From Desulfonatronovibrionaceae bacterium (GTDB taxonomy: Bacteria; Desulfobacterota; Desulfovibrionia; Desulfovibrionales; Desulfonatronovibrionaceae): a stretch of DNA of 64,000 nucleotides. Within the stretch, counting starts at the first letter, position 1; every line of letters begins with the position of its first letter. The translations under genes and the position numbers were made by a program. This document shows positions 1 through 64,000 of the stretch, one piece after another. The notes below the pieces were generated by a model that was given only the letters and a program-made list of their open reading frames with translations, made no database searches and was not told where the DNA came from. The stretch is from the NCBI GenBank assembly GCA_046539845.1, contig JBKHGE010000005.1, positions 12,937-76,936 of the forward strand, in the 5' to 3' direction.

Positions 1-187
1 CCACACTTCCGTTACCCAGGGCCACGGCCACCATAAGGAAAAAGAAAAGGGCATGGGTTATCATGCCCACCGAGGCCTGGACATCCTTTCCCAGCCTTCC
101 GGCCACCAAGACATCCATAAACCCAATCAGAAAATGAAAGAGCATCATCAGGACCTGCGGCCAGGCCAACTTCCAGATGGTGCCCAT
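1..187 (-). CDS. MATE family efflux transporter, N-terminal part (gene runs off the window)
   Basis: Reverse-complement translation from ATG 187..185 gives MGTIWKLAWPQVLMMLFHFLIGFMDVLVAGRLGKDVQASVGMITHALFFFLMVAVALGNGSV. This matches the typical MATE N-terminus (LAxP...D..VxGxLG). The ORF is open to position 1 and is not in the ORF track because it is truncated. Confidence 0.6.
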   Translation of the reverse strand, partial: MGTIWKLAWPQVLMMLFHFLIGFMDVLVAGRLGKDVQASVGMITHALFFFLMVAVALGNGSV

Positions 188-269
188 TGAGGCCCCTTTA
201 ACCGGAGGAGAGACCGAGGCCTCGGGGATCGGGGCCTTGGAGGCCGGGCGGAGAGGGCCGAAGCGGAGT

Positions 270-1244
270 CTAGTCATTTTTGCCCGCCAGAGCTGCCAAT
301 TGGGCATCCATCAACTTTGCCGCCTCCAAGGGAGTACCCTTTTCCCTATCCCTTTCCAGACGCAGGGCACCCTGGGGGCAGTTGTTCACGCACACCCCGC
401 AGCCCATACAGCTGTCCCGGTCCACATGCACCTGTGCGTTAATCAGCTCAATGGCCCCGAACTGACAATTTTGTCCGCACAGCCCGCACCCATTGCATTT
501 ATCTGTATCAGCCAGACATACATAGCCGGAGGAGGCCAGCATAGGCACCCCGTTTTTTCGGGCCTGCATGGCCCCGCAGCAGCAGGAACAACAATTGCAG
601 ATGGCGTAAAACCGCCCGAGCATGGCCTCCTTGAAAAAGGCGTGATGCACGTGGCCGCGTCTGTCCTCGCTTCGGAGTATGTCCAGGGCCTTTTCGCGAG
701 TTATCCATCTGGCCCGGTCCGGATGGTGCTCGACAATAAATCCGGCAAACGGCTCACCTATGATCAGACACACATCCATAGGCAGGCAGGGTTCCTTGCG
801 CGCAAAGCGGCAGGGGCAGCGCAGGGCTGCTATGGCCCCGGGATTTTTAAGGACAATATCCCGGGCCGTGGTATAGGGTATAACCCTTTCCAGATCCCGG
901 ACTTCCAAATCCCTATCCAGCCGGATGAGCTGCTCCGCTCCGCTTAAGGGAACCACCTTGCCGTGATAGCTGTCCGCAAACGATTTCTTTGCCGAATCCT
1001 TTTTTTCGGTAAACGAATCCTCCCACAAAGAAAGCCTCTTGCCAATCCAGTCAAAAAACGGCTTTAAAAACCTAGCCAAATAATGTCTTCCAGTGGCCAG
1101 GGATATATAAAAATACGGCCAACGGCCGTAGACATAGGCGTGTACCCTCTCGGCAAAAGGCTGGTTCTCTTTTTTAGCCTCCTGCCAGAAAGCCCGGGTG
1201 GATGGCTTGAAAAAGAGCCTGCCCAGTTTTGAAAAATCCGGCAT
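270..1244 (-). CDS. 4Fe-4S dicluster domain-containing Fe-S protein
   Basis: 324-aa ORF. The C-terminus has two ferredoxin motifs (CNGCGLCGQNC, CMGCGVCVNNCP). An extra Cys cluster is also present (CPCR, CNCCSCCCG). Confidence 0.75.
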   Translation of the reverse strand: MPDFSKLGRLFFKPSTRAFWQEAKKENQPFAERVHAYVYGRWPYFYISLATGRHYLARFLKPFFDWIGKRLSLWEDSFTEKKDSAKKSFADSYHGKVVPLSGAEQLIRLDRDLEVRDLERVIPYTTARDIVLKNPGAIAALRCPCRFARKEPCLPMDVCLIIGEPFAGFIVEHHPDRARWITREKALDILRSEDRRGHVHHAFFKEAMLGRFYAICNCCSCCCGAMQARKNGVPMLASSGYVCLADTDKCNGCGLCGQNCQFGAIELINAQVHVDRDSCMGCGVCVNNCPQGALRLERDREKGTPLEAAKLMDAQLAALAGKND

Positions 1245-1306
1245 GGATCAAATCTCTCCAATTTTGCAAGCAAAGATTCGGAAAACGCCCAGTCCAGGGA
1301 CGCGGT

Positions 1307-2227
1307 TCATCCCGTTTGGTTCAGGGCCAGGTCCCAGGCCAGCAAGACAAAGAAACCTGCTCCCGTCCCAAAGAGTGCGGATATAGCTCTTGACGGAGGC
1401 AAGGGCAAGGGCTGAAAGCGAAGCACTGATCCGCAGGCAAAACCGGCGGCCGTGCCCCAGAAATGGGCCCCAAGATCGGTATTCTCCCCGCCTGTCCCAA
1501 GCAGGGCCAAAAGGGCCAAGGCCATAACCACCGCGTCTACGCTGTTCTTGAGCCCGCGCCTGTTCCTGTGCACAGAAACCATGATCCCGGCCGCGGCGAA
1601 CACAGCCGTGGAAAAGCCAATACTCAGGTGACCCGGGCCGCGGATCCAGGCGTTTACCATGTTCCCCAGCCAGCCGGAAAAGATGATCCCGGCCCAGCCC
1701 AGGCCGTTTCCCAACCGCGAACAGACCAGAACCACAAAAGGTGCGCCGAATACTACGTTGCCCAGCGCATGGGCCGGGTCGGCATGCAGGGTCAGGGAAG
1801 TCAGTCCCAGCCACCACTGCCCGGAAAGGATGGCCCGGGAATCGGCCGCTCCCGATTCAGTCCAGGCAATATCCTGCACACCGGGAAGATCCGTTTGGGC
1901 CCGGGTGAGACTGAAAAAAACAAGCAGGCAGCCCAAAACCAGCAAGTTGCCGGTCCAGGGCAAAGGGGCATCCAAAGGCTCATTTTCCCCAAAGGATACG
2001 TTTTCCCGCTCATAAGCCAGGATGTTCTCCAAGGCCCGAGAAGCACTGACCGGATCGACCATTATCCGGCCGGAGTCGAGTTCATAAGGTATACCCATGG
2101 CCTCCAGGACTAGGCTCCATTCCGCGATTCTGTCCCGGCCCTTAAACCCGTTTTTCTCGGCCCGGGCAGTAATATCTACCGCTTCCCTCCGGGGCAGTCC
2201 AAGGTCTTTATATTCATCTGGATTCAT
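1307..2227 (-). CDS. rhomboid family intramembrane serine protease
   Basis: Multi-TM ORF with the rhomboid motifs H-x3-N (HALGNVVF) and GxSxxxF (GFSTAVFAAAG). I prefer the start at ATG 2227 (MNPDEYKDL). The ORF track extends it to 2338. Confidence 0.75.
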   Translation of the reverse strand: MNPDEYKDLGLPRREAVDITARAEKNGFKGRDRIAEWSLVLEAMGIPYELDSGRIMVDPVSASRALENILAYERENVSFGENEPLDAPLPWTGNLLVLGCLLVFFSLTRAQTDLPGVQDIAWTESGAADSRAILSGQWWLGLTSLTLHADPAHALGNVVFGAPFVVLVCSRLGNGLGWAGIIFSGWLGNMVNAWIRGPGHLSIGFSTAVFAAAGIMVSVHRNRRGLKNSVDAVVMALALLALLGTGGENTDLGAHFWGTAAGFACGSVLRFQPLPLPPSRAISALFGTGAGFFVLLAWDLALNQTG

Positions 2228-2677
2228 ACTCCACGCTCCCGGGAGCCCGGCCGGTCGAAAGGAAAAAACCGCTCCTGAACAAGGACAAAAAACGATCTTT
2301 TTCCTAAGTGTATATAAGGTCCCTTTGACCACAGGCATGGATTCTTATGCCTGTGTTTTTTGCCTCCGCCTTATGCAGAGAAACCTCGAGGGATGAAATT
2401 CAACATCTCGCTATCGGGGCTCTCCCGATGTATATATTTGTCAATTACAACAAAAAATATTAAGGAAGGCCAGTTCGCGTATAGGACGAAAAATCCTTGG
2501 AGGCACAGGCCGAGAACAATATCTTTTTAAACTTGTGCCTTGCTTCCAGGCCGGTCGGTTTTGGGTTCTGGTCCTCATTTCAAGCTGACCCGCATATATC
2601 CCACTCGTCCATGCATAAGAACTGCCACCGGGATTGCCGGTGGCTTTGAGGTGGTGAACAAAAAGGGAAAAAATTTG

Positions 2678-3676
2678 ATGTCCAAAATTCTGGTAACCGG
2701 CGGGGCCGGCTACATAGGTTCCCACACCGCTTTGGCCTTGATCCGGGCCGGATACGAGGTGGTAGTTTATGACAATCTGTCCACCGGCAAGAAAGAGGCT
2801 GTTCTGCCTCCGGCCCGCCTGGAGATTGGTGATCTTGGGGACATCGAGCGGCTCGACCGTCTACTGCGCAGGGAAAGATTCAGGGCGATCATCCATTTTG
2901 CGGCCAGCATCATAGTCCCGGAATCAGTAACCAAGCCGCTTAAATACTACCAAAACAACACTTCCAAGACCATTGGACTCGTCGATCTGGCGGTAAAAAA
3001 CTGTGTCCCGGAATTTGTCTTTTCCTCCACAGCAGCTGTGTACGGCGTGCCGGAGACCGTGCCGGTGAATGAAAGCGCTCCCCTGGATCCGATAAATCCT
3101 TATGGTCGGAGCAAACTGATGAACGAGTGGGTTCTCCGCGACGCCCACAAAGCCCATCCGGATTTCAGATACGCCATACTCAGGTATTTCAATGTGGCCG
3201 GAGCGGACCCGGAAGGCAGACTCGGCCAGGAGACCCCGAACGCCACCCACCTGATAAAGGTCGCCTGTCAGGCCGCCCTAGGCCAAAGGGAGGTGCTTCC
3301 GGTGTACGGCACTGACTACCCCACCAGGGACGGGACCGGGGAAAGGGATTACATCCATGTCTCGGATCTGGCGAATGTGCACGTAAAGGCCCTGGAATAC
3401 CTGGAGGGAGGAAACCAATCCAGGATATTCAACTGCGGATACGGCCATGGTTATACGGTTCGGGAAATAATTGAGGCGGTGCGTGAAGTCTCGGGAAAGG
3501 AGCTCAACGTCAAAGAGATGCCTCGAAGACCGGGAGACCCAGCCCGGCTGATCGCCGACCCCTCACGCCTGAGCGCGGAGACAGACTGGCGGCCGCGCTT
3601 AAATGATATCCGCAGGATAGTGGCAAACGCCCTGGACTGGGAAAAAGAATCCGCCGGCCGGAAAGAGTCGCACTAA
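2678..3676 (+). CDS. galE: UDP-glucose 4-epimerase
   Basis: MSKILVTGGAGYIGSHT Rossmann N-terminus with the YxxxK SDR-extended fold throughout. The ATG at 2678 lies inside the longer track ORF 2540..3676. Confidence 0.9.
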   Translation: MSKILVTGGAGYIGSHTALALIRAGYEVVVYDNLSTGKKEAVLPPARLEIGDLGDIERLDRLLRRERFRAIIHFAASIIVPESVTKPLKYYQNNTSKTIGLVDLAVKNCVPEFVFSSTAAVYGVPETVPVNESAPLDPINPYGRSKLMNEWVLRDAHKAHPDFRYAILRYFNVAGADPEGRLGQETPNATHLIKVACQAALGQREVLPVYGTDYPTRDGTGERDYIHVSDLANVHVKALEYLEGGNQSRIFNCGYGHGYTVREIIEAVREVSGKELNVKEMPRRPGDPARLIADPSRLSAETDWRPRLNDIRRIVANALDWEKESAGRKESH

Positions 3677-3703
3677 AGTCAAGGCCCATGACCAAACCAA
3701 GGG

Positions 3704-3720
3704 ACGGCCGCAGGCCGTTT
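3704..3720 (+). terminator. hairpin after galE (ACGGCC-GCA-GGCCGT followed by TT), nested in an outer 8-bp inverted repeat 3677..3684/3721..3728
   Basis: Inverted repeats read directly from the sequence. The T-tract is short, so termination efficiency is uncertain. Confidence 0.4.
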
Positions 3721-3802
3721 CCTTGACTTCGGCCCGGGGATATTACATTTTTAGAGCTTAACCTTTATCTGCAACCGGACAAGATTGGAGGATCCGTACC
3801 TG

Positions 3803-6625
3803 ATGAGTGATTATAAAAAGACCCTGAACCTGCCTAAGACAAAATTTCCCATGCGGGCCAATCTGACCCAAAATGAACCCAAGATGCTTGAATTTTGGGA
3901 TAAAGTAAACGCCTATGCCAATATGGTCCAAATAAGCCCTGAAAATAAAACCTTTGTCCTCCACGACGGCCCGCCCTATGCAAACGGCAATATCCATCTG
4001 GGCACGGCCATGAACAAAATCTTAAAAGACATCATTATAAAATCAAAAAACATGAACGGGTACCGGGCGGAATACGTACCCGGATGGGACTGCCACGGTC
4101 TGCCCATTGAACTCAAGGTAGAGCAGACCCTGGAGGAGGAGAAAAAGGGGTTGTCCGTCCTGGAAATCCGTAAACGCTGCCGGGAATACGCGCTCAAGTA
4201 CTTAGACATCCAGCGGGATGAATTCAAACGCCTGGGCGCCTTCGGGACCTGGGAGAACCCGTATCTGACCATGAGTCCGGAGTACGAAGCAGCCACAGCC
4301 GGTGAGCTGGGCAGGTTTATGGCCCGGGGATCGGTAAAGAGGAATAAAAAGCCCATTTACTGGTGTTCCTCCTGTGAGACTGCTTTGGCGGAAGCAGAGG
4401 TCGAATACAGTGATCATACCTCGCCTTCTATCTATGTGGGCTTTCCGCTCAAAGATCCGAAAGCCGTAGATGCGCTCCCAGGGGCAGACCCGGAAAGGCT
4501 CTTTGTACTGATCTGGACCACCACCCCATGGACCATACCGGACAACCTGGCCGTGGCCCTACATCCGGACACCGAGTACGTCCTGGCCGAGGCTGGGGGA
4601 AAACAATTCATACTCGCGGCCGAACTCTTGGAAGAATGCGCCAAAAAGGCCGGCTGGGAAGACCCCAGGGTAGTCACCAGATTTCCGGGCCGGACGCTGG
4701 AGGGCTTAAAGGCCGAGCACCCGATTTACGACCGCGTATCGTTCATCGTCCTCGCCGACTATGTCACTCTGGAGTCGGGGACCGGATGCGTGCATACCGC
4801 TCCGGGACACGGACGGGAAGACTATGAAACCGGACTCAAGTACGGCCTGGACATTTATTCACCCCTGGACGATCAGGGCAGGTTTCTTCCGGAAGTGGAA
4901 TTCTTCGCCGGGCTGAATGTATTCCAGGCCAACCCAGAAGTAATCTCCAAGCTCAAAGAGCGAGGCAATCTCTTGGCCGAGGAGAAAATCTCCCATTCCT
5001 ATCCGCATTGCTGGCGATGCAAAAAGCCGGTGATATTCCGGGCCACCACGCAGTGGTTCATATCCATGCAGGAAAATGACCTTCGGGGCAAGGCCCTCCA
5101 GGCCATTGACCACGAAGTCACCTGGATTCCCTTCTGGGGCAGGGAGCGGATCCACAATATGATCGAGCACCGACCGGACTGGTGCATCTCCAGGCAAAGA
5201 AACTGGGGGGTGCCCATAATCGCCCTGATCTGCAATGACTGTGGTCAGGCTTGGTTCGACCCGGAATGGGTGCAGGACATAGTAAGCAGGTTTGAACAAC
5301 ACCCTGAAGGCGCCGACTACTGGTTTGAGACCGCGGTCGACGAATTGGCCCCGAACGATTTGAGCTGCCCCGGATGCGGCGGGCAAAGCTTTGCCAAGGA
5401 AGACGATATCCTGGACGTATGGTTCGACTCCGGAACCAGCTTTGCCGCAGTAGTGGAAAAGAGAAAGGAATGCGGCTTCCCGGCCGACTTGTATCTGGAG
5501 GGCACGGACCAGCACCGGGGATGGTTCCACAGCTCGCTTTTGGCCAGCATCGGCACCAGAGACCGGGCCCCGTACAATGCGGTCCTTACCCACGGGTTCG
5601 TGGTCGATGGATACGGCCGCAAGATGTCCAAGTCAGTGGGCAATGTTGTCGCCCCGCAAGAGATAATCGAAAAATACGGGGCAGAGATTTTGCGCATGTG
5701 GGTGTCTTCGGAGAATTACCAGGAGGATATGCGCATCTCCGAAGAGATCCTGAAGCGTTTGGTGGACGCCTACAGACGTATCCGCAACACCAGCCGGTTT
5801 TTGCTGGGTAATGTGTACGACTTCCACCCGGAACGAGACGCAGTTGCAGCCGAGGACATGCTCCCCCTGGACCGCTATGCACTGGATATGATCCTGACCC
5901 GCAGCAAACAGATGCTCCGGGCCTATAACAAATACGAGTTCCACAAGGTCTTCCATATCTTGCACAACCTGTGCGTAACCGATCTGTCCGCATTCTATCT
6001 GGACATAATAAAAGACCGCGTGTATGTGAACCCGCCGGCGAGCCTGGAACGCAGATCCGCTCAAACCGTTTTGCATCAGGCCCTCATGGTCCTTTTGCAC
6101 CACATGTCCCCCATTTTAAGCTTCACCGCCGAGGAGGTCTATCAGCACCTCCCGGAACAACTGCGGGACCAGGACTCGGTATTCAGCCTGAGGCACGTAT
6201 TTCCTGCGGATCCGGGGCTCACTGCCCGGGAAAAGAAGACCTGGGACCTGATAGTCCAGCTCAGAAACGAAGTAACCCGGGCGATCGAACCGAAGCGCAA
6301 AAACGGGACCCTGGGGCATTCCCTGGACAGCCGGATAACTATATACGCACCTGCAGAAATCCGCGAGGGGCTTGAGGAACAAAAAAAGCACCTGCGGGAG
6401 ACCCTTATTGTCTCCCAGGTCCTTTTAAACGATCCGGGGAGTGCCCCGCAGGACTGTTACCCGGCCCAGGACCTGGAAGGGGTGCGCATTGCCGTGGAAC
6501 CTGCCCGGGGTGAAAAATGCGCCAGGTGCTGGACTTACAGCGAGGAGCTGGGCCAAGACCCGGATCACCCCCGGGCCTGCCCTAGATGCACTCGGATACT
6601 GCACGAATTACAAGGCGGTGAATAA
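3803..6625 (+). CDS. ileS: isoleucine--tRNA ligase
   Basis: 940-aa class I aaRS with a HIGH-like [16 protein letters not shown], and C-terminal zinc-finger CxxC pairs (CARCW...CPRC). A GGAGGA RBS lies 11 nt upstream of ATG 3803. Confidence 0.95.
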
Positions 6626-6628
6626 AAA

Positions 6629-7123
6629 ATGCTGACCAAATACAAACTTGTAAGCGGACTCGGGCTGGGGGTGCTTATCCTGGATCAGGCCACCAAGCTG
6701 TGGGTACAAAGGACTATTTCCTATTTCGAATCCATTGAAATCATCCCCGGATTCTTTCAGCTGGTGCATGTCCTGAACAAGGGAGCAGCCTTTGGTTTTC
6801 TGAACCGGGAAAACAGCAGTTGGCAAACCTATTTCTTTATTGCGGTCACCGCCTTGGCTGTAGTCCTTATTTTCCATCTGGTACACACTGTCCCCCGACA
6901 GGACAAATATCTGTTTACCGGACTGGGCCTTATTTTAGGCGGAGCACTGGGCAATTTAATAGACAGGATCCGACTGGGAGAGGTCATAGACTTTCTGGAT
7001 TTCTATCTAGGTCAATACCACTGGCCGGCCTTTAATATAGCGGATACAGCTATTTCCATCGGCCTCATCTTTCTGGTGATCTCTTTTTATAAAAGGAAAT
7101 CAGATGCATCCCATACTCCTTGA
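6629..7123 (+). CDS. lspA: lipoprotein signal peptidase II
   Basis: 164-aa 4-TM protein with NxGAAFG and FNIADxxI motifs. It starts 3 nt after ileS, the classic ileS-lspA synteny. Confidence 0.9.
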   Translation: MLTKYKLVSGLGLGVLILDQATKLWVQRTISYFESIEIIPGFFQLVHVLNKGAAFGFLNRENSSWQTYFFIAVTALAVVLIFHLVHTVPRQDKYLFTGLGLILGGALGNLIDRIRLGEVIDFLDFYLGQYHWPAFNIADTAISIGLIFLVISFYKRKSDASHTP

Positions 7124-7853
7124 ATTCGGCCCGATCACTATACACAGCTACGGTTTTTTTATTGCCCTGGCCTTTCTGGCCGGGATGACTTGGACTATGC
7201 GCGAGGCCAACCAAAGGGATCTTCCCGCCAAATACGTCCCGGACTTCTCCTTTTATATCATCCTGGGGAGTATTATTGGGGCCAGGATATTATATGTCCT
7301 TTTAAACCCAACTTATTTCTTGAAAAACCCCTTGGAAGCCGTCATGTTCTGGAAGGGCGGCCTGGTCTTTCTGGGTGGGGCTATCGTGGCCACTCTTCTG
7401 GGGTATTTGTTTTTACGGAAAAAAAGCCAGCCCGTTTGGCCGTGGTTGGATGCACTCGCCCCGGGTCTGGCCCTGGGCCAGGCCATCGGACGGCTGGGAT
7501 GCGTGTTCGCCGGATGCTGCTACGGACAGACATGCAATCTGCCCTGGGCTGTCACCTTTACCGCGCCCGAGAGTCTGGCTCCTGTGCACGTACCCTTGCA
7601 TCCGACCCAAATCTATCACTCTCTGGCCGGGCTGATCACCTTCGCCCTGCTCTTGGTGTTGAAAAAAAGGACCACTGAACCGGGCAAATTGATGGGTGCA
7701 TTTTTAATCCTGTATTCTGTTTTCCGTTTTAACATCGAATTTTTCCGCGGAGACTACCGTGGGGACCTGGGAATCTTGAGCGTCACCCAGCTTTTGGCTG
7801 CAGGCATATTCATCCTGGGCGTGACCATTGTTGCTTCGAGGAAGAGAACATGA
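7104..7853 (+). CDS. lgt: prolipoprotein diacylglyceryl transferase
   Basis: Has the N-terminal FGPITIHSYG motif, GARIG/GRLGC and GCCYG motifs. It overlaps the lspA end by 20 nt. Confidence 0.9.
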   Translation: MHPILLEFGPITIHSYGFFIALAFLAGMTWTMREANQRDLPAKYVPDFSFYIILGSIIGARILYVLLNPTYFLKNPLEAVMFWKGGLVFLGGAIVATLLGYLFLRKKSQPVWPWLDALAPGLALGQAIGRLGCVFAGCCYGQTCNLPWAVTFTAPESLAPVHVPLHPTQIYHSLAGLITFALLLVLKKRTTEPGKLMGAFLILYSVFRFNIEFFRGDYRGDLGILSVTQLLAAGIFILGVTIVASRKRT

Positions 7854-8062
7854 ATGCCGTTTTGACCAATGCACCACTTGTAATTATATTGCTCTTTATC
7901 CCTATCTTGCCTAATCTGTGGGCCATCTGGCATATTTTTCGCAGTGACTTTAACACAGGGCAGGAAAAAATGATCTGGCTGGCGGTAGCGGTTTTTATGC
8001 CGATTTTGGGCGGGATCATATACATTTTCTGGGGGAGGAGACGTGGACAAAGGGTTATCTAA
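7850..8062 (+). CDS. small 2-TM membrane protein, PLD-nuclease N-terminal (PLDc_N)-like
   Basis: 70 aa with two hydrophobic helices and a basic tail (WGRRRGQR). An ATGA overlap with the lgt stop suggests translational coupling. Confidence 0.55.
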   Translation: MNAVLTNAPLVIILLFIPILPNLWAIWHIFRSDFNTGQEKMIWLAVAVFMPILGGIIYIFWGRRRGQRVI

Positions 8063-8945
8063 TAGCTTGAGCAGCGCGGCCGTACTTGCCTGTGTTCTGC
8101 TTCTGGCCGGATGCGCGGCCAAAACTGACCTCCAAAGCCTGGAATCCAGTCTGCGCAGTCAAAACAAAGAGCTGCGTCAAGAAAACAAAGAACTAAAGAC
8201 CAGGATGCAGGAACTGGAAAACAGTTTGGACACCGGGATCAACAAGATGCAAAAAGATTTGCGCAATGCAAGCTCCCCGGTGCAAAGCAAGCAGGCCGAG
8301 ATGTGGGCGGAGATGGAATCTTTGCGTGTGGAGCAGGCCCAACTCATGGGGGAAGTGGATTCATTGAAACGGGAGATCGCCTCCCGGGACCAGGACCCCG
8401 CAAATGCCACATCCGGCCTGGAAGAAATGGTCCGAAAACACGAAAGATACTGGGAAATAACTCAAAAGGAGCTGGACCTGCAGCTGGACGGCCCCCGGGA
8501 GAAAGAGTCCGGGGACAATAGCCAAGAGAAAGAAGAAGAAGAAGAAAAAGAAGAGGAAAAATATTCTTTTGACACCCCGGAGGAAATGTACAAGCAGGCC
8601 TTGAAGGCCTTTTACGACCGCGAATACGACAAAGCCCAAGACATATGGAAGGAGTTCACCCGCAAATACCCGGATCATAATTTGGTCCCCAACGCTTGGT
8701 TTTGGCAGGGAGAGGCCTTTTATCAGATGCAGGACTATGCCCACGCCGTACTCGGGTACCAAAAGGTCATTGCCGATTACCCAAAAAGCAACAAGAACCA
8801 GGCCAGTATGCTCAAACAGGGCATCTCTTTTTATGAAATGGGGAAGAACAAGGCGGGACGTTTGATTCTGGAAGAACTCATAGATAAACACCCGGAATCC
8901 AGCGAGGCCCGTCGGGCAAAAGGATTTTTAACTGATCAAGAATAA
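8043..8945 (+). CDS. CpoB/YbgF-like TPR lipoprotein (coiled coil, acidic linker, YbgF-type TPR domain)
   Basis: Lipobox LLLAGC, heptad-rich N-terminal half, E/K low-complexity linker. The C-terminal segment YKQALKAFYDREYDKAQDIWKEFTRKYPDHNLVPNAWFWQGEAFY is typical of YbgF. Confidence 0.7.
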   Translation: MDKGLSNSLSSAAVLACVLLLAGCAAKTDLQSLESSLRSQNKELRQENKELKTRMQELENSLDTGINKMQKDLRNASSPVQSKQAEMWAEMESLRVEQAQLMGEVDSLKREIASRDQDPANATSGLEEMVRKHERYWEITQKELDLQLDGPREKESGDNSQEKEEEEEKEEEKYSFDTPEEMYKQALKAFYDREYDKAQDIWKEFTRKYPDHNLVPNAWFWQGEAFYQMQDYAHAVLGYQKVIADYPKSNKNQASMLKQGISFYEMGKNKAGRLILEELIDKHPESSEARRAKGFLTDQE

Positions 8946-8971
8946 CCTGTAACCTCAGGATCTTCGCTTCT

Positions 8972-9409
8972 ATGCTGGCATCACCCAAACAATATTCCAA
9001 GTTCATTGTACTCCATTTTGCTCCGGAGATTGCCCGGAGCCCGATGATGTATAATCTGTCCAGGAAATTCGACCTCACGTTCAACATCCTCAAAGCCAGG
9101 ATCAATCCCCGGGAGGAAGGACATATGATCCTGGAACTATCCGGGGCAGAGGACGATTTCCACCGCGGTATAACCTATCTACAGGAGCACGGTATATCTG
9201 TGCAGGAAGTCTCCCAGCACATATCCAGGGACGAAAAGGCCTGCATGCACTGCGGGATATGTACAGCAGTCTGTGCCACCCAGGCCTTGTATCTGGATAT
9301 GGAATCCAGGGAAGTCCAATTTGACTCCAATAAATGCACTGCCTGCGGGATGTGCACCCTAGTCTGCCCCGTGGATGCCATGCACGTGGAGATGAATGAT
9401 GACCTTTGA
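8972..9409 (+). CDS. NIL-domain / 2x[4Fe-4S] ferredoxin fusion protein
   Basis: N-terminal NIL-like segment (PMMYNLSRKFDLTFNILKARI...GHMILEL). C-terminal motifs CMHCGICTAVC and CTACGMCTLVCP. Confidence 0.75.
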   Translation: MLASPKQYSKFIVLHFAPEIARSPMMYNLSRKFDLTFNILKARINPREEGHMILELSGAEDDFHRGITYLQEHGISVQEVSQHISRDEKACMHCGICTAVCATQALYLDMESREVQFDSNKCTACGMCTLVCPVDAMHVEMNDDL

Positions 9410-9548
9410 CACTGTCCCGGACCGACTATATATTTTTGGATAATCCGCTTTGGACCCGGTCGGCTCAAAAGATCTGAGGCCGGTAAACAAGCCCCGCCTC
9501 TGCGGACAAAATCTTTTAGCGGGGAACAAATCACAATAGGAGGTGGCC

Positions 9549-10079
9549 GTGGAGAAACAAAGCCGAACCTATATGCGGATTACAACACGAATTCAGGGGT
9601 ATATCCGCCGCCTGGCCTCTTCTGACACCCGGCCTCTGGCCTCGGCCTGTCCCTCCTGTTTCTCCGGTTCGGGCTCCAAAAACCTGCAGAGCGTTCAGCT
9701 GCCCCAGGACCTGCTTAACTACCTAAAAGAGCTGGACTCCAAGCTGGATATGATCCTAAGCCTTTTGAACCAGGAATACCTGCAAAACCAATTCGAGTTG
9801 CAATGCGATGTGGTGGAGATAAGCGGAGCAGGCTTGCAATTTGTGTCTTCGGAAGAGTTTGAATCCGGAGAAGCGATGGAGATGGTCCTAATCTTGTCCC
9901 AGATCCCGTTTCGCGTGGTCGGCCTGGTGGGCTCCATTCACAGGTTAGAGGGCCACTCCGGGGGGAAAAACATCTATGCGGTGGAATACACCTCCATTCG
10001 CGACGAGGACCGGGAAGCCATAGTCCAATTCGTATTTCACGAACAGCGGGAGCAGATAAGGGAGCGTCAGAATGTTTGA
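9549..10079 (+). CDS. PilZ domain protein (long helical insertion between RxxxR and xxSxxG)
   Basis: RTYMR (RxxxR) near the N-terminus and EISGAGL ([D/N/E]xSxxG) about 85 aa later. An AGGAGG RBS ends 5 nt before GTG 9549. The track start 9543 lies within the RBS, and ATG 9573 is an alternative. Confidence 0.65.
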   Translation: MEKQSRTYMRITTRIQGYIRRLASSDTRPLASACPSCFSGSGSKNLQSVQLPQDLLNYLKELDSKLDMILSLLNQEYLQNQFELQCDVVEISGAGLQFVSSEEFESGEAMEMVLILSQIPFRVVGLVGSIHRLEGHSGGKNIYAVEYTSIRDEDREAIVQFVFHEQREQIRERQNV

Positions 10080-10812
10080 AAACATCTCCTGGCAGACATG
10101 GGTCCCCTGGTACCTTTGCCGGGACGCCGGCCGGAAGATCCCGGGCATAACCCACAATCTGAACAATTTCGTGCACATTATCGATATGCAAACCTCTCTT
10201 CTACAATCCAAAAGCATCTCAAAGCCGGAGTCCCCAATCTCTGAGCACGAGGGGCGGATCCAAAAGATGGGCGAGACCAATCAGGGTCTGCTCGAGTTTA
10301 TGCAGGTAAGCAGCAATTGGTCCTTTTATTCGCAAAAGGAGCGTATCCAGACCGGTATCCCGGAGTTTATGGACTGGCTGCTCAACTTCTGGAAAAATGA
10401 TTTGTTCTTCAAACACAAGATCAAAGCGGATATTTCTCTGGGGGACAATCTGCCCCACCTGGACATTCCGGCCGTGACTTTGACCTTTGCCGTGCAGGAG
10501 GCTCTGTCCAACGCGGTTGATGCCTGCCGACTCCGGGATTCGGAAAACGAGCAGGAAATAGGCATTCGGGCCGAGCCGGAGCAAAATGGGGTCCGCGTGC
10601 GGATCAACTCGCCCGTGGCTATGGACCTGGATACGCAATCAGCCTGGGAACCCTGTACCGGGACCAAAAGAGGACATCCCGGCTTGGGCCTGTATCTGAT
10701 ACGGGAGATGTGCAATGACCTCGGCTGGGCCCCTTCCATTGACTCCCACCCGCAGGGCACGGAGTTCAGCCTGCTCATCCCGGAAAAAAAGACCGGATTC
10801 AAGTTCGAGTGA
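10072..10812 (+). CDS. sensor-less cytoplasmic histidine kinase (H-box + HATPase_c only)
   Basis: H-box ITHNLNNFVHII begins about residue 25. Also has an N-box (EALSNAVDA) and a G-box (HPGLGLYLIREM). There is no TM or PAS/GAF input. It overlaps the preceding PilZ gene by 8 nt. Confidence 0.7.
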   Translation: MFENISWQTWVPWYLCRDAGRKIPGITHNLNNFVHIIDMQTSLLQSKSISKPESPISEHEGRIQKMGETNQGLLEFMQVSSNWSFYSQKERIQTGIPEFMDWLLNFWKNDLFFKHKIKADISLGDNLPHLDIPAVTLTFAVQEALSNAVDACRLRDSENEQEIGIRAEPEQNGVRVRINSPVAMDLDTQSAWEPCTGTKRGHPGLGLYLIREMCNDLGWAPSIDSHPQGTEFSLLIPEKKTGFKFE

Positions 10813-10944
10813 TACCCCCTGTTTCAGCCGGCTCAAAGTCCAAACCCTGTTTTCGATTGCATGCGATTCGGTCCAGACTTGGCTAACGCTGCTTTTTTGC
10901 CCCCGAACTCTTTGATACAGCCCACAATTTTGAAGACATAAACC

Positions 10945-11874
10945 CTATTTTTTCTTTTTTCCGGAGGAGCGGGGATGGGCACTGTCGTAAACCCGGGTCA
11001 AGCTGTCCAGGTTGAGATGGGTGTATCTCTGGGTGGTGGTTATCCGTTTGTGTCCGAGGAGTTCCTGTACGCTGCGCAGATCCGCCCCGCCCTGCAAGAG
11101 ATGGGTGGCAAAACTGTGCCGCAGTCCGTGCGGGGTCACTGCTGAGGGGAGACCGGCCCGGACGCACATTTTCTCCAGGATACGCCTGACCTGCCTGCGG
11201 TTCAGCCTGCCCCCGCGCATCCCCAAAAACACGGCCTGTTCACCGGGCCGGTAAACAAAGGCATTCCTGTACTTTAAATATTGCCCAAAGACCCGCACTG
11301 CCGGGTCAGTAAGCGGGCTCAACCTCTCCTTACCCCCTTTGCCCCTAACTCGGACGATCCCCTGAGCAAGATCCAGGTCATCAAGGTCCAGACCAACGGC
11401 CTCGCTCACTCGAAGGCCGGAGCCATACAAGAGTTCAGCCAGGGCCAGATCACGCAGTGCTTTGGGGTCGGCCCCTGAGTTGGCCCGCAAAAGGGTCAAA
11501 AGCTGGTCCACATTCAAGGCATCCGGCTGGGTCTTTTTCTGCTTGGGGTTGCGAATACCGCGGCACGGGTCCTCGCTGATCCTCTGCCGGGTGAACAGAT
11601 AACGGAAAAAGGCCCGCAGCGAGGAAAGCTTGCGGGCCACTGTAGACTTAGCTGTCTTAATTTCGTGCAGCCGACCGAGAAAAAAGGTTATCTCCCGGCC
11701 GGTTACAGTCCCGGGGGAATCAAGCCCTTTATCCACCTGGGCAAGAAAAGAATGGAACTGCAAGAGATCCCGGGCATATGCGGTGATCGTGGCCTGAGAA
11801 TAACCCTTTTCCACGTCCAGATAGGCCAAAAAGAGCTGGAGCGGCTCAGGCAGTGATTCTTCTGTCCAGGACAT
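10945..11874 (-). CDS. xerC: tyrosine recombinase XerC/XerD family
   Basis: Core-binding N-terminus (LAYLDVEKGYSQATITAYARDL) and catalytic RHRY signature (HGLRHSFATHLL, LLGHKRITTTQRYTH). C versus D cannot be decided by eye. Confidence 0.8.
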   Translation of the reverse strand: MSWTEESLPEPLQLFLAYLDVEKGYSQATITAYARDLLQFHSFLAQVDKGLDSPGTVTGREITFFLGRLHEIKTAKSTVARKLSSLRAFFRYLFTRQRISEDPCRGIRNPKQKKTQPDALNVDQLLTLLRANSGADPKALRDLALAELLYGSGLRVSEAVGLDLDDLDLAQGIVRVRGKGGKERLSPLTDPAVRVFGQYLKYRNAFVYRPGEQAVFLGMRGGRLNRRQVRRILEKMCVRAGLPSAVTPHGLRHSFATHLLQGGADLRSVQELLGHKRITTTQRYTHLNLDSLTRVYDSAHPRSSGKKKK

Positions 11875-12784
11875 AGGAGCTTCTGGGATCCTTCTTGGCT
11901 ACTTTCTTCAAATTCATGGCCCGCTGCGAGGCCTCACCGTAATGGGTCAGAACGCCGTTTTGATTAAAGACCACCGCCACTGAGATGGCCATCAAAGGGA
12001 AGGTCTGGGTATTGCCCTTGCGGTCCACAGAGACTATCTGCTCCTGTTCCCGGTCCTCCCGGTCGTAAAAATTGGGGACTATGCCATCAAAACTCTTAAT
12101 GAGCATCTGACTCACCTGCTCGGCCAAGTCCACCGGAACTATGAACACAAAATCGTCCCCGCCGATATGGCCCACGAACGAATCCACCCCGCCGAAGGCC
12201 CGGATGGTATTGACAATCACCCTGGAGGTCATCATCAGGACCTCATCCCCGCGGGAGAAGCCGTATTTGTCATTAAAGGACTTGAAATGGTCCAAATCGG
12301 CATAGGCCAGGGCAAAATCTTCCTTTTTATCGATAAGATCCTGAATTTTATGTATTATAGAAGTGTTACCCGGAAGCTTGGTCAAAGGGTTGGCGTCCAG
12401 GGCCCGGGCGGAGCGGGCCAGGACCAAATCCAGCCTGGCCTTGGTCACCACCGGGTCCAGCGGGGAGAGCAGGAAATCATCCGCCTCGGTCAGACTGAAA
12501 TCAATCCCTTCGGCCAGACCCTGAGTGGAAATGCACAGGACCACAGGCACCTGACGGTAGACGTTTTCACTCTTTAGGATACGGATAAGTTCCCGGCCTC
12601 CGAAGTCCGGAAGCTCGTTGTCCACGAGCAAAAGCTCAGGCGGATCGTTGAAAATATGCTCGATAGCCCCGGATCCGCGCTCAAACACGGACCATTCCGC
12701 CTCCGGCATGATCTCTTTTAGGACCTGATATTTATCCGGATCATGGGAGACCAGGAAAAAATGAAAGGGCTCGCAAACGACCAT
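11846..12784 (-). CDS. response regulator receiver + GGDEF-family domain with GGDDF active-site variant
   Basis: REC with LLLVDNELPDFGG (phospho-Asp). The GGDEF fold reads ADLDHFKSFNDKYGFSRGDEVL...HIGGDDFVFIV. No RxxD I-site (GGVD occupies that position). Confidence 0.8.
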   Translation of the reverse strand: MVVCEPFHFFLVSHDPDKYQVLKEIMPEAEWSVFERGSGAIEHIFNDPPELLLVDNELPDFGGRELIRILKSENVYRQVPVVLCISTQGLAEGIDFSLTEADDFLLSPLDPVVTKARLDLVLARSARALDANPLTKLPGNTSIIHKIQDLIDKKEDFALAYADLDHFKSFNDKYGFSRGDEVLMMTSRVIVNTIRAFGGVDSFVGHIGGDDFVFIVPVDLAEQVSQMLIKSFDGIVPNFYDREDREQEQIVSVDRKGNTQTFPLMAISVAVVFNQNGVLTHYGEASQRAMNLKKVAKKDPRSSYVLDRRITA

Positions 12785-12811
12785 GAACTACTCGTTCTTC
12801 AGGGTTAAAAG

Positions 12812-13651
12812 CTATTCATCCGGTCTAAAGCTGGAGAGTTCCATGAACTGCTCGCCGAGTTCATCCATAACCTGCTCCAGATCGTTTAGCTCCAGTTTAA
12901 GGGTCTTTAAGGCATAGGGGCGCAAATAGCTGACATTATCATCCCCGCTGTTTCCGGTCTCAAACAGTCGGGCCAGGAAATCGGCCACATGGACCACGCA
13001 GGCCACTTCCGGATACAGCTGGGCCGAACGCGGACGATGATGCCAGGCCAGCCCTTCACGGATATTCTTGGGCAGATTCCAGTGATCGGCCAGCCAGGCG
13101 TTGACCCGGTCATGCCCGAAGCCCAAAACCTCGTTCTCCGCATCTATGTATATCAAATCCTTTTCCCGGACCAAGCTATCCACCTCTTCCTTCAACTCCG
13201 GGAGCTGCACTACAATGACCACTTTACCCAAATCATGCAGCAGACCGGATACAGAATATTCCTCCGGGTCCTTAAGGCCCGCCTTTTTGGCTACGCTGGA
13301 GCAGGCCAGGGCGCATCCCAGACTGTGCTCCCACAGCCCGACCATGCTTTTGGCCATAACATCGAATACCGAAGTGCTTATAATCAAGCCGCGAATGACA
13401 TTAAGCCCCAAAAGAACCAAAGCGTGCTGGATGGTACTTATCCGACGCGGGAAGCCGTATATGGGGGAATTGACCATCTTCAAAACCTTGGCCGAGAGCA
13501 CCTGGTCGCGGGAAATGACTGCAGCCACCTCTTCGGTGGAAGAACTCGGATCCTGAATCAGCCTGGTCACCTCATCCAGGACAGTAGGCAAAGTAGGCAG
13601 GTCATTGACCGCCAGTAATTGGCCTTTTTTGTCTACTCGCAAATCATCCAT
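12812..13651 (-). CDS. HDOD domain signalling protein
   Basis: LPTLPTVLDEVTRLIQDPSSSTEEVAAVISRDQVLSAKVLKMVNSPIYGF is the canonical HDOD N-terminus, and HDLGK is present. ATG 13651 is preferred because the upstream gene stops at 13659. The track ORF extends to 13855. Confidence 0.8.
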   Translation of the reverse strand: MDDLRVDKKGQLLAVNDLPTLPTVLDEVTRLIQDPSSSTEEVAAVISRDQVLSAKVLKMVNSPIYGFPRRISTIQHALVLLGLNVIRGLIISTSVFDVMAKSMVGLWEHSLGCALACSSVAKKAGLKDPEEYSVSGLLHDLGKVVIVVQLPELKEEVDSLVREKDLIYIDAENEVLGFGHDRVNAWLADHWNLPKNIREGLAWHHRPRSAQLYPEVACVVHVADFLARLFETGNSGDDNVSYLRPYALKTLKLELNDLEQVMDELGEQFMELSSFRPDE

Positions 13652-13658
13652 GTCCGGA

Positions 13659-14015
13659 TCACTCCTCCCGGTTTTTCGGCTCTGCGGCCGAAGACGCCTC
13701 GGCAGCCGACTTTTCCCGATAATAACCGCGGATGAACTCTTTGACCTTCTGCATCCATTCATCTCCCTCATACTGCCGGAATTGGTGATCCAGTCTCTCC
13801 AACCGCTTGGCAAACGAAGAACCACTGCCCACCCCTTCCATATCCAAAGGCTCACCCTTGACTATGATGCGCTCTATGCCCATATCCTCCAGACGGCTTA
13901 TCAGCCCGAGAGTCAATTTGGTCCCGGCACCTACCAAGACCATACCGTTGTCCCGCATTACCGGCTTCTCCAGGATCATATCCTCCTGAGCCAGACTTAT
14001 CGGTATCTTTTGCAT
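13659..14015 (-). CDS. small hypothetical protein (118 aa), first gene of the HDOD/GGDDF module
   Basis: ORF with good coding look, 7-nt gap to the HDOD gene, and a basic/acidic C-terminal tail. I recognise no family with certainty. Confidence 0.5.
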   Translation of the reverse strand: MQKIPISLAQEDMILEKPVMRDNGMVLVGAGTKLTLGLISRLEDMGIERIIVKGEPLDMEGVGSGSSFAKRLERLDHQFRQYEGDEWMQKVKEFIRGYYREKSAAEASSAAEPKNREE

Positions 14016-14129
14016 ATCCTAAGTTCCCTGCAATTTTTATTTTTTATATATGTTTCCCGGATACTCAACCACAGACTGCCTCCGCCTGTCAGGCGGCCGG
14101 AAACCGGTCCCGCTGTTTATCCGCCGACA

Positions 14130-15275
14130 TCAAACAGAGCGGCTAAAATACATACCCGGGGCCCTGCGGATCAACCCTTTGATCTCCATTTCGGTAAGCA
14201 CCCTGGACACCATAGCACTGTCCCAGCCGGTCTCGCGGGTTATAGAGTCAATATGCAGCGCTTTATCGCGGGAAAGGAGATCCATAACTGCTATCTCTTC
14301 TTCGTTTAGATCCGGGTTTGGTTCTGGCATACTTTTTCCGGGAAGTGAACCATGGGACCCGGGAGGCATATCCATACCCAGCACCTCCAGAATATCCCCA
14401 GCGTCGCGAACCAACCAGGCCCCGTCTCGAATCAACTGGTTGCAACCCTGGTAACCGGGCATATCCACTCCCCCGGGAACAGCGAACACCTCCCGCCCTT
14501 GGTCCAGAGCGAGGGTGGCGGTAATCAGGCTACCGCTTTTAATCTCTGCTTGAACCACCAGCACCCCTTTGCACATCCCGGCTATTATCCGGTTTCTGTG
14601 CGGAAAGTTACACCCTTCCGGCTCGGTTCCCGGCGGAAATTCGGTCAAGACAAGACCGTCTTTTACCAGTCTGGCCCATAGATCACGGTTGCGGGCCGGA
14701 TAAATGAGGTCGATCCCTGTCCCCAGGACCGCAATGGAACTACCCGGGCCGTCCAAGCCGGCCAGATGTGCTTCGCGGTCAATACCGGCGGCAAACCCGG
14801 AGACAATAGTCAAGCCATTCTTCGATAGTTCGGAACAGATCCTCTGGGCCATATCCACACCATAGGTGGAGCTCTTTCTGGAACCGACCACCGCCAGGCA
14901 CGTCCCGGCCACAAGATCAATGTTCCCGCGATAATAGAGCAAAAGCGGCGGATCCGGGATGTGCCGTAGGAGTTGAGGATACCGGGTATCAGACCAGATG
15001 GCAGTTTTGTAGCCCTTGTCCGCAATCAATTCCGCGTTTTTCCGGGCCTTTTCTTCAGCACTACCGTCCTTGAGAGACCGCACCTGACGCCTGGTGGCCA
15101 GAGAATCAACAAGCCATTGCTCATAGCCCGCGTCCAGAGCGGCAGCCGGGCTGCCGTACGCCCGAACAAGGCCCTGCCAAGTCCGGGGGCCGAGATAGCG
15201 GCAGTAATACAGGGTCAAACAGGCCAAAAGCTCCCTGTCTCTAGGCTGATAACCGGTCTCTTTTACCGCTGCCAT
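14130..15275 (-). CDS. dprA: DNA-processing protein A (Smf)
   Basis: Rossmann-like core VVGSRKSSTYG...SGFAAGIDREAHLAGL...VLGTGIDLIYP and a C-terminal winged-helix (DprA_WH-like). Confidence 0.9.
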   Translation of the reverse strand: MAAVKETGYQPRDRELLACLTLYYCRYLGPRTWQGLVRAYGSPAAALDAGYEQWLVDSLATRRQVRSLKDGSAEEKARKNAELIADKGYKTAIWSDTRYPQLLRHIPDPPLLLYYRGNIDLVAGTCLAVVGSRKSSTYGVDMAQRICSELSKNGLTIVSGFAAGIDREAHLAGLDGPGSSIAVLGTGIDLIYPARNRDLWARLVKDGLVLTEFPPGTEPEGCNFPHRNRIIAGMCKGVLVVQAEIKSGSLITATLALDQGREVFAVPGGVDMPGYQGCNQLIRDGAWLVRDAGDILEVLGMDMPPGSHGSLPGKSMPEPNPDLNEEEIAVMDLLSRDKALHIDSITRETGWDSAMVSRVLTEMEIKGLIRRAPGMYFSRSV

Positions 15276-15285
15276 AATACAGGAA

Positions 15286-16068
15286 TTACTCCAACTTCGC
15301 AGCCGCTTCAGAATCCGGATAATCCTCTCTCAAGACCCGCTTGTAAAACGCGGCGTTTTCCTCGTCCTCAAGCCGGGAATAGCTATAGGCGATTTTGAGG
15401 AGGGCGTCCGGGGCCTTGGAACTGCGGGGATAGTCCTGCACCACCTGCTTGAAGGCCAGTATAGCTTGGGCATATCTCTTCTGGGAATAATAAGTCTCAC
15501 CTATCCAGTATTGAAAATTGGGCTGCAACGGGCTTTCCGGATATTTTTCCTTGAGCCCTATGAGTTTTTCCCGAGCCTGCCCCCATTTGTCTTTTTGCTC
15601 TAACTCCAGCGCCCTGTCGTACTCGTGGTGAACCCCATTTTTGGCTTCCCCGGGGTTTTCCTTCTTCTCGTCCGAATCGCTGGACGGCGCGGTCTGATTC
15701 TTCAAGGCCTCTTCCATGTCAGTCCCATTTCCCGCTGCCTCAGAGGGGCGCCCTTTATCCTGGACAAAATCCTCTTCCCCGGGACGGGGTCCGCGGACGA
15801 ATCCATCCTCACCCGTGTATAACTCTTCCTGCACGGCTATCTCGGACAAAACGGTCTGAAGCTCTTCCACCCTGGACTCCAAACCATCCAGACGGGATTG
15901 GAGATCTTCCCGGCTCTTGTCCATGTATTTCTGTTTTTCCTGCAGGCTATACAGTCCCTCCTCCACCTGCTGCAACCGCCAGGCATCGCTCTCGGAAAAA
16001 CTGGAAGCGGCACACCCGGAAAGGAAAAAGGCAAAAAAAACAGCACTTGTAAAATAGATCCAGCGCAT
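15286..16068 (-). CDS. second CpoB/YbgF-like TPR lipoprotein
   Basis: From ATG 16068: MRWIYFTSAVFFAFFLSGC (lipobox), coiled coil, acidic linker. C-terminal YDRALELEQKDKWGQAREKLIGLKEKYPESPLQPNFQYWIGETYY is YbgF-type TPR. The track ORF extends to 16227. Confidence 0.7.
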   Translation of the reverse strand: MRWIYFTSAVFFAFFLSGCAASSFSESDAWRLQQVEEGLYSLQEKQKYMDKSREDLQSRLDGLESRVEELQTVLSEIAVQEELYTGEDGFVRGPRPGEEDFVQDKGRPSEAAGNGTDMEEALKNQTAPSSDSDEKKENPGEAKNGVHHEYDRALELEQKDKWGQAREKLIGLKEKYPESPLQPNFQYWIGETYYSQKRYAQAILAFKQVVQDYPRSSKAPDALLKIAYSYSRLEDEENAAFYKRVLREDYPDSEAAAKLE

Positions 16069-16099
16069 AATCAACACTCCGATCGGTTGAGCAGTCGGC

Positions 16100-16411
16100 T
16101 CAAATAATTCTCCCGGCCAAAGAGACGCAAATTCTCTGCCACACAAGACAGTCCGGCCGAAAGAGATACCTTTTGAAGCCAAAACCGGCCAAGGCAAAAA
16201 ACACCCCGGCAAAAGCAAAGGAAACAAATAAGAAGTTAGGCCATGGCCGGAAATTTTTCAAGCAAATAAAACCGAATAGCCGTGTCTGCCCACTTGCCAT
16301 AAATAAAAATATAAGGCACACAAATTCCGGTTTGATTCGACCGCCTGGGGTCAAAATATACGCTGAAAGCGCCCCTAGGAACAATATAACCCATACAAAC
16401 CGGTTTATCAC
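16100..16411 (-). CDS. possible small 3-TM membrane protein
   Basis: 103-aa F/L-rich ORF that would sit 31 nt upstream of the cpoB-like gene. No recognisable family, and the region is AT-rich. Confidence 0.35.
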   Translation of the reverse strand: MINRFVWVILFLGALSAYILTPGGRIKPEFVCLIFLFMASGQTRLFGFICLKNFRPWPNFLFVSFAFAGVFFALAGFGFKRYLFRPDCLVWQRICVSLAGRII

Positions 16412-16435
16412 TCCATTATCAGCAGAGGTTCAAGA

Positions 16436-17380
16436 ATGATATTTGAATACACACTCGGCTCAACTCTTTTGTCCGCCTTTATCCTCGCAGCCGCACTTTT
16501 GCCCTTTGGAACGGCTGTAATCGCTCTAGGAAGTGAAATGGCCGGACAAATGGAGAACAAACTGGCAGACAAATTAGCCCAGCAGATAACCCGCTTGGGG
16601 TGCATAGCCGTAGCCGCCGTGGCCCTTGCTTCAATCCTCCTGGCCGGGCTGTGGTCATTCGGTCCGGAAAGGACTTTTCGGCCGGAAACGGTGCAATTCC
16701 TTTTGTTTAGAATCATACCGGTGATATTGCTCGCCACTGTCTTTTTCCTTGTCTACCTGAGCACCTGGAAAAAACTGAAAGAAAGCAAACCGGCCCATGC
16801 CAGCCTGGGGGCCATATCAGCCGCGCTTATGGGCATTTTTTTGTTCCTCCTCCTGGCCTCGATCATGACCGCTTCCCCGCTTTATGACCTCAGGAACCTG
16901 CCCGGAGTCCGCTCGGTTGTCTATCCGCTCCTCCTACAGTGGCTGTTTTTCGCCCTGACAGCTGGAGGCACAGCCAGCCTGCTCTTTCTGCTTATACGCC
17001 GCAACCGGGACGACTTCGGCCGGGACTACTACCGCTACGCACTCCGGGCCTGTTCCAAATGGGTCCTGATTTCCACCCTATTCGGATTTGTGCCCTGCGC
17101 TTGGATCGGATGGCTGCTTCGGCCAAACCTACGGGTTTTACCCCTAATTCTACCCGGGGCCGTATCCGCTCTTGCAGCTTTGTGTCTGTGCACTTTTGTG
17201 CTTGTTTTGATACGCACTGCCCAGCCCCTACGTTATAAAGGTATAATCCTGACCGCTCAATTCGTTTTAATCATCTTTTTTGCCTCCCGGATCCTGGTCC
17301 AGCTGGAAATATTGAATATGGTCCCGGAAACCATCAAGACCATAACCTGTACCGGACAGTGGAGCAAACTACTCTTCTAA
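16436..17380 (+). CDS. polytopic membrane protein (about 8 TM), unknown family
   Basis: 314-aa ORF with repeated hydrophobic helices. It is followed by a strong hairpin at 17444..17470. Confidence 0.6.
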   Translation: MIFEYTLGSTLLSAFILAAALLPFGTAVIALGSEMAGQMENKLADKLAQQITRLGCIAVAAVALASILLAGLWSFGPERTFRPETVQFLLFRIIPVILLATVFFLVYLSTWKKLKESKPAHASLGAISAALMGIFLFLLLASIMTASPLYDLRNLPGVRSVVYPLLLQWLFFALTAGGTASLLFLLIRRNRDDFGRDYYRYALRACSKWVLISTLFGFVPCAWIGWLLRPNLRVLPLILPGAVSALAALCLCTFVLVLIRTAQPLRYKGIILTAQFVLIIFFASRILVQLEILNMVPETIKTITCTGQWSKLLF

Positions 17381-17443
17381 TTTCTTGCCCATAAAAATCA
17401 GCTGATTGCTACTTTCCCGATAAAGACCAAAGGTTGCTGGTTC

Positions 17444-17470
17444 CAGGGCCCGGTCTTCAGCCGGGCCCTG
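17444..17470 (+). terminator. stem-loop CAGGGCCCGG-TCTTCAG-CCGGGCCCTG downstream of the membrane protein gene
   Basis: Perfect 10-bp GC-rich inverted repeat read from the sequence. The downstream T-tract is interrupted (AATTTTCTTT). Confidence 0.5.
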
Positions 17471-17608
17471 CAAGCGGAATTTTCTTTGGCTCAAAGCCCC
17501 TTGCCCCCTACTTGCCCCCTCCATAGGACTTGCAAAGACTAAGATTTTTGGACGGATAAAATCCATAAGTTTTGTCCAAGTGTCCGACTTATATTCCTTC
17601 TCTCAATA

Positions 17609-17623
17609 CATATCCCGGATATG
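17609..17623. promoter_or_regulatory. 15-bp perfect palindrome CATATCC-C-GGATATG in the AT-rich yedE upstream region (candidate operator)
   Basis: Read directly. It lies about 180 nt upstream of the yedE ATG in the most AT-rich part of the intergenic region. Confidence 0.3.
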
Positions 17624-17686
17624 AATAGAAAATTTATATTGGCCAAAATCTGGACTTTTATGTTTTTTATCTGATGACGTCCGGAA

Positions 17687-17740
17687 CCGAAATCGGCTTG
17701 CCCGACATACCGCGAACCGGGACTTCCCCGCCGAAATCGG
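17687..17740 (+). repeat. two copies of CCGAAATCGG (17687..17696 and 17731..17740) in the yedE 5' leader
   Basis: Exact 10-nt direct repeat 44 nt apart, 60-110 nt upstream of the start codon. Flanked by GAACCGG-like words. Confidence 0.4.
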
Positions 17741-17799
17741 AGTACATATTTCTGCTTGGTGTTGAATACCGGGGAACAAATTCGAACAAGGAGGTAGTA

Positions 17800-18885
17800 A
17801 TGAAGAACTGTTTCGCCACTCGCTGGGGGATAATCACTGTGGGAGCGATCATCGGAATCCTGGCGGCGATTCTGCAGAAACTGGGCAACCCGGGGAACAT
17901 GGGGATATGCGTGGCCTGTTTTGAGCGGGACATCACCGGAGCCGTGGGAATGCATAGGGCTTCTGTTGTCCAATACATGCGGCCGGAAATAATCGGGTTC
18001 GTACTCGGTTCCCTGGGCGCGGCCCTGGCAACAAAGGATTACCGGCCCCGGGCCGGTTCCGCACCTGTTGTTCGCTTTATCCTGGGTGTCTTCGCCATGA
18101 TCGGGGCTTTGGTATTTCTCGGATGTCCATGGCGAGCCGTGCTTCGACAGGCCGGCGGGGACCTGAATGCAATTTTCGGCATCCTGGGGCTAATAGCCGG
18201 AGTATGGATAGGAACACTCTTTCTTAAAAAAGGCTACAACCTGGGACCGGCCCAAAAGACGAACAATTCCGCCGGACTGATCATGCCGGCGATAATGCTT
18301 TTTTTCCTTGTCCTCATGTTTGTTTATCCCCAAATACCCGGTGAGCACAAAAGCGGCGTTCTTTTTTACAGCCTCAAGGGACCGGGAGCCATGCACGCCG
18401 CACTTTTCATATCCCTGGTAGTTGGACTGCTTGTCGGGGCAATCGCCCAGCGCAGCCGATTCTGCACCATGGGCGCTTTCCGGGACCTGATCCTTTTCCG
18501 ACAAACGCATCTCTTCGGCGGAGTCCTGGCCCTGTTGGTTTTTGCCTTTCTAAGCAACCTGGTTTTCGGTCAATTTAACCCCGGATTCGAGGGACAGCCG
18601 GTCGCCCATACCCAGGCCGTCTGGAATTTCGCCGGAATGGTCCTGGCCGGACTGGCCTTTGCCCTGGCCGGAGGTTGCCCCGGGAGGCAGCTGTTCATGG
18701 CCGGGGAAGGTGATGGAGATGCAGCCGTGTTTGTATTCGGCATGATCGTCGGGGCCGCGTTCGCACACAATTTCGGCCTGGCCAGCTCTCCCAAGGGAGT
18801 CGGTCCGCACGGCATCGCCGCGGTTTTCATTGGCTTGGCGGTCTGCCTGATAATCGGCTTCACCATGCGTAAAAGAGCAAAATAA
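17800..18885 (+). CDS. yedE: YedE/YeeE family sulfur/selenium compound transporter
   Basis: From ATG 17800 (AAGGAGG RBS 6 nt upstream): MKNCFATRWGIITVG...GNMGICVACFERD, plus a second conserved Cys segment (RSRFCTMGAF) and GGCPGRQ. This is the typical YeeE/YedE topology. Confidence 0.85.
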   Translation: MKNCFATRWGIITVGAIIGILAAILQKLGNPGNMGICVACFERDITGAVGMHRASVVQYMRPEIIGFVLGSLGAALATKDYRPRAGSAPVVRFILGVFAMIGALVFLGCPWRAVLRQAGGDLNAIFGILGLIAGVWIGTLFLKKGYNLGPAQKTNNSAGLIMPAIMLFFLVLMFVYPQIPGEHKSGVLFYSLKGPGAMHAALFISLVVGLLVGAIAQRSRFCTMGAFRDLILFRQTHLFGGVLALLVFAFLSNLVFGQFNPGFEGQPVAHTQAVWNFAGMVLAGLAFALAGGCPGRQLFMAGEGDGDAAVFVFGMIVGAAFAHNFGLASSPKGVGPHGIAAVFIGLAVCLIIGFTMRKRAK

Positions 18886-18908
18886 CCATGTACAAGGAGG
18901 ATATATAA

Positions 18909-19127
18909 ATGGCGGAAACAATAGATACACGCGGACTTTCCTGCCCTCAGCCGGTTCTGGACACAATGCAGGCCCTAAGCCGGACCTCCGAATCCGAGGT
19001 CAAAGTACTTGTGGACACCGACGCCTCAAAGGAAAACGTCTCCAGAGCCGCTCAAGGAAAAGGCTGGCAGGTAAAGGAACTCAAGGAAAGTGATGGGGAA
19101 TACCACCTGACTCTGCGCAGGGGCTGA
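18909..19127 (+). CDS. yedF: TusA/SirA-like sulfurtransferase (YedF/YeeD-like)
   Basis: 72 aa with DTRGLSCPQPVLDT (the CPxP active-site motif). It lies 23 nt after yedE. Confidence 0.85.
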   Translation: MAETIDTRGLSCPQPVLDTMQALSRTSESEVKVLVDTDASKENVSRAAQGKGWQVKELKESDGEYHLTLRRG

Positions 19128-19202
19128 AGAAAACAAATTGTCTCATGCCGGGCCGGATGCCAATTTCCGGTCCGGTCTTTCAGACGTGTAAAAGGCAGCG
19201 CA

Positions 19203-19757
19203 ATGTACATGCACAAACTCCTTAAGAGAATAAAAACAAGGTTGGGTCCGGCTGAAAAATCCTCTGATCGGGGCATATTTCTGTTTGAAAACACCAGTGA
19301 AGTCATTGCCGGGGAAGATGCGCTTAAGAGCGGGGGCTGGGAGATCAAGGTAATGGGGCCTCCTCCGGAGATACAAAAAGGATGCGACCTGGTTATTGAA
19401 TTTCCCCTGATCGAGCAGATGAATCTCTTGCGTACCCTTACCGAGCAAAACCTCCACCCCCTGGAAACGATACCCGTAACCGGACCATTGCTGAAGCCCG
19501 TGGACATTTACCAGATAAAGGACTTCGGGAAATTTCTCATGTGCCGAGCTGCGAATATGAAAATCACCGTGGACAAAAGCACCCGGATCATCGTGAACAT
19601 CTCCGGGGGAGGATGCCCGGATGTCCCCTATCTGGCCGCCAAGCTATGCGGGAAAAAAATCGAAGAAGCAACTCCGCCCCTCAAGCTCGGGCATACTTTA
19701 TGCGGATATGCGCTGGAAAAGGCCTATCAGGAGATAAGAAAACAATGCCGACCATAG
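19203..19757 (+). CDS. DUF3343-like (putative S/Se carrier) domain fused to a Cys-rich C-terminal domain
   Basis: N-terminal GIFLFENTSEVIAGEDALKSGGWEIKVMGPPPEIQKGCDLVIEF fits the DUF3343 pattern (P-x-P...C-[GD]). The C-terminal 100 aa carries GGGCPDVPYLAAKLCG, LCGY and QCRP. Confidence 0.6.
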   Translation: MYMHKLLKRIKTRLGPAEKSSDRGIFLFENTSEVIAGEDALKSGGWEIKVMGPPPEIQKGCDLVIEFPLIEQMNLLRTLTEQNLHPLETIPVTGPLLKPVDIYQIKDFGKFLMCRAANMKITVDKSTRIIVNISGGGCPDVPYLAAKLCGKKIEEATPPLKLGHTLCGYALEKAYQEIRKQCRP

Positions 19758-20599
19758 TGGGAACTGTACCCGAAGCCGGTTTTCCTCTCACATACGGAGA
19801 GGTGGATATAAAAGGCCGGGACATGTACATAGGAAAAAGAAAAGTCGCGGTAAACAGAGGCACCCCGGCCCTGGCGGCCGCTGCTTTCCATACTGCCATT
19901 GCGCTCGGGCGAAAAAGGCCTCGGGCGTATCTGGTGGGAGACATCGGCCTGGGAGACGGCAGTCGCGAACTGTATGCCTGGCTATCCGAAAATCTGGCTT
20001 ATACTGAACATGAAACCATTGTTTTTCACTATTTACAGCCGGATGTGGACTGGCAATTCAAGATATTGGAAGCAGCAAACAAAATGCCCCGGAAACCAAC
20101 CCTGATAGCGGACGCCGGTTTCATGTACGCGGCCAAGATGAGCGGACTGGCCGAGGAATACGATCTCTTTACCCCGGACTTGGGGGAGCTGGCCTTTCTG
20201 GCTGACGAACAGGCCCCTCACCCCTTTTATACCCGGGGATTTATCCTGCATGAAGATCAAAAGGCAGAAGATCTGGTAAAACTGGCCTACAAATATGGCA
20301 ATGCCGCCAGGCACATGCTGATCAAGGGAGCTGTGGATATGGTGGCCAGCAAGGAAGGGATCCTGTACAAAATAAGAGAACCCTCAAGCGAAAGTATGGA
20401 GGCAATTGGTGGTACAGGAGACACGATTACCGGAACAGTGGCCGCGCTCATCGCCTCTGGTCTGCCCATAGACAAAGCGTCTTACCGGGCCGCTCTCATA
20501 AACCGCTGGGCGGGAAAACTGGCTTTGCCAACGCCGGCTACGCCGGTCATAAACATTGTGGAAAAGCTGAAAACAGCCTGGGAAAAAACCCGAAGCTGA
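19745..20599 (+). CDS. ribokinase-superfamily protein resembling the YjeF C-terminal (NAD(P)HX dehydratase / carbohydrate kinase) domain
   Basis: From ATG 19745: MPTIVGTVPE. Has FTPDLGELAFL (compare TPNxxE) and a C-terminal GGTGDTITGTVAALIASG motif. It overlaps the DUF3343 gene by 13 nt. The track ORF from 19541 is an out-of-frame-overlap artefact. Confidence 0.6.
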   Translation: MPTIVGTVPEAGFPLTYGEVDIKGRDMYIGKRKVAVNRGTPALAAAAFHTAIALGRKRPRAYLVGDIGLGDGSRELYAWLSENLAYTEHETIVFHYLQPDVDWQFKILEAANKMPRKPTLIADAGFMYAAKMSGLAEEYDLFTPDLGELAFLADEQAPHPFYTRGFILHEDQKAEDLVKLAYKYGNAARHMLIKGAVDMVASKEGILYKIREPSSESMEAIGGTGDTITGTVAALIASGLPIDKASYRAALINRWAGKLALPTPATPVINIVEKLKTAWEKTRS

Positions 20600-20602
20600 C
20601 TC

Positions 20603-20881
20603 CTACACCAGGGCTTCTCTTATCTGGAAATAGGCAATCAAAAATTCCAGGAGCATCCGCCAGGCCAGCTCCCCCACAATCAGCAGCAAGAAAAGTACTC
20701 CGGCCACTCTTTTGCCCTTGCCCTCCCGAAGGAAAGCGGAATTTTCCTTTGCCTTACGAAAAGCCAGAATCATGATTACTGGACAGGCAACCGCCCCGAG
20801 ATAATAAACAAACATTAATATGTGCGGGCTGATCACGCTCTGAAAAGTCAGAAAATCAGCCAACATGTCCGAACCTTGCAT
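20603..20881 (-). CDS. small 2-3 TM membrane protein (DUF4282-like)
   Basis: 92-aa hydrophobic ORF convergent with the kinase-like gene. The family call is from memory of the FLTFQSVISPHILMFVYYLG pattern. Confidence 0.5.
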   Translation of the reverse strand: MQGSDMLADFLTFQSVISPHILMFVYYLGAVACPVIMILAFRKAKENSAFLREGKGKRVAGVLFLLLIVGELAWRMLLEFLIAYFQIREALV

Positions 20882-20942
20882 ATTTTTTCCTTAGCTTTAT
20901 ATTGCAACCGTCTTCACAACATATAAAACCGATCTGCAGAAA

Positions 20943-22316
20943 ATGGAAGAAAAAATCATAGCCGGAACAAGTATTAAAGACTGGGTCAATAAGTATCCGC
21001 TTTTAAAACCGATTATGTCCGGAGAGGAAGTCTTCTGGACCAACCCCGATTTAACCGCTTTTGAAATCGCTCGATCGGATACACAACTTACCATGCAGGA
21101 CATCCAGGAAGCGGACGCACTCCTGCATCGTTTCCGACCCTATCTGGCAAAGAGATTCCCGCAAACCCAAAAAACCGAAGGCATACTGGAATCACCGCTT
21201 ATACGGGTCCCAGAGCTAAAAAAGCGGCTCTGCACAGAGACAGGCACGGAGACGAACTTCAATTTTCTGCTTAAGGGTGACAATAACCTGCCCATATCCG
21301 GATCAATCAAAGCCAGGGGAGGTTTCTACGCCGTATTAAAGACCGCTGAAGAATTGGCCCTGGAAAAAGGTCATTTACGTAAAAACGATGACTATTCCCG
21401 GTTGACAGATAAAGAATTTAAAAAGTTCTTTTCCAAATTCGGTCTGACTGTCGGCTCCACCGGCAATCTGGGCCTGAGCATAGGAATAATGGGCGCGGCC
21501 TTGGGGTTTAAAACCTGTGTACATATGTCCGCGGAGGCCAGAGAGTGGAAAAAAGACCTTCTTAGAGAAAAAGGCGTCCAAGTGGTCGAACACTGCTCGG
21601 ATTACAGTTTGGCCGTGGAGCAGGGAAGAAAAGAAGCCCGGAATAATCCGGACATATTTTTCGTTGATGACGAAAATTCAGTGGACCTTTTTCTGGGGTA
21701 TGCAGTGGCCGCACTCCGGCTCAAGAAGGAGTTGAAAGAAATAGATATCAAGGTCGATAGCCAACACCCCCTTTTCGTTTACCTGCCCTGTGGAGTGGGC
21801 GGCGGTCCGGGGGGAATTACCTTCGGTCTGAAACAGGTGTTCGGGGATCACGTGCACTGCTTTTTTGCCGAGCCCACCTCCTCCCCATGCATGCTTTTGG
21901 GGCTTTTGAGCGGACTGCACAACCGGATAAGCGTACATGATTTCGGATTAAACAATGTTACCGCGGCGGACGGATTGGCGGTGGGACGGGCCTCGGCCTT
22001 CGTGGGCCGAACCCTGCAAAGGCAGATAAGCGGGGTCTACACGATTGGCGACAGGCTTATGTACAATCTTCTTGCTTTGAGCAAAGACACGGAAGGCATT
22101 GACCTGGAACCCTCGGCCCTGGCTGGAATGCCCGGGCCGTTCAGGCTTATGATGACTAGAGAAGGGCAAGACTATCTGCAAAAACAAAGGCTGGATATGC
22201 ACATGGCTAAAAGCACGCATATTGTCTGGATTACCGGAGGAGGCATGGTCCCGGAGGAAGAAATACAAAGATATTACGCGGCAGGCAAAAAAGGAAAAAT
22301 ACAAGATATCCTGTAG
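20943..22316 (+). CDS. dsdA: D-serine ammonia-lyase
   Basis: 457 aa. PLP-lysine motif PISGSIKARGG and the overall DsdA length and order. Confidence 0.85.
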   Translation: MEEKIIAGTSIKDWVNKYPLLKPIMSGEEVFWTNPDLTAFEIARSDTQLTMQDIQEADALLHRFRPYLAKRFPQTQKTEGILESPLIRVPELKKRLCTETGTETNFNFLLKGDNNLPISGSIKARGGFYAVLKTAEELALEKGHLRKNDDYSRLTDKEFKKFFSKFGLTVGSTGNLGLSIGIMGAALGFKTCVHMSAEAREWKKDLLREKGVQVVEHCSDYSLAVEQGRKEARNNPDIFFVDDENSVDLFLGYAVAALRLKKELKEIDIKVDSQHPLFVYLPCGVGGGPGGITFGLKQVFGDHVHCFFAEPTSSPCMLLGLLSGLHNRISVHDFGLNNVTAADGLAVGRASAFVGRTLQRQISGVYTIGDRLMYNLLALSKDTEGIDLEPSALAGMPGPFRLMMTREGQDYLQKQRLDMHMAKSTHIVWITGGGMVPEEEIQRYYAAGKKGKIQDIL

Positions 22317-22329
22317 CGGACATCCCCTT

Positions 22330-23064
22330 TTATTTTCCCGTATCCTCCCGTAATGGGTACTTGCCGCAGGTGAATTTCTCCCCTTCCGGGCAATATCCCA
22401 GCCGTTCACACTTCGGTCCAGCGGCAGCAAAAATGACCGGCAGTTCCTGGCGCATGATATGCAACATGGACCAGGCCAGCCTGCGGATTTCCCACTGCGC
22501 CCGTTCGCAGCAACGGAGTTCAAAGAAATGCAGCAGGCTGCGGCAGTTCATGGTGACCACGATCTTGGATTCCGCCGCCTGAGGCAGGACAAAACGAGCA
22601 TCCTCATTGGCCTTTTTCCCTCTGCTGTTCTCGGTCAAAATACTCTGCAGATCCGCATATACCGCGTTGACTTCGTCAATAAAACGCTCAAAGCGTTCCC
22701 TGGCCTCGGGGATGCGGGCAATGGCCGGGGGGATTATATAATCCAGATCGTTTTCCGCCACGTATCGCTGGCTCTGCTGGGAATATGAAGCCAGACGGTG
22801 CCGGACCAGCTGATGGGTCAGGGCCCGGGACACCCCCTGGACCGCAAATGTGTAGGAAACGTGTTCTACCGGGCTCTCGTGCCCGGATTCCAGGACCTTG
22901 GCGATAAACTTACACTGCTTCTCCCTGGACACACTACCCTGTTTCAAATCCGGCCACAAATCCCCAACAAACCCCGGGCTATAGCACTGTCTGAAGGCCG
23001 CATATATGAGGGATTCGGCATCCGGAGTCCCGGAAAGGAGCTTTACTTCCTGTTCTTTTTGCAT
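22330..23064 (-). CDS. thyX: FAD-dependent thymidylate synthase
   Basis: ThyX signature RHRLASYSQQSQRY (RHRxxSxxxxSxR). Confidence 0.9.
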   Translation of the reverse strand: MQKEQEVKLLSGTPDAESLIYAAFRQCYSPGFVGDLWPDLKQGSVSREKQCKFIAKVLESGHESPVEHVSYTFAVQGVSRALTHQLVRHRLASYSQQSQRYVAENDLDYIIPPAIARIPEARERFERFIDEVNAVYADLQSILTENSRGKKANEDARFVLPQAAESKIVVTMNCRSLLHFFELRCCERAQWEIRRLAWSMLHIMRQELPVIFAAAGPKCERLGYCPEGEKFTCGKYPLREDTGK

Positions 23065-23065
23065 A

Positions 23066-24067
23066 TCATTCTCCGCCGCCAGTGTTCAGGGGAAGTTTGC
23101 CCAATCTCTCCAATTTGAGGTTTAAATGCGCGTATGCCTTTTGCGTGGCCATTCTGCCCCTGGACGTCCTTTTCAGAAAACCGCGCTGAATAAGAAATGG
23201 CTCGTAGATCTCCTCAATGGTTCGCACCTCTTCGGAACAGGCCGCGGCAATGCTTTTCACCCCAACCGGCCCGCCGGAAAAATGGGATATAATACACTCG
23301 AGTATCTTACGATCCATGCAGTCCAGACCGCTTTTGTCCACATCCATTGTCTCCAGGGATGCAGAAGCGGTTTGGGCGTCAATTTCTTTTCGTCCCTCGA
23401 CCAGGGCGAAATCGCGCACCCGGCGTAACAGACGATTGGCGATCCTGGGAGTACCGCGGGAACGACGGCCGATTTCCAGGGCCCCGTTTTCGGTCAATTC
23501 TACTTCCATGATCCGGGCCGAACGACTGACTATAGTGGCCAGCTCCTGCGGGGAATAAAAATCAAGCCGGCAGATGACTCCGAACCGGTCCCGGAGCGGG
23601 GAGGTCAAAAGTCCGATACGTGTGGTTGCCCCGACCAGGGTGAACGGCTCCAAATCGATCTTGACCGTGCGTGCCCCCGGTCCCTGGCCGATAATAAGGT
23701 CCAGCTTGAAGTCCTCCATGCCCGGATACAATATCTCCTCCACACTGGCCGGCATACGATGGATCTCGTCGATAAACAGGATGTCGTTGCGATTCAAGTT
23801 GGTAATAATGGCCGCTAGATCACCGCTTTTTTCCAAAACCGGCCCCGAGGTGCTCACCATGTTCACCCCCAGCTCGCTGGCCATGATCTGGGCCAGGGTG
23901 GTCTTGCCCAGCCCGGGATTACCGTAGAGCAGGGTATGGTCCAGGTGCTGACCGCGTTCCAATGCGGCCCGCAGATATACCTCCAGATTCTGACGGACAT
24001 CGTTCTGGCCCACGAAATCAGAAAGCCGTGTGGGACGGATATTCTCCTCAAATGTATGCCCGGTCAT
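23066..24067 (-). CDS. ruvB: Holliday junction branch migration helicase RuvB
   Basis: AAA+ Walker [12 protein letters not shown], Walker B LFIDEIHR. Full-length similarity pattern to RuvB. Confidence 0.95.
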
Positions 24068-24672
24068 TGTCTTTCCTGCGCCTTTAATTTCAGTACCGCC
24101 CTGATCGCCCCGGAAACATCCATATCCGGATCCTCTTCCAGAACCCGGGTTACTAGGGCCCCTACTTCAGCCGAGCCGTATCCGAGAGTGGCCAACCCGG
24201 ACAAAACATCGGCATGCACCGATTTGCCTGCATCTGCAGGATATACGGTGCCTGCCGGACCGGGATGGACAAAGTCCAGACGGTCTTTCAGATCCAGAAG
24301 GATGCGCCTGGCCGTCTTGGCACCGATCCCCGGGACCGAAGCAAGGGCCCTCTCGTCATTGGCGGCGGCCAGCCCGGAGAGTTCACACGGGGTAAAACAA
24401 TTGAGCATGGCCAGGGCGGTCTTGGGACCCAGCTTGGGCAGATCCACGAGCACTGCAAAGGTCTCCCGCTCCTCCCAGGTCAAAAAACCATACAGCTCCA
24501 GGGCGTCCTCCCGGACAACCGTGTACACAAAAATCTCAGCCTCGTCACTCGCCTGCAGTCCCTGCAGCCCCCGGGGGGACAAAAACACCTCATAGCCCAC
24601 CCCCTGACCGGTGACCAGTAAACAGGAACGCCCTTTGGCCCGTAGTACAGTGCCTTTCAGATAAGCGATCAT
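24064..24672 (-). CDS. ruvA: Holliday junction DNA-binding protein RuvA
   Basis: MIAYLKGTV... OB-fold N-terminus and HhH motifs ([13 protein letters not shown]). 4-nt overlaps with both ruvB and ruvC. Confidence 0.9.
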
Positions 24673-25169
24673 TTCCCACCCGTACTCAGCATGACAAAAC
24701 GCTTTTGATTCAAATAAGTTATGGCCACAGCCAGGGCGTCACTGCTGTCTTGGGACCAATCCGGCCTTGCGCCCAAAAGCCGACCGACCATGAAGGCCAC
24801 CTGGTCTTTGCCCGCCCGGCCCTGGCCGACCAGGGACTTTTTGACCAGCGTGGGCTGGAACGAATGCACCGGGATACCCCGGGAGGTGCAGGCCACAACA
24901 ACCGCCCCCCGGGCCTGTCCCAGTTTGAGGGCGGAAGCGGCGTTATAGGCGGTGAACACGTCTTCGATGGCCGCACATTGCGGTCTGTATTCTTCCAGTA
25001 CCTCCCGGGTACGGGAAAAGATATACCCCAGCCTTTCGGCCAGAGGATCCTTGGCTGGCGGCCGAATGGTCCCGGCATACAAAAGCTCCAGGCAGCCGGA
25101 ATCCTCCCGGATCACCCCCACTCCTGTGCATCTGGAGCCCGGGTCCAGGCCGACTACAATACTGTTCAG
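24669..25169 (-). CDS. ruvC: crossover junction endodeoxyribonuclease RuvC (non-canonical start: CTG 25169 or ATT 25160)
   Basis: The frame upstream of the track start (GTG 25121) reads LNSIVVGLDPGSRCTGVGVIRED. That segment contains the conserved GxDPG catalytic-Asp motif. There is no ATG/GTG/TTG between it and the in-frame yebC stop at 25230. Confidence 0.8.
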   Translation of the reverse strand: MNSIVVGLDPGSRCTGVGVIREDSGCLELLYAGTIRPPAKDPLAERLGYIFSRTREVLEEYRPQCAAIEDVFTAYNAASALKLGQARGAVVVACTSRGIPVHSFQPTLVKKSLVGQGRAGKDQVAFMVGRLLGARPDWSQDSSDALAVAITYLNQKRFVMLSTGGK

Positions 25170-25229
25170 CGCCTTTCTTCCCTTGAGAATAGCTGTGCTC
25201 CTGGTTTTGTCCGCGTGGCTCGCCCCGGG

Positions 25230-25982
25230 CTAGTCGGCCTGAAGCTCCTGATAGGCTTCGTCAGTCAGTTCAAAATTGGCATACACATTCTGGACATCGT
25301 CATGATCATCCAGTTTATCATACACATCCAAAAGCTTTCTCCCGGTCTCCGCATCCACGGACACGTAATTCTGGGGGACCATGGTAATCTCTGCCTCGGA
25401 AAACTCCATCCCGCTGTTTTCAAAGGCCTGTCTCACTGAACTGTAGTCCTCGGGAGCGCAGCGCACCTGCCAGACCTCGCCGTCGTCCCGGATATCGTCA
25501 ATACCGGCCTCCAAACCGACCTCCATTATCTGCTCCTCGGAGTATTTTCCCTTGTCAAAGGAAAGCACCCCCATTTTCTCGAACATCCAAGCCACGCATC
25601 CGGACTCACCCATGGAGCCGCCGCCCTTGCTCAAGATATGCCTTATCTCGGCCACGGTCCGATTCTTGTTGTCTGTGGCCGCTTCAATCAGCATGGCTAC
25701 TCCCCCCGGACCGTAGCCCTCATATGTCACTTCCTCTATGCTGTCCGCGGCCAGCTCTCCGGTTCCCTTCTTGATCGCGGTTTCTCTTCTGTCCTTAGGC
25801 ATATTCACCGCCTTGGCCGACTCCAAGGCGGCCCGGAGGCGCACATTATGCTCCGGATCTCCACCGCCCTCGCGTGCGGCCAAAATGATCTCCTTGGCCG
25901 CCTTGGTGAACATCTTGCCTTTTTTAGCGTCCTGGCGCCCCTTGCGGTGCTGTATATTATGCCATTTGCTGTGTCCTGCCAT
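25230..25982 (-). CDS. yebC: YebC/PmpR family DNA-binding transcriptional regulator
   Basis: MAGHSKWHNIQHRKGRQDAKKGKMFTK is the invariant YebC N-terminus. Sits in the conserved yebC-ruvCAB synteny. Confidence 0.9.
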   Translation of the reverse strand: MAGHSKWHNIQHRKGRQDAKKGKMFTKAAKEIILAAREGGGDPEHNVRLRAALESAKAVNMPKDRRETAIKKGTGELAADSIEEVTYEGYGPGGVAMLIEAATDNKNRTVAEIRHILSKGGGSMGESGCVAWMFEKMGVLSFDKGKYSEEQIMEVGLEAGIDDIRDDGEVWQVRCAPEDYSSVRQAFENSGMEFSEAEITMVPQNYVSVDAETGRKLLDVYDKLDDHDDVQNVYANFELTDEAYQELQAD

Positions 25983-26010
25983 TCTATCCTCCCAAAAAGA
26001 CGTATCCTAA

Positions 26011-26709
26011 CTATTCACGCGGTTTGAGTTCCATGGCCAAAAAAAACATCTCCTTGCTTTCGGCCCGCGAACTCTTGGGCTTGAACTGCTTGACCCTCTT
26101 GAATTCAAGCTTCATCAGCCGGGCCAGCTCCTGAGAATCCGGACCCTGAAATATCTTGACCACCAAGTGTCCGCCGGGGCGGAGCCAATTCAGGGACAGC
26201 TCAAAGGCACTCTCAGCCAGGCGGTGGGACCGGGCCTGGTCGGTGAATTTGATCCCCGTGGTCTGCGGGGCCATATCGCTCAAAAAGACATCAAAAGGGG
26301 CAAGCTCTTTTGCCCGGTGCAGAAACTCCGAGTCCTCAGAAAATATATCCTCCTGAAAAAAAATCACATTCCCGGGCACGGCCACCTGCAGGGGATTTAG
26401 ATCCAAAGCCAGGACCCGTCCCTTTTTCCCGACCCTTTCCGCGGCATACATGGTCCAGGACCCCGGGGCGGCACCAAGATCAATGATCTTCTGGCCGGGG
26501 GTGAACAATTTGAAACGGCGGTCCATGTCCTTGAGCTTGTACACGGACCGGGCCGGATAGTTGTCTTTTTTTGCTTTTTTAAAGTAATAGTCCCTGTATT
26601 CCTTCATTAGATTCCGCCTGGGAATGGTTTGCCGCCCCCCTTTTTTCCAGACAAGGCCGGACCGGCTTGGGCGAAAAGCACTATAGGGATTAAATGCGCA
26701 CTCCGTCAA
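26011..26709 (-). CDS. rlmE: 23S rRNA (uridine-2'-O)-methyltransferase RlmE/FtsJ
   Basis: RSVYKL...DLGAAPGSWT SAM motif, DMAP...G catalytic region. The start is either ATG 26709 or ATG 26607. Alignment by eye to the E. coli N-terminus (RWLxEH..D.Y) favours the longer form. Confidence 0.85.
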   Translation of the reverse strand: MTECAFNPYSAFRPSRSGLVWKKGGRQTIPRRNLMKEYRDYYFKKAKKDNYPARSVYKLKDMDRRFKLFTPGQKIIDLGAAPGSWTMYAAERVGKKGRVLALDLNPLQVAVPGNVIFFQEDIFSEDSEFLHRAKELAPFDVFLSDMAPQTTGIKFTDQARSHRLAESAFELSLNWLRPGGHLVVKIFQGPDSQELARLMKLEFKRVKQFKPKSSRAESKEMFFLAMELKPRE

Positions 26710-27037
26710 TAAACCCTCCGGGATTGAAGGGGTGTTTTATCCTTGAACCCGGACCGCAACTTGGCTATCAATAAAAAGTATCTCAAAATAAGTAGCCGGT
26801 CATTTTCTGCATGACTGCTGAAAAAACACCTTAAGCTGGCAACCTGTACCCTTATCGCAAGGGACGGGGCAAAATGATCAAAACCGCTTAACGATTGTCT
26901 TATATTTAAGGATCTTAACTCTTACCGCTTTTACTGCCGACAGGAGGCTTTTAGCAGGCTGGGAAAGACATCACCTGTTTTTAGGATCAAAAAAATGAAA
27001 TGCCGGGCAGGCCCTTTGACCCGGCGGAGTAAAATAC

Positions 27038-28294
27038 ATGCCAAACTCAAACGGCGACCAATCCAAGCACGAGCTCCAGGCACGCATTGCAAAGCTGGAA
27101 GAAGAATTGGACAAAACCCGTAGGACAGCGGAGGAGGCCAACAGGGCCAAGTCCAATTTTTTGGCGGTCATGAGCCATGAGCTACGCACTCCCCTGAACG
27201 CTATAATCGGATTCACCGACCTATTACTGGAGACTCCATTGGATAAAAAGCAGGAAGAGTACGCCAGGATAATCACTGAATCCGGGCGCAAACTCTGGGC
27301 CCAGATCGGGGACCTTTTGGAGCTGTCCCGAATCGAATCCGGAGAGGAAGAAGTCAAAACCGCCCCGGTGCAGATAAGGCAGCTGCTGGAGACTGATTTG
27401 CGTTTTTTGGGCTCCCTGGCCCGGGAAAAGGGTCTAAAATTCGTTTACCATATCTCTGAAACCGTGCCCCGGACCATTTTGTCCGACTCCAGTGCCCTGC
27501 GCCAAATCCTCCTTAACCTAGTAAAAAACGCCATTAAATACACCGAAGAGGGCGGGATCCAGGTAAACGCGGATATCGAGGCCAAGACCGACGACCAAAA
27601 CACCTTAATCCTGCAAGTACAAGACACCGGGATAGGGATTGAGACCGCTGACCTGGAAAAGATTTTCTCTCCATTCTCCCAGGCGGACAGCTCCTTTACG
27701 CGGCAGTTCAGCGGGACCGGACTGGGGCTGACCATAAGCCGCAATCTGGCCCGCTGCCTGAACGGAGATATTCAGGTGCAAAGCGCTCCGGACACTGGGA
27801 GCACGTTTACTCTCTTCATCCCTCTCATTGTGGCTCAACCCGAGGAAGAAGACCAAAATCAGGCCCTCCTCCGGAGAGAACCCCTTTCTTTTGCAGGGCA
27901 AAGCCCTGTTCTCCGTGTACTTGTGGCCGAAGACGACCCCTTAAACCGAAAACTCATCTCCACCTTCCTCAAGTCCCTGGGTCATGAATTTGAAATGGTT
28001 GAAAACGGCCGGGAGGCAGTACGCTCGGCCGGGGAAAAGGACTACGATATAATCCTTATGGACCTGCATATGCCGGTAATGGGCGGCATGGAGGCGGCCC
28101 AAGAAATTTATGCATCCGAAAACAGCCCCGCCTCCCCGGTTATAATCGCCATGACCGCGGACGCAAGAAAAGACATCGTCAGAGAATGCCTGGAGTCAGG
28201 AATAGCGGACTATCTGACCAAGCCGTTCGAAAAAGCCGAGCTAAAGCGGGTTCTTAAGAAATGGAAAGACCGACGGGATTGCGGCCGGGACTAG
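27038..28294 (+). CDS. cytoplasmic hybrid histidine kinase (coiled coil, HisKA, HATPase_c, REC)
   Basis: H-box MSHELRTPLNAIIGFTDLL, N/G boxes (NLVKNAIKYT, GTGLGLTISR), and a C-terminal receiver (VLVAEDDPLNRKL...ILMDLHMPVMGG...TKP). No TM segments. Confidence 0.85.
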   Translation: MPNSNGDQSKHELQARIAKLEEELDKTRRTAEEANRAKSNFLAVMSHELRTPLNAIIGFTDLLLETPLDKKQEEYARIITESGRKLWAQIGDLLELSRIESGEEEVKTAPVQIRQLLETDLRFLGSLAREKGLKFVYHISETVPRTILSDSSALRQILLNLVKNAIKYTEEGGIQVNADIEAKTDDQNTLILQVQDTGIGIETADLEKIFSPFSQADSSFTRQFSGTGLGLTISRNLARCLNGDIQVQSAPDTGSTFTLFIPLIVAQPEEEDQNQALLRREPLSFAGQSPVLRVLVAEDDPLNRKLISTFLKSLGHEFEMVENGREAVRSAGEKDYDIILMDLHMPVMGGMEAAQEIYASENSPASPVIIAMTADARKDIVRECLESGIADYLTKPFEKAELKRVLKKWKDRRDCGRD

Positions 28295-28620
28295 ACCGGA
28301 GTCGGCCCGAACTGACTGCTGAACAACCCCAAGGGGCGGCACAAAAAAAGCAAGACCTTAAGCATAGTTAGCCGACTTTGAATATTCCTCTGCCGCCTTC
28401 TGGCATTAAGCAATTCAAAAGTGGGCCGGTAACGCCACTGTGGCTCCCAGACATTTGCTATGGATTTTATCCGCCTTGATTTTCTTCGGATGCCTTTAAT
28501 CGGCAATTGAACATAAATTGAGGATCAGACGGAGGAGATATAAATAACCATCAGGCTCATCCAAGGCCCATTTTTCTGCTCAAAGAGACAACCACTGTTT
28601 AGGTGCAAAGAGGCTAGCCA

Positions 28621-28839
28621 ATGAGAACAGACAACGACATTGAACTCGTATGCAGCTTCTGTGGAGGCAAGGCCCGCATAAAAGGACGGTGAGTAAAGGC
28701 CCGGGTATGCTGCATGGACTGCGGCGTGGAGATGCCTTTGTCCTTTTACCGTCGTGAACTGGAAAGAGCCAAGGAAAGGATGCTCTTGGAATTCGAGCCG
28801 GGATGCGCCTTGGGAAACAAGGGGCATGATTCAGGGTAA
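28621..28839 (+). pseudogene. zinc-ribbon (Lar-like) small ORF interrupted by an in-frame TGA at 28690..28692: pseudogene or recoding candidate
   Basis: My own translation is MRTDNDIELVCSFCGGKARIKGR-TGA-VKARVCCMDCGVEMPLSFYRRELERAKERMLLEFEPGCALGNKGHDSG-TAA. There is a CxxC pair on each side of the stop and an AGAGG about 11 nt upstream of the ATG. Confidence 0.25.
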
Positions 28840-29184
28840 ATACGCTTTATTCCCGCTTTCATCCACCCGGACAAAAGTCACTGAAGTGGCAAACACCCAT
28901 TTCTCCTGATCTCCACCCGGCTCGTCCGAATACACGTCCACCTGATAGGTGACCGAGCTTCGCCCCTTGTCTCGCTTCTGGATATTGAAGCGCAAAATAG
29001 ACCCGCTAAGCACAGGCTTACGGAAACGGATCTCGTCCATGGCCACGGTCACAAGCCTGCACCCTCTGAATTCCTTGCTTGCGGCCAGCCAGGCGAATTC
29101 ATCCACCCATTTGAGCATCATTCCCCCGAACAGATACCCGTGATGGTTAAGGTGCCCCGGCCGGACCAGCGTAAAATTATCCAT
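28831..29184 (-). CDS. hotdog-fold acyl-CoA thioesterase (YciA-like)
   Basis: 117 aa. HLNHHGYLFGGMMLKWVDEFAW is the typical 4HBT/acyl-CoA hydrolase N-terminus. Confidence 0.8.
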   Translation of the reverse strand: MDNFTLVRPGHLNHHGYLFGGMMLKWVDEFAWLAASKEFRGCRLVTVAMDEIRFRKPVLSGSILRFNIQKRDKGRSSVTYQVDVYSDEPGGDQEKWVFATSVTFVRVDESGNKAYLP

Positions 29185-30220
29185 TGCCTGTGCCCTGTTG
29201 CTTGAAATATCCCTTTAAAAGACCAAAGCAACCGGCAAGCATCATGTCCCCGCCCGGACAGGGATAGCGGATATCCGATCCCTGCAAGAGATCCCGTTTG
29301 GGCCCCAAAACAAAGGTATGGGCAAACCCGGCTGCCGCCTGGGGCAGATCGGCGGTATAACAGCCGTGGCCCCGCTCAAAGAACACTTCCTCATTTTTAA
29401 GCCTGCCTTTACGGAAAAGGTCCAGGTCAGTGCGGAGTTTTTCCGGAGTCAGGATCCCAGTGTGCTGTTCATAAACACCCCACACCCGGTCTGCATACAC
29501 CAGAAAGGCCACAGTATGGCTGTTTCCGATATTCACGATACAGCCCCCTTCCTTCAAAACCCTACCCTCAACGGCTGGATCAAACAAGGCCCCCAGGGCC
29601 GCGGCCGAGCCGCTGTCCGCCACCAGTCCCGCCCCGATACTTTCGGCCAAGGCCTTGAGCCGGGTCATCTCCACCGGGGGAGCGGCAAAGAGCAGCTCAC
29701 TCATCTCCCCCCGGCTGGCGGTAAGGAACCTCTCCCACAGCTCGAATCTCCCCCTGCGGTTGCTCTCCCGCGGATGATAGCCGTGGTCCTGGGCACAGGC
29801 CAAAATGAGTTCCGGATACTCCAGACCGGCCGCAGCCAGCCAGGACCGCCAGAAACCGGGATCAAAATCAGCCAAATAAACAGGGACAAACCCGGGGGGA
29901 CAATTATCGCTTATTTGTACGCCCAAGCCAGTCACCCGGTCCGGATCGTCGGACAAAGCCAAAGCGGCCCTGGAAGTGGCCACGACCCGTAATCCGGCCT
30001 CCAGATGGGCGCGCAGCGCCCCGGAAAACCCGCCACCCATATTTTGTCCGAACAAAAAGATATTGTTCCCCTTCCGGGTATGCCCCTCTATTTCTTTGGA
30101 GACCGCGACCGCAGGTGAGGGTAGGATAAACTTGGGACAGTTCTCCAGCGCGGTCCGGGGCTGATAGTAAAGCACATCCTGGGTCCCGCTCCCAATATCC
30201 AGACATAGAATAGACCTCAA
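29177..30220 (-). CDS. ASKHA-fold protein, DUF1786-like
   Basis: N-terminal ILCLDIGSGTQDVL phosphate-1-like motif. 347 aa. 8-nt overlap with the thioesterase gene. Family name recalled, not verified. Confidence 0.55.
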   Translation of the reverse strand: MRSILCLDIGSGTQDVLYYQPRTALENCPKFILPSPAVAVSKEIEGHTRKGNNIFLFGQNMGGGFSGALRAHLEAGLRVVATSRAALALSDDPDRVTGLGVQISDNCPPGFVPVYLADFDPGFWRSWLAAAGLEYPELILACAQDHGYHPRESNRRGRFELWERFLTASRGEMSELLFAAPPVEMTRLKALAESIGAGLVADSGSAAALGALFDPAVEGRVLKEGGCIVNIGNSHTVAFLVYADRVWGVYEQHTGILTPEKLRTDLDLFRKGRLKNEEVFFERGHGCYTADLPQAAAGFAHTFVLGPKRDLLQGSDIRYPCPGGDMMLAGCFGLLKGYFKQQGTGNG

Positions 30221-30361
30221 TTTCCACTCCTTGGCATTTGACTCCGTTTATGTGCTCCGGTACAGCGTATACGCCGCACCCGGGAATGAATCATCCGGGA
30301 GTCAGAATACACCCCGGGCCAGGAATAGACAACCCGGCTTCGGACCGGGGCCCTCAAAGAC

Positions 30362-30400
30362 AAAAAACCCCGGAACCTGGCACATCGCCCGGAGCCGGGG
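30362..30400 (-). terminator. candidate intrinsic terminator of clpB
   Basis: On the minus strand: CCCCGG-(21 nt)-CCGGGG followed by TTTTTTG, about 35 nt after the clpB stop. Confidence 0.4.
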
Positions 30401-30435
30401 CCTAGTTCTAGCGCGCCCTGCATTTGGCCTTTCTT

Positions 30436-33045
30436 TTAACTGATGTCAAAGGCCAGTGCACCGTCGCGTACAGTCACAACCACTTTCTGTCCTTCCTTGA
30501 GTTCTCCGTTTATCAGTTTCCTGGCCAACCCGGTCTCTATATTGTGCTGCAGATACCTCCTCAGCGGTCTGGCCCCGTATACTGGATCATAGGCCTCGGA
30601 TGCGATCAGATTCTCCGCCTCTTCGGACATCTCAATCTCTATCTTGCGCTCCTCAAGCCGGCCGCGAATCTCATCCAACATAAGGGAGATGATCTTCTTT
30701 ATCTCTTCACGGAGCAGGGGCTTAAAGAGGACCACCTCATCAACACGATTAAGGAATTCAGGCCGGAAATGGCCCCGGACCTCATTCATTACCTGATCCT
30801 TGGCCTCGTCTCGGAGCTCTCCGTTTTCGGTTATACCTTCCAAGAGATACTGTGAACCCAGATTGGAGGTCATAATGATTATGGTATTCTTGAAATCAAC
30901 GGTCCGGCCGTGACTGTCGGTCAACCGGCCGTCGTCCATGATCTGCAACAGGATGTTGAACACATCCACGTGCGCCTTTTCCACCTCATCAAAAAGGATC
31001 ACGCTGTACGGCTTGCGCCGGACGATTTCAGTCAGTTGTCCGCCCTCGTCATAACCAACATATCCCGGGGGAGCGCCTATGAGCCTGGCCACGGTATGCT
31101 TTTCCATATATTCGGACATGTCCAGGCGGACCATATTCTCCTCGGTATCGAACAGTGTCCGGGCCAGGGTCTTGCACAACTCGGTCTTGCCCACCCCGGT
31201 AGGACCGAAAAAGAGAAAGGAACCGATGGGTCTTCCGGGGTCTTTCAGCCCGGCCCGGGCCCGGACCACCGCATCAGCGACTGCGTCCACCGCCTCATCC
31301 TGACCCACGACCCGTTTGTGCAAAACATCAGCGAGCTTGAGTAGCTTCTCCCGCTCGCCCTCCATAAGCCGACTGACCGGAATTCCAGTCCACTTGGAAA
31401 TAATCTCGGCCACATCATCCGGACCGACGAATTCCTTGAGCAATCCCTCATTGCCTTCCGTTTTCTGCCCGTAGACCTTTTCCTTGTCCGCCAGTTCCCT
31501 TTCCAGCTCGTTCAGTCGCCCGTAGCGTAGCTCAGCCGCTCGGTTGAGATCATAACTGCGCTCCGCTTTTTCTATCTCCAGCTTGGTCTTTTCTATCTCT
31601 TCTTTTAGGCTGCGCAGACGGTTTATACCTTGCTTTTCCTTTTCCCACTGCGCGGTGAGCGAGGACTGCTTTTCCCTGAGATCGGCCAGCTCTTTGCCCA
31701 GCTTTTCCAGCCGCTCCCTGGAGGACTCATCATTCTCTTTTTTCAGGGCCTCCTGCTCGATTTCCAGCTGCATGACCTTGCGGTTTATCTCATCCAGCTC
31801 AGTGGGCAAGGAATCAATTTCCGTCCTTATCTTGGACGCGGACTCGTCTATCAGGTCTATGGCCTTGTCCGGGAGCTGGCGATCGGTAATGTACCTATGG
31901 GACAAAACCGCTGCCGTGACCAGGGAGCTGTCACTTATGCGTACCCCGTGATGCACTTCGAAGCGCTCTTTTAGACCGCGTAATATGGAGATAGTGTCCT
32001 CAACCCCGGGCTCATCGACCATTACCGGCTGAAAGCGCCGCTCAAGCGCGGGATCCTTTTCTACATTCTTGCGGTATTCGTCCACAGTGGTCGCTCCTAT
32101 GCAGTGCAATTCACCCCGGGCCAGCATCGGCTTTAAGAGATTACCCGCGTCCATGGAGCCCTCGGTCCGACCAGCCCCGACAATGGTGTGCATTTCGTCA
32201 ATAAAAAGAAGTACCCGTCCCTCTGACTGCTGCACTTCCTTGAGTACCGCCTTAAGGCGTTCCTCAAACTCGCCGCGATATTTGGCCCCGGCTATGAGTG
32301 CACCCATATCCAAGGCGAATATGGTCTTGTCCTTGAGTCCCTCGGGCACGTCCCCGTTGACTATCCTCTGGGCAATGCCCTCGACTATAGCGGTCTTGCC
32401 CACTCCGGCCTCGCCGATAAGCACCGGATTGTTCTTTGTCCTCCGAGAAAGGATACGGATACAGCGTCGGATCTCGCTATCCCGACCTATAACCGGGTCC
32501 AGCCGACCCTGTCTGGCCTCCTCGACCAGGTCCCGGCCATATTTCTTGAGCGCGTCATAGGTCTCTTCCGGATTGGCCGAGGTCACCCGTTGATTGCCTC
32601 GCAGCTCGGTCAAAACATTCAGTATTCTGTCCTTGTCCAGATTAAACTCCCGGGCCACACGGCCTATGCCCGTAGAGCCCGGTTCATCCAAAAGGGTGAG
32701 AAATATGTGCTCGGCACTTACATATTCATCCTTCATCTTAGCGGCCAGGTCCTGCGATTTGAGCAGGACATCATTTAACCTCTGGGTAACATATATCTGT
32801 CCGGGTTGCCCTCCGGGCCCGGTCACGCTGGGGATCTTCCCCAACTCCCGATCCAGGGCCGCGGATATGCCCTGTACATTATATCCGCCCCTCTCCAGGA
32901 TACGAGGGACAACCCCGTTTTCCTGGTCCAGAAAGGCCCGGCACAAATGCTCCGCATCCACCTGCTGGTGTTTGTGCCGCATGGCAATATTCTGGGCCTC
33001 GGAAAGCGCTTCCTGCGATTTCTGGGTAAACTTGTTCAAATCCAT
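30436..33045 (-). CDS. clpB: ATP-dependent chaperone ClpB
   Basis: 869 aa with two AAA+ modules ([25 protein letters not shown]), the long middle coiled-coil domain and the Clp_N repeat. Confidence 0.97.
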
Positions 33046-33106
33046 AATATCCTCCTTTATATATCATCCGGGAGATATCCCGGTTTAATGTCCTAAACTG
33101 CTGCGG

Positions 33107-33424
33107 CTACAAAAGCCTGCGCAGTTCTCTGACCTCCCGCTGGAGGTCCTCGATCTGCTGCAGCAGATCGACAATTATAATTCCACCCACGGTGGACAGC
33201 TCAAAATCCTTGCATAAGCGGACCAACTTGCGGACCTTGAATATTTCCGGCTCCGGGAAGAGAAAATCGTTGTTCCTGGTACACACTGAGTCCACCCAAT
33301 CCATTTCGATCAGTTCCATCAGTCGGTGCGGACTGATCTCGCTGGCCTGAACAAATTCAGACCAGGCCAAAAGTCTTGACTTGGCCGGCCTGGACATTTT
33401 CCTTAAGTCTATTCTATCGTTCAT
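33107..33424 (-). CDS. cbpM: chaperone-modulator CbpM-like (MerR-type fold)
   Basis: 105 aa located immediately downstream of the cbpA-like J-protein. Has an LVRLCKDFEL...VDLLQQIEDLQREVRELR C-terminal helix. Confidence 0.7.
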   Translation of the reverse strand: MNDRIDLRKMSRPAKSRLLAWSEFVQASEISPHRLMELIEMDWVDSVCTRNNDFLFPEPEIFKVRKLVRLCKDFELSTVGGIIIVDLLQQIEDLQREVRELRRLL

Positions 33425-33436
33425 CCCGCCTCCGCT

Positions 33437-34432
33437 CTAATTCCTGGGATTGAAATTGGATTTATCAGCCAATTGTTGCCAAAGACCGCGCTCCTGTTCG
33501 GAGAGCGATTTCGGGACCTTGATCATGATCCGTATCAGCTGGTCGCCCTTGTCCCGGCCCTTGCCCAGGCCCTTGCCTCTGAGCCGCAGCTTTTGTCCGC
33601 TTCCGGTCCCGGCCGGGATATTCATCTCCACCTGGCCGTCCAGGGTGGGAACATTTACCTTGGCCCCCAAAACCGCCTCCCAGGGAGCCAGGGGCAGGTC
33701 ATAGACTATATTTTTGCCCTCTACCTTAAATTTGGGATGCGGGGCGAGGCGGACCCGCATATACAGATCCCCTGACGGTCCACCGCCCATGCCCGGACTG
33801 CCTTGGCCGGAAAGGCGGATCTTGCTCCCGTCCTTGACCCCGGACGGGATGTTCACCTGCAGTGTCTTGTTTTGCATACGGGGGAGGCCGTCCGGGCCCT
33901 GGACCTGCTCCTGCAGGGTAACGCTTTTATTCCCACCATGATAAGCATCCTCCAAGCTTATCTGAATCTCGGCCTCGGCATCACGGCCCTTGCCCTGAAA
34001 TCCACCCTGGGCCCCGGAAAAACCCCTCGGACCGAAACCCGAACCGGTGCTTCTACGGTTGTATCCGCTCCGACCACCACCAAAGCCACCGCCGAAAATG
34101 GTCTCAAAAAAATCGCTGAAGCCGCCCAGATCAAAATCCTCGGCTCCGCCGCCCCCGAAAGTAAAGCGCACATTCTCATAGCCCGGCGGGGGCTGGAAAT
34201 TCTGGCCGTGCTGCCAGTCCGAGCCCAGGGAATCATACATGCGGCGTTTCTCGTCATCCTTTAAGACCTCATAGGCCTCGCCAATCTCCTTGAACTTCTT
34301 TTCCGCCTCCGGATCGTCCGGGTTCAGGTCCGGGTGATATTTCCTAGCCAGCTTCTTATAGGCCTTAGATATCTCCTCCTTGGACGCGTTTTTATCCACT
34401 CCGAGTAGTTTGTAGTAATCCTTGTATTCCAT
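33437..34432 (-). CDS. cbpA: DnaJ-class co-chaperone without zinc-finger domain (CbpA-like)
   Basis: J domain (DYYKLLGV...YHPDLNP), G/F-rich linker, then C-terminal peptide-binding domains directly. There are no CxxCxGxG repeats. Confidence 0.85.
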
Positions 34433-34687
34433 GAAAATTGTCGCTCCTGTCCAAATTTTCAGTATTATCTAACAACTATCTTTTAAGAATAAGCAGGGAT
34501 TTGCTTTAGTCAAGAAAATGACGGACAGTCTTTTTATCCGTGGAGCTGTTGCCTGGCCCGGACAAAGGAATTAATGTCTGTCTGCCGGCAGCGATAGTAC
34601 GCTACAACAGCTTCATCTGTCTGTGGTTAAAAGTATCAAAAAGGCTTGGAAAAAATCGCTAGCAAGCGCCGGGAAACCAAAAATATT

Positions 34688-35464
34688 ATGTCAAAAAAAG
34701 CCACACCAGAATTCACCGGTACGGACCGCTTTTACCGGGGCATGTGCAGACCGGAAAAAGGAGAAGTCCATTTCCAGGTAGTCTTAGAGGAAACCGATTT
34801 GTGGGTCACCGCCCTTAAGGACCTGAGTGCAGAGATCCTGGAATATATCCACACCCTGAGAGCGGAACTCAAAAATCACTGCCGGCGGCATCCGGATTTC
34901 TTGTCCGCGCTTCATCCCCTTGATCCCGGACCTGCAGACCCGGAAATAGCCGCCAGGATGAAAGAGGCCTCTTCCAGGCTCAATATCGGCCCCATGGCTG
35001 CAGTAGCCGGATGCATCGCCATGATGGTCGCAGAAAGGTTCGCAGACAAAAGCCCGGACCTGGTGGTGGAAAACGGAGGGGACATCTATATGTACTCCAC
35101 CCGGGAGAGAAAAGTCGGGCTCCTGGCCGATCCGGAAACAGGGGTCCATTTGGCACTGCGGGTTCCGTTTAGCCAATTCCCGTGCTCCCTGTGCTCCTCG
35201 TCCTCGACCATCGGTCATTCCTTGAGCCTGGGCCAGGGAGATTTGGTCACAGTACTGGCCAAAGACGGCTGCTTGGCGGACGCGGCCGCCACCGCCCTAG
35301 CCAATAACCTGCAGGGGAAAAAGGGGCTTAGCAGGATGCTCACTCAGGCAAAGACCCTGAAAAAGAACGGAGTCATGGGGGTATTTGGACAAAAAGGGGA
35401 GGAGATAGGGGTATGGGGGGAAATGGAGCTGGTCAGCATCCCAGACGATCCACAGTCTCCTTGA
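34688..35464 (+). CDS. UPF0280 family protein (ApbE-like fold)
   Basis: FYRG...VVLEETDLWV...GPMAAVAGCIA...ENGGDIY...DAAATALAN pattern. Alternative TTG start at 34646. Confidence 0.65.
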   Translation: MSKKATPEFTGTDRFYRGMCRPEKGEVHFQVVLEETDLWVTALKDLSAEILEYIHTLRAELKNHCRRHPDFLSALHPLDPGPADPEIAARMKEASSRLNIGPMAAVAGCIAMMVAERFADKSPDLVVENGGDIYMYSTRERKVGLLADPETGVHLALRVPFSQFPCSLCSSSSTIGHSLSLGQGDLVTVLAKDGCLADAAATALANNLQGKKGLSRMLTQAKTLKKNGVMGVFGQKGEEIGVWGEMELVSIPDDPQSP

Positions 35465-36767
35465 CCTGTCTCCCCAGCGGTGTCTGGCGGTTTATCTCCC
35501 GTTCCAGATTGGATATGCCCTTGAGTACAGTGGAATGCCTGCGATTAAAGCTGCGGCCAATTTCCTTCAACGACAGTTCGGTATACATCCGGGCCAGATA
35601 AAAAGCCGTGTTCCTGGCCAAAACATGCTGCTTTTTCCTGCTCTTGGAGGCCAGTTGGGAGCTGGTCACTGAATAGACCGAACACACGAATTCGACTATC
35701 CTGGACATGTCCACTCGGGGGCCGTGGACATCGTAGTTCTTCAAAACCTCCCAGGCCAAATCCAGAGAAATGCTCTGCCTCAAAAGTCTGGCCTTGAGGA
35801 CAAGGTTCTGCAGGCAGCTCTCCAGCTGGCGGACATCGCTATGTATCTTGTCTGCCAAAAGTTCATTCACCTCCGCGGGCACAGAAAACTGCATGGCCTT
35901 GGACTTATTTTCCAGGATTCGAAGCCGGGTCTCGTAATCCGGCTTGTCAATCACGGCCAAAAACCCCTGACTCAGCCTGGACATAAGCTTGCCGTCCACA
36001 TCTTTTAGCTCCTTGGGCAAAAAGGTGCTGGACAGGGCGATCTTCTTACCCTGATTCTTCAAGGAATCAATGGTGGCCAGGAATTCGTCCTGGATTTTCT
36101 CCTTGCCCTGGAAGAAGTGGATGTCCTCGAGCAAAAGCATGTCAATGCCGTCCCGGAACTGCTTCTTGAACTCATCAATCCGCCTGTTCTTCAAAGCGAA
36201 AATCATCTGGTTGGCGAATTCCTCTGCAGACAGATAGGCCAGTCTTATCTTGCGCCTCGCGTTGTTTTTACCCAAAAGACTGCCTATAGAATGGATCAGA
36301 TGAGTCTTGCCCAGGCCGGGCGAAGAACACAAAAAGAGCTGGTCCGCGGACAAATCCTGGCTGCACACAGATTTAGAGGCTGCGTAAGCCAACTCGTTAC
36401 TGGGTCCGACCACAAACCTTTCGAAATCGAATTTGAAACGCTTGTCCAGTCCTATATCCGGGGATAGGGGCAGACTCAACTGATGCTCCTTTCTCTGGGT
36501 CCTGACCGTTGGAGCGGCCGGCTTTGGACCGGCAGAATCGACCCTGACCTGAATCTCAGGGACAAAATCTAGGATACTTTTGGCCGCGTCAGCTATTTCC
36601 CGGGCATGCCTGTCTCTAACCCAGGAGGCAACAAACTCGTTCGGGGCCTTCAAATACAAGGTCCGGCCCTTGAGCTCCCCGGTCAAAGGCTGGATCCAGA
36701 CCTTGAACACCCCTTTTTGCAGGCAATTTTCCAGGACTTTTTGTATTCTGGGCCAAGTTCCATTCAT
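35433..36767 (-). CDS. dnaA: chromosomal replication initiator protein DnaA
   Basis: Domain I (W..I...L......F..WIQPL), AAA+ Walker A SSPGLGKTHL, Walker B LLLEDIHF. Domain IV reads KKQHVLARNTAFYLARMYTELSLKEIGRSFNRRHSTVLKGISNLE. Confidence 0.93.
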   Translation of the reverse strand: MNGTWPRIQKVLENCLQKGVFKVWIQPLTGELKGRTLYLKAPNEFVASWVRDRHAREIADAAKSILDFVPEIQVRVDSAGPKPAAPTVRTQRKEHQLSLPLSPDIGLDKRFKFDFERFVVGPSNELAYAASKSVCSQDLSADQLFLCSSPGLGKTHLIHSIGSLLGKNNARRKIRLAYLSAEEFANQMIFALKNRRIDEFKKQFRDGIDMLLLEDIHFFQGKEKIQDEFLATIDSLKNQGKKIALSSTFLPKELKDVDGKLMSRLSQGFLAVIDKPDYETRLRILENKSKAMQFSVPAEVNELLADKIHSDVRQLESCLQNLVLKARLLRQSISLDLAWEVLKNYDVHGPRVDMSRIVEFVCSVYSVTSSQLASKSRKKQHVLARNTAFYLARMYTELSLKEIGRSFNRRHSTVLKGISNLEREINRQTPLGRQVKETVDRLGC

Positions 36768-36986
36768 GGCCCCGATCTTTACGCCCGTCCCCCCATATGA
36801 GGCAAACCCGACTAAAAGCCTGTTACCCGCACCTGAAAAACATTTGATTTACAACATATCGGCCTTAAATTACTGAAAATTCTTCTACATACCCCTGTGT
36901 ATTGCAAGACTAGCGACCGGCAATAATTCCAATGATTAGAAGCCTACACCCCGTATGCAGGCATTTTTTTAACAGACACTCATAAG

Positions 36987-36995
36987 TTTTCCACA
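36987..36995 (+). promoter_or_regulatory. DnaA box TTTTCCACA (fits TTWTNCACA) about 220 nt upstream of dnaA
   Basis: This is the only 9-mer in 36768..37330 that I could match to the relaxed consensus on either strand. Confidence 0.4.
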
Positions 36996-37330
36996 GGCAA
37001 GGTAAAAATTTGCTTCTATTTGCTCTAAATCAGGACCAAATTCTTAACTGGAGTGAAAGTATTTCTTAAACCCTCTTGACACTGCTATTGTCTGCAGCTC
37101 TTTTGCAGATCGACTTGACCGGATCGTCTGCAGGGCAATAAAGTCGTGGCAAAAGACCTGTTCACGGCCGACACCGACGTCTTCCTTGCATAACGACTTG
37201 ATTTTTAGCGGGAATAAAAGCTTGAGATAAAAAAGGGGGCAAGACTGACGGCCGGAAAACATAGCCGAATAAAAAAGATTAGAGGCCATGGGCCGTGGGT
37301 GGCCAACTCCGGCCGGTAGAAAGGAAAAAA

Positions 37331-40072
37331 TCAGCCCTGGGCGGCCTTGCTCATGGACAGGCGGTACAACTCATGCGGATCCAGGATCAAGACCACATGA
37401 CCGTTACCCATTATAGTTGCCCCGGCAATGCCCTGTAAATCGCCCAGATACTCACCCAAAGATTTTATAACGATCTCCTGGCGCTCCAGGAGATCGTCCA
37501 CCACCACACCCAGTCTGCGGCCGGCCACATTCAATATAACCAGAGGCAAAACGTCTCTTTCCTTTTCCTCTGCAGCTAGACCCAAGACCTCGGTAAGCTC
37601 GACAATACCCAGGACTTCGCCCCGCAGAGAGATTGCCTTGCGTTTATTGACTTCGCTCAGCTCGGCCGCGTCTATCTTTGTAGTCTGAGAAACTGCATCC
37701 AGAGGGATGGCAAAGGTCTCATTGGCTGTTTTAACCATAAGCGCATCAATAATAGCCAGGGTCAGGGGGAGGCTGACCGTGAATCTGGATCCCCGGCCCA
37801 ACACTGACTCCACATTTATGCTGCCCTTGAGGCTCTTGATATTGTTGCGGACCACATCCATACCCACTCCCCGTCCGGAGATATCTGTCACTTCCTGGGC
37901 CGTGGAGAATCCCGGAGCAAAAATAAGATCTACTGCCTCCTGATCGTCCAGATTGCTGGCTTCCTCCTGAGAAACAATCCCTTTTTCCACACCCTTAAAA
38001 CGCATCTTTTCCGGATCGATACCGCCCCCGTCGTCCTCGACCTCGATAACCACGGAATTGCCCTTATGTGAGGCCCGGAGCCGGACCCGGCCGGTTTCCG
38101 GCTTCCCGGCCTTTTTCCTGGTTTCCGGGTCTTCCAACCCGTGATCCACTGCGTTACGCAGAAGATGGACCAGGGGATCACCAATCAATTCGACCACACT
38201 CTTATCCAGTTCGGTATCCTCACCCTCCATTACCAATTCCACATTTTTCCCACTCTTGCGACTTAGGTCCCGAATAAGACGGGGAAACTTGGAAAACACC
38301 ATCTGAACCGGGACCATGCGCACATTCATAATGGTCGCCTGCAGATCGTCGGAGATCCTGGCCATGGAATAAGTTGTCTCCGTGAGCTGCTGGGCCACTA
38401 CTTCCGGTTCCTCGCCCTCCTCCAGATTTCTGGTAAGCATGGAGAAGCGATTGCGGTTTATGATCAGCTCCCCGATCAGATTCATGAGGTGGTCGAGCTT
38501 GGCGTGATCCACACGTATGGTGGAGGCTATATTGGACTTGGCCTTGTCATCGTCCTTGCCGGATTTATCCCCTTTATCAGGCTCGGCCGGTTTCTTCTCC
38601 GCGGCAGAACTTCTTTCCTTCTGGGGTTTTTTGCCTCTCTCCTCATGTGCTTCAGGCCCAGGAGTTTTTTGGTCTTTAGCCGGGGCCGGCTTTTCCGCCT
38701 CCGAACCGAGGTATTCTTCCTCCTCCCCTGTTCCAGCCGCTTGGTCTGTCTGGGCAGATCCCTCTCCGGACATAGCTCCAATGGCCTTGTCCACCATCTC
38801 ATGCAATATCTCCGCCTCCTGGCGGAGCAGATCCAGAACCAGGGAAAAGTCCATATCCGCATTCCGGCTCTGGTCTACGAGATTGGCGGTCCGCTGCGCA
38901 TAGGTCTTGATCTCCTCAAGGCCCATATACGCCGCGGAGTTTTGCAAGGTGACCATAGCCCGGTACAACCCGTCGATTATTTCCGACTGCCCGGCATCCC
39001 CGGCCAATTGCTTCAAGGCGTAGTCAATATTGTCAAACTGTTGGGCAACAGTCTGCTTGAAAATCTTCAGATCCTCGGGATCCACCTCTGGTACAGAAGA
39101 GACATCCTCCTCCTGCTCTAATGTCCCGGAGTCTGGCTTGGGCTCTTGCTCTGCGGCTGGCTGTATAGAGGTTTCAGGTCCTCCTCCCTCCAGCTTCTTC
39201 AACCTGGCCAACAAACCAGAGACATCGCCCGGGCTAACCAGGCAGCTCTCCATATCCACCCATTCGAGCATTTCCTCCAGGGAATCTGCGGTCTGGAGCA
39301 GGGCATCGACAAGCTCCTGTCCGGCCTCAAGCTCCTGGTTGCGGACCTTGTTCAAAATGGTCTCCGCGGCATGGGTCAGGCTGTTCAGCTCCATAAAACC
39401 AATTATGCCGCTGTTGCCCTTGAGATTGTGGAAATTGCGAAAGATATCGTTTATCAGATCCTGGCGGCCGGACGGATCCTTTTCCAGCTCCAGAAGCCGA
39501 CTGTTCAGGTCAGCAATAACCTCCCGGGCTTCTTCCATGAAATCAACCAGGTGATCCGGGCTGACCAAGGTGAGCTTATACGGAGCGTTCTCGGGTGCAG
39601 CGGCTTCGGTGCCGGTGTCAGCGGATTGTATCCCGCTCTCTCCGGGATCTTCCGAAGATCCGGCCGATTCCGGAGCCTCACCAGCCAGAATGGATTTCAT
39701 CTTGTCCACCAAAGGACGGACATCCAAATCACCCTCTCTGCCCTCGGACTCCAGGGTGTCAATCATGCTCCGCAAGGCGTCAGTGGCCTCCAGGATAATA
39801 TCCATTATCTCAGAGGTGACCTTTAAATTGCCCTTGCGTAGCTCATCCAGGACATTCTCCCCTTTATGGGCCAGCGCATTTATCTCGTTTAGACCCAGAA
39901 ATCCGGAAGCTCCCTTCAGGGAATGCATAGGACGAAAGATATGGTCCAAAAGCTCCAATCTGTCCGGTTGTTTCTCCAGCTCCAGAAGATTGGGCTCAAT
40001 GGTCTCCAGATGCTCTCTGGCCTCGATCACAAAATCGGCAAATACTTCCGGATCAAAGGAGTCCTGACTCAT
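37331..40072 (-). CDS. cheA: chemotaxis histidine kinase CheA with three Hpt-like domains (two canonical, one degenerate)
   Basis: Hpt1 FRPMHSLKGASGFLG (His50), Hpt2 FRNFHNLKGNSGIIG (His215), Hpt-like 3 YRAMVTLQNSAAYMG (Val374 replaces His). Followed by the dimerisation domain, HATPase_c (GGGID, SGRGVGMDVV) and a C-terminal CheW domain. Confidence 0.93.
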   Translation of the reverse strand: MSQDSFDPEVFADFVIEAREHLETIEPNLLELEKQPDRLELLDHIFRPMHSLKGASGFLGLNEINALAHKGENVLDELRKGNLKVTSEIMDIILEATDALRSMIDTLESEGREGDLDVRPLVDKMKSILAGEAPESAGSSEDPGESGIQSADTGTEAAAPENAPYKLTLVSPDHLVDFMEEAREVIADLNSRLLELEKDPSGRQDLINDIFRNFHNLKGNSGIIGFMELNSLTHAAETILNKVRNQELEAGQELVDALLQTADSLEEMLEWVDMESCLVSPGDVSGLLARLKKLEGGGPETSIQPAAEQEPKPDSGTLEQEEDVSSVPEVDPEDLKIFKQTVAQQFDNIDYALKQLAGDAGQSEIIDGLYRAMVTLQNSAAYMGLEEIKTYAQRTANLVDQSRNADMDFSLVLDLLRQEAEILHEMVDKAIGAMSGEGSAQTDQAAGTGEEEEYLGSEAEKPAPAKDQKTPGPEAHEERGKKPQKERSSAAEKKPAEPDKGDKSGKDDDKAKSNIASTIRVDHAKLDHLMNLIGELIINRNRFSMLTRNLEEGEEPEVVAQQLTETTYSMARISDDLQATIMNVRMVPVQMVFSKFPRLIRDLSRKSGKNVELVMEGEDTELDKSVVELIGDPLVHLLRNAVDHGLEDPETRKKAGKPETGRVRLRASHKGNSVVIEVEDDGGGIDPEKMRFKGVEKGIVSQEEASNLDDQEAVDLIFAPGFSTAQEVTDISGRGVGMDVVRNNIKSLKGSINVESVLGRGSRFTVSLPLTLAIIDALMVKTANETFAIPLDAVSQTTKIDAAELSEVNKRKAISLRGEVLGIVELTEVLGLAAEEKERDVLPLVILNVAGRRLGVVVDDLLERQEIVIKSLGEYLGDLQGIAGATIMGNGHVVLILDPHELYRLSMSKAAQG

Positions 40073-40201
40073 TTTCGGCCCCTAACATACTGTTTTTAAC
40101 CCGTTTGGCAGATCATTTATCACACAGCCCGGATTGAGACCCGGTCGGCAGAAAGAAACAGATAAGCACAAAAATCCGGGCCCTGGACAATTGCAAGAGA
40201 T

Positions 40202-40597
40202 TCAATCCCCGCCTCCGGACTCAGGATCGACTCCCAAAAGCATCTTTACATTTCTGACCATCTTCTCCGGCTGGGCCGGTTTAACCAGATACAAATTGGC
40301 CCCCAGTGTAAGTCCCTGCTGGATATCCTGCTCCTGTCCCTCGGTGGAAAGGACAATGATCGGCAGGTCCCTGTACACCTCTTGGTCCCGGACGGTTTTT
40401 ATGTACGTAAATCCATCCATGCGGGGCATATTCACGTCGCAGATGATAAGATCCACATCCGGGGTGGAATACAATTTTTCCAGACCGTCCAGTCCATCCT
40501 CTGCCGTGGTGACACGGAAGCCCTCCTTTTTCATGATAAAGGCCACTAAATTGCGTACTGTCTTTGAGTCATCAATGATTAATACATGCGGGGCCAT
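40202..40597 (-). CDS. cheY: chemotaxis response regulator CheY
   Basis: 131-aa stand-alone receiver: VLIIDDS, DLIICDVNMPRMDG, the T (LSTEG) and K (VKP). Confidence 0.85.
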   Translation of the reverse strand: MAPHVLIIDDSKTVRNLVAFIMKKEGFRVTTAEDGLDGLEKLYSTPDVDLIICDVNMPRMDGFTYIKTVRDQEVYRDLPIIVLSTEGQEQDIQQGLTLGANLYLVKPAQPEKMVRNVKMLLGVDPESGGGD

Positions 40598-40662
40598 TAA
40601 TCCTCCTTAAACAGACCACAGTTGACTGCGGAACAAAATCCCGGACACTTTCCTCCACCACC

Positions 40663-41394
40663 CTAGCTGTGAACAAGAATGTCCGCCAGTCTGTCCACGG
40701 ACAGAACCGCAATCAACCCCTTCTCTCCTTTGATCACCCCTTCCACCAGGTCGCAATTCGCGCCCAGACTGGATTCCACTCCCCATTCAATGTCCTGCTG
40801 CTGGATATGGTTCATGGTGGCAATAGAATCTATTATCAACCCGATCTGCAGTCCCTTATGTCTGCAGACAATAATGAATCTGGACTTCCCCGCTTCCCGG
40901 CCGCTGTCCACCAAACCGGCCAGCCTGACCATGGGCGTTACCCTGCCCCTGAGATTGACTATGCCCTCTATGTACTCCGGGGACCCGGGCAATTTGGTCG
41001 GCTCCTGGTATCTAAGGACCTCCTTGACCCGGGATACGGGCAGGGCAAACTCCTGTTTCCCCAGCCGGAAGCTTATCATCTGCACCTTCTCGCTCCCGCG
41101 ATAGGCCGTGTCTTGCCCTGCTTCCGAACTTGCGGTCTCTTCATGGGCGTCGGTATCATCCATCCGCTCGTCCACAGACGCCGCTCTGGCCCCCTCAATC
41201 TCCTCGGGGCGGGAGAGATCCGAGGACTTAGCGCCCCGCTCGTCAATCACGGATATATCCTTGAGGACGCTCTGGCTATCCCCGCCCAGATACCGATCCA
41301 AAAAACTCTTTTCCTCCGGACTCAAGCCCGGACTGTCTTCGCCTCCGGTCGCTGCAAAAACATGGTCCTCGAAATACTGCTCCGGTGTCTTCAT
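40663..41394 (-). CDS. cheW: CheW-domain coupling protein with about 100-aa acidic N-terminal extension (ParP-like)
   Basis: C-terminal FRLGKQEFALPVSRVKEVL...IEGIVNLRGRVTPMVRL is a CheW fold. The N-terminal 100 aa is low-complexity and acidic. 4-nt overlap with the upstream ParA-like gene. Confidence 0.75.
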   Translation of the reverse strand: MKTPEQYFEDHVFAATGGEDSPGLSPEEKSFLDRYLGGDSQSVLKDISVIDERGAKSSDLSRPEEIEGARAASVDERMDDTDAHEETASSEAGQDTAYRGSEKVQMISFRLGKQEFALPVSRVKEVLRYQEPTKLPGSPEYIEGIVNLRGRVTPMVRLAGLVDSGREAGKSRFIIVCRHKGLQIGLIIDSIATMNHIQQQDIEWGVESSLGANCDLVEGVIKGEKGLIAVLSVDRLADILVHS

Positions 41395-42173
41395 AACGCG
41401 AGCACCTCCCTGGCCAGCAGGTCGTATTCCCTGGCGCCCCGGCTGTCCGGTGCATATCTGCTTATAACCATTCCCATGGCGCTGGCCTCTCTGAATTTGG
41501 TGTCCACGTGTATAACAGTCTCAAATAGCCTGGCGCCCAATTTCTTGCGCAGCAGATTTAGCACCCGGCGGCAGGCCCCGGCCCGACGGTCATGCATTGT
41601 AGCCAGGGCCCGAAATTCTATAGGAGAGCTCAAGGCCCGGTTCAGAGTGCGCATGGTCTCAAAAATCAGCTTCAGACCGTGCAAGGCCAAAAAATCAGTT
41701 TGAATAGGGATAATCACCATATCTGAGGCAACCAGGGCATTTATCAGCACGACCCCCATATGCGGAGGACAGTCTATTATCACCGCATCAAATCCACCGG
41801 CCTGTTTTTGGATCCAATTGCGGAGTATAAGCCCCTTTCCGGAAATATCCCGCAGATCGCTCTCCACATCTGATAACCGGACATGACTGGGGACAAAATA
41901 AAAACTCCTTTTTTTATCCGGGACGATCACCACCTCCTCCGAGACGATATCACCTTTTTGGGCAAAAATATCCCGAACCGTGGCCGGCATATTCTCCGGA
42001 TAAAAGGCCATATGGATCGATGCGCATGCGTGCGGATCAAGGTCCATGACCAATACCTTTTTCCCCTGCGCGGCAAAAGACTCGCCCAGACTGAGCGCAG
42101 TGGTTGTCTTGCCCACCCCGCCCTTTTGGTTGGCTATGGCCAGGACCTTACATTTCAATACAAATCCCCGCAA
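41391..42173 (-). CDS. ParA/MinD-family ATPase embedded in the che operon (ParC/PpfA-like)
   Basis: Deviant Walker A NQKGGVGKTTT, LVMDLDP, IIDCPP. Confidence 0.8.
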   Translation of the reverse strand: MRGFVLKCKVLAIANQKGGVGKTTTALSLGESFAAQGKKVLVMDLDPHACASIHMAFYPENMPATVRDIFAQKGDIVSEEVVIVPDKKRSFYFVPSHVRLSDVESDLRDISGKGLILRNWIQKQAGGFDAVIIDCPPHMGVVLINALVASDMVIIPIQTDFLALHGLKLIFETMRTLNRALSSPIEFRALATMHDRRAGACRRVLNLLRKKLGARLFETVIHVDTKFREASAMGMVISRYAPDSRGAREYDLLAREVLAL

Positions 42174-42179
42174 GCCGGC

Positions 42180-42572
42180 TTACATATTGTCGGCAATCAG
42201 CCGATACAAGGCCTTCCAATCGTCCCCATCCACGTTCACGAACCTTATGCCCGCCTCAAAGCGCACTCCGGAGACCACTTCCCGGACCCAGGCCACCTCG
42301 GCCACTGCCTGCAGACTTTGAGACAAATCACTCTCAAATACCTTAAAGTATCCGGGATGGAATTTGTTCAATCTGGGTATGCCCACCTCCAATTGCAGCA
42401 ACTGGCCGGTTTCCAGCCTGACCGGGGACTGGATGCGCATCCCCCCGCAGCTTATGTCCACGCATTCCAAACTAAGTTCCTTTTGCCTGGAAAGCGGAAA
42501 TGCCAGCTTCTTCAGACTGACCCGATAGGTTTTGGGCAAACGGACATATTCACGACGCTCCATTGCCATCAC
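42180..42572 (-). CDS. single-domain PilZ c-di-GMP receptor (MapZ-like position next to cheR)
   Basis: RREYVR (RxxxR) and DISCGGM (DxSxxG) about 30 aa apart. 130 aa. Its start codon directly follows the cheR stop (0-nt gap). Confidence 0.75.
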   Translation of the reverse strand: MMAMERREYVRLPKTYRVSLKKLAFPLSRQKELSLECVDISCGGMRIQSPVRLETGQLLQLEVGIPRLNKFHPGYFKVFESDLSQSLQAVAEVAWVREVVSGVRFEAGIRFVNVDGDDWKALYRLIADNM

Positions 42573-43451
42573 CTATTCGCTCTTTTTGTACACAATAGCG
42601 CCCGGGTGATGCGCCGGGGTAAAGGCCCTGGAAATATTGTGCAGGGACTCGGAGTGGCCGATAAACAAGTAGCCTCCGGGCAACAGATTGTCATAAAAGG
42701 AATTGATTACATTCTTTTTCATCTCATCGTCAAAATAAATAATGACATTGCGGCAGAATATGACATGGGAGCGTTGCACCCCTTTGACCTGAAAACGGTC
42801 ACTCAAGTTCAACTGACCAAACTCAACCAGCCCCTTCACCTTAGGATCTAATTTGTACTTGCCTGGCCCCTCCTCCTGGAAATAACGCTTCTTGATCTCC
42901 TCGGGCGTTGTTCGCAGGGCATACTTGGTGTAAATCCCCCGTTCTGCGCTTTTTATTACCGCCGGGGAGAGGTCGTTTGCAGTGATCTTTACATCCCACT
43001 GGGTTATTTCCCAGCCCAGGACCTCAAAAAGTATAATGGCCAGGGTATAGGGCTCTTCTCCGGTCGAACATCCGGCGGACCAGATATGCAATTTCCTGTC
43101 TTTTTGCCGGCGCTGTCTTTCCAGGATCTCCGGGAGGATCTTATCCTGAAATATGGCCAGCTGCGGAGGATTGCGAAAAAAGCTCGTCTCATTGGTGGTT
43201 ATGACCTCGAACAGCTTGGACAACTCCTGTCTGCGGCCTGGGTCATATTTCAAATAATAATAATATTCGCCAAAATTCTTAAGATTAAGCTCTTTTAAGC
43301 GGTTGGCCAGCCTATTTTCCAAAAGATATTTGCGGTTTTCCCGGATATGGATACCGCTTTGAGCATATATAAAATCACGCAACAAAAGGAATTCTTCGTC
43401 CGTGATCTTCAGATCCTGCCTTAAGGTAATCGTCTTGGAAAAAAGGGTCAT
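42573..43451 (-). CDS. cheR: chemotaxis protein methyltransferase CheR
   Basis: From ATG 43451: N-terminal helical domain (ITDEEFLLLRDFIYAQSGI), NETSFFR, SAM fold IWSAGCSTGEEPY, and FCRNVIIYF. The track ORF extends to 43577 but overlaps the upstream gene. Confidence 0.9.
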   Translation of the reverse strand: MTLFSKTITLRQDLKITDEEFLLLRDFIYAQSGIHIRENRKYLLENRLANRLKELNLKNFGEYYYYLKYDPGRRQELSKLFEVITTNETSFFRNPPQLAIFQDKILPEILERQRRQKDRKLHIWSAGCSTGEEPYTLAIILFEVLGWEITQWDVKITANDLSPAVIKSAERGIYTKYALRTTPEEIKKRYFQEEGPGKYKLDPKVKGLVEFGQLNLSDRFQVKGVQRSHVIFCRNVIIYFDDEMKKNVINSFYDNLLPGGYLFIGHSESLHNISRAFTPAHHPGAIVYKKSE

Positions 43452-43455
43452 CGAT

Positions 43456-45462
43456 TCAGTCCGCCATATCGCCTTGAATCTTGTCCAAAGCCCTTTCCGC
43501 CATCTCCAGGATCTCCTCGTCCCCCCCTTCGAGTTGACCCAAAAGTGCCCGGAAAGCCTCTTCTCCGCCCAAATCACCCAATGTCTCTATGGCCTTTAGC
43601 CGGACCATGGTCGATTCGTCGTCCAAGAGTTGGATAATGCGGGGCACAGCTTCCCTTTCCTTTCTCTCACCCAGGGCTTCTATCGCACGCAAACGGACCC
43701 ATTCGTTTTCGTCCTCTATGGCCCGAATCAGATAGGGAACAGATTCCGGACGCTTGCACTCGCCCAATAGCTCCACCAGAGTCAGGCGCACATCCCGACT
43801 CTCGTCCTCGAACAAAGGGACCAGTATCTGCAGGGACTGGTCGTCTTCATAACATTGGGAGGCTATTCCCTCCATCGCCAGCTGCCGCACATTAGATACC
43901 CGGTCATGCAAAGCCTTTTGCAGTATCTCCATATTCTCCCGCGCCCCCAGCTTTCCGGCAGCGTACACGGCCATAAGCCGGGACTTGTCGTCTTCCGACT
44001 CCGCCATCTCCTGAAAAAGGCGCATGACCTTATCTCCGCCAATATTCAGGACCGCATCCAAAGCGGTTTCCTTAACATCATCCCAGGGATGGTCCAAAAA
44101 ACCCATTATTATCCGTGCGGTTTCTTCGTCACGGCAATGCACACCCAGATAGCGCAGGGCGTTTTTCAAAACATCGCCGTCATCATGGCGGCGGAGCACT
44201 TGCAAAAAAAAGTCTCCTGCTCCGGCATACGTTCTGTTCAAAACCGAGCTTATCTCCCTCTGCAGATCCCGGCCTTTGTCCCAAAAAGCCTGCATCAAAT
44301 AGCCAGCCGCCTTCTCAGTCCCGAGTTCATCCGCCACAGCCACACCCACGGTGCTCAGGGATTCATCATTGCTAAAGATAGCCTCTTTAAGGGCCTCGGT
44401 CATCCCCATACGGGACAGGGCCCGGATCATCATGGCCCGGCGTTCCTCATAAATATCCGGATCCAAAGAAGCGGCCAGTTTAAGGATCATCCTGCTACCC
44501 CTTTCACTGCCCACACTGCTTATGCCCAGTACAGCCGCGTCCTGGATCTCCTCGTCGTCATCCTCCAATGCCACCAGGAGATATTCCTTGAATTTTTCTT
44601 TTTCTGATTCTGATAAATAACTCAGGGCCTTACCGCCCAGTATATTGACCACAGCCTTGAGGATCTTGTTGCGCATGGCCGTGTCTAGATCGCTGTCCAG
44701 CTTGTTCAAAAGCATGGGCACGGCCTTTATATTACCCATCTCCCCCAAAGCGTCCACGATCATGGAATTTACCAGTTCGGTGGAAGAATCCATGGCCGAG
44801 ACCAGGGCGTTTATCGAGGATTCGTCCCTAATCTTCAACAGTGCCTCTATAACCGCAAACTGCACCCATTCCTCGTCACCCAAGGCCTGATTCAAGTATT
44901 CCACCGCTTCCTTACGCCTAAGATCCCCCAAGCTCACTGCCGCCTGATAGCGGACATTCACGTCCGGATCATTCAACAGGGAGTCGGACAGTGGTCCAAT
45001 GGCCATGTATGAATCACTAAAACCCAAAATGTCCGCGGCAAATATACGAATATCCCCGTCCGGATCATTCAAGAGACCGATAATGGCCCCCATGTCCTGA
45101 TATCCGATATGCCGAAGTATATCCATGGCCAGATTGCGCACAGCAGCCGACTGCTCGCCAAGCAGCGGAATCAAAGCATTTACGCTGTTTTTGCCCCCGA
45201 TCTTACGCAAAGCCATGTCCGCTGCTTCCTGGACCCCGATATTGTCGCTCTGCAAGAGGTTCACAAGCAAAGGAACCGTGCGCTCGTCACCAGTGTCCCG
45301 GGCCGCGAACGCAGCTTCCCGCTGTTCATCCGGATCACTGCTCTGCAGCCGTTTGATTATCTCGTTCGAGGCAAATTTCTGCATCTGTCCTAGCTCCGCG
45401 TCTCGCCCCGCATCGAGTCTGATCTCTGCCGCATGGGGACTAATTATACAAAAAAGAGGCAA
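43456..45462 (-). CDS. HEAT/PBS-lyase repeat protein (668 aa)
   Basis: More than 12 tandem copies of the D..VR..A..ALG pattern (for example DEEWVQFAVIEALLKI, DENEWVRLRAIEALGE, DDESTMVRLKAIETLGD). Alternative start at ATG 45384. Confidence 0.75.
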   Translation of the reverse strand: MPLFCIISPHAAEIRLDAGRDAELGQMQKFASNEIIKRLQSSDPDEQREAAFAARDTGDERTVPLLVNLLQSDNIGVQEAADMALRKIGGKNSVNALIPLLGEQSAAVRNLAMDILRHIGYQDMGAIIGLLNDPDGDIRIFAADILGFSDSYMAIGPLSDSLLNDPDVNVRYQAAVSLGDLRRKEAVEYLNQALGDEEWVQFAVIEALLKIRDESSINALVSAMDSSTELVNSMIVDALGEMGNIKAVPMLLNKLDSDLDTAMRNKILKAVVNILGGKALSYLSESEKEKFKEYLLVALEDDDEEIQDAAVLGISSVGSERGSRMILKLAASLDPDIYEERRAMMIRALSRMGMTEALKEAIFSNDESLSTVGVAVADELGTEKAAGYLMQAFWDKGRDLQREISSVLNRTYAGAGDFFLQVLRRHDDGDVLKNALRYLGVHCRDEETARIIMGFLDHPWDDVKETALDAVLNIGGDKVMRLFQEMAESEDDKSRLMAVYAAGKLGARENMEILQKALHDRVSNVRQLAMEGIASQCYEDDQSLQILVPLFEDESRDVRLTLVELLGECKRPESVPYLIRAIEDENEWVRLRAIEALGERKEREAVPRIIQLLDDESTMVRLKAIETLGDLGGEEAFRALLGQLEGGDEEILEMAERALDKIQGDMAD

Positions 45463-46504
45463 TCTCTCCGGCCAGTTCCTCCAAGGGAACCACTTTATCC
45501 GCCAGACCTTCGTCCACTATGGCCATGGGCATACCATAGACCACGCAGGACTCCTCGCTCTGGGCCAAGGCCTTTCCTCCGCAGGCCTTGAGATCGCGTA
45601 TCCCCAAAAGCCCGTCGCTGCCCATCCCGGTCAAAATAACCCCCAGGCCCCTGCTGCCGACCGCCTTGGCCACTGAAGACATAAGCACGTTAACCGAAGG
45701 TCGGTACAAAGCGTCCTCTGGCTTCTCACCCACAGCCACATCAATCCTGCTCACTTTCTGCTCAATGGTCAAATGCATTCCCCCCGGAGAGATATAAACA
45801 CAACCGGGCCGGAACACATCCCCGACCTCGGCCTCCTTAACTTTGAGCCGACAGCTCTCCCCCAGGCGTTTGGCAAACGGCCCGGTAAAGGCCTTGGGCA
45901 TGTGCTGGGCGATGAGTATTCCGGCGGGGAAATCCGGGGGCAGCTCGGACAATATACGCTGGACCACCGGCGGACCTCCTGTAGAAACCCCGAAGGCCAC
46001 CACGTCCCTGATCTGCTTGCCTCTTTTGCTGGACTCAATCACCCGGCGTCGGACCGGCTCCGCGCTCTTATCGCGCGCCCTGGCCGGCCGGGCCGCCCTG
46101 GGGCGCACCCTGCGCCTGGCTATAGCCTTGACCTTTTTTAAAAGGTCCTCTTCTATCTTGACTATATCCAGGCTAACTTTGGAAAGCTGCTTGGGGATGA
46201 AGTCCACCGCACCGTTTTCCATGGCCTTTAGCGTGGCCTCGGCGCCCTCAGTGGTCAGGGAGCTAACCATCAGCACGGGGCGGGGCATCTCCATCATTAT
46301 ATGCTTGAGCGCGGTGAGCCCATCCATGCGGGGCATTTCAATATCCAGGGTCACCACATGCGGATCATGGGCCCGAATCTTCTCCAGCCCCTCCTCCCCG
46401 TCCCGGGCATACGCCACCACCTGAATCTCAGGATCCTTATCCAGCATGGTCCCGATGGCTTTGCGCATGAATGCGGAATCATCAATAACAACAACCCGAA
46501 TCAT
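45440..46504 (-). CDS. cheB: protein-glutamate methylesterase/glutaminase CheB (REC + CheB_methylest)
   Basis: MIRVVVIDDSAFMR..., VTLDIEMPRMDG, and the catalytic domain (GVSTGGP, HM..., GMGSDG). Confidence 0.92.
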   Translation of the reverse strand: MIRVVVIDDSAFMRKAIGTMLDKDPEIQVVAYARDGEEGLEKIRAHDPHVVTLDIEMPRMDGLTALKHIMMEMPRPVLMVSSLTTEGAEATLKAMENGAVDFIPKQLSKVSLDIVKIEEDLLKKVKAIARRRVRPRAARPARARDKSAEPVRRRVIESSKRGKQIRDVVAFGVSTGGPPVVQRILSELPPDFPAGILIAQHMPKAFTGPFAKRLGESCRLKVKEAEVGDVFRPGCVYISPGGMHLTIEQKVSRIDVAVGEKPEDALYRPSVNVLMSSVAKAVGSRGLGVILTGMGSDGLLGIRDLKACGGKALAQSEESCVVYGMPMAIVDEGLADKVVPLEELAGEIASFLYN

Positions 46505-46532
46505 TCTCTGCTCCTGAAATAGACGGCAAAAA

Positions 46533-48092
46533 TCAACCCCGGCCGAAAAGCTCTCTTATGCCGGAAAAATTGCTCTCGTTAATAGTGGTCAAATCATTGC
46601 TCTCAATAAAACCCAGCCACTTATAAAGCAAATCCTCTTCCCATTGGGTCCCGGCGCCCTCCTCCATGATCAGCTTGACCTTGTCCATGGGCAGGGCCTG
46701 CCTGTAGGCCCTGTCCGAAGTCATGGCCTCAAAGGCGTCCACCACGCTTATGACCCGGGCCAGAAAAGGGATCTGTTCACCTGTAAATCCTTCCGGATAT
46801 CCCCTACCGTCGATACGTTCATGGTGATGGTAGACAATGGGCAAGATGTCCTTAAGACTCCAAACCTGAGAAAGGATATCCCGGCCAATGGCCGGATGCT
46901 TCTTCATGACTTCGAATTCCTCGTCCGTCAGCCGGCCCGGTTTGTTCAGGATATGATCCGGGACCCCGATCTTCCCAATATCGTGCAATACTCCGGCCAC
47001 ATAGATTTTTTCCAGCTCCTTGCTGGTCAACCCGACCTCCATCCCCAGCTTCAGTCCATAGGTGGCCACCCGCTCCGAGTGCCCCTTAGTATACACGTCC
47101 TTTACTTCCACGGCAGTGGCATAGGAACGAATAATATCCAAGTTCAGATCCTGCATCCGGACATACATATTCGCGTTCTGCATGGAAGTGGCCACATGGG
47201 AGGCAAAAACCGACAACAGCTGGACGTCGGAATAGACAAAAAGGCTGTTCTTTTTCTCTCGAATCAGCCCGACCGCACCTATGGACCGACCTTGGGCGAC
47301 CAAAGGGACTATAAGCAGGGAATACGGAAAATCCTCTTTCTTTACCAAATCATTTTCCGGAAAGTTGTACTGATCGACCAGTTTGGACTGCTGGCTACGC
47401 ATGGACTCTACACACAGCCTGCGAACCAAAGAAAATATTTCCTGCTTGGTCCTGAACACCACCCCCCGGATAATGGAGCTGGCCGCTTCCTTATTGTCGT
47501 CGTTCAGAAACAAACAAGAACTGTCCGGCTTAAAATTCTTCTGGATATGGCTTATGAATTCGTAGGAGATAGACTTGGGGTCCAGCTGGGCGTTGAGCGC
47601 ATTGCTCAGATTCAGCATACGCACGATATTACCCAGCCTTTTGTGCTCCATCCTGGACTTTCTGCTGCTTAAGACCTTGTTCACTTTAACCAAAAGATGG
47701 CTTATATTGAACGGCTTAGGCAGGTAGTCAGAGGCGCCCAGCTTCATGCATTCCACTGCGGTCTCTATGGTCCCAAATCCGGTCATGACCAGAAAATCCA
47801 CATCCAATTCCTGTTCCTTGACCCGCTTTAAGAGATCTATCCCGTTCATCTGGGGCATACGCAAATCAGAGACAATCAGATCGATCTCCGGATTATGGGC
47901 CAGGTATTCCAGGGCAGCCTGTCCGTCTTCGGCCAGGGACACATGGTATCCCTCGTCTTCCAGGGCGTCCTGGCAGATCTCCCGCAGGCTCTCCTCGTCG
48001 TCCACCACCAATATCGAGGCGGGCGTTTCTTGCCCGGACGTTCCCTTTTCCCCTATTTCGCCTTCAATCTTGTCTCTATCCGAAAATTGCAT
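46533..48092 (-). CDS. response regulator with central GAF-like region and HD-GYP c-di-GMP phosphodiesterase domain
   Basis: REC (ILVVDDEESL...DLIVSDLRMPQMNG...PKP). HD-GYP region: HSERVATY...VLHDIGKIGVPDHILNKPGRLTDEEF..MKKHP...HHERIDGRGYP. Confidence 0.88.
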   Translation of the reverse strand: MQFSDRDKIEGEIGEKGTSGQETPASILVVDDEESLREICQDALEDEGYHVSLAEDGQAALEYLAHNPEIDLIVSDLRMPQMNGIDLLKRVKEQELDVDFLVMTGFGTIETAVECMKLGASDYLPKPFNISHLLVKVNKVLSSRKSRMEHKRLGNIVRMLNLSNALNAQLDPKSISYEFISHIQKNFKPDSSCLFLNDDNKEAASSIIRGVVFRTKQEIFSLVRRLCVESMRSQQSKLVDQYNFPENDLVKKEDFPYSLLIVPLVAQGRSIGAVGLIREKKNSLFVYSDVQLLSVFASHVATSMQNANMYVRMQDLNLDIIRSYATAVEVKDVYTKGHSERVATYGLKLGMEVGLTSKELEKIYVAGVLHDIGKIGVPDHILNKPGRLTDEEFEVMKKHPAIGRDILSQVWSLKDILPIVYHHHERIDGRGYPEGFTGEQIPFLARVISVVDAFEAMTSDRAYRQALPMDKVKLIMEEGAGTQWEEDLLYKWLGFIESNDLTTINESNFSGIRELFGRG

Positions 48093-48288
48093 CCGACTCT
48101 TCCTTAGGGAATTCCCTGACTGATTTTAAGCCCTTTATGGGCCTACGGATTTCTTTCAAACTCGCCCTTTCGCTATACCGAGAAAAATCAGTAGCCTTGT
48201 AAACTCCCGGCAACAAGGGGCATTTCTAAGCAGAATTTTGGGTATTTCCAAACAAAAGGGCAAAATCATAGTCTGCCCGAAAAACCCC

Positions 48289-48315
48289 TTGCCCTTGGAG
48301 GCGAGATAGTATAAA
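48289..48315 (+). promoter_or_regulatory. candidate sigma-70-type promoter for tRNA-Pro (TTGCCC-N15-TATAAA)
   Basis: Hexamers read by eye, with the -10 ending 18 nt before the tRNA 5' end. The spacer is short (15 nt), so this is tentative. Confidence 0.3.
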
Positions 48316-48333
48316 TATTTGCCGTCAATCCGA

Positions 48334-48411
48334 CGGGATGTGGCTCAGTCTGGCTAGAGCGCAGCGTTCGGGACGCTGAAATCGCAGGTTCGAATCCTGC
48401 CATCCCGACCA
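48334..48411 (+). tRNA. tRNA-Pro (anticodon CGG), CCA encoded
   Basis: Manual cloverleaf: acceptor CGGGATG/CATCCCG, D arm GCTC/GAGC, anticodon arm CAGCG-TTCGGGA-CGCTG, T arm GCAGG-TTCGAAT-CCTGC, discriminator A, CCA. Confidence 0.9.
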
Positions 48412-48420
48412 GGAAATCAA

Positions 48421-48448
48421 AAGGTTGCGAAGTCTCGCAACCTTTTTT
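48421..48448 (+). terminator. rho-independent terminator after tRNA-Pro
   Basis: Perfect 10-bp stem AAGGTTGCGA-AGTC-TCGCAACCTT followed by TTTTGT. Confidence 0.75.
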
Positions 48449-48671
48449 GTTTCCGGATACCACTGACAAACTTCCTTCCTTAGTACCTTCAATGCCCAGA
48501 CCAGCATCCTCCAGCAACTCCGCCCCCGATTTTTAAATTGCCTCCCGCGCTAATTATCTATCTGATAACTAAAATGATCGGTGTTGAAAAGAAAAAAATC
48601 AACCCCAAAGGGACTTCGCTGAGACAAGAAGCCACGCCTCTGCCTTACGCCCCGGAAATACTCCGGCCGGA

Positions 48672-50009
48672 CTAATATACGGGTCGTCTGCCGATGCAGA
48701 AATAGGCAAAACCCTTTACCGCCATCTCCTCCGGCGGATAAAGATTGCGGCCGTCGAAAACAATCGGGGCCTGAAGTCTCTTTTTGATCCAATCAAAATC
48801 CGGGTTGCGGAACTGGTTCCATTCCGTAAGCACAGCCAAGGCGTCCGCCCCATCCAAGGCCTCGTATTGCTCCTTTACGATGCTTACTCCTTCACATCCG
48901 GCAAAGCGTTCCCTGGCCTTGGACCCGGCAACAGGATCAAAGGCCCGGATATGCATGCCCCGGGAAATCAACTCCTGGATTATCTTAACCGATGGGGATT
49001 CCCGCAGGTCATCGGTATTCGCCTTGAAGGCCAGGCCCCAAACAGCCAAGATCTTGCCCCGCACACCTCCCTGGTTCTGAAAATAATCCACGATCTTGTT
49101 TGCCAGGACTTTTTTCTGGGCCTCATTCACCCGGTCCACTGACTCCAAAAGCTCCGCAGGATGACCGTATTCCCTGGCCGTTCCGATCAAGGCCTTGACA
49201 TCTTTGGGGAAACAAGACCCTCCGTAGCCGATACCCGGATAAATGAAATGATACCCAATTCTGTGGTCCGCACCAACACCCTGGCGGACATCGCGGACAT
49301 CCGCGCCCACGCTTTCGCAAAGATTAGCAATCTCGTTGATAAAGGAGATCTTGGTGGCCAGCATACAATTGGCCGCATATTTGGTCATTTCTGCGCTGCG
49401 CACGGACATGATCATGAGCTTGTCCCTGCTGCGGGCGAACGGGGCATAAAGGGTACGGAGAAGCTCCGCGGTCCGGACATTGTCCGTGCCCACCACCACC
49501 CGGTCCGGCTTCATGAAGTCGGTCACTGCATCGCCCTCTTTTAAAAACTCCGGGTTGGAAACCACGTCGAATTCCTGGCTAACCCCCCTCTTGTCCAGCT
49601 CGGCCGCCACTATCTCCCGGACCTGGTCCGCAGTGCCCACAGGCACAGTCGATTTGTCCACCAATATCTTGTACTCCCCCATGGTCCGGCCCACTTCCCG
49701 GGCCACCTGGTGGACATAGGACAGATCAGCGCTCCCGTCCTCCAGGGAAGGAGTGCCCACGCAGATAAAGACAAACAGTCCGTTTTTCAGCCCCTTGCTC
49801 AAGTCCGTGGTAAAATTGAGTCTGCCCTGGGCGCTGTTGCGGACCACCAACTCCTTCAACCCAGGTTCATAGATATGCACTTCGCCGCTTTTGAGCTTGT
49901 TTACCACTTCCGGATTGACATCAACGCAGCAGACATTATTACCCATTTCCGCAAAACAGGCGGCAGTGACCAATCCTACATAACCGGAGCCAACTATACA
50001 GACATCCAT
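48672..50009 (-). CDS. ugd: UDP-glucose 6-dehydrogenase
   Basis: MDVCIVGSGYVGLVTAACFAEMG NAD-binding N-terminus, catalytic Cys region GGSCFPKD, 445 aa. Confidence 0.92.
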   Translation of the reverse strand: MDVCIVGSGYVGLVTAACFAEMGNNVCCVDVNPEVVNKLKSGEVHIYEPGLKELVVRNSAQGRLNFTTDLSKGLKNGLFVFICVGTPSLEDGSADLSYVHQVAREVGRTMGEYKILVDKSTVPVGTADQVREIVAAELDKRGVSQEFDVVSNPEFLKEGDAVTDFMKPDRVVVGTDNVRTAELLRTLYAPFARSRDKLMIMSVRSAEMTKYAANCMLATKISFINEIANLCESVGADVRDVRQGVGADHRIGYHFIYPGIGYGGSCFPKDVKALIGTAREYGHPAELLESVDRVNEAQKKVLANKIVDYFQNQGGVRGKILAVWGLAFKANTDDLRESPSVKIIQELISRGMHIRAFDPVAGSKARERFAGCEGVSIVKEQYEALDGADALAVLTEWNQFRNPDFDWIKKRLQAPIVFDGRNLYPPEEMAVKGFAYFCIGRRPVY

Positions 50010-50044
50010 TAATGATCTCCATTTTGTTTTCGGTTCTTCCCAGC

Positions 50045-50067
50045 AAAAATAAGGGCCACGGCCCTTA
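50045..50067 (-). terminator. intrinsic-terminator-like hairpin in the ugd 5' leader (minus strand TAAGGGCC-GT-GGCCCTTA + TTTTTG)
   Basis: Perfect 8-bp inverted repeat plus a T5 run on the same strand as ugd. It ends about 35-40 nt upstream of the ugd ATG (50009), and no annotated minus-strand gene lies upstream of it. Confidence 0.5.
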
Positions 50068-50362
50068 CTGAGTGTTGAAAAATTCCTTGTAGCTCAGGCC
50101 GGTTGAAAACCCCAAGTTACGGGGCGCAAAAGTTCAAGACCCAAAACTACTTACCTGCAGGCAAGGGATTAGACTCATTTCCCCTTGGGGACCATAAAAT
50201 AAGCGCCCAGCTAAACAGACTCTAAGATCCATGGACTACGCCAACGAACGGGTCCCCCTGCGGACAACCAAACAGGTACTTACTTATCCCTTGAAGACGC
50301 TGGCAAGCAAGTGACTATACATAATTCCTTTAAATGGCAATAGAAACGGCGTCTTCCCGGTC

Positions 50363-50389
50363 TTGACCGGGGAAGGCAAACAATATAAG
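50363..50389 (+). promoter_or_regulatory. candidate promoter for tRNA-Arg (TTGACC-N15-TATAAG)
   Basis: Same architecture as the tRNA-Pro candidate. The -10 ends 12 nt before the tRNA 5' end. Confidence 0.3.
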
Positions 50390-50401
50390 AGAACACCAAA
50401 A

Positions 50402-50478
50402 GCGCCCGTAGCTCAGTAGGACAGAGCAGGAGCCTTCTAAGCTCTTGGCCGGGGGTTCGAATCCTCCCGGGCGCGCCA
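50402..50478 (+). tRNA. tRNA-Arg (anticodon TCT), CCA encoded
   Basis: Manual cloverleaf: acceptor GCGCCCG/CGGGCGC, D arm GCTC/GAGC, anticodon arm GGAGC-CTTCTAA-GCTCT, T arm GGGGG-TTCGAAT-CCTCC, discriminator G, CCA. Confidence 0.9.
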
Positions 50479-50500
50479 GATAACAGGAGCCTAAAAAAAA

Positions 50501-51367
50501 ATGTTATATAAAACTCTGCTGGCAGTTTTGGGCAGCATATTTTTTCTTTGCCTGGACGTTAAAAGCGCTTTGGCCTGGGGGCCAGGAGTCCATCTGCACA
50601 CCGCCAACTACATCCTGTCCAACCTACACCTTATAGCCCCGGCTGTGGCCGGGATAATCTCCGCCTATCCGACTTCCTTCAAATACGGTTGCCTGAGCGC
50701 GGACATTTATATGGGAAAAGGCAAGAAACTGCACTCCAGACACTGCCACAATTGGGGCACCGGCTTCGGTCTTTTGGACAGCAGCCGGGACCCGGAAATA
50801 AAGGCCTATGCCTTCGGATACTTGAGCCACCTGGCCGCGGATACCATTGCACACAATTACTTTGTCCCGGACACGTTGCGCGTGTTTCCGGGCAGTGGGA
50901 AAATGAGCCATCTCTATGTTGAAATGCAGGCGGACCGGATTATCGCCGGGACCAGTTCCCAGGCCCGAGACATAATGGGGAAGAAGAACTCCCAGGCGGA
51001 CCGTATACTGCGCTTGGCCCTGCGCAAACCAAAGCTCAGGTTTGCGCTCAAAAAGCAGCTCTACAGGCAGGGAATCAACTTCTCCCGGCTTCACAGCTGG
51101 GAAATATCCCTGCGTATCCTGGACCGGGCTCTGCCCTGGGGAGAATCCGGCTATCTGCGGCACATGGTCGGATTGAGCCAGAGCACGGTGGCCAATTTCC
51201 TGCAGAACCCTGATCACGCCGCCTGTCTGGACCTAGATCCCATGGGCTTTGCCAACCTACAGGTGGTAAAAGACATGAAGCGGAACCCGCCCTGTGCGGA
51301 CCGAGACCCTGCGACCCCTTTTTATCCTGATCCCCGCCTGAAAGAACTTTCAATCTCCACCAACTGA
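50501..51367 (+). CDS. zinc-dependent phospholipase C family protein (secreted)
   Basis: Signal peptide then AWGPGVHLHTANYIL and H-rich motifs (SRHCHNWG, YLSHLAADTIAHNY). Family recalled from the W-x-x-x-H N-terminal zinc ligand pattern. Confidence 0.65.
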   Translation: MLYKTLLAVLGSIFFLCLDVKSALAWGPGVHLHTANYILSNLHLIAPAVAGIISAYPTSFKYGCLSADIYMGKGKKLHSRHCHNWGTGFGLLDSSRDPEIKAYAFGYLSHLAADTIAHNYFVPDTLRVFPGSGKMSHLYVEMQADRIIAGTSSQARDIMGKKNSQADRILRLALRKPKLRFALKKQLYRQGINFSRLHSWEISLRILDRALPWGESGYLRHMVGLSQSTVANFLQNPDHAACLDLDPMGFANLQVVKDMKRNPPCADRDPATPFYPDPRLKELSISTN

Positions 51368-51377
51368 ACCGATTATT

Positions 51378-52013
51378 ATGTCCGGGGCACAAACCTCTTG
51401 CCGGTGCTGTGGGACCTGCTGCAGGAAAGGCGGGCCGGTCCTGCACAAGTTAGACCTGCCCCTTATCCAAAGCGGGTACATCAAACGCAGCAATATCGTC
51501 TTGCTCCGTCCGGGCGAGCCGGTCAATGACAATATCACCGGAAAAATAAAATTCTTATCTGTGGAAATGTTCAAGCTGCGGGGCAAATCAGAGAGCAACT
51601 GGACCTGCACATTCTTGGACCCGGAGACGAATCTGTGCCGCATCTACTCCCGCCGCCCCAGGGAGTGCAGGCTGCTCAAGTGCTGGGACACAAAAGAGAT
51701 CGAGGCAGAATACGGAAAAAACCTTTTGTCCCTTAAGGATATCCTGACCGAGGATTCCGGGATGAGAGAGCTGGTGGACTTTCACCGCAGCCAGTGCCCA
51801 CTGGGAAAGGCAATAGACCTTGTCAAACGGGCCACGGACAAAACACCCGGCGACAGACAGGCGCTGCATGACCTGATCGCTTTTGACAAAAGATTCCGGG
51901 AACAATTCGCTTTAAGGACCGCAGGCGGGCTTGAGGTAACGGATTTTTATTTTGGCCGTCCCCTGGAAAAAATCATCCCTCAACTTCGGCGCTCTCTGCA
52001 GCTTTTGGCCTAA
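51378..52013 (+). CDS. YkgJ-family cysteine-cluster protein (UPF0153)
   Basis: N-terminal CRCCGTCC (CxxCxxCC) and downstream C..L......CRIY..RP..CR motif. Confidence 0.75.
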   Translation: MSGAQTSCRCCGTCCRKGGPVLHKLDLPLIQSGYIKRSNIVLLRPGEPVNDNITGKIKFLSVEMFKLRGKSESNWTCTFLDPETNLCRIYSRRPRECRLLKCWDTKEIEAEYGKNLLSLKDILTEDSGMRELVDFHRSQCPLGKAIDLVKRATDKTPGDRQALHDLIAFDKRFREQFALRTAGGLEVTDFYFGRPLEKIIPQLRRSLQLLA

Positions 52014-52042
52014 GCCCGGCTTTGCGTATAAGCCGGAAGATC

Positions 52043-52069
52043 AAAAAAAAGCGGGCCCCAAGGCCCGCT
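52043..52069 (-). terminator. rho-independent terminator of the por-like operon
   Basis: AGCGGGCC-CCAA-GGCCCGCT perfect 8-bp stem. On the minus strand it is followed by T8 (A8 at 52043..52050 on plus). Confidence 0.65.
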
Positions 52070-52086
52070 TGTGCGGTTTCCCAATC

Positions 52087-52105
52087 AACGGGAAGCCGTT
52101 TTTTT
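52087..52105 (+). terminator. short terminator hairpin for the plus-strand ykgJ-like gene
   Basis: AACGG-GAAG-CCGTT followed by T5. It lies beyond the minus-strand terminator, so the convergent transcripts would overlap by about 60 nt. Confidence 0.45.
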
Positions 52106-52114
52106 ATGTCGGAT

Positions 52115-53059
52115 CTATTTTTCTCCGGCCAGTCTTTTCAAACGTTCATATTCCTTGTGCAGCCTGGACTGGATAAAATCCACGTCCTCGTCAGTTAAAT
52201 GCCGAAAGCGGCGCTGTTTTTGGAAGTACTCCTTGACCGGCTTTAATTCCTTTATCTTCTTGGTGATGTTGAACTCGCCGTCTACCACTTCATATAGAGG
52301 AAAGACCCCGGTCTGGACCGCGAGCTTGGCCAAGGTGATACTCTCGTTGGGTTTGCTTCTCCAGCCCGTGGGGCAGGGGGAGAATATCTGCATATAGGCG
52401 GGCCCGTCCACTGCCAGGCCCTTGCGCACCTTGTTCATAAGATCCAGATAATAGGCCGGACTGGCCGTGGCCACATACGGGATCTCGTGTGCAGCGGCTA
52501 TCATGGCCACGTTTTTCTTCCAGGTCCTCTGGCCCTTGCTGGACTTGCCCGGAGGAGAGGTGGTGGTCATGGCCCCGTATGGGGTAGAGCTGGACCTCTG
52601 GATTCCGGTGTTCATATAGGCCTCATTGTCCAAACAGACGTAGAGCAAATTATGCCCCCGCTCCAGGGCCCCGGACAGGGACTGCAGACCGATGTCCGCC
52701 GTGCCGCCGTCTCCGGCAAAGGCGATGATGTTCGGCTTTTTGGTCAACAGCCTGCCCTTTTTATACAAGGTCTGCACAGCAGCCTCTATTCCGGAGGCAA
52801 CAGCGGCAGCATTCTCAAAGGCCACGTGGATCCAGGGAATCTTCCAAGCGGTCTGGGGAAAAGGGGAGGTCACGATCTCCATACAGCCGGTGGCATTGGC
52901 CACTATCGTGTTCGGTCCGGCGGCCTTGGTAACCATGCCCATGGCCAGTATTTCCCCGCACCCCTGACAGGCCCGATGGCCCGAGGTAATCATTGACTCC
53001 TGCGGGATGGTCTTGGCAGTTATCTTTTCATAGTCTATGGCCTGTGCGTTATCCTGCAT
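52115..53059 (-). CDS. porB: 2-oxoacid:ferredoxin oxidoreductase beta subunit (TPP-binding; POR/VOR type)
   Basis: SGHRACQGCGE near the N-terminus and the TPP motif GDGGTADIGLQSLSGALERGHN...DNEAYMNTG. ATG 53059 is preferred (11-nt overlap with the alpha gene). The track ORF runs to 53170. Confidence 0.85.
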   Translation of the reverse strand: MQDNAQAIDYEKITAKTIPQESMITSGHRACQGCGEILAMGMVTKAAGPNTIVANATGCMEIVTSPFPQTAWKIPWIHVAFENAAAVASGIEAAVQTLYKKGRLLTKKPNIIAFAGDGGTADIGLQSLSGALERGHNLLYVCLDNEAYMNTGIQRSSSTPYGAMTTTSPPGKSSKGQRTWKKNVAMIAAAHEIPYVATASPAYYLDLMNKVRKGLAVDGPAYMQIFSPCPTGWRSKPNESITLAKLAVQTGVFPLYEVVDGEFNITKKIKELKPVKEYFQKQRRFRHLTDEDVDFIQSRLHKEYERLKRLAGEK

Positions 53060-54224
53060 TGCTGCGTACCCCCCAAATTGTATACCCTTTATCCAGTTCT
53101 CCGGCCGCGGCCTTTTCGTAAATGGCTTTGAACTCCCGAACCGGGACATCCCGGCCTCCAACACCGACAATCACATTGCGGACCTCCGGGCCTTCGGTTC
53201 TGCCGTACAAAAGACTTTTTATCTCCTGGGCCACCGGACCACTATTGCTGCCCGGGCTGAGGGCCCGATCCAGGACTACCAGGGTTTTCACGCCTTTTAT
53301 CGCCTGCAAAAACTCTTCCTCAGGAAACGGCCTCCAAAGCCGGAGGCGGATCTGCCGGACCGCTTTGCCCTCCTGATTGAGTGCATCCACGGCTGTCATC
53401 AGGGTCTCGCCGAGGGATCCCATGCTGACAAAGGCAATCCCGGCCCCCTGACTGCCGTTTTCCTCCACCAAACGATACCTGCGTCCGGTCAGATCCGCCC
53501 ATTTGTCCAGGGTCTGGATGACCACTGCCTTGGAATTTATAAGGGCCTGTTCACACTGTTTCTTGGCCTCCATGTATATCTCCGGGACCCCGACCGCGCC
53601 CATGGTCACCGGATGGGCCGGGTCAAGACGCTGCTGCGGCTCATATGCAGGCAAAAATTCATCCACTGTTTTTTGATCCGGGATCTGCACGGCCTCAATC
53701 ATATGACTCAAGGTAAAGCCATCCATGTTCACTCCCACCGGCAAAAGGACCCGGCTGTCCTCGGCAATCCTGAACGCGGCCACAGTTAAATCAAATGCCT
53801 CCTGACCGTTTTCCACGAACAGTTGCACCCAGCCCACATCCTTTTCCGACATTATATCACTGTGGTCGTTCCAGATGGATATCGGCCCGGACAAAGCCCT
53901 GTTAGCGATGGTCATAACCATGGGAGTCCGCAGACTGGAGGCAATAAACAGGATCTCATGCATAAGGGCCAGACCCTGAGCAGAGGTAGCTGTGTACACC
54001 CTGGCCCCGGTCGCAGAGGAACCTACTGCCGCACTCATGGCCGAGTGTTCGGACTCCACCGGGATAAAGGCGGCATCAAGTTCGTCATTGGCCACATATT
54101 CAGATATTTCCTCCACGATATGCGTCTGCGGGGTTATAGGATAGGCGGATACCACATCCACCTTGGCCATCTTCACGGCCTCGGCTACAGCCAATGAGAC
54201 CTCGGTTCCAATCCTTTTGGACAT
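53049..54224 (-). CDS. porA: 2-oxoacid:ferredoxin oxidoreductase alpha subunit
   Basis: From ATG 54224: MSKRIGTEVSLAVAEAVKMAKVDVVSAYPITPQTHIVE, the typical PorA N-terminus. TGATG overlap with the delta gene. Confidence 0.85.
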   Translation of the reverse strand: MSKRIGTEVSLAVAEAVKMAKVDVVSAYPITPQTHIVEEISEYVANDELDAAFIPVESEHSAMSAAVGSSATGARVYTATSAQGLALMHEILFIASSLRTPMVMTIANRALSGPISIWNDHSDIMSEKDVGWVQLFVENGQEAFDLTVAAFRIAEDSRVLLPVGVNMDGFTLSHMIEAVQIPDQKTVDEFLPAYEPQQRLDPAHPVTMGAVGVPEIYMEAKKQCEQALINSKAVVIQTLDKWADLTGRRYRLVEENGSQGAGIAFVSMGSLGETLMTAVDALNQEGKAVRQIRLRLWRPFPEEEFLQAIKGVKTLVVLDRALSPGSNSGPVAQEIKSLLYGRTEGPEVRNVIVGVGGRDVPVREFKAIYEKAAAGELDKGYTIWGVRSNAG

Positions 54225-54526
54225 CAATCCTCCTCCCTGTGCATGCTTATCGCCTCCTTGGGGCATTCATGGGCACAAATTCCGCACCCCTTGCAATAAT
54301 AAGGATCGGTCCGGAAAAACCCCTCACTGTCCTCGCTTATGCAGAATTCCGGGCAGTATAAGGCACAGATCCCGCATTTAACGCATTTTTCTTCGTCTAA
54401 AACCGGAATCTCGGAGCGCCAGTCGCCGGTCTTCAGCTCGGCAGCGTTTCCCGAGGTGGTGATCGCCGCTCCCAGATTCAAGTCTTCCCAAGCAGGAAAC
54501 TCTTCAGTCCCCATAGGTCCTCCCAA
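54224..54526 (-). CDS. porD: 2-oxoacid:ferredoxin oxidoreductase delta subunit (2x[4Fe-4S])
   Basis: CVKCGICALYCPE and CKGCGICAHECPK in a 100-aa protein directly upstream of alpha. Confidence 0.8.
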   Translation of the reverse strand: MGGPMGTEEFPAWEDLNLGAAITTSGNAAELKTGDWRSEIPVLDEEKCVKCGICALYCPEFCISEDSEGFFRTDPYYCKGCGICAHECPKEAISMHREED

Positions 54527-54678
54527 CGTGTTTTAGCATCCGGTTTGTCCGGTCGGGCAGCAGGAATCACTGCCGCGACCTTTGAAACATCAGACAATAT
54601 CCAATCGGTCATTTAGAAGCAAACACCGGTTAAATGCAAGCTAATTTTCGGTCAAAGGCGGATAAGATAGACAAAAGG

Positions 54679-55731
54679 CTAAAGCTCGGATGCGCTTCTT
54701 TCCAATTTCAAAGCGACCTCACTTCCAAGCGTGGACAGAGTCTTCAAACAATCCGGACCGCAGACCCCGCTGTCCAAACGCCTGAAGGCCCATTTGGCGA
54801 TATATACTGCCTGTACAGAGCCTTCGGAATTCCCCAGGGCCCGATGCAGTTTCTTCCTGGCCTGCTCACGCCCGGAAATGGCCTCCTTGATCTTCCCCCC
54901 CAGCTCTTGAGTCTGGTTGCCCTCTTTGTCTTTTTGCCAGTAACTGTGGTAAGCGTTGCGGACCTCTTCCTCCGCTTGGATATAAGAGTGCAAAAGCTCT
55001 ATATTCTCCTTTTCAGCACATCCGGCCAGGATCCTGCTTACCTCTTTCACCCGGGTGGACAGACGGACGAGCATATCTGAAATCTGGGAATCCTCGAGCA
55101 CGACCTTGGTCTTTTCACCGTTCGGACCCGGCACTGTTTTAGGGGTGGATCTAGCCACAGTAACCAATTCCCGGACAAAAATCGGAGTGTATTCATCAGC
55201 CAGAAATTGAAGCACTTTCTTCCGGAAAAGATACTTAAAGAGAAAGTTGCGCATGTCCACAACCGAAGAGCCCTCGGCTTGCAGGCCGTACATATTCAGC
55301 CCGTATCTGCTGTTCACCTCGCGGAAAGTGAGCGTAAACTCTGCATCCGTGCCGTTTTGTGTCCCCGGCACATAGTGATCAAAGACAAGCCGGGCCAAAT
55401 CACGGACAAAACCGCGGGTAATAACCTCGTCCTCTGGCTCAGACACTTCTCCCGATTTCCCGGATTCGGAATCGGCCTGTTTTCTTTGCCGGGTACTTTC
55501 CGCCTCAGGGCTTTCCGAATCAGTTTTGTTTTTTGCGGATCCTGAACCGGTTTGATCTTTTTCCTGCAGATCAGAAGAAAAGTTTTGATCCTTTTTCGGG
55601 GAAACAACCTGTTCGCGGACCTCCAGGTCGTTTTCAGCAGCTTTTTGCGGGGCCAAGACCCATTTCCACACAACCCCGACTCCGAGCAGAATAACAGCCA
55701 ACCCGATAAGGACAATATACAATTTCTTCAT
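54679..55731 (-). CDS. hypothetical membrane-anchored protein with disordered acidic/Ser-rich linker
   Basis: N-terminal TM (MKKLYIVLIGLAVILLGVGVVW), about 90 aa of low-complexity sequence, then a 230-aa globular C-terminal region. No motif recognised. Confidence 0.6.
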   Translation of the reverse strand: MKKLYIVLIGLAVILLGVGVVWKWVLAPQKAAENDLEVREQVVSPKKDQNFSSDLQEKDQTGSGSAKNKTDSESPEAESTRQRKQADSESGKSGEVSEPEDEVITRGFVRDLARLVFDHYVPGTQNGTDAEFTLTFREVNSRYGLNMYGLQAEGSSVVDMRNFLFKYLFRKKVLQFLADEYTPIFVRELVTVARSTPKTVPGPNGEKTKVVLEDSQISDMLVRLSTRVKEVSRILAGCAEKENIELLHSYIQAEEEVRNAYHSYWQKDKEGNQTQELGGKIKEAISGREQARKKLHRALGNSEGSVQAVYIAKWAFRRLDSGVCGPDCLKTLSTLGSEVALKLERSASEL

Positions 55732-55851
55732 AACAAGTACCCCGTAGTCTTTACAAATTCAGGCCGGCAACACACTTACCCCGGACCCAAAAAACAGGCA
55801 GAGGAAATAGCAAAAGCCACTAAAGATTTCCCAAGAGCCGACAAAAAGGCC

Positions 55852-56592
55852 TTAAGAATGATCCTTTGCACCTACATCGCCCTCTTCCCTGAGCATCCGG
55901 ACCCGGCCGGAATCCAAAAGATCCCGGACCGCTTCCTTCATCCGGCCCGCCTTCTCTGGGTCCGCCCGGTTCCCGGGGGTGCATTCCGGACACATCCCAT
56001 GCAGAATAAACAGTTCGCTATCTTCGTTTTCCCGGTATATGCCCACCTGCTCCGCTGGCCGGGAACATACGGCGCAGACCTGAATCAAATCCGTGGCCCT
56101 GTCCATGTCCCGAACCACCTTTTCCCGGTTATCACAAAGATAAACGCAAACAGCAAAAATGCCGTGCTGCTCCACGTGAGACTCCAACTCCTTCAGCCGT
56201 CTTTCGTGTTCCCGGAGCTCCTCTGGGCCAGGCTGAAGCTCCGGATATTTTTCAAGCGCTTCTTCCCAACATTCGGGGACTATTAATTCCCAGTAGCCGT
56301 CTTTGGCCCCGCCACCCGGACCTAGTACACCCAGGGAAGCGGCAAGCTCCATTTCCCGCTCAAAACTGCGCTTTACAAATAAAGGCCACATGGGCAGACC
56401 GATCCGCCGGCCCAGGGAAAACAAAAAACCTTCTTTGTCCTCATCTTCCAGGTCATAATATCCAGCCAGACGGGAGGCAGGGTATCCTGTTTTGTGCTCT
56501 AGGGCTATCTTGCCCTGATTATGGAAATAGACCCTCTCCTCCCCGTCTATGGTCACCTTCCATTCCTTGCCGCACCGGTCGCAAACCAGCAT
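55852..56592 (-). CDS. hypothetical cytoplasmic protein with N- and C-terminal CxxC pairs
   Basis: MLVCDRCGKEW at the N-terminus and CAVCSRP...HGMCPEC near the C-terminus, with a central acidic/coiled segment. No family recognised. Confidence 0.6.
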   Translation of the reverse strand: MLVCDRCGKEWKVTIDGEERVYFHNQGKIALEHKTGYPASRLAGYYDLEDEDKEGFLFSLGRRIGLPMWPLFVKRSFEREMELAASLGVLGPGGGAKDGYWELIVPECWEEALEKYPELQPGPEELREHERRLKELESHVEQHGIFAVCVYLCDNREKVVRDMDRATDLIQVCAVCSRPAEQVGIYRENEDSELFILHGMCPECTPGNRADPEKAGRMKEAVRDLLDSGRVRMLREEGDVGAKDHS

Positions 56593-56810
56593 AAAAACTC
56601 CGCAAAAAAACTGTTTTTATTCATTCCATTTCAAAACGGCCTTAAGGCACCGGCCAAAGACGTACTTTGAAAACCCTCATCGACTTGGCCCACAACAGCA
56701 CGACTATCAAATCCCTTTACCAAGTCCGCCCCGATTTGCACCGGAAAAATAAATTATACCCTCTTTTGCCGGCTGTAAATCCTGCAAGGACCGCCGGATA
56801 ACGATCCTGC

Positions 56811-57815
56811 CTATTCCTTTTTCCCGGGGCTGAATATTATATTCCTGCCCTTTACCCGGGCAGTCTTCTCCCCTGGGAACTGCACGCATTTACCCCCCCG
56901 GCCAAAGGCCCATGCCCGGTCCAGGGCAAGTATGTTTTCAAAGAGTACCTGCCCCGGCCCAAGCTCTTCCAAAGCCATCTTGTACGCCCTGCAACGCAGG
57001 GCGGGGTGCAAAGAATTCAGGTCCTCGCCCCTGAGGATGACCTCCCCGGACTCATCCCTCCGAGGCAACCGGGCCAGCCGGTTTTGAAAAAAGTCCCGAT
57101 CCATATTTCCCTGCCGCCACAGAGATACGACCTGATCCAAAAACCCCGGGTTTTCCTTAAAAAACAAGGGTAATATATCCCGGCGGACGCGATTGCGCAT
57201 ATAAGAACGGTCTTGATTCGAGGCGTCCTCCATCCACCCTTGCCCAAGCTCTTCAAGCAGGGCGCGCAAGCTGGCCCCGGGCGTCAACAAAAGAGGCCGG
57301 ACCACCTTGCCGTTTATCCCCGGCATCCCGGCCAATCCCGGCCAGCCGGCGCCGCGGACTTGGCGCATCAGCATATCCTCGGCCAGATCGTTCAAATGAT
57401 GACCAACAAAGATATAGTCGCAGTCCTGCCTGTCCGCGAGCCCGTGCAAAAATCTATACCTTATAACCCGTCCGGCCTGCTCCCGTCCCATCTGCATCCG
57501 GCGGGCGTATATATCCACTCTGCTTTCTCCCAAGCTGCAGTCTACTCCGGTTTCCCGGCACAGTCGGGAGACAAACCGGGCCTCCTGGTCCGCCTCCGGT
57601 CGCAGCATATGATGCAGATGGGCTGCACGCATATAAAACCCGGCTTTACGCTGAAGGAGACAGAATATACACAGCAAGGCCGTGGAGTCAGCCCCGCCAG
57701 ACAGGGCGAAAAGTATTCTGCGGCCGTGCAAGTCCAGCCCCAGTTCGCGGCGAACAAACCCCTCCACTCTCAGGCACAACCTGGCCCACTGAGGGCGGAT
57801 CTGCTGGATGTCCAT
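56811..57815 (-). CDS. tilS: tRNA(Ile)-lysidine synthase
   Basis: PP-loop ILFALSGGADSTAL, HLHHMLR, GHHLNDLAE. ATG 57815 is preferred because the upstream gene stops at 57821. Confidence 0.85.
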   Translation of the reverse strand: MDIQQIRPQWARLCLRVEGFVRRELGLDLHGRRILFALSGGADSTALLCIFCLLQRKAGFYMRAAHLHHMLRPEADQEARFVSRLCRETGVDCSLGESRVDIYARRMQMGREQAGRVIRYRFLHGLADRQDCDYIFVGHHLNDLAEDMLMRQVRGAGWPGLAGMPGINGKVVRPLLLTPGASLRALLEELGQGWMEDASNQDRSYMRNRVRRDILPLFFKENPGFLDQVVSLWRQGNMDRDFFQNRLARLPRRDESGEVILRGEDLNSLHPALRCRAYKMALEELGPGQVLFENILALDRAWAFGRGGKCVQFPGEKTARVKGRNIIFSPGKKE

Positions 57816-57820
57816 TGCTC

Positions 57821-59488
57821 CTACCTTTGCAGAAAATGTTTCTGTCTTGCCTTTGGCACCCACCAACGGGACAAATTATAGGTAATCCCGGCCGGGGCCG
57901 GCTCGATCCCTTTGAACCTGGAGTCCACCGCCGGCAGGGCCTTGGGCACGTATAAAAAGCAGTACGGCTGGTCCCGATGCAGGATCTCTTGCACCCGGTC
58001 GTAGATTTTTTTTCGCTCCCGACGGTTAAGTGTCTTGCGACCCCGGACCAAAAGAGAGTCCAGCTCCGGATTGCTGTAGCCGACAAAATTCAACCCCCGG
58101 CCCTCTATCTTGGATGAATGCCAGACATCAAAAAGATCCGGGTCCTGCACGATGTTCCAGCCCAAAAGCAGGGCCTCAAAACGTCTTTTGTCCACGAATT
58201 CCTTGATAAACGTGGCCCATTCCACAGTCCTTATCTCCATTTTTATGCCTATCTGCTGCAGACGGTACTGGATAATAGTCGCGGCTTTTATGCGTAGATC
58301 ATTGCCCTGACTGGTAAGCAGGGTAAAGGAAAATGGCCGGCCGTTTTTATCCAGGATCCCGTCTTGATCCCTGTCCTCCCATCCGCATTCCTCCAGAAGC
58401 TCACTGGCCTTTTGCGGATCGTATCCGTAGTCCTGGATATCCTCGTTGTATACCCAGGTCCCGGGCTTGTACGGGCCTATAGTGCTTACCCCCTGCCCCA
58501 GAAGCACCCCCTTGACTATCTCCTCCTTGTCAATAGCCAGGGCCAGAGCCCTGCGCACCCGACGATCCGAGAACAGGGGATGATCCAGGTTATAGCCCAT
58601 ATAGGTATAACTAGAGGACAAATACTTGTATTTATTAAAATTATCCTCCCAGAACTCGCCTGAGGTCTGAAACAGATACTGCTGGGGGGAGAGAGTCATC
58701 ATATCCAGATTGCGGGCCTTAAGCTCCATAAACATAGTTGCCGGATCCGGGATGATGCGATAGATCACCCCATCCAAATTCGGACGACCCAGAAAATAAT
58801 CCGGATTGGCCTCTAAAATAAGTCTGCGCCCGGCCTCCCATTCCTTCAGCCGGAACGGCCCCGCACCCATGGGTTTACGGCTGTATTCGGTCTGCATCAG
58901 GTCTTGGTCGCGGAGCCGGTGCCGGGGCAGAATAGCGTGGGCCCAGGTGACCAGAGAACGAGCAAAGGGCTCTTCATATATGACCTCAAAAGTATACTCG
59001 TCCAGGAGCCTGAAGTCCTCTATCCTCTTATAATCCTCGGCATACGCGGTCGGGGTGTCTGGATCTGTCATAAGCTCATAGGTAAAGCGGACATCTTTGG
59101 CGGTGAGCGGCTCACCATCGAACCACTTGATATCCTCCCGGAGCTTAAACCTGAGCCTAGTGCCGTTGTCTTTGACCGTATACTTTTCTGCCGCCCAGGG
59201 CTCGAGCTCCAGGTCCTTATTGTACCGTAGAGGGGCCACAAAAATAAGGTCCGCCACCTCATGCGATGCACTGTCCGAGGCCAGGGGAGGGATCAAATTG
59301 CTGGGCTCTCCACTAAGCCCCAGAACCGCCACTCCGCCCCGGACCGGATCTTGATCATGTACCGGCCCGGATGCATGTTGTTCTTTTCGAACCCGGGACC
59401 GTCCTTCCTGTACCGGCTCATCATCGCAGGCAAAGAAAAAAACAAAAAAGGGCAAAAGATAAATCAAAAATCTCTTGTAGAAAATCAT
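57821..59488 (-). CDS. ABC transporter substrate-binding lipoprotein, family 5 (peptide/nickel type)
   Basis: Signal/lipobox FVFFFAC. SBP_bac_5-like length and motifs (KWFDGEPLTAKDV, NPDYF, GWN). No permease or ATPase genes are adjacent. Confidence 0.8.
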   Translation of the reverse strand: MIFYKRFLIYLLPFFVFFFACDDEPVQEGRSRVRKEQHASGPVHDQDPVRGGVAVLGLSGEPSNLIPPLASDSASHEVADLIFVAPLRYNKDLELEPWAAEKYTVKDNGTRLRFKLREDIKWFDGEPLTAKDVRFTYELMTDPDTPTAYAEDYKRIEDFRLLDEYTFEVIYEEPFARSLVTWAHAILPRHRLRDQDLMQTEYSRKPMGAGPFRLKEWEAGRRLILEANPDYFLGRPNLDGVIYRIIPDPATMFMELKARNLDMMTLSPQQYLFQTSGEFWEDNFNKYKYLSSSYTYMGYNLDHPLFSDRRVRRALALAIDKEEIVKGVLLGQGVSTIGPYKPGTWVYNEDIQDYGYDPQKASELLEECGWEDRDQDGILDKNGRPFSFTLLTSQGNDLRIKAATIIQYRLQQIGIKMEIRTVEWATFIKEFVDKRRFEALLLGWNIVQDPDLFDVWHSSKIEGRGLNFVGYSNPELDSLLVRGRKTLNRRERKKIYDRVQEILHRDQPYCFLYVPKALPAVDSRFKGIEPAPAGITYNLSRWWVPKARQKHFLQR

Positions 59489-59859
59489 GTATTGTGGTCA
59501 GTATGGTTTTTGGGTTTCCCGATTCATGGTCGGGGACATTTGCGGTCGCATAATCCGGCCCACAGTGCCGCTTGAACCAGACTCAAAGGCCACATTCCGG
59601 ACCGGACCTGGAGCGGGGGGCGAATCGCAGGGCCTCTTATACCTGTAGCCATTTATACTCCAAATCCCGGCGACTGTGAAGGTGGCTTAAGCCGTATTTT
59701 TCTAATTATATTCAACTCCTGCACTTTCCTGAGGACTTTTTTCTTCCCCGGGCTTGCAAACAGATAAAACTTTGATTAAATAGTTCTGTTATTTCTCGCA
59801 TTACCCGACAGGGAAATGCGGGAAAAATCTTTTTTGGTTTCCAACGAGGTCTTTTTTCA

Positions 59860-62800
59860 ATGCTCAGCAACGAAGACATAAAAATAAAAGAAATTCTGGA
59901 AAATTTTGTCCAGGAAAACATCCCGGAATACATCCGGGAGGGCGCGGACAGTATACTGGCCAACGAGGGAGTTCAAAAGCTCAACCTCAAGCAGCACGAC
60001 CAGTATCTGGATATAGAGGCCCATATCCAGGGCGATGATTTTCAGGTCTACAACTCGGAAATTGGTTTGAACCTAAATAACCAAAGCACCAATTTCTACT
60101 GCAACTGCCCGGAATCCTTCTCCGGTATCTGTCGCCACGTGGGAGCGGCCGTTCTCAAGTTTTTGAGTTCCTTTGACGATAAAAACCAAAACGGACGGCC
60201 CAAGCCCCGCACCGACTGGAGGCAGGACTTTCGCCCCTTCTTTGCCACCGAGCTGGAGCCGGAGCCGGGGCAACACTATCTGGTTTACCGCTTCTTTCCG
60301 GAACCGGAACGTCTCCAGGTAGAGCTTTATCGGGCCAGACAAAACAAATCCGGACTATCCACGGTACTGAATCCGATCACCCTGGAACAGATCATGCGTA
60401 ATCCCAATTGGTGCGAGATGGCCCCGCAGCTGCCTGAGCTGGCCGAACAGATAGGGCAATACCTGGATTACTACGGCCACCGCATCGAGATCCCTTACGG
60501 GCTCATGAACTGGTTTTTCTGGACCATTCGCAACGAATACTACCTATTCTGGGAGGAGACCGAGCAACCGGTCCGGGTGGAGACCACACCCATGCGCCTG
60601 CAGCTCAAGCCAAAGCTCTCAGAGGACGGGCTGAGCTTTGAGATCATGCTCGGCCGGGAAGGAAAACTGCCGTTTTCCATTTCCGGGGAAGAGGTCTACT
60701 TCTACGGTCAGCTCCCGCTGTGGGTCTGCTGGAAACACAGATTCTACCCGGTACAAACCGGACTGCAGCCCAAACTGGTTCAGAGCCTGGCCAGCGATCC
60801 CCCGATCATCCCGCACAGCGAGATATCCGAGTTCCTGGACCGGGTCTGGACCAAAATCCATGCTTCGGATCTTTTCGGGCAAGAAGAATTTTTGGAAAGG
60901 ATGTCCCCCATCTTTGTCCAGGCCAGCTATAACCCCAAACTGTATCTGGACGAAGAGGGCAGCCTGCTCACCCTGCAGATCCAGAACATCTATGACACCG
61001 AGCACGGGGAGATAACCCTGGACGGACCGGATCCGGACCTACAGACCGGCAGCTATCAGTTCGAGGGCAGCTCATATCTTATCCGCCGCGATCAGGACGC
61101 AGAGGCGGAACTGATAAACAAGCTCACCCAGATGGAATTCCAGGCCCGAAACAACGCCCTGTGGTTTCTGGAACCGGAAGAGGCAATCACTTTCCTCTTG
61201 GATTCCTATCCGATTCTGGTAAAGGACTACCGCGTCTTCGGCGAACAGAACTTAAGCCGGTATAAAGTCCGCCTCTCGCCTCCGACTGTGGTGGCCAAGG
61301 TGGAAAGCGATGAGGATGATAAGTGGTTCGACCTGGAACTCAACGTGGAATACGATGATGTCCAGGTCCCGATCGACAAGATCTGGAAGGCCTGGACCGA
61401 GGGCAAACGGTATGTCCAGCTCAAAGACGGTTCATACACCAGCCTCCCGGAGAGCTGGCTCAAGAAACTGGGGCACAAGCTGCAGGCCATGGGTCTGGAT
61501 CCGGACAAGCCGCCCAAGACCAAATTCCAGAACCACGAGGTCCCGGTCCTGGACAATATCCTGGAAGACGTGGAGGACGTCCAGGCCGATTCTTTCTGGA
61601 ACGAACTGCGGGAGAAGCTGCATTCCTTTGAGGAAATAAAGCAAATAGACCCGCCCCAAAATCTGCATGCTGAATTGCGTCCCTACCAGTTGCAGGGACT
61701 CAGCTATCTAAATTTCCTGCGTGAGTACCACTTCGGAGGCATCCTGGCCGATGAAATGGGGCTGGGCAAAACCATCCAAACTCTGGCCTTTTTGCAGTAT
61801 ATGCTGGAGCACAAGCGGCCCGGGCCCAATTTGATAGTCGTCCCCACTTCGGTTCTGCCCAACTGGGAACGGGAAGCAGCCAAATTCGTACCGGACATGA
61901 AAAGGCTGGTCATTTACGGGACCAAGCGCGAGGAGATGTTCAAAGAAATAAAGGATTCGAACCTGGTAATAACCACCTATGCCCTCCTGCGCCGCGACCT
62001 GGAGGAGCTTCTCAAGCACGACTACAACACCATAATCCTGGACGAAGCCCAAAACATAAAGAATCCAAACACAATCACCGCCAGGTCGGTGCGCAGACTG
62101 AAAGGGGATTTCAAGCTGTGCCTGTCCGGAACGCCCATTGAAAACAATCTCCTGGAACTTTGGTCCCTTTTTGAGTTTCTTATGCCCGGCTTTCTTGGCT
62201 CCCAGCACGCCTTCCAAAAGGGATTCGTCAAACCCATTAAGGACGGGGATGAAGAAAGTCTGGAATACCTGCGCAATCGGGTGAAGCCGTTTATCATGCG
62301 CCGGACCAAATCCAAGGTGGCCAAGGACCTGCCCCCCAAAATGGAGCACGTATACTACAGCGCCCTTATGGACGATCAAATGGAGCTTTACTCCGGGCTG
62401 GCCAAAAAACTCAAGGAACAGGTCTTACAGAGGGTGGATGAAAAAGGGATCGCCGGTAGCCAGATGTCCATTCTGGACGCCCTACTCAAGCTGCGTCAAA
62501 TCTGCTGCCATCCGCGGCTGCTCAAACTGGAGATGCCCGGAATGAGCACGAATCTGTCCTCGGGCAAATTCGAGGCCTTCAAAGATCTGACCACCAACAT
62601 TATCGAGGACGGGCATAAGGTCCTGGTCTTCTCCCAATTCGTGCAGATGCTGCACATCATAAGGTCCTGGCTGAACATGCACAAAATACCCTTCTCCTAT
62701 CTGGACGGGGCGAGCAAGGACCGCTTCGAGGAGGTGGACAAATTCAACAATGATCCGCAGACCCCGATCTTCCTTATCTCTCTTAAGGCCGGGGGAACCG

Positions 62801-63066
62801 GGCTGAACCTGACCGCGGCCGACTACGTCATCCACTACGATCCGTGGTGGAATCCGGCTGTCGAGGACCAGGCCACAGACAGGACCCACCGCATCGGGCA
62901 GACCAAAAAGGTCTTTTCCTACAAAATGATCTGCGAAAACACTGTGGAGGAAAAGATACTCAAGCTCCAGGAGCAGAAAAAAGGCGTCGCCGAGGCCATC
63001 ATTCCCGGGCAAAACGCCTGGAAGAACCTCACCCGGGACGATCTGGAGATGCTCTTTGAGGTATAA
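59860..63066 (+). CDS. SWIM zinc-finger / SNF2-family ATPase (helicase-like)
   Basis: SWIM CNCPESFSGICRHVGA (CxCx(n)CxH), SNF2_N motifs ILADEMGLGKTIQ and DEAQNIKN, helicase C motifs (VLVFSQF, GGTGLNLTAADYVIHYDPWWNPAVEDQATDRTHRIGQ). Confidence 0.9.
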   Translation: MLSNEDIKIKEILENFVQENIPEYIREGADSILANEGVQKLNLKQHDQYLDIEAHIQGDDFQVYNSEIGLNLNNQSTNFYCNCPESFSGICRHVGAAVLKFLSSFDDKNQNGRPKPRTDWRQDFRPFFATELEPEPGQHYLVYRFFPEPERLQVELYRARQNKSGLSTVLNPITLEQIMRNPNWCEMAPQLPELAEQIGQYLDYYGHRIEIPYGLMNWFFWTIRNEYYLFWEETEQPVRVETTPMRLQLKPKLSEDGLSFEIMLGREGKLPFSISGEEVYFYGQLPLWVCWKHRFYPVQTGLQPKLVQSLASDPPIIPHSEISEFLDRVWTKIHASDLFGQEEFLERMSPIFVQASYNPKLYLDEEGSLLTLQIQNIYDTEHGEITLDGPDPDLQTGSYQFEGSSYLIRRDQDAEAELINKLTQMEFQARNNALWFLEPEEAITFLLDSYPILVKDYRVFGEQNLSRYKVRLSPPTVVAKVESDEDDKWFDLELNVEYDDVQVPIDKIWKAWTEGKRYVQLKDGSYTSLPESWLKKLGHKLQAMGLDPDKPPKTKFQNHEVPVLDNILEDVEDVQADSFWNELREKLHSFEEIKQIDPPQNLHAELRPYQLQGLSYLNFLREYHFGGILADEMGLGKTIQTLAFLQYMLEHKRPGPNLIVVPTSVLPNWEREAAKFVPDMKRLVIYGTKREEMFKEIKDSNLVITTYALLRRDLEELLKHDYNTIILDEAQNIKNPNTITARSVRRLKGDFKLCLSGTPIENNLLELWSLFEFLMPGFLGSQHAFQKGFVKPIKDGDEESLEYLRNRVKPFIMRRTKSKVAKDLPPKMEHVYYSALMDDQMELYSGLAKKLKEQVLQRVDEKGIAGSQMSILDALLKLRQICCHPRLLKLEMPGMSTNLSSGKFEAFKDLTTNIIEDGHKVLVFSQFVQMLHIIRSWLNMHKIPFSYLDGASKDRFEEVDKFNNDPQTPIFLISLKAGGTGLNLTAADYVIHYDPWWNPAVEDQATDRTHRIGQTKKVFSYKMICENTVEEKILKLQEQKKGVAEAIIPGQNAWKNLTRDDLEMLFEV

Positions 63067-63285
63067 CCCGGGCACTCTGAATATCTGAATGCCGGAAAAA
63101 CTCGCCCGGGGCACGGAGCGCGCAGAAAATTAATATCTGTACCTGCTCCGTACCGGAGGAATCAAAACGGTTCTCGCCCTTGCGGGGGAGCCGAAATTTC
63201 ATGGCCCACCAGCTCGGGGGAAATGGACTCTGCCTCTCAGCGCCTTGCTTGGTGGCTCCAGTCCAAATCCTGGCCCCTCTGGATC

Positions 63286-63762
63286 CTAAAAGGGGGAGTC
63301 ATCCATCCCGCTGGCCTCAGAAGGGAACGCAGGTCCCATGTCCTCCCCCCCCTCGTCCTGTCCGGATTCGGGATATCTGTTGCGCTCCTCGTCAGGCGGG
63401 GCGGAGACATAACCTTCGTCCTGCTGCCTCCGGGAATCCAATCCTTGAACACGCATGGCCACCACTTCGGTGGTATAGCGGTCCTGTCCGTCCCGGTCCT
63501 GCCATTTGCGGGTCTGCAACTTTCCTTCCACCAGGACCAAGCTGCCTTTTTTCAGATAATTAGCGCAGAACTCAGCCGCTTTGTTAAATACCACCACACG
63601 ATGCCATTCGGTTTTGTCCTGACGGGTCCCGCTACGATCCGTATATGATTCGTCCGTGGCCATGTTGAAATTGCACACCGGAATACCGCTGTTGGTGTAC
63701 GCCTGTTTGGGATCGTGCCCCAGTCGGCCGACCAAAAGGACCCTGTTCAAACTTCCAGCCAT
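63286..63762 (-). CDS. ssb: single-stranded DNA-binding protein
   Basis: LNRVLLVGRLGHDP...TEWHRVVVF OB fold, G/Q/D-rich linker, acidic tip MDDSPF. Confidence 0.93.
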   Translation of the reverse strand: MAGSLNRVLLVGRLGHDPKQAYTNSGIPVCNFNMATDESYTDRSGTRQDKTEWHRVVVFNKAAEFCANYLKKGSLVLVEGKLQTRKWQDRDGQDRYTTEVVAMRVQGLDSRRQQDEGYVSAPPDEERNRYPESGQDEGGEDMGPAFPSEASGMDDSPF

Positions 63763-63851
63763 ACTGCCTCCTTAAATAGGTTTGTCCAAAAACTTTGCGC
63801 TCATTTGACGTCTGTTGACGCCAAATCCGGCCGCCCAAAAAAATAAAAACG

Positions 63852-64000
63852 CCTACAAAAGAGGACTTATTCTCCCCTCCAGAGAGTCCAAAGTATCTTC
63901 CAGGGCGTAGGTCACCTGGTCCGCTTCCCTGGGTCTACGGTCAGCCAGAAAGGTATCCAGCTTAAGAAGTCCGGACTTGAGCTCTTCCACTGGAGAGGAC
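63852..64000 (-). CDS. C-terminal fragment of an unidentified ORF running off the window
   Basis: My own reverse translation is ...PVEELKSGLLKLDTFLADRRPREADQVTYALEDTLDSLEGRISPLL-TAG. It is open to position 64000. No family recognised. Confidence 0.3.

Follow-up and report, generated by a model that had tools for sequence, protein, structure and literature searches.

A nine-gene chemosensory operon, carried on the minus strand of a Desulfonatronovibrionaceae MAG, is probably a fuller, ancestral form of the CheA3-type flagellar chemotaxis operon of the Desulfovibrionales. The explanation that best accounts for the data as a whole, to which we assign a probability of roughly 0.45, is that of a CheA3-type chemotaxis operon fitted with positioning, PilZ and HD-GYP modules. 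An operon that is widely conserved in the sulfate-reducing Desulfovibrionales here also contains a predicted c-di-GMP sensor and a predicted c-di-GMP-degrading enzyme. The output of the operon is, with high probability, motility.

Gene content and layout

The stretch of DNA analysed, hereafter the window, is 64 kb long. The initial annotation had described nine co-directional open reading frames at 37331-48092; all were found at these coordinates, and the order that it had proposed was recovered by Pfam. From the first gene to the last, preceded by the 5' region, the features are as follows.

48093-48333, minus strand: 5' non-coding region, bounded by a divergent tRNA-Pro
46533-48092, minus strand: REC-GAF-HD-GYP response regulator, 519 aa, first gene (Pfam, motifs)
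45440-46504, minus strand: CheB methylesterase, REC + CheB_methylest (Pfam, NCBIfam)
43456-45384 (long start: 45462), minus strand: HEAT-repeat protein, 642 aa (Pfam)
42573-43451, minus strand: CheR methyltransferase (Pfam CheR_N + CheR)
42180-42572, minus strand: single-domain PilZ protein, 127-130 aa (Pfam PilZ)
41391-42173, minus strand: ParA/MinD-family ATPase, ParC/PpfA-like (Pfam AAA_31)
40663-41394, minus strand: CheW-like protein of ParP-like architecture (Pfam CheW, residues 105-237)
40202-40597, minus strand: CheY, single-domain response regulator (Pfam Response_reg)
37331-40072, minus strand: CheA histidine kinase, terminal gene (Pfam Hpt x3, H-kinase_dim, HATPase_c, CheW)

Recomputing the spacings from the coordinates gave exactly the values first reported (28, -23 or 55, 4, 0, 6, -4, 65 and 129 nt). 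Alignment to orthologues favoured the shorter start of the HEAT gene (55-nt gap to cheB) and the M43 start of cheR (4-nt gap to the HEAT gene), and the PilZ protein has 127 aa in the NCBI annotation, making the cheR-PilZ gap 9 nt instead of 0. Between ugd and the 5' end of the operon stand the divergent tRNA-Pro (48334-48411, plus strand) and two hairpin-plus-T-run sites, which insulate the operon from that gene. The promoter must lie within 48093-48333, a region that has a hairpin plus T-run on its minus strand (48278-48258) and in which no match to the sigma-70, sigma-28 or sigma-54 consensus stood out. The operon had been said to lack MCP, CheZ/CheX and CheD, and the domain scan agrees: MCP, CheZ, CheX, CheC and CheD domains were found neither in the operon nor in the ~50 other window ORFs scanned. 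The receptors would be encoded elsewhere.

The Che core and the ParA/CheW-like pair

Comparison of 131 related loci revealed an invariant core, cheB-HEAT-cheR-cheY-cheA. More than 110 independent loci share the operon order, which places the arrangement far beyond chance, and the full nine-gene order is found in several Desulfovibrionales families. The conservation beyond the source strain that the initial annotation had called for is therefore present, as is the complete CheA/W/Y/B/R core that it had described. The tightest junctions, by median, are HEAT-cheR (4 nt), cheR-PilZ (3 nt) and ParA-CheW-like (-4 nt).

CheB was identified with Pfam (2.7e-62) and with the NCBIfam CheB model above its cutoff (4.5e-128). 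The HEAT protein contains ten HEAT_2 stretches (Pfam, 5e-83). Its relatives number 973, and many cultured Desulfovibrionales encode an orthologue of ~640 aa. Its gene invariably lies between cheB and cheR, and the protein is presumed to be a scaffold. CheY (Pfam Response_reg, 5e-29) shares 67-93% identity with its orthologues. The CheA of the window carries three Hpt-like domains, only two of which have the HxLKG histidine, followed by dimerisation, ATPase and P5 (CheW-like) domains. Three Hpt domains occur in all 43 CheAs of the operon family, and 42 of these have two with the histidine. We propose that CheA, through its two phosphorylatable Hpt domains, would phosphorylate CheY, which acts at the motor, and CheB, and that CheR, CheB and the dedicated HEAT-repeat protein would make up the adaptation branch.

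The ParA-like ATPase (Pfam AAA_31, 1.7e-46) has a deviant Walker A motif, KGGVGKT, read from the sequence. Its gene and the CheW-like gene are both present in 77 loci and both absent from 19, and neither was ever found singly; the two overlap by 4 nt in most loci. The CheW-like protein begins with MKTPEQYF, at least 90% conserved in 33 sequences, and continues with an unconserved acidic linker and a CheW domain. Gain and loss of the two genes as one unit, together with the ParP-like architecture, point to an array-positioning pair of the ParC/ParP type, an assignment by analogy that we consider likely. The ATPase and the adaptor would then position the receptor array as ParC/ParP does. Partner proteins generally dock through an N-terminal peptide, and that of the adaptor probably docks on the ATPase.

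The accessory c-di-GMP genes

The c-di-GMP genes were counted in an unbiased, HEAT-sampled set with 50 scorable operons, of which 44 have neither the PilZ nor the HD-GYP gene. Both are accessory genes, and their presentation as a defining feature of the operon was overstated. An HD-GYP gene lies beside cheB, on its upstream side, solely in PilZ-containing operons (19 of 19, 16 + 3, versus 0 of 44 PilZ-less operons; Fisher p = 0.001, uncorrected for phylogeny). This restriction fits the functional pairing that had been suggested for the two genes. Since operons with both HD-GYP and PilZ lie at the base of the tree, shared ancestry alone can also explain the association.

The HD-GYP regulator matches Response_reg (7.5e-31), GAF (4.6e-07; 30.9 bits versus a cutoff of 22.4) and HD_5/HD-GYP (1.5e-36) in Pfam. 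Across 21 orthologues, HDIGKIG, HHHExxDGxGYP and the DD/D/T/K residues of the receiver show at least 95% conservation. With catalytic and phospho-acceptor residues intact, the protein is predicted to be a phosphorylatable c-di-GMP phosphodiesterase, as first annotated, and its motifs make an active enzyme quite likely. As an orphan regulator at the operon head, it would degrade c-di-GMP once phosphorylated, and the likeliest donor would be CheA. We regard the assignment of the operon CheA as phosphodonor as tentative, with the odds leaning against it. In such a circuit, kinase activity would lower c-di-GMP and so release a brake exerted by the PilZ protein.

A serious contender, itself short of even odds, is that the HD-GYP gene is a mere long-standing neighbour: an unlinked histidine kinase would phosphorylate the regulator, the regulator would set the global c-di-GMP pool, PilZ would read that pool, and there would be no loop through CheA. 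In Desulfohalobium retbaense an HD-GYP orthologue stands at the same genomic position while cheB to cheA are gone, and in Desulfonauticus the gene is retained beside a decayed che operon. Retention in these two genomes suggests a role independent of the operon CheA and probably a phosphodonor of its own. Eleven PilZ-containing operons also lack the adjacency, as does every PilZ-less operon of the Desulfovibrionaceae type, and the distance to cheB (median 59 nt, up to 212) is looser than at other junctions. The receiver, 33% identical to CheY, is no closer to it than receivers in general and has its best NCBIfam receiver matches among the NtrX, FixJ and NtrC types. Three-Hpt CheA, moreover, occurs with or without a linked HD-GYP gene, and this, with the persistence of HD-GYP after che loss, weakens the case for phosphotransfer from CheA to the regulator. 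A mere neighbour, however, would not be expected to show same-strand adjacency in at least four families with no cognate kinase gene beside it, never to head a PilZ-less operon, or to remain paired with cheB in Desulfonatronum even where the operon is split. The window gap of 28 nt, without a terminator-like site, likewise argues for integration into the operon. HD-GYP divergence tracks that of HEAT (r = 0.85) and of CheA (r = 0.87).

The PilZ protein (Pfam, 1.2e-11) retains the RxxxR and DxSxxG motifs, as do all 35 orthologues. Its prediction as a c-di-GMP receptor thus stands, and binding is, judging from these motifs, very likely. The protein falls into a separate subfamily that is small (11 representatives at E <= 1e-30), and its sequence profile matched no solved PilZ structure. 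Its AlphaFold2 model (pLDDT 81.5) has the PilZ domains of Alg44 and MotI as best PDB matches, MotI/DgrA, a motility inhibitor, being second and third, and MapZ is not among the top 50. No fusion protein naming a PilZ partner was found. Where present, the PilZ gene invariably follows cheR directly. Translationally coupled to cheR, the PilZ protein would bind c-di-GMP and most likely modulate the adaptation enzymes by a MapZ-like inhibition of CheR, perhaps through the HEAT protein. An action on CheR or adaptation is a possibility that we put not far below an even chance.

We consider it improbable that PilZ instead governs array placement through the ParA/CheW-like pair, or exerts a YcgR/MotI-like effect on the motor or CheY. 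The gene does sit between cheR and the ParA-like gene, MotI/DgrA ranks high among the structural matches, and other systems offer examples of PilZ-CheX and YcgR-type motor control. PilZ is, however, more tightly coupled to cheR than to ParA (median 27 nt), and its single domain comes without the extra N-terminal domain of YcgR/MotI. Array positioning, which the initial annotation had offered as one target, is disfavoured because PilZ persists, still directly after cheR, in three operons without the ParA and CheW-like genes. A Wsp-like system with c-di-GMP level, set by the HD-GYP regulator, as its main output instead of motility is most improbable: chemosensory systems with c-di-GMP enzyme output such as Wsp are known and the 64-kb window holds no flagellar genes, but the stand-alone CheY is universally conserved, most family operons have no c-di-GMP enzyme, and the D. 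vulgaris relative is needed for swimming chemotaxis.

Comparison with known systems

The initial annotation knew of no characterised Che pathway with exactly this gene set; the cheA3 operon of D. vulgaris is a characterised relative. In D. vulgaris Hildenborough cheA3 (DVU2072) is needed for soft-agar and capillary chemotaxis, and the operon is reported to be conserved across Desulfovibrio (Ray et al. 2014, PMC3944678). As in the window, cheA comes last, after cheY, cheW and a parA homologue; the latter, DVU2075, is three genes from DVU2072 and so matches the ParA-CheW-CheY-CheA order. Orthologues of the HEAT protein are present in many genera of the Desulfovibrionaceae. The window operon is very probably of the cheA3 type, a judgement based on gene order and the literature and not on the D. 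vulgaris sequence. The PilZ and REC-GAF-HD-GYP genes that it also carries are both absent from most sampled Desulfovibrionaceae operons.

The ParA-like and CheW-like proteins match a known type. As with Vibrio ParC/ParP and Rhodobacter PpfA, a ParA-family ATPase gene lies in a che operon, and here too the CheW-like gene comes directly after it. ParP shares the succession of N-terminal interaction region, linker and CheW domain, but its linker is proline-rich and that of the window protein acidic, and the window operon, unlike the ParC/ParP setting, has no separate canonical cheW. The likeness of the N-terminal peptide to ParP is at the level of architecture.

The HD-GYP regulator follows the domain logic of the REC-(PAS/GAF)-HD-GYP families RpfG, RpfX and RpfY (Galperin and Chou; DVU0722, DVU2933). 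Members of these families have not been reported within a che operon, and the middle domain of the window protein fits GAF models better than DUF3369. In D. vulgaris, full-length REC-GAF/PAS-HD-GYP regulators were inactive unless the receiver was phosphorylated, while their isolated HD-GYP domains were active. Pairing of a CheA-like kinase with a receiver-containing c-di-GMP enzyme is familiar from Wsp-type systems, in which the partner is a REC-GGDEF protein. The only output of Wsp is c-di-GMP synthesis, and a motility CheY is absent from it, whereas the window enzyme is predicted to degrade c-di-GMP as an accessory to a motility-type pathway.

A dispersed counterpart of the loop predicted for the operon, CheA/Pch plus MapZ/CheR1, is known in P. 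aeruginosa. When bound to c-di-GMP, the PilZ adaptor MapZ inhibits CheR1, a methyltransferase. Like the window protein, MapZ is a CheR-associated single-domain PilZ of ~125-130 aa with intact c-di-GMP motifs; the window protein is of a separate subfamily with no special structural similarity to MapZ, and its association with CheR is by translational coupling. The mapZ gene is not known to lie in a che operon. The phosphodiesterase Pch (DipA) is controlled by CheA, whose phosphorylation lowers c-di-GMP (Kulasekara et al. 2013, PMC3861689). Pch is thus tied functionally to a chemotaxis kinase, as is proposed for the window enzyme, but it is of the EAL type, lacks a receiver domain and is encoded elsewhere. 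The receiver and in-operon gene of the HD-GYP protein make direct phosphotransfer possible, unlike the situation with Pch. With a P. aeruginosa precedent for each of its halves, a loop from CheA through the phosphodiesterase to PilZ, mirroring the dispersed one, is plausible.

Gene content of the operon and its flanks

The ORF listing of the window places nine co-directional genes on the minus strand, from 48092 down to 37331. Pfam domain assignment, with which the NCBIfam calls were concordant, agreed with all nine gene identities proposed in the initial annotation, and the intergenic spacings reported there were exact.

Features of the operon and of its upstream flank (operon genes in order, domains by Pfam)
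Operon gene 1, minus strand: REC, GAF and HD_5 (HD-GYP) domains
Operon gene 2, minus strand: CheB (Pfam CheB 2.7e-62; NCBIfam CheB subfamily model above cutoff)
Operon gene 3, minus strand: HEAT protein with ten HEAT_2 stretches
Operon gene 4, minus strand: CheR (Pfam CheR 2.8e-55)
Operon gene 5, minus strand: PilZ
Operon gene 6, minus strand: ParA-type ATPase (AAA_31, CbiA, MipZ)
Operon gene 7, minus strand: CheW-like protein, CheW domain at residues 105-237
Operon gene 8, minus strand: CheY, single REC domain
Operon gene 9, 37331-40072, minus strand: CheA with three Hpt domains, dimerisation domain, ATPase and CheW-like P5
48278-48258, minus strand: second hairpin, with T-run, upstream of the operon
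48334-48411, divergent from the operon: tRNA-Pro, upstream
48419-48446, bidirectional: hairpin upstream of the operon
48672-50009: ugd, parted from the operon by tRNA-Pro and the two hairpins

The Pfam matches thus comprise what is expected of a Che operon, namely the full CheA domain set, a CheW-domain protein, a CheY receiver and both CheR and CheB; CheA matched the NCBIfam CheA model at 2.4e-167, under the equivalog cutoff. Orthologue alignments favoured a start giving a HEAT protein of 642 aa, which leaves a 55-nt gap, and a CheR start giving 292 aa, which leaves a 4-nt gap. MCP, CheZ, CheX, CheC and CheD domains were found neither in the operon nor in the remaining ORFs of the window that were scanned, so that the absence of MCP, CheZ/CheX and CheD reported earlier also stands.

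On the downstream side there are an 81-aa ORF without a family and, just downstream of cheA, a gene for a DnaA-family protein (35433-36767, minus strand). Because the cumulative GC skew has no turning point within the window, this gene is probably a paralogue rather than an origin-linked gene. A DnaA-family neighbour also occurs at two further loci (L001, L002) and in Desulfonauticus (L048).

Rfam searching of the full window returned two tRNAs only, with no riboswitch and no c-di-GMP RNA element. Consensus scans for sigma-70, sigma-28 and sigma-54 promoters gave nothing above chance in the window, nor did the same scans upstream of cheB or of the HD-GYP gene at 77 related loci. One sigma-28-like match (TAAAAACAGTATGTTAGGGGCCGAAAA; 40072-40098, minus strand; 2 mismatches) touches the cheA start codon, too near for a normal promoter; the number of such matches was marginally above chance (24 found, 15 expected).

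Conservation and loss among related loci

A scan with the PilZ alignment, in which each species was represented by one genome, yielded 35 Desulfovibrionales loci, every one of which had the order cheB-HEAT-cheR-PilZ-(ParA-CheW-like)-cheY-cheA; the synteny that the initial annotation had proposed to check therefore extends well beyond this strain. The HD-GYP gene lay directly 5' of cheB at 16 of them and was absent at 8 with sufficient upstream sequence, 9 loci being unscorable; absence here means missing from the position 5' of cheB, not from the genome. Since this sample had been selected via PilZ, a second one was drawn with the HEAT protein (80 metagenome loci and two cultured genomes). It defined cheB-HEAT-cheR-cheY-cheA as the core of the operon family. 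Among the 50 loci scorable for both c-di-GMP genes, 44 had neither, 3 had PilZ only, 3 had PilZ and HD-GYP, and none had HD-GYP only (Fisher p = 0.001, a value that ignores the relatedness of the loci). In operons lacking PilZ, the cheR-to-cheY distance was 1490-1809 nt with the ParA and CheW-like genes and 54-160 nt without them, and there is therefore no space for an overlooked gene. A substitute c-di-GMP or che gene at the HD-GYP position was considered and rejected: in PilZ operons without HD-GYP, the genes 5' of cheB encode a pyrophosphatase, a lyxose isomerase or ORFs without a Pfam match, that is, unrelated or unassigned products.

We placed these patterns on a neighbour-joining tree of HEAT and CheR, which is crude and midpoint rooted. 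Operons with both HD-GYP and PilZ all fell in its basal part, which includes MAGs labelled Desulfohalobiaceae and Desulfonatronovibrio and two labelled Desulfovibrionaceae. Also basal were two Desulfonatronum-type loci (L020, L029) in which PilZ is present and the HD-GYP/cheB pair sits at a separate locus. PilZ-only operons formed several patches interleaved with PilZ-less clades. The simplest reading of these sequence data is that HD-GYP and PilZ were ancestral, with loss of the HD-GYP linkage preceding several separate losses of PilZ. HD-GYP divergence correlated with that of HEAT (r = 0.85) and CheA (r = 0.87), in line with co-inheritance.

Individual genomes show how the operon came apart. 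Desulfohalobium retbaense (L046, CP001734) has relA-rubredoxin-HD-GYP followed directly by the usual post-cheA genes; cheB to cheA have therefore been excised cleanly, with the HD-GYP gene retained in its usual position. In Desulfonauticus submarinus (L048), the order ugd-HD-GYP-cheR-cheW fragment-dnaA, with a CheW fragment of 89 aa, amounts to the window's own flanks (ugd, dnaA) enclosing a decayed operon. The Desulfonatronum operon is split, HD-GYP and cheB lying together at one locus (L047) and HEAT-cheR-PilZ-ParA-CheW-cheY-cheA, with no cheB upstream, at the other (L020, L029). A JGI contig carries the complete nine-gene operon downstream of relA. As the HD-GYP gene has been kept without che genes and is missing from 11 PilZ operons, each c-di-GMP gene can work without the other in the operon.

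One further block of the window is found next to cheA elsewhere:
14130-17380: DprA (minus strand), TPR/YfiO lipoprotein (minus strand) and an ORF of 314 aa without a family (plus strand)

In at least 25 related loci the 314-aa ORF has a homologue convergent with and downstream of cheA, and in three annotated loci (L049-L051) the whole block is found there. Its distance of about 20 kb from cheA in the window indicates local rearrangement or insertion.

The accessory proteins and CheA

The HD_5 match of the first gene product covers profile positions 6-164 of 170. HDIGKIG, HHHExxDGxGYP and the DD/D/T/K residues of the receiver are conserved in 21 orthologues, among which the GAF-like middle is variable; by these motifs the protein is a predicted RpfG-like c-di-GMP phosphodiesterase. 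Regulators of the REC-(GAF/PAS)-HD-GYP type have been described as a class, and two examples from D. vulgaris were inactive as full-length unphosphorylated proteins and active as isolated HD-GYP domains, which supports control of such a regulator by phosphorylation. Being an orphan receiver protein that heads the operon, it has an obvious candidate donor in CheA, and in P. aeruginosa a phosphodiesterase can be driven by CheA phosphorylation (Kulasekara et al. 2013, PMC3861689). A soluble hybrid histidine kinase (HisKA-HATPase_c-REC, no sensor domain recognised) is encoded 9 kb from the operon (27038-28294, plus strand) and could conceivably serve as phosphodonor to orphan receivers instead. 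Some 24 kb away from the operon lies a further c-di-GMP-related pair, in which the gene for a REC and GGDEF-like protein (11846-13855, minus strand), with the signature GGDDF in place of GG(D/E)EF, adjoins that for an HDOD-domain protein.

The operon PilZ protein has RxxxR and DxSxxG in 35/35 orthologues, an apparent absence of RxxxR in three of them having proved an artefact of start-codon choice. Its AlphaFold2 model (pLDDT 81.5) matched the PilZ domains of Alg44, MotI, BcsA and MrkH; the 50 best PDB matches by fold did not include a structure of MapZ (PA4608), and a PilZ-family sequence profile run against the PDB found no solved PilZ, only spurious matches to designed TIM barrels. With a predicted PilZ fold, RxxxR and (D/N)xSxxG, the protein has the features of a c-di-GMP receptor. 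With 11 representatives at E <= 1e-30 and 109 at E <= 1e-10, the subfamily is small, and it is made up of stand-alone proteins; an exhaustive profile search for 'Rosetta stone' fusions to a partner returned almost only stand-alone proteins of ~130 aa. An invariant segment, NKxHP...KVFE, is specific to this subfamily and is a candidate partner surface. The PilZ gene is a median of 3 nt from cheR and 27 nt from ParA, and it survives in operons that have lost the ParA and CheW-like genes. Both the tight coupling to cheR and this survival point to the adaptation branch, not to array placement. Another protein with a PilZ domain (178 aa, Pfam 1.4e-07) is encoded in the window; it is not related to the operon PilZ, and its gene overlaps the start of one for an HATPase_c_2 (anti-sigma-kinase-like) protein within 9543-10812 (plus strand).

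The HEAT gene is universal in the operon family, at a median of 4 nt from cheR, and HEAT and CheA orthologues occur in Maridesulfovibrio, Fundidesulfovibrio and Desulfovibrio sp. An HEAT_PBS protein is known from an archaeal che region; our search for a characterised bacterial counterpart found none. Three Hpt-like domains are present in every one of the 43 family CheAs, and in 42 of these proteins two of the domains carry HxLKG, independent of accessory genes; the idea of an extra Hpt dedicated to HD-GYP was rejected on that ground. In the third domain of the window CheA (residues ~335-448), AMVTLQNS replaces HxLKG and there is no phospho-accepting histidine; this degeneracy is conserved across the family.

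ParA and CheW-like genes behaved as a unit, both being present in 77 loci, neither in 19, and one alone in none, with a 4-nt overlap at most loci. The translated ATPase carries the deviant Walker A motif KGGVGKT. The CheW-like protein begins with MKTPEQYF, at least 90% conserved, followed by an acidic linker that is not conserved and then the CheW domain. Docking via an N-terminal peptide is a general rule for partners of ParA/MinD ATPases. In ParP, as described, an ATPase-interaction region at the N terminus is joined by a linker to a CheW-like (AIF) domain at the C terminus. The window operon thus resembles ParC/ParP both in encoding, inside a che operon, a ParA/MinD ATPase whose Walker A is deviant and in having, directly downstream, a partner gene of ParP architecture. 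The two proteins probably form an array-positioning pair added to the core. Operons without the pair have no CheW gene at all; in these, canonical CheW is presumably encoded elsewhere.

A chemotaxis pathway with a proposed c-di-GMP input, and its precedents

These findings are best explained if the operon encodes a Che pathway for motility, of the type known from D. vulgaris cheA3. It would consist of the cheA3-type core and the array-positioning pair, to which older lineages would add a c-di-GMP input. We give a probability of about 0.45 to the reading that this input acts through PilZ on adaptation, together with a linked phosphodiesterase. That the nine-gene form is in addition a self-contained, operon-encoded feedback loop, much as the initial annotation had proposed, seems to us unlikely. 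In such a loop, one of the two live Hpt domains of CheA would directly phosphorylate the HD-GYP regulator, which would then deplete c-di-GMP near the receptor array; PilZ would free CheR, perhaps via a HEAT scaffold, and the activity of the pathway itself would tune receptor methylation and thereby the chemotactic set-point. Were this so, no earlier Che pathway would be known in which a c-di-GMP phosphodiesterase is phosphorylated directly and the outcome is sensed by a dedicated receptor from the same operon; the adaptation branch would also gain a new component in the HEAT protein.

The coupling of chemotaxis to c-di-GMP, the signal that switches cells between swimming and settling, is understood only in fragments, largely from Pseudomonas and Vibrio, in whose genomes the components are dispersed. 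In the present case a single chemotaxis operon holds both a dedicated receptor and a degrading enzyme whose receiver is phosphorylatable, and the existence of natural variants without one or both c-di-GMP genes makes the question testable in cultured Desulfonatronovibrio, Desulfonatronum and Desulfovibrio. Two components of the principal sulfate-reducer chemotaxis operon, the HEAT protein of 640 aa and the pair of ParA and CheW-like proteins, are strictly conserved yet uncharacterised. The chemotaxis of these bacteria is relevant to sulfur cycling, biofilms and corrosion.

The literature searched described no motility-type che operon with built-in genes for PilZ and a receiver-containing HD-GYP protein, nor the nested distribution of PilZ and HD-GYP, nor the universal HEAT gene of this family, and it named no chemosensory class (F1-F17) for the operon. 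A possible parallel with Geobacter che clusters containing HEAT and HD-GYP genes was dropped, as Tran et al. 2008 makes no mention of HEAT, HD-GYP, PilZ or Desulfovibrio. In P. aeruginosa, MapZ and CheR1 offer a precedent for a PilZ protein on the adaptation branch, and in the window operon the PilZ gene is coupled to cheR. In D. vulgaris, DVU2072 is cheA3, the terminal gene of its operon, and is required for chemotaxis, and DVU2075, three genes away, is a ParA homologue (Ray et al. 2014, PMC3944678). Judged by gene order and the literature, this parA-cheW-cheY-cheA arrangement with terminal cheA is that of the window, and the cheA3 phenotype lends indirect support to a flagellar role. The initial annotation had taken the pathway to be uncharacterised; it has this relative, and each of its elements has a known counterpart, in ParC/ParP, MapZ-CheR1, Pch-CheA, RpfG-type regulators and Wsp, so that the operon is no new kind of system.
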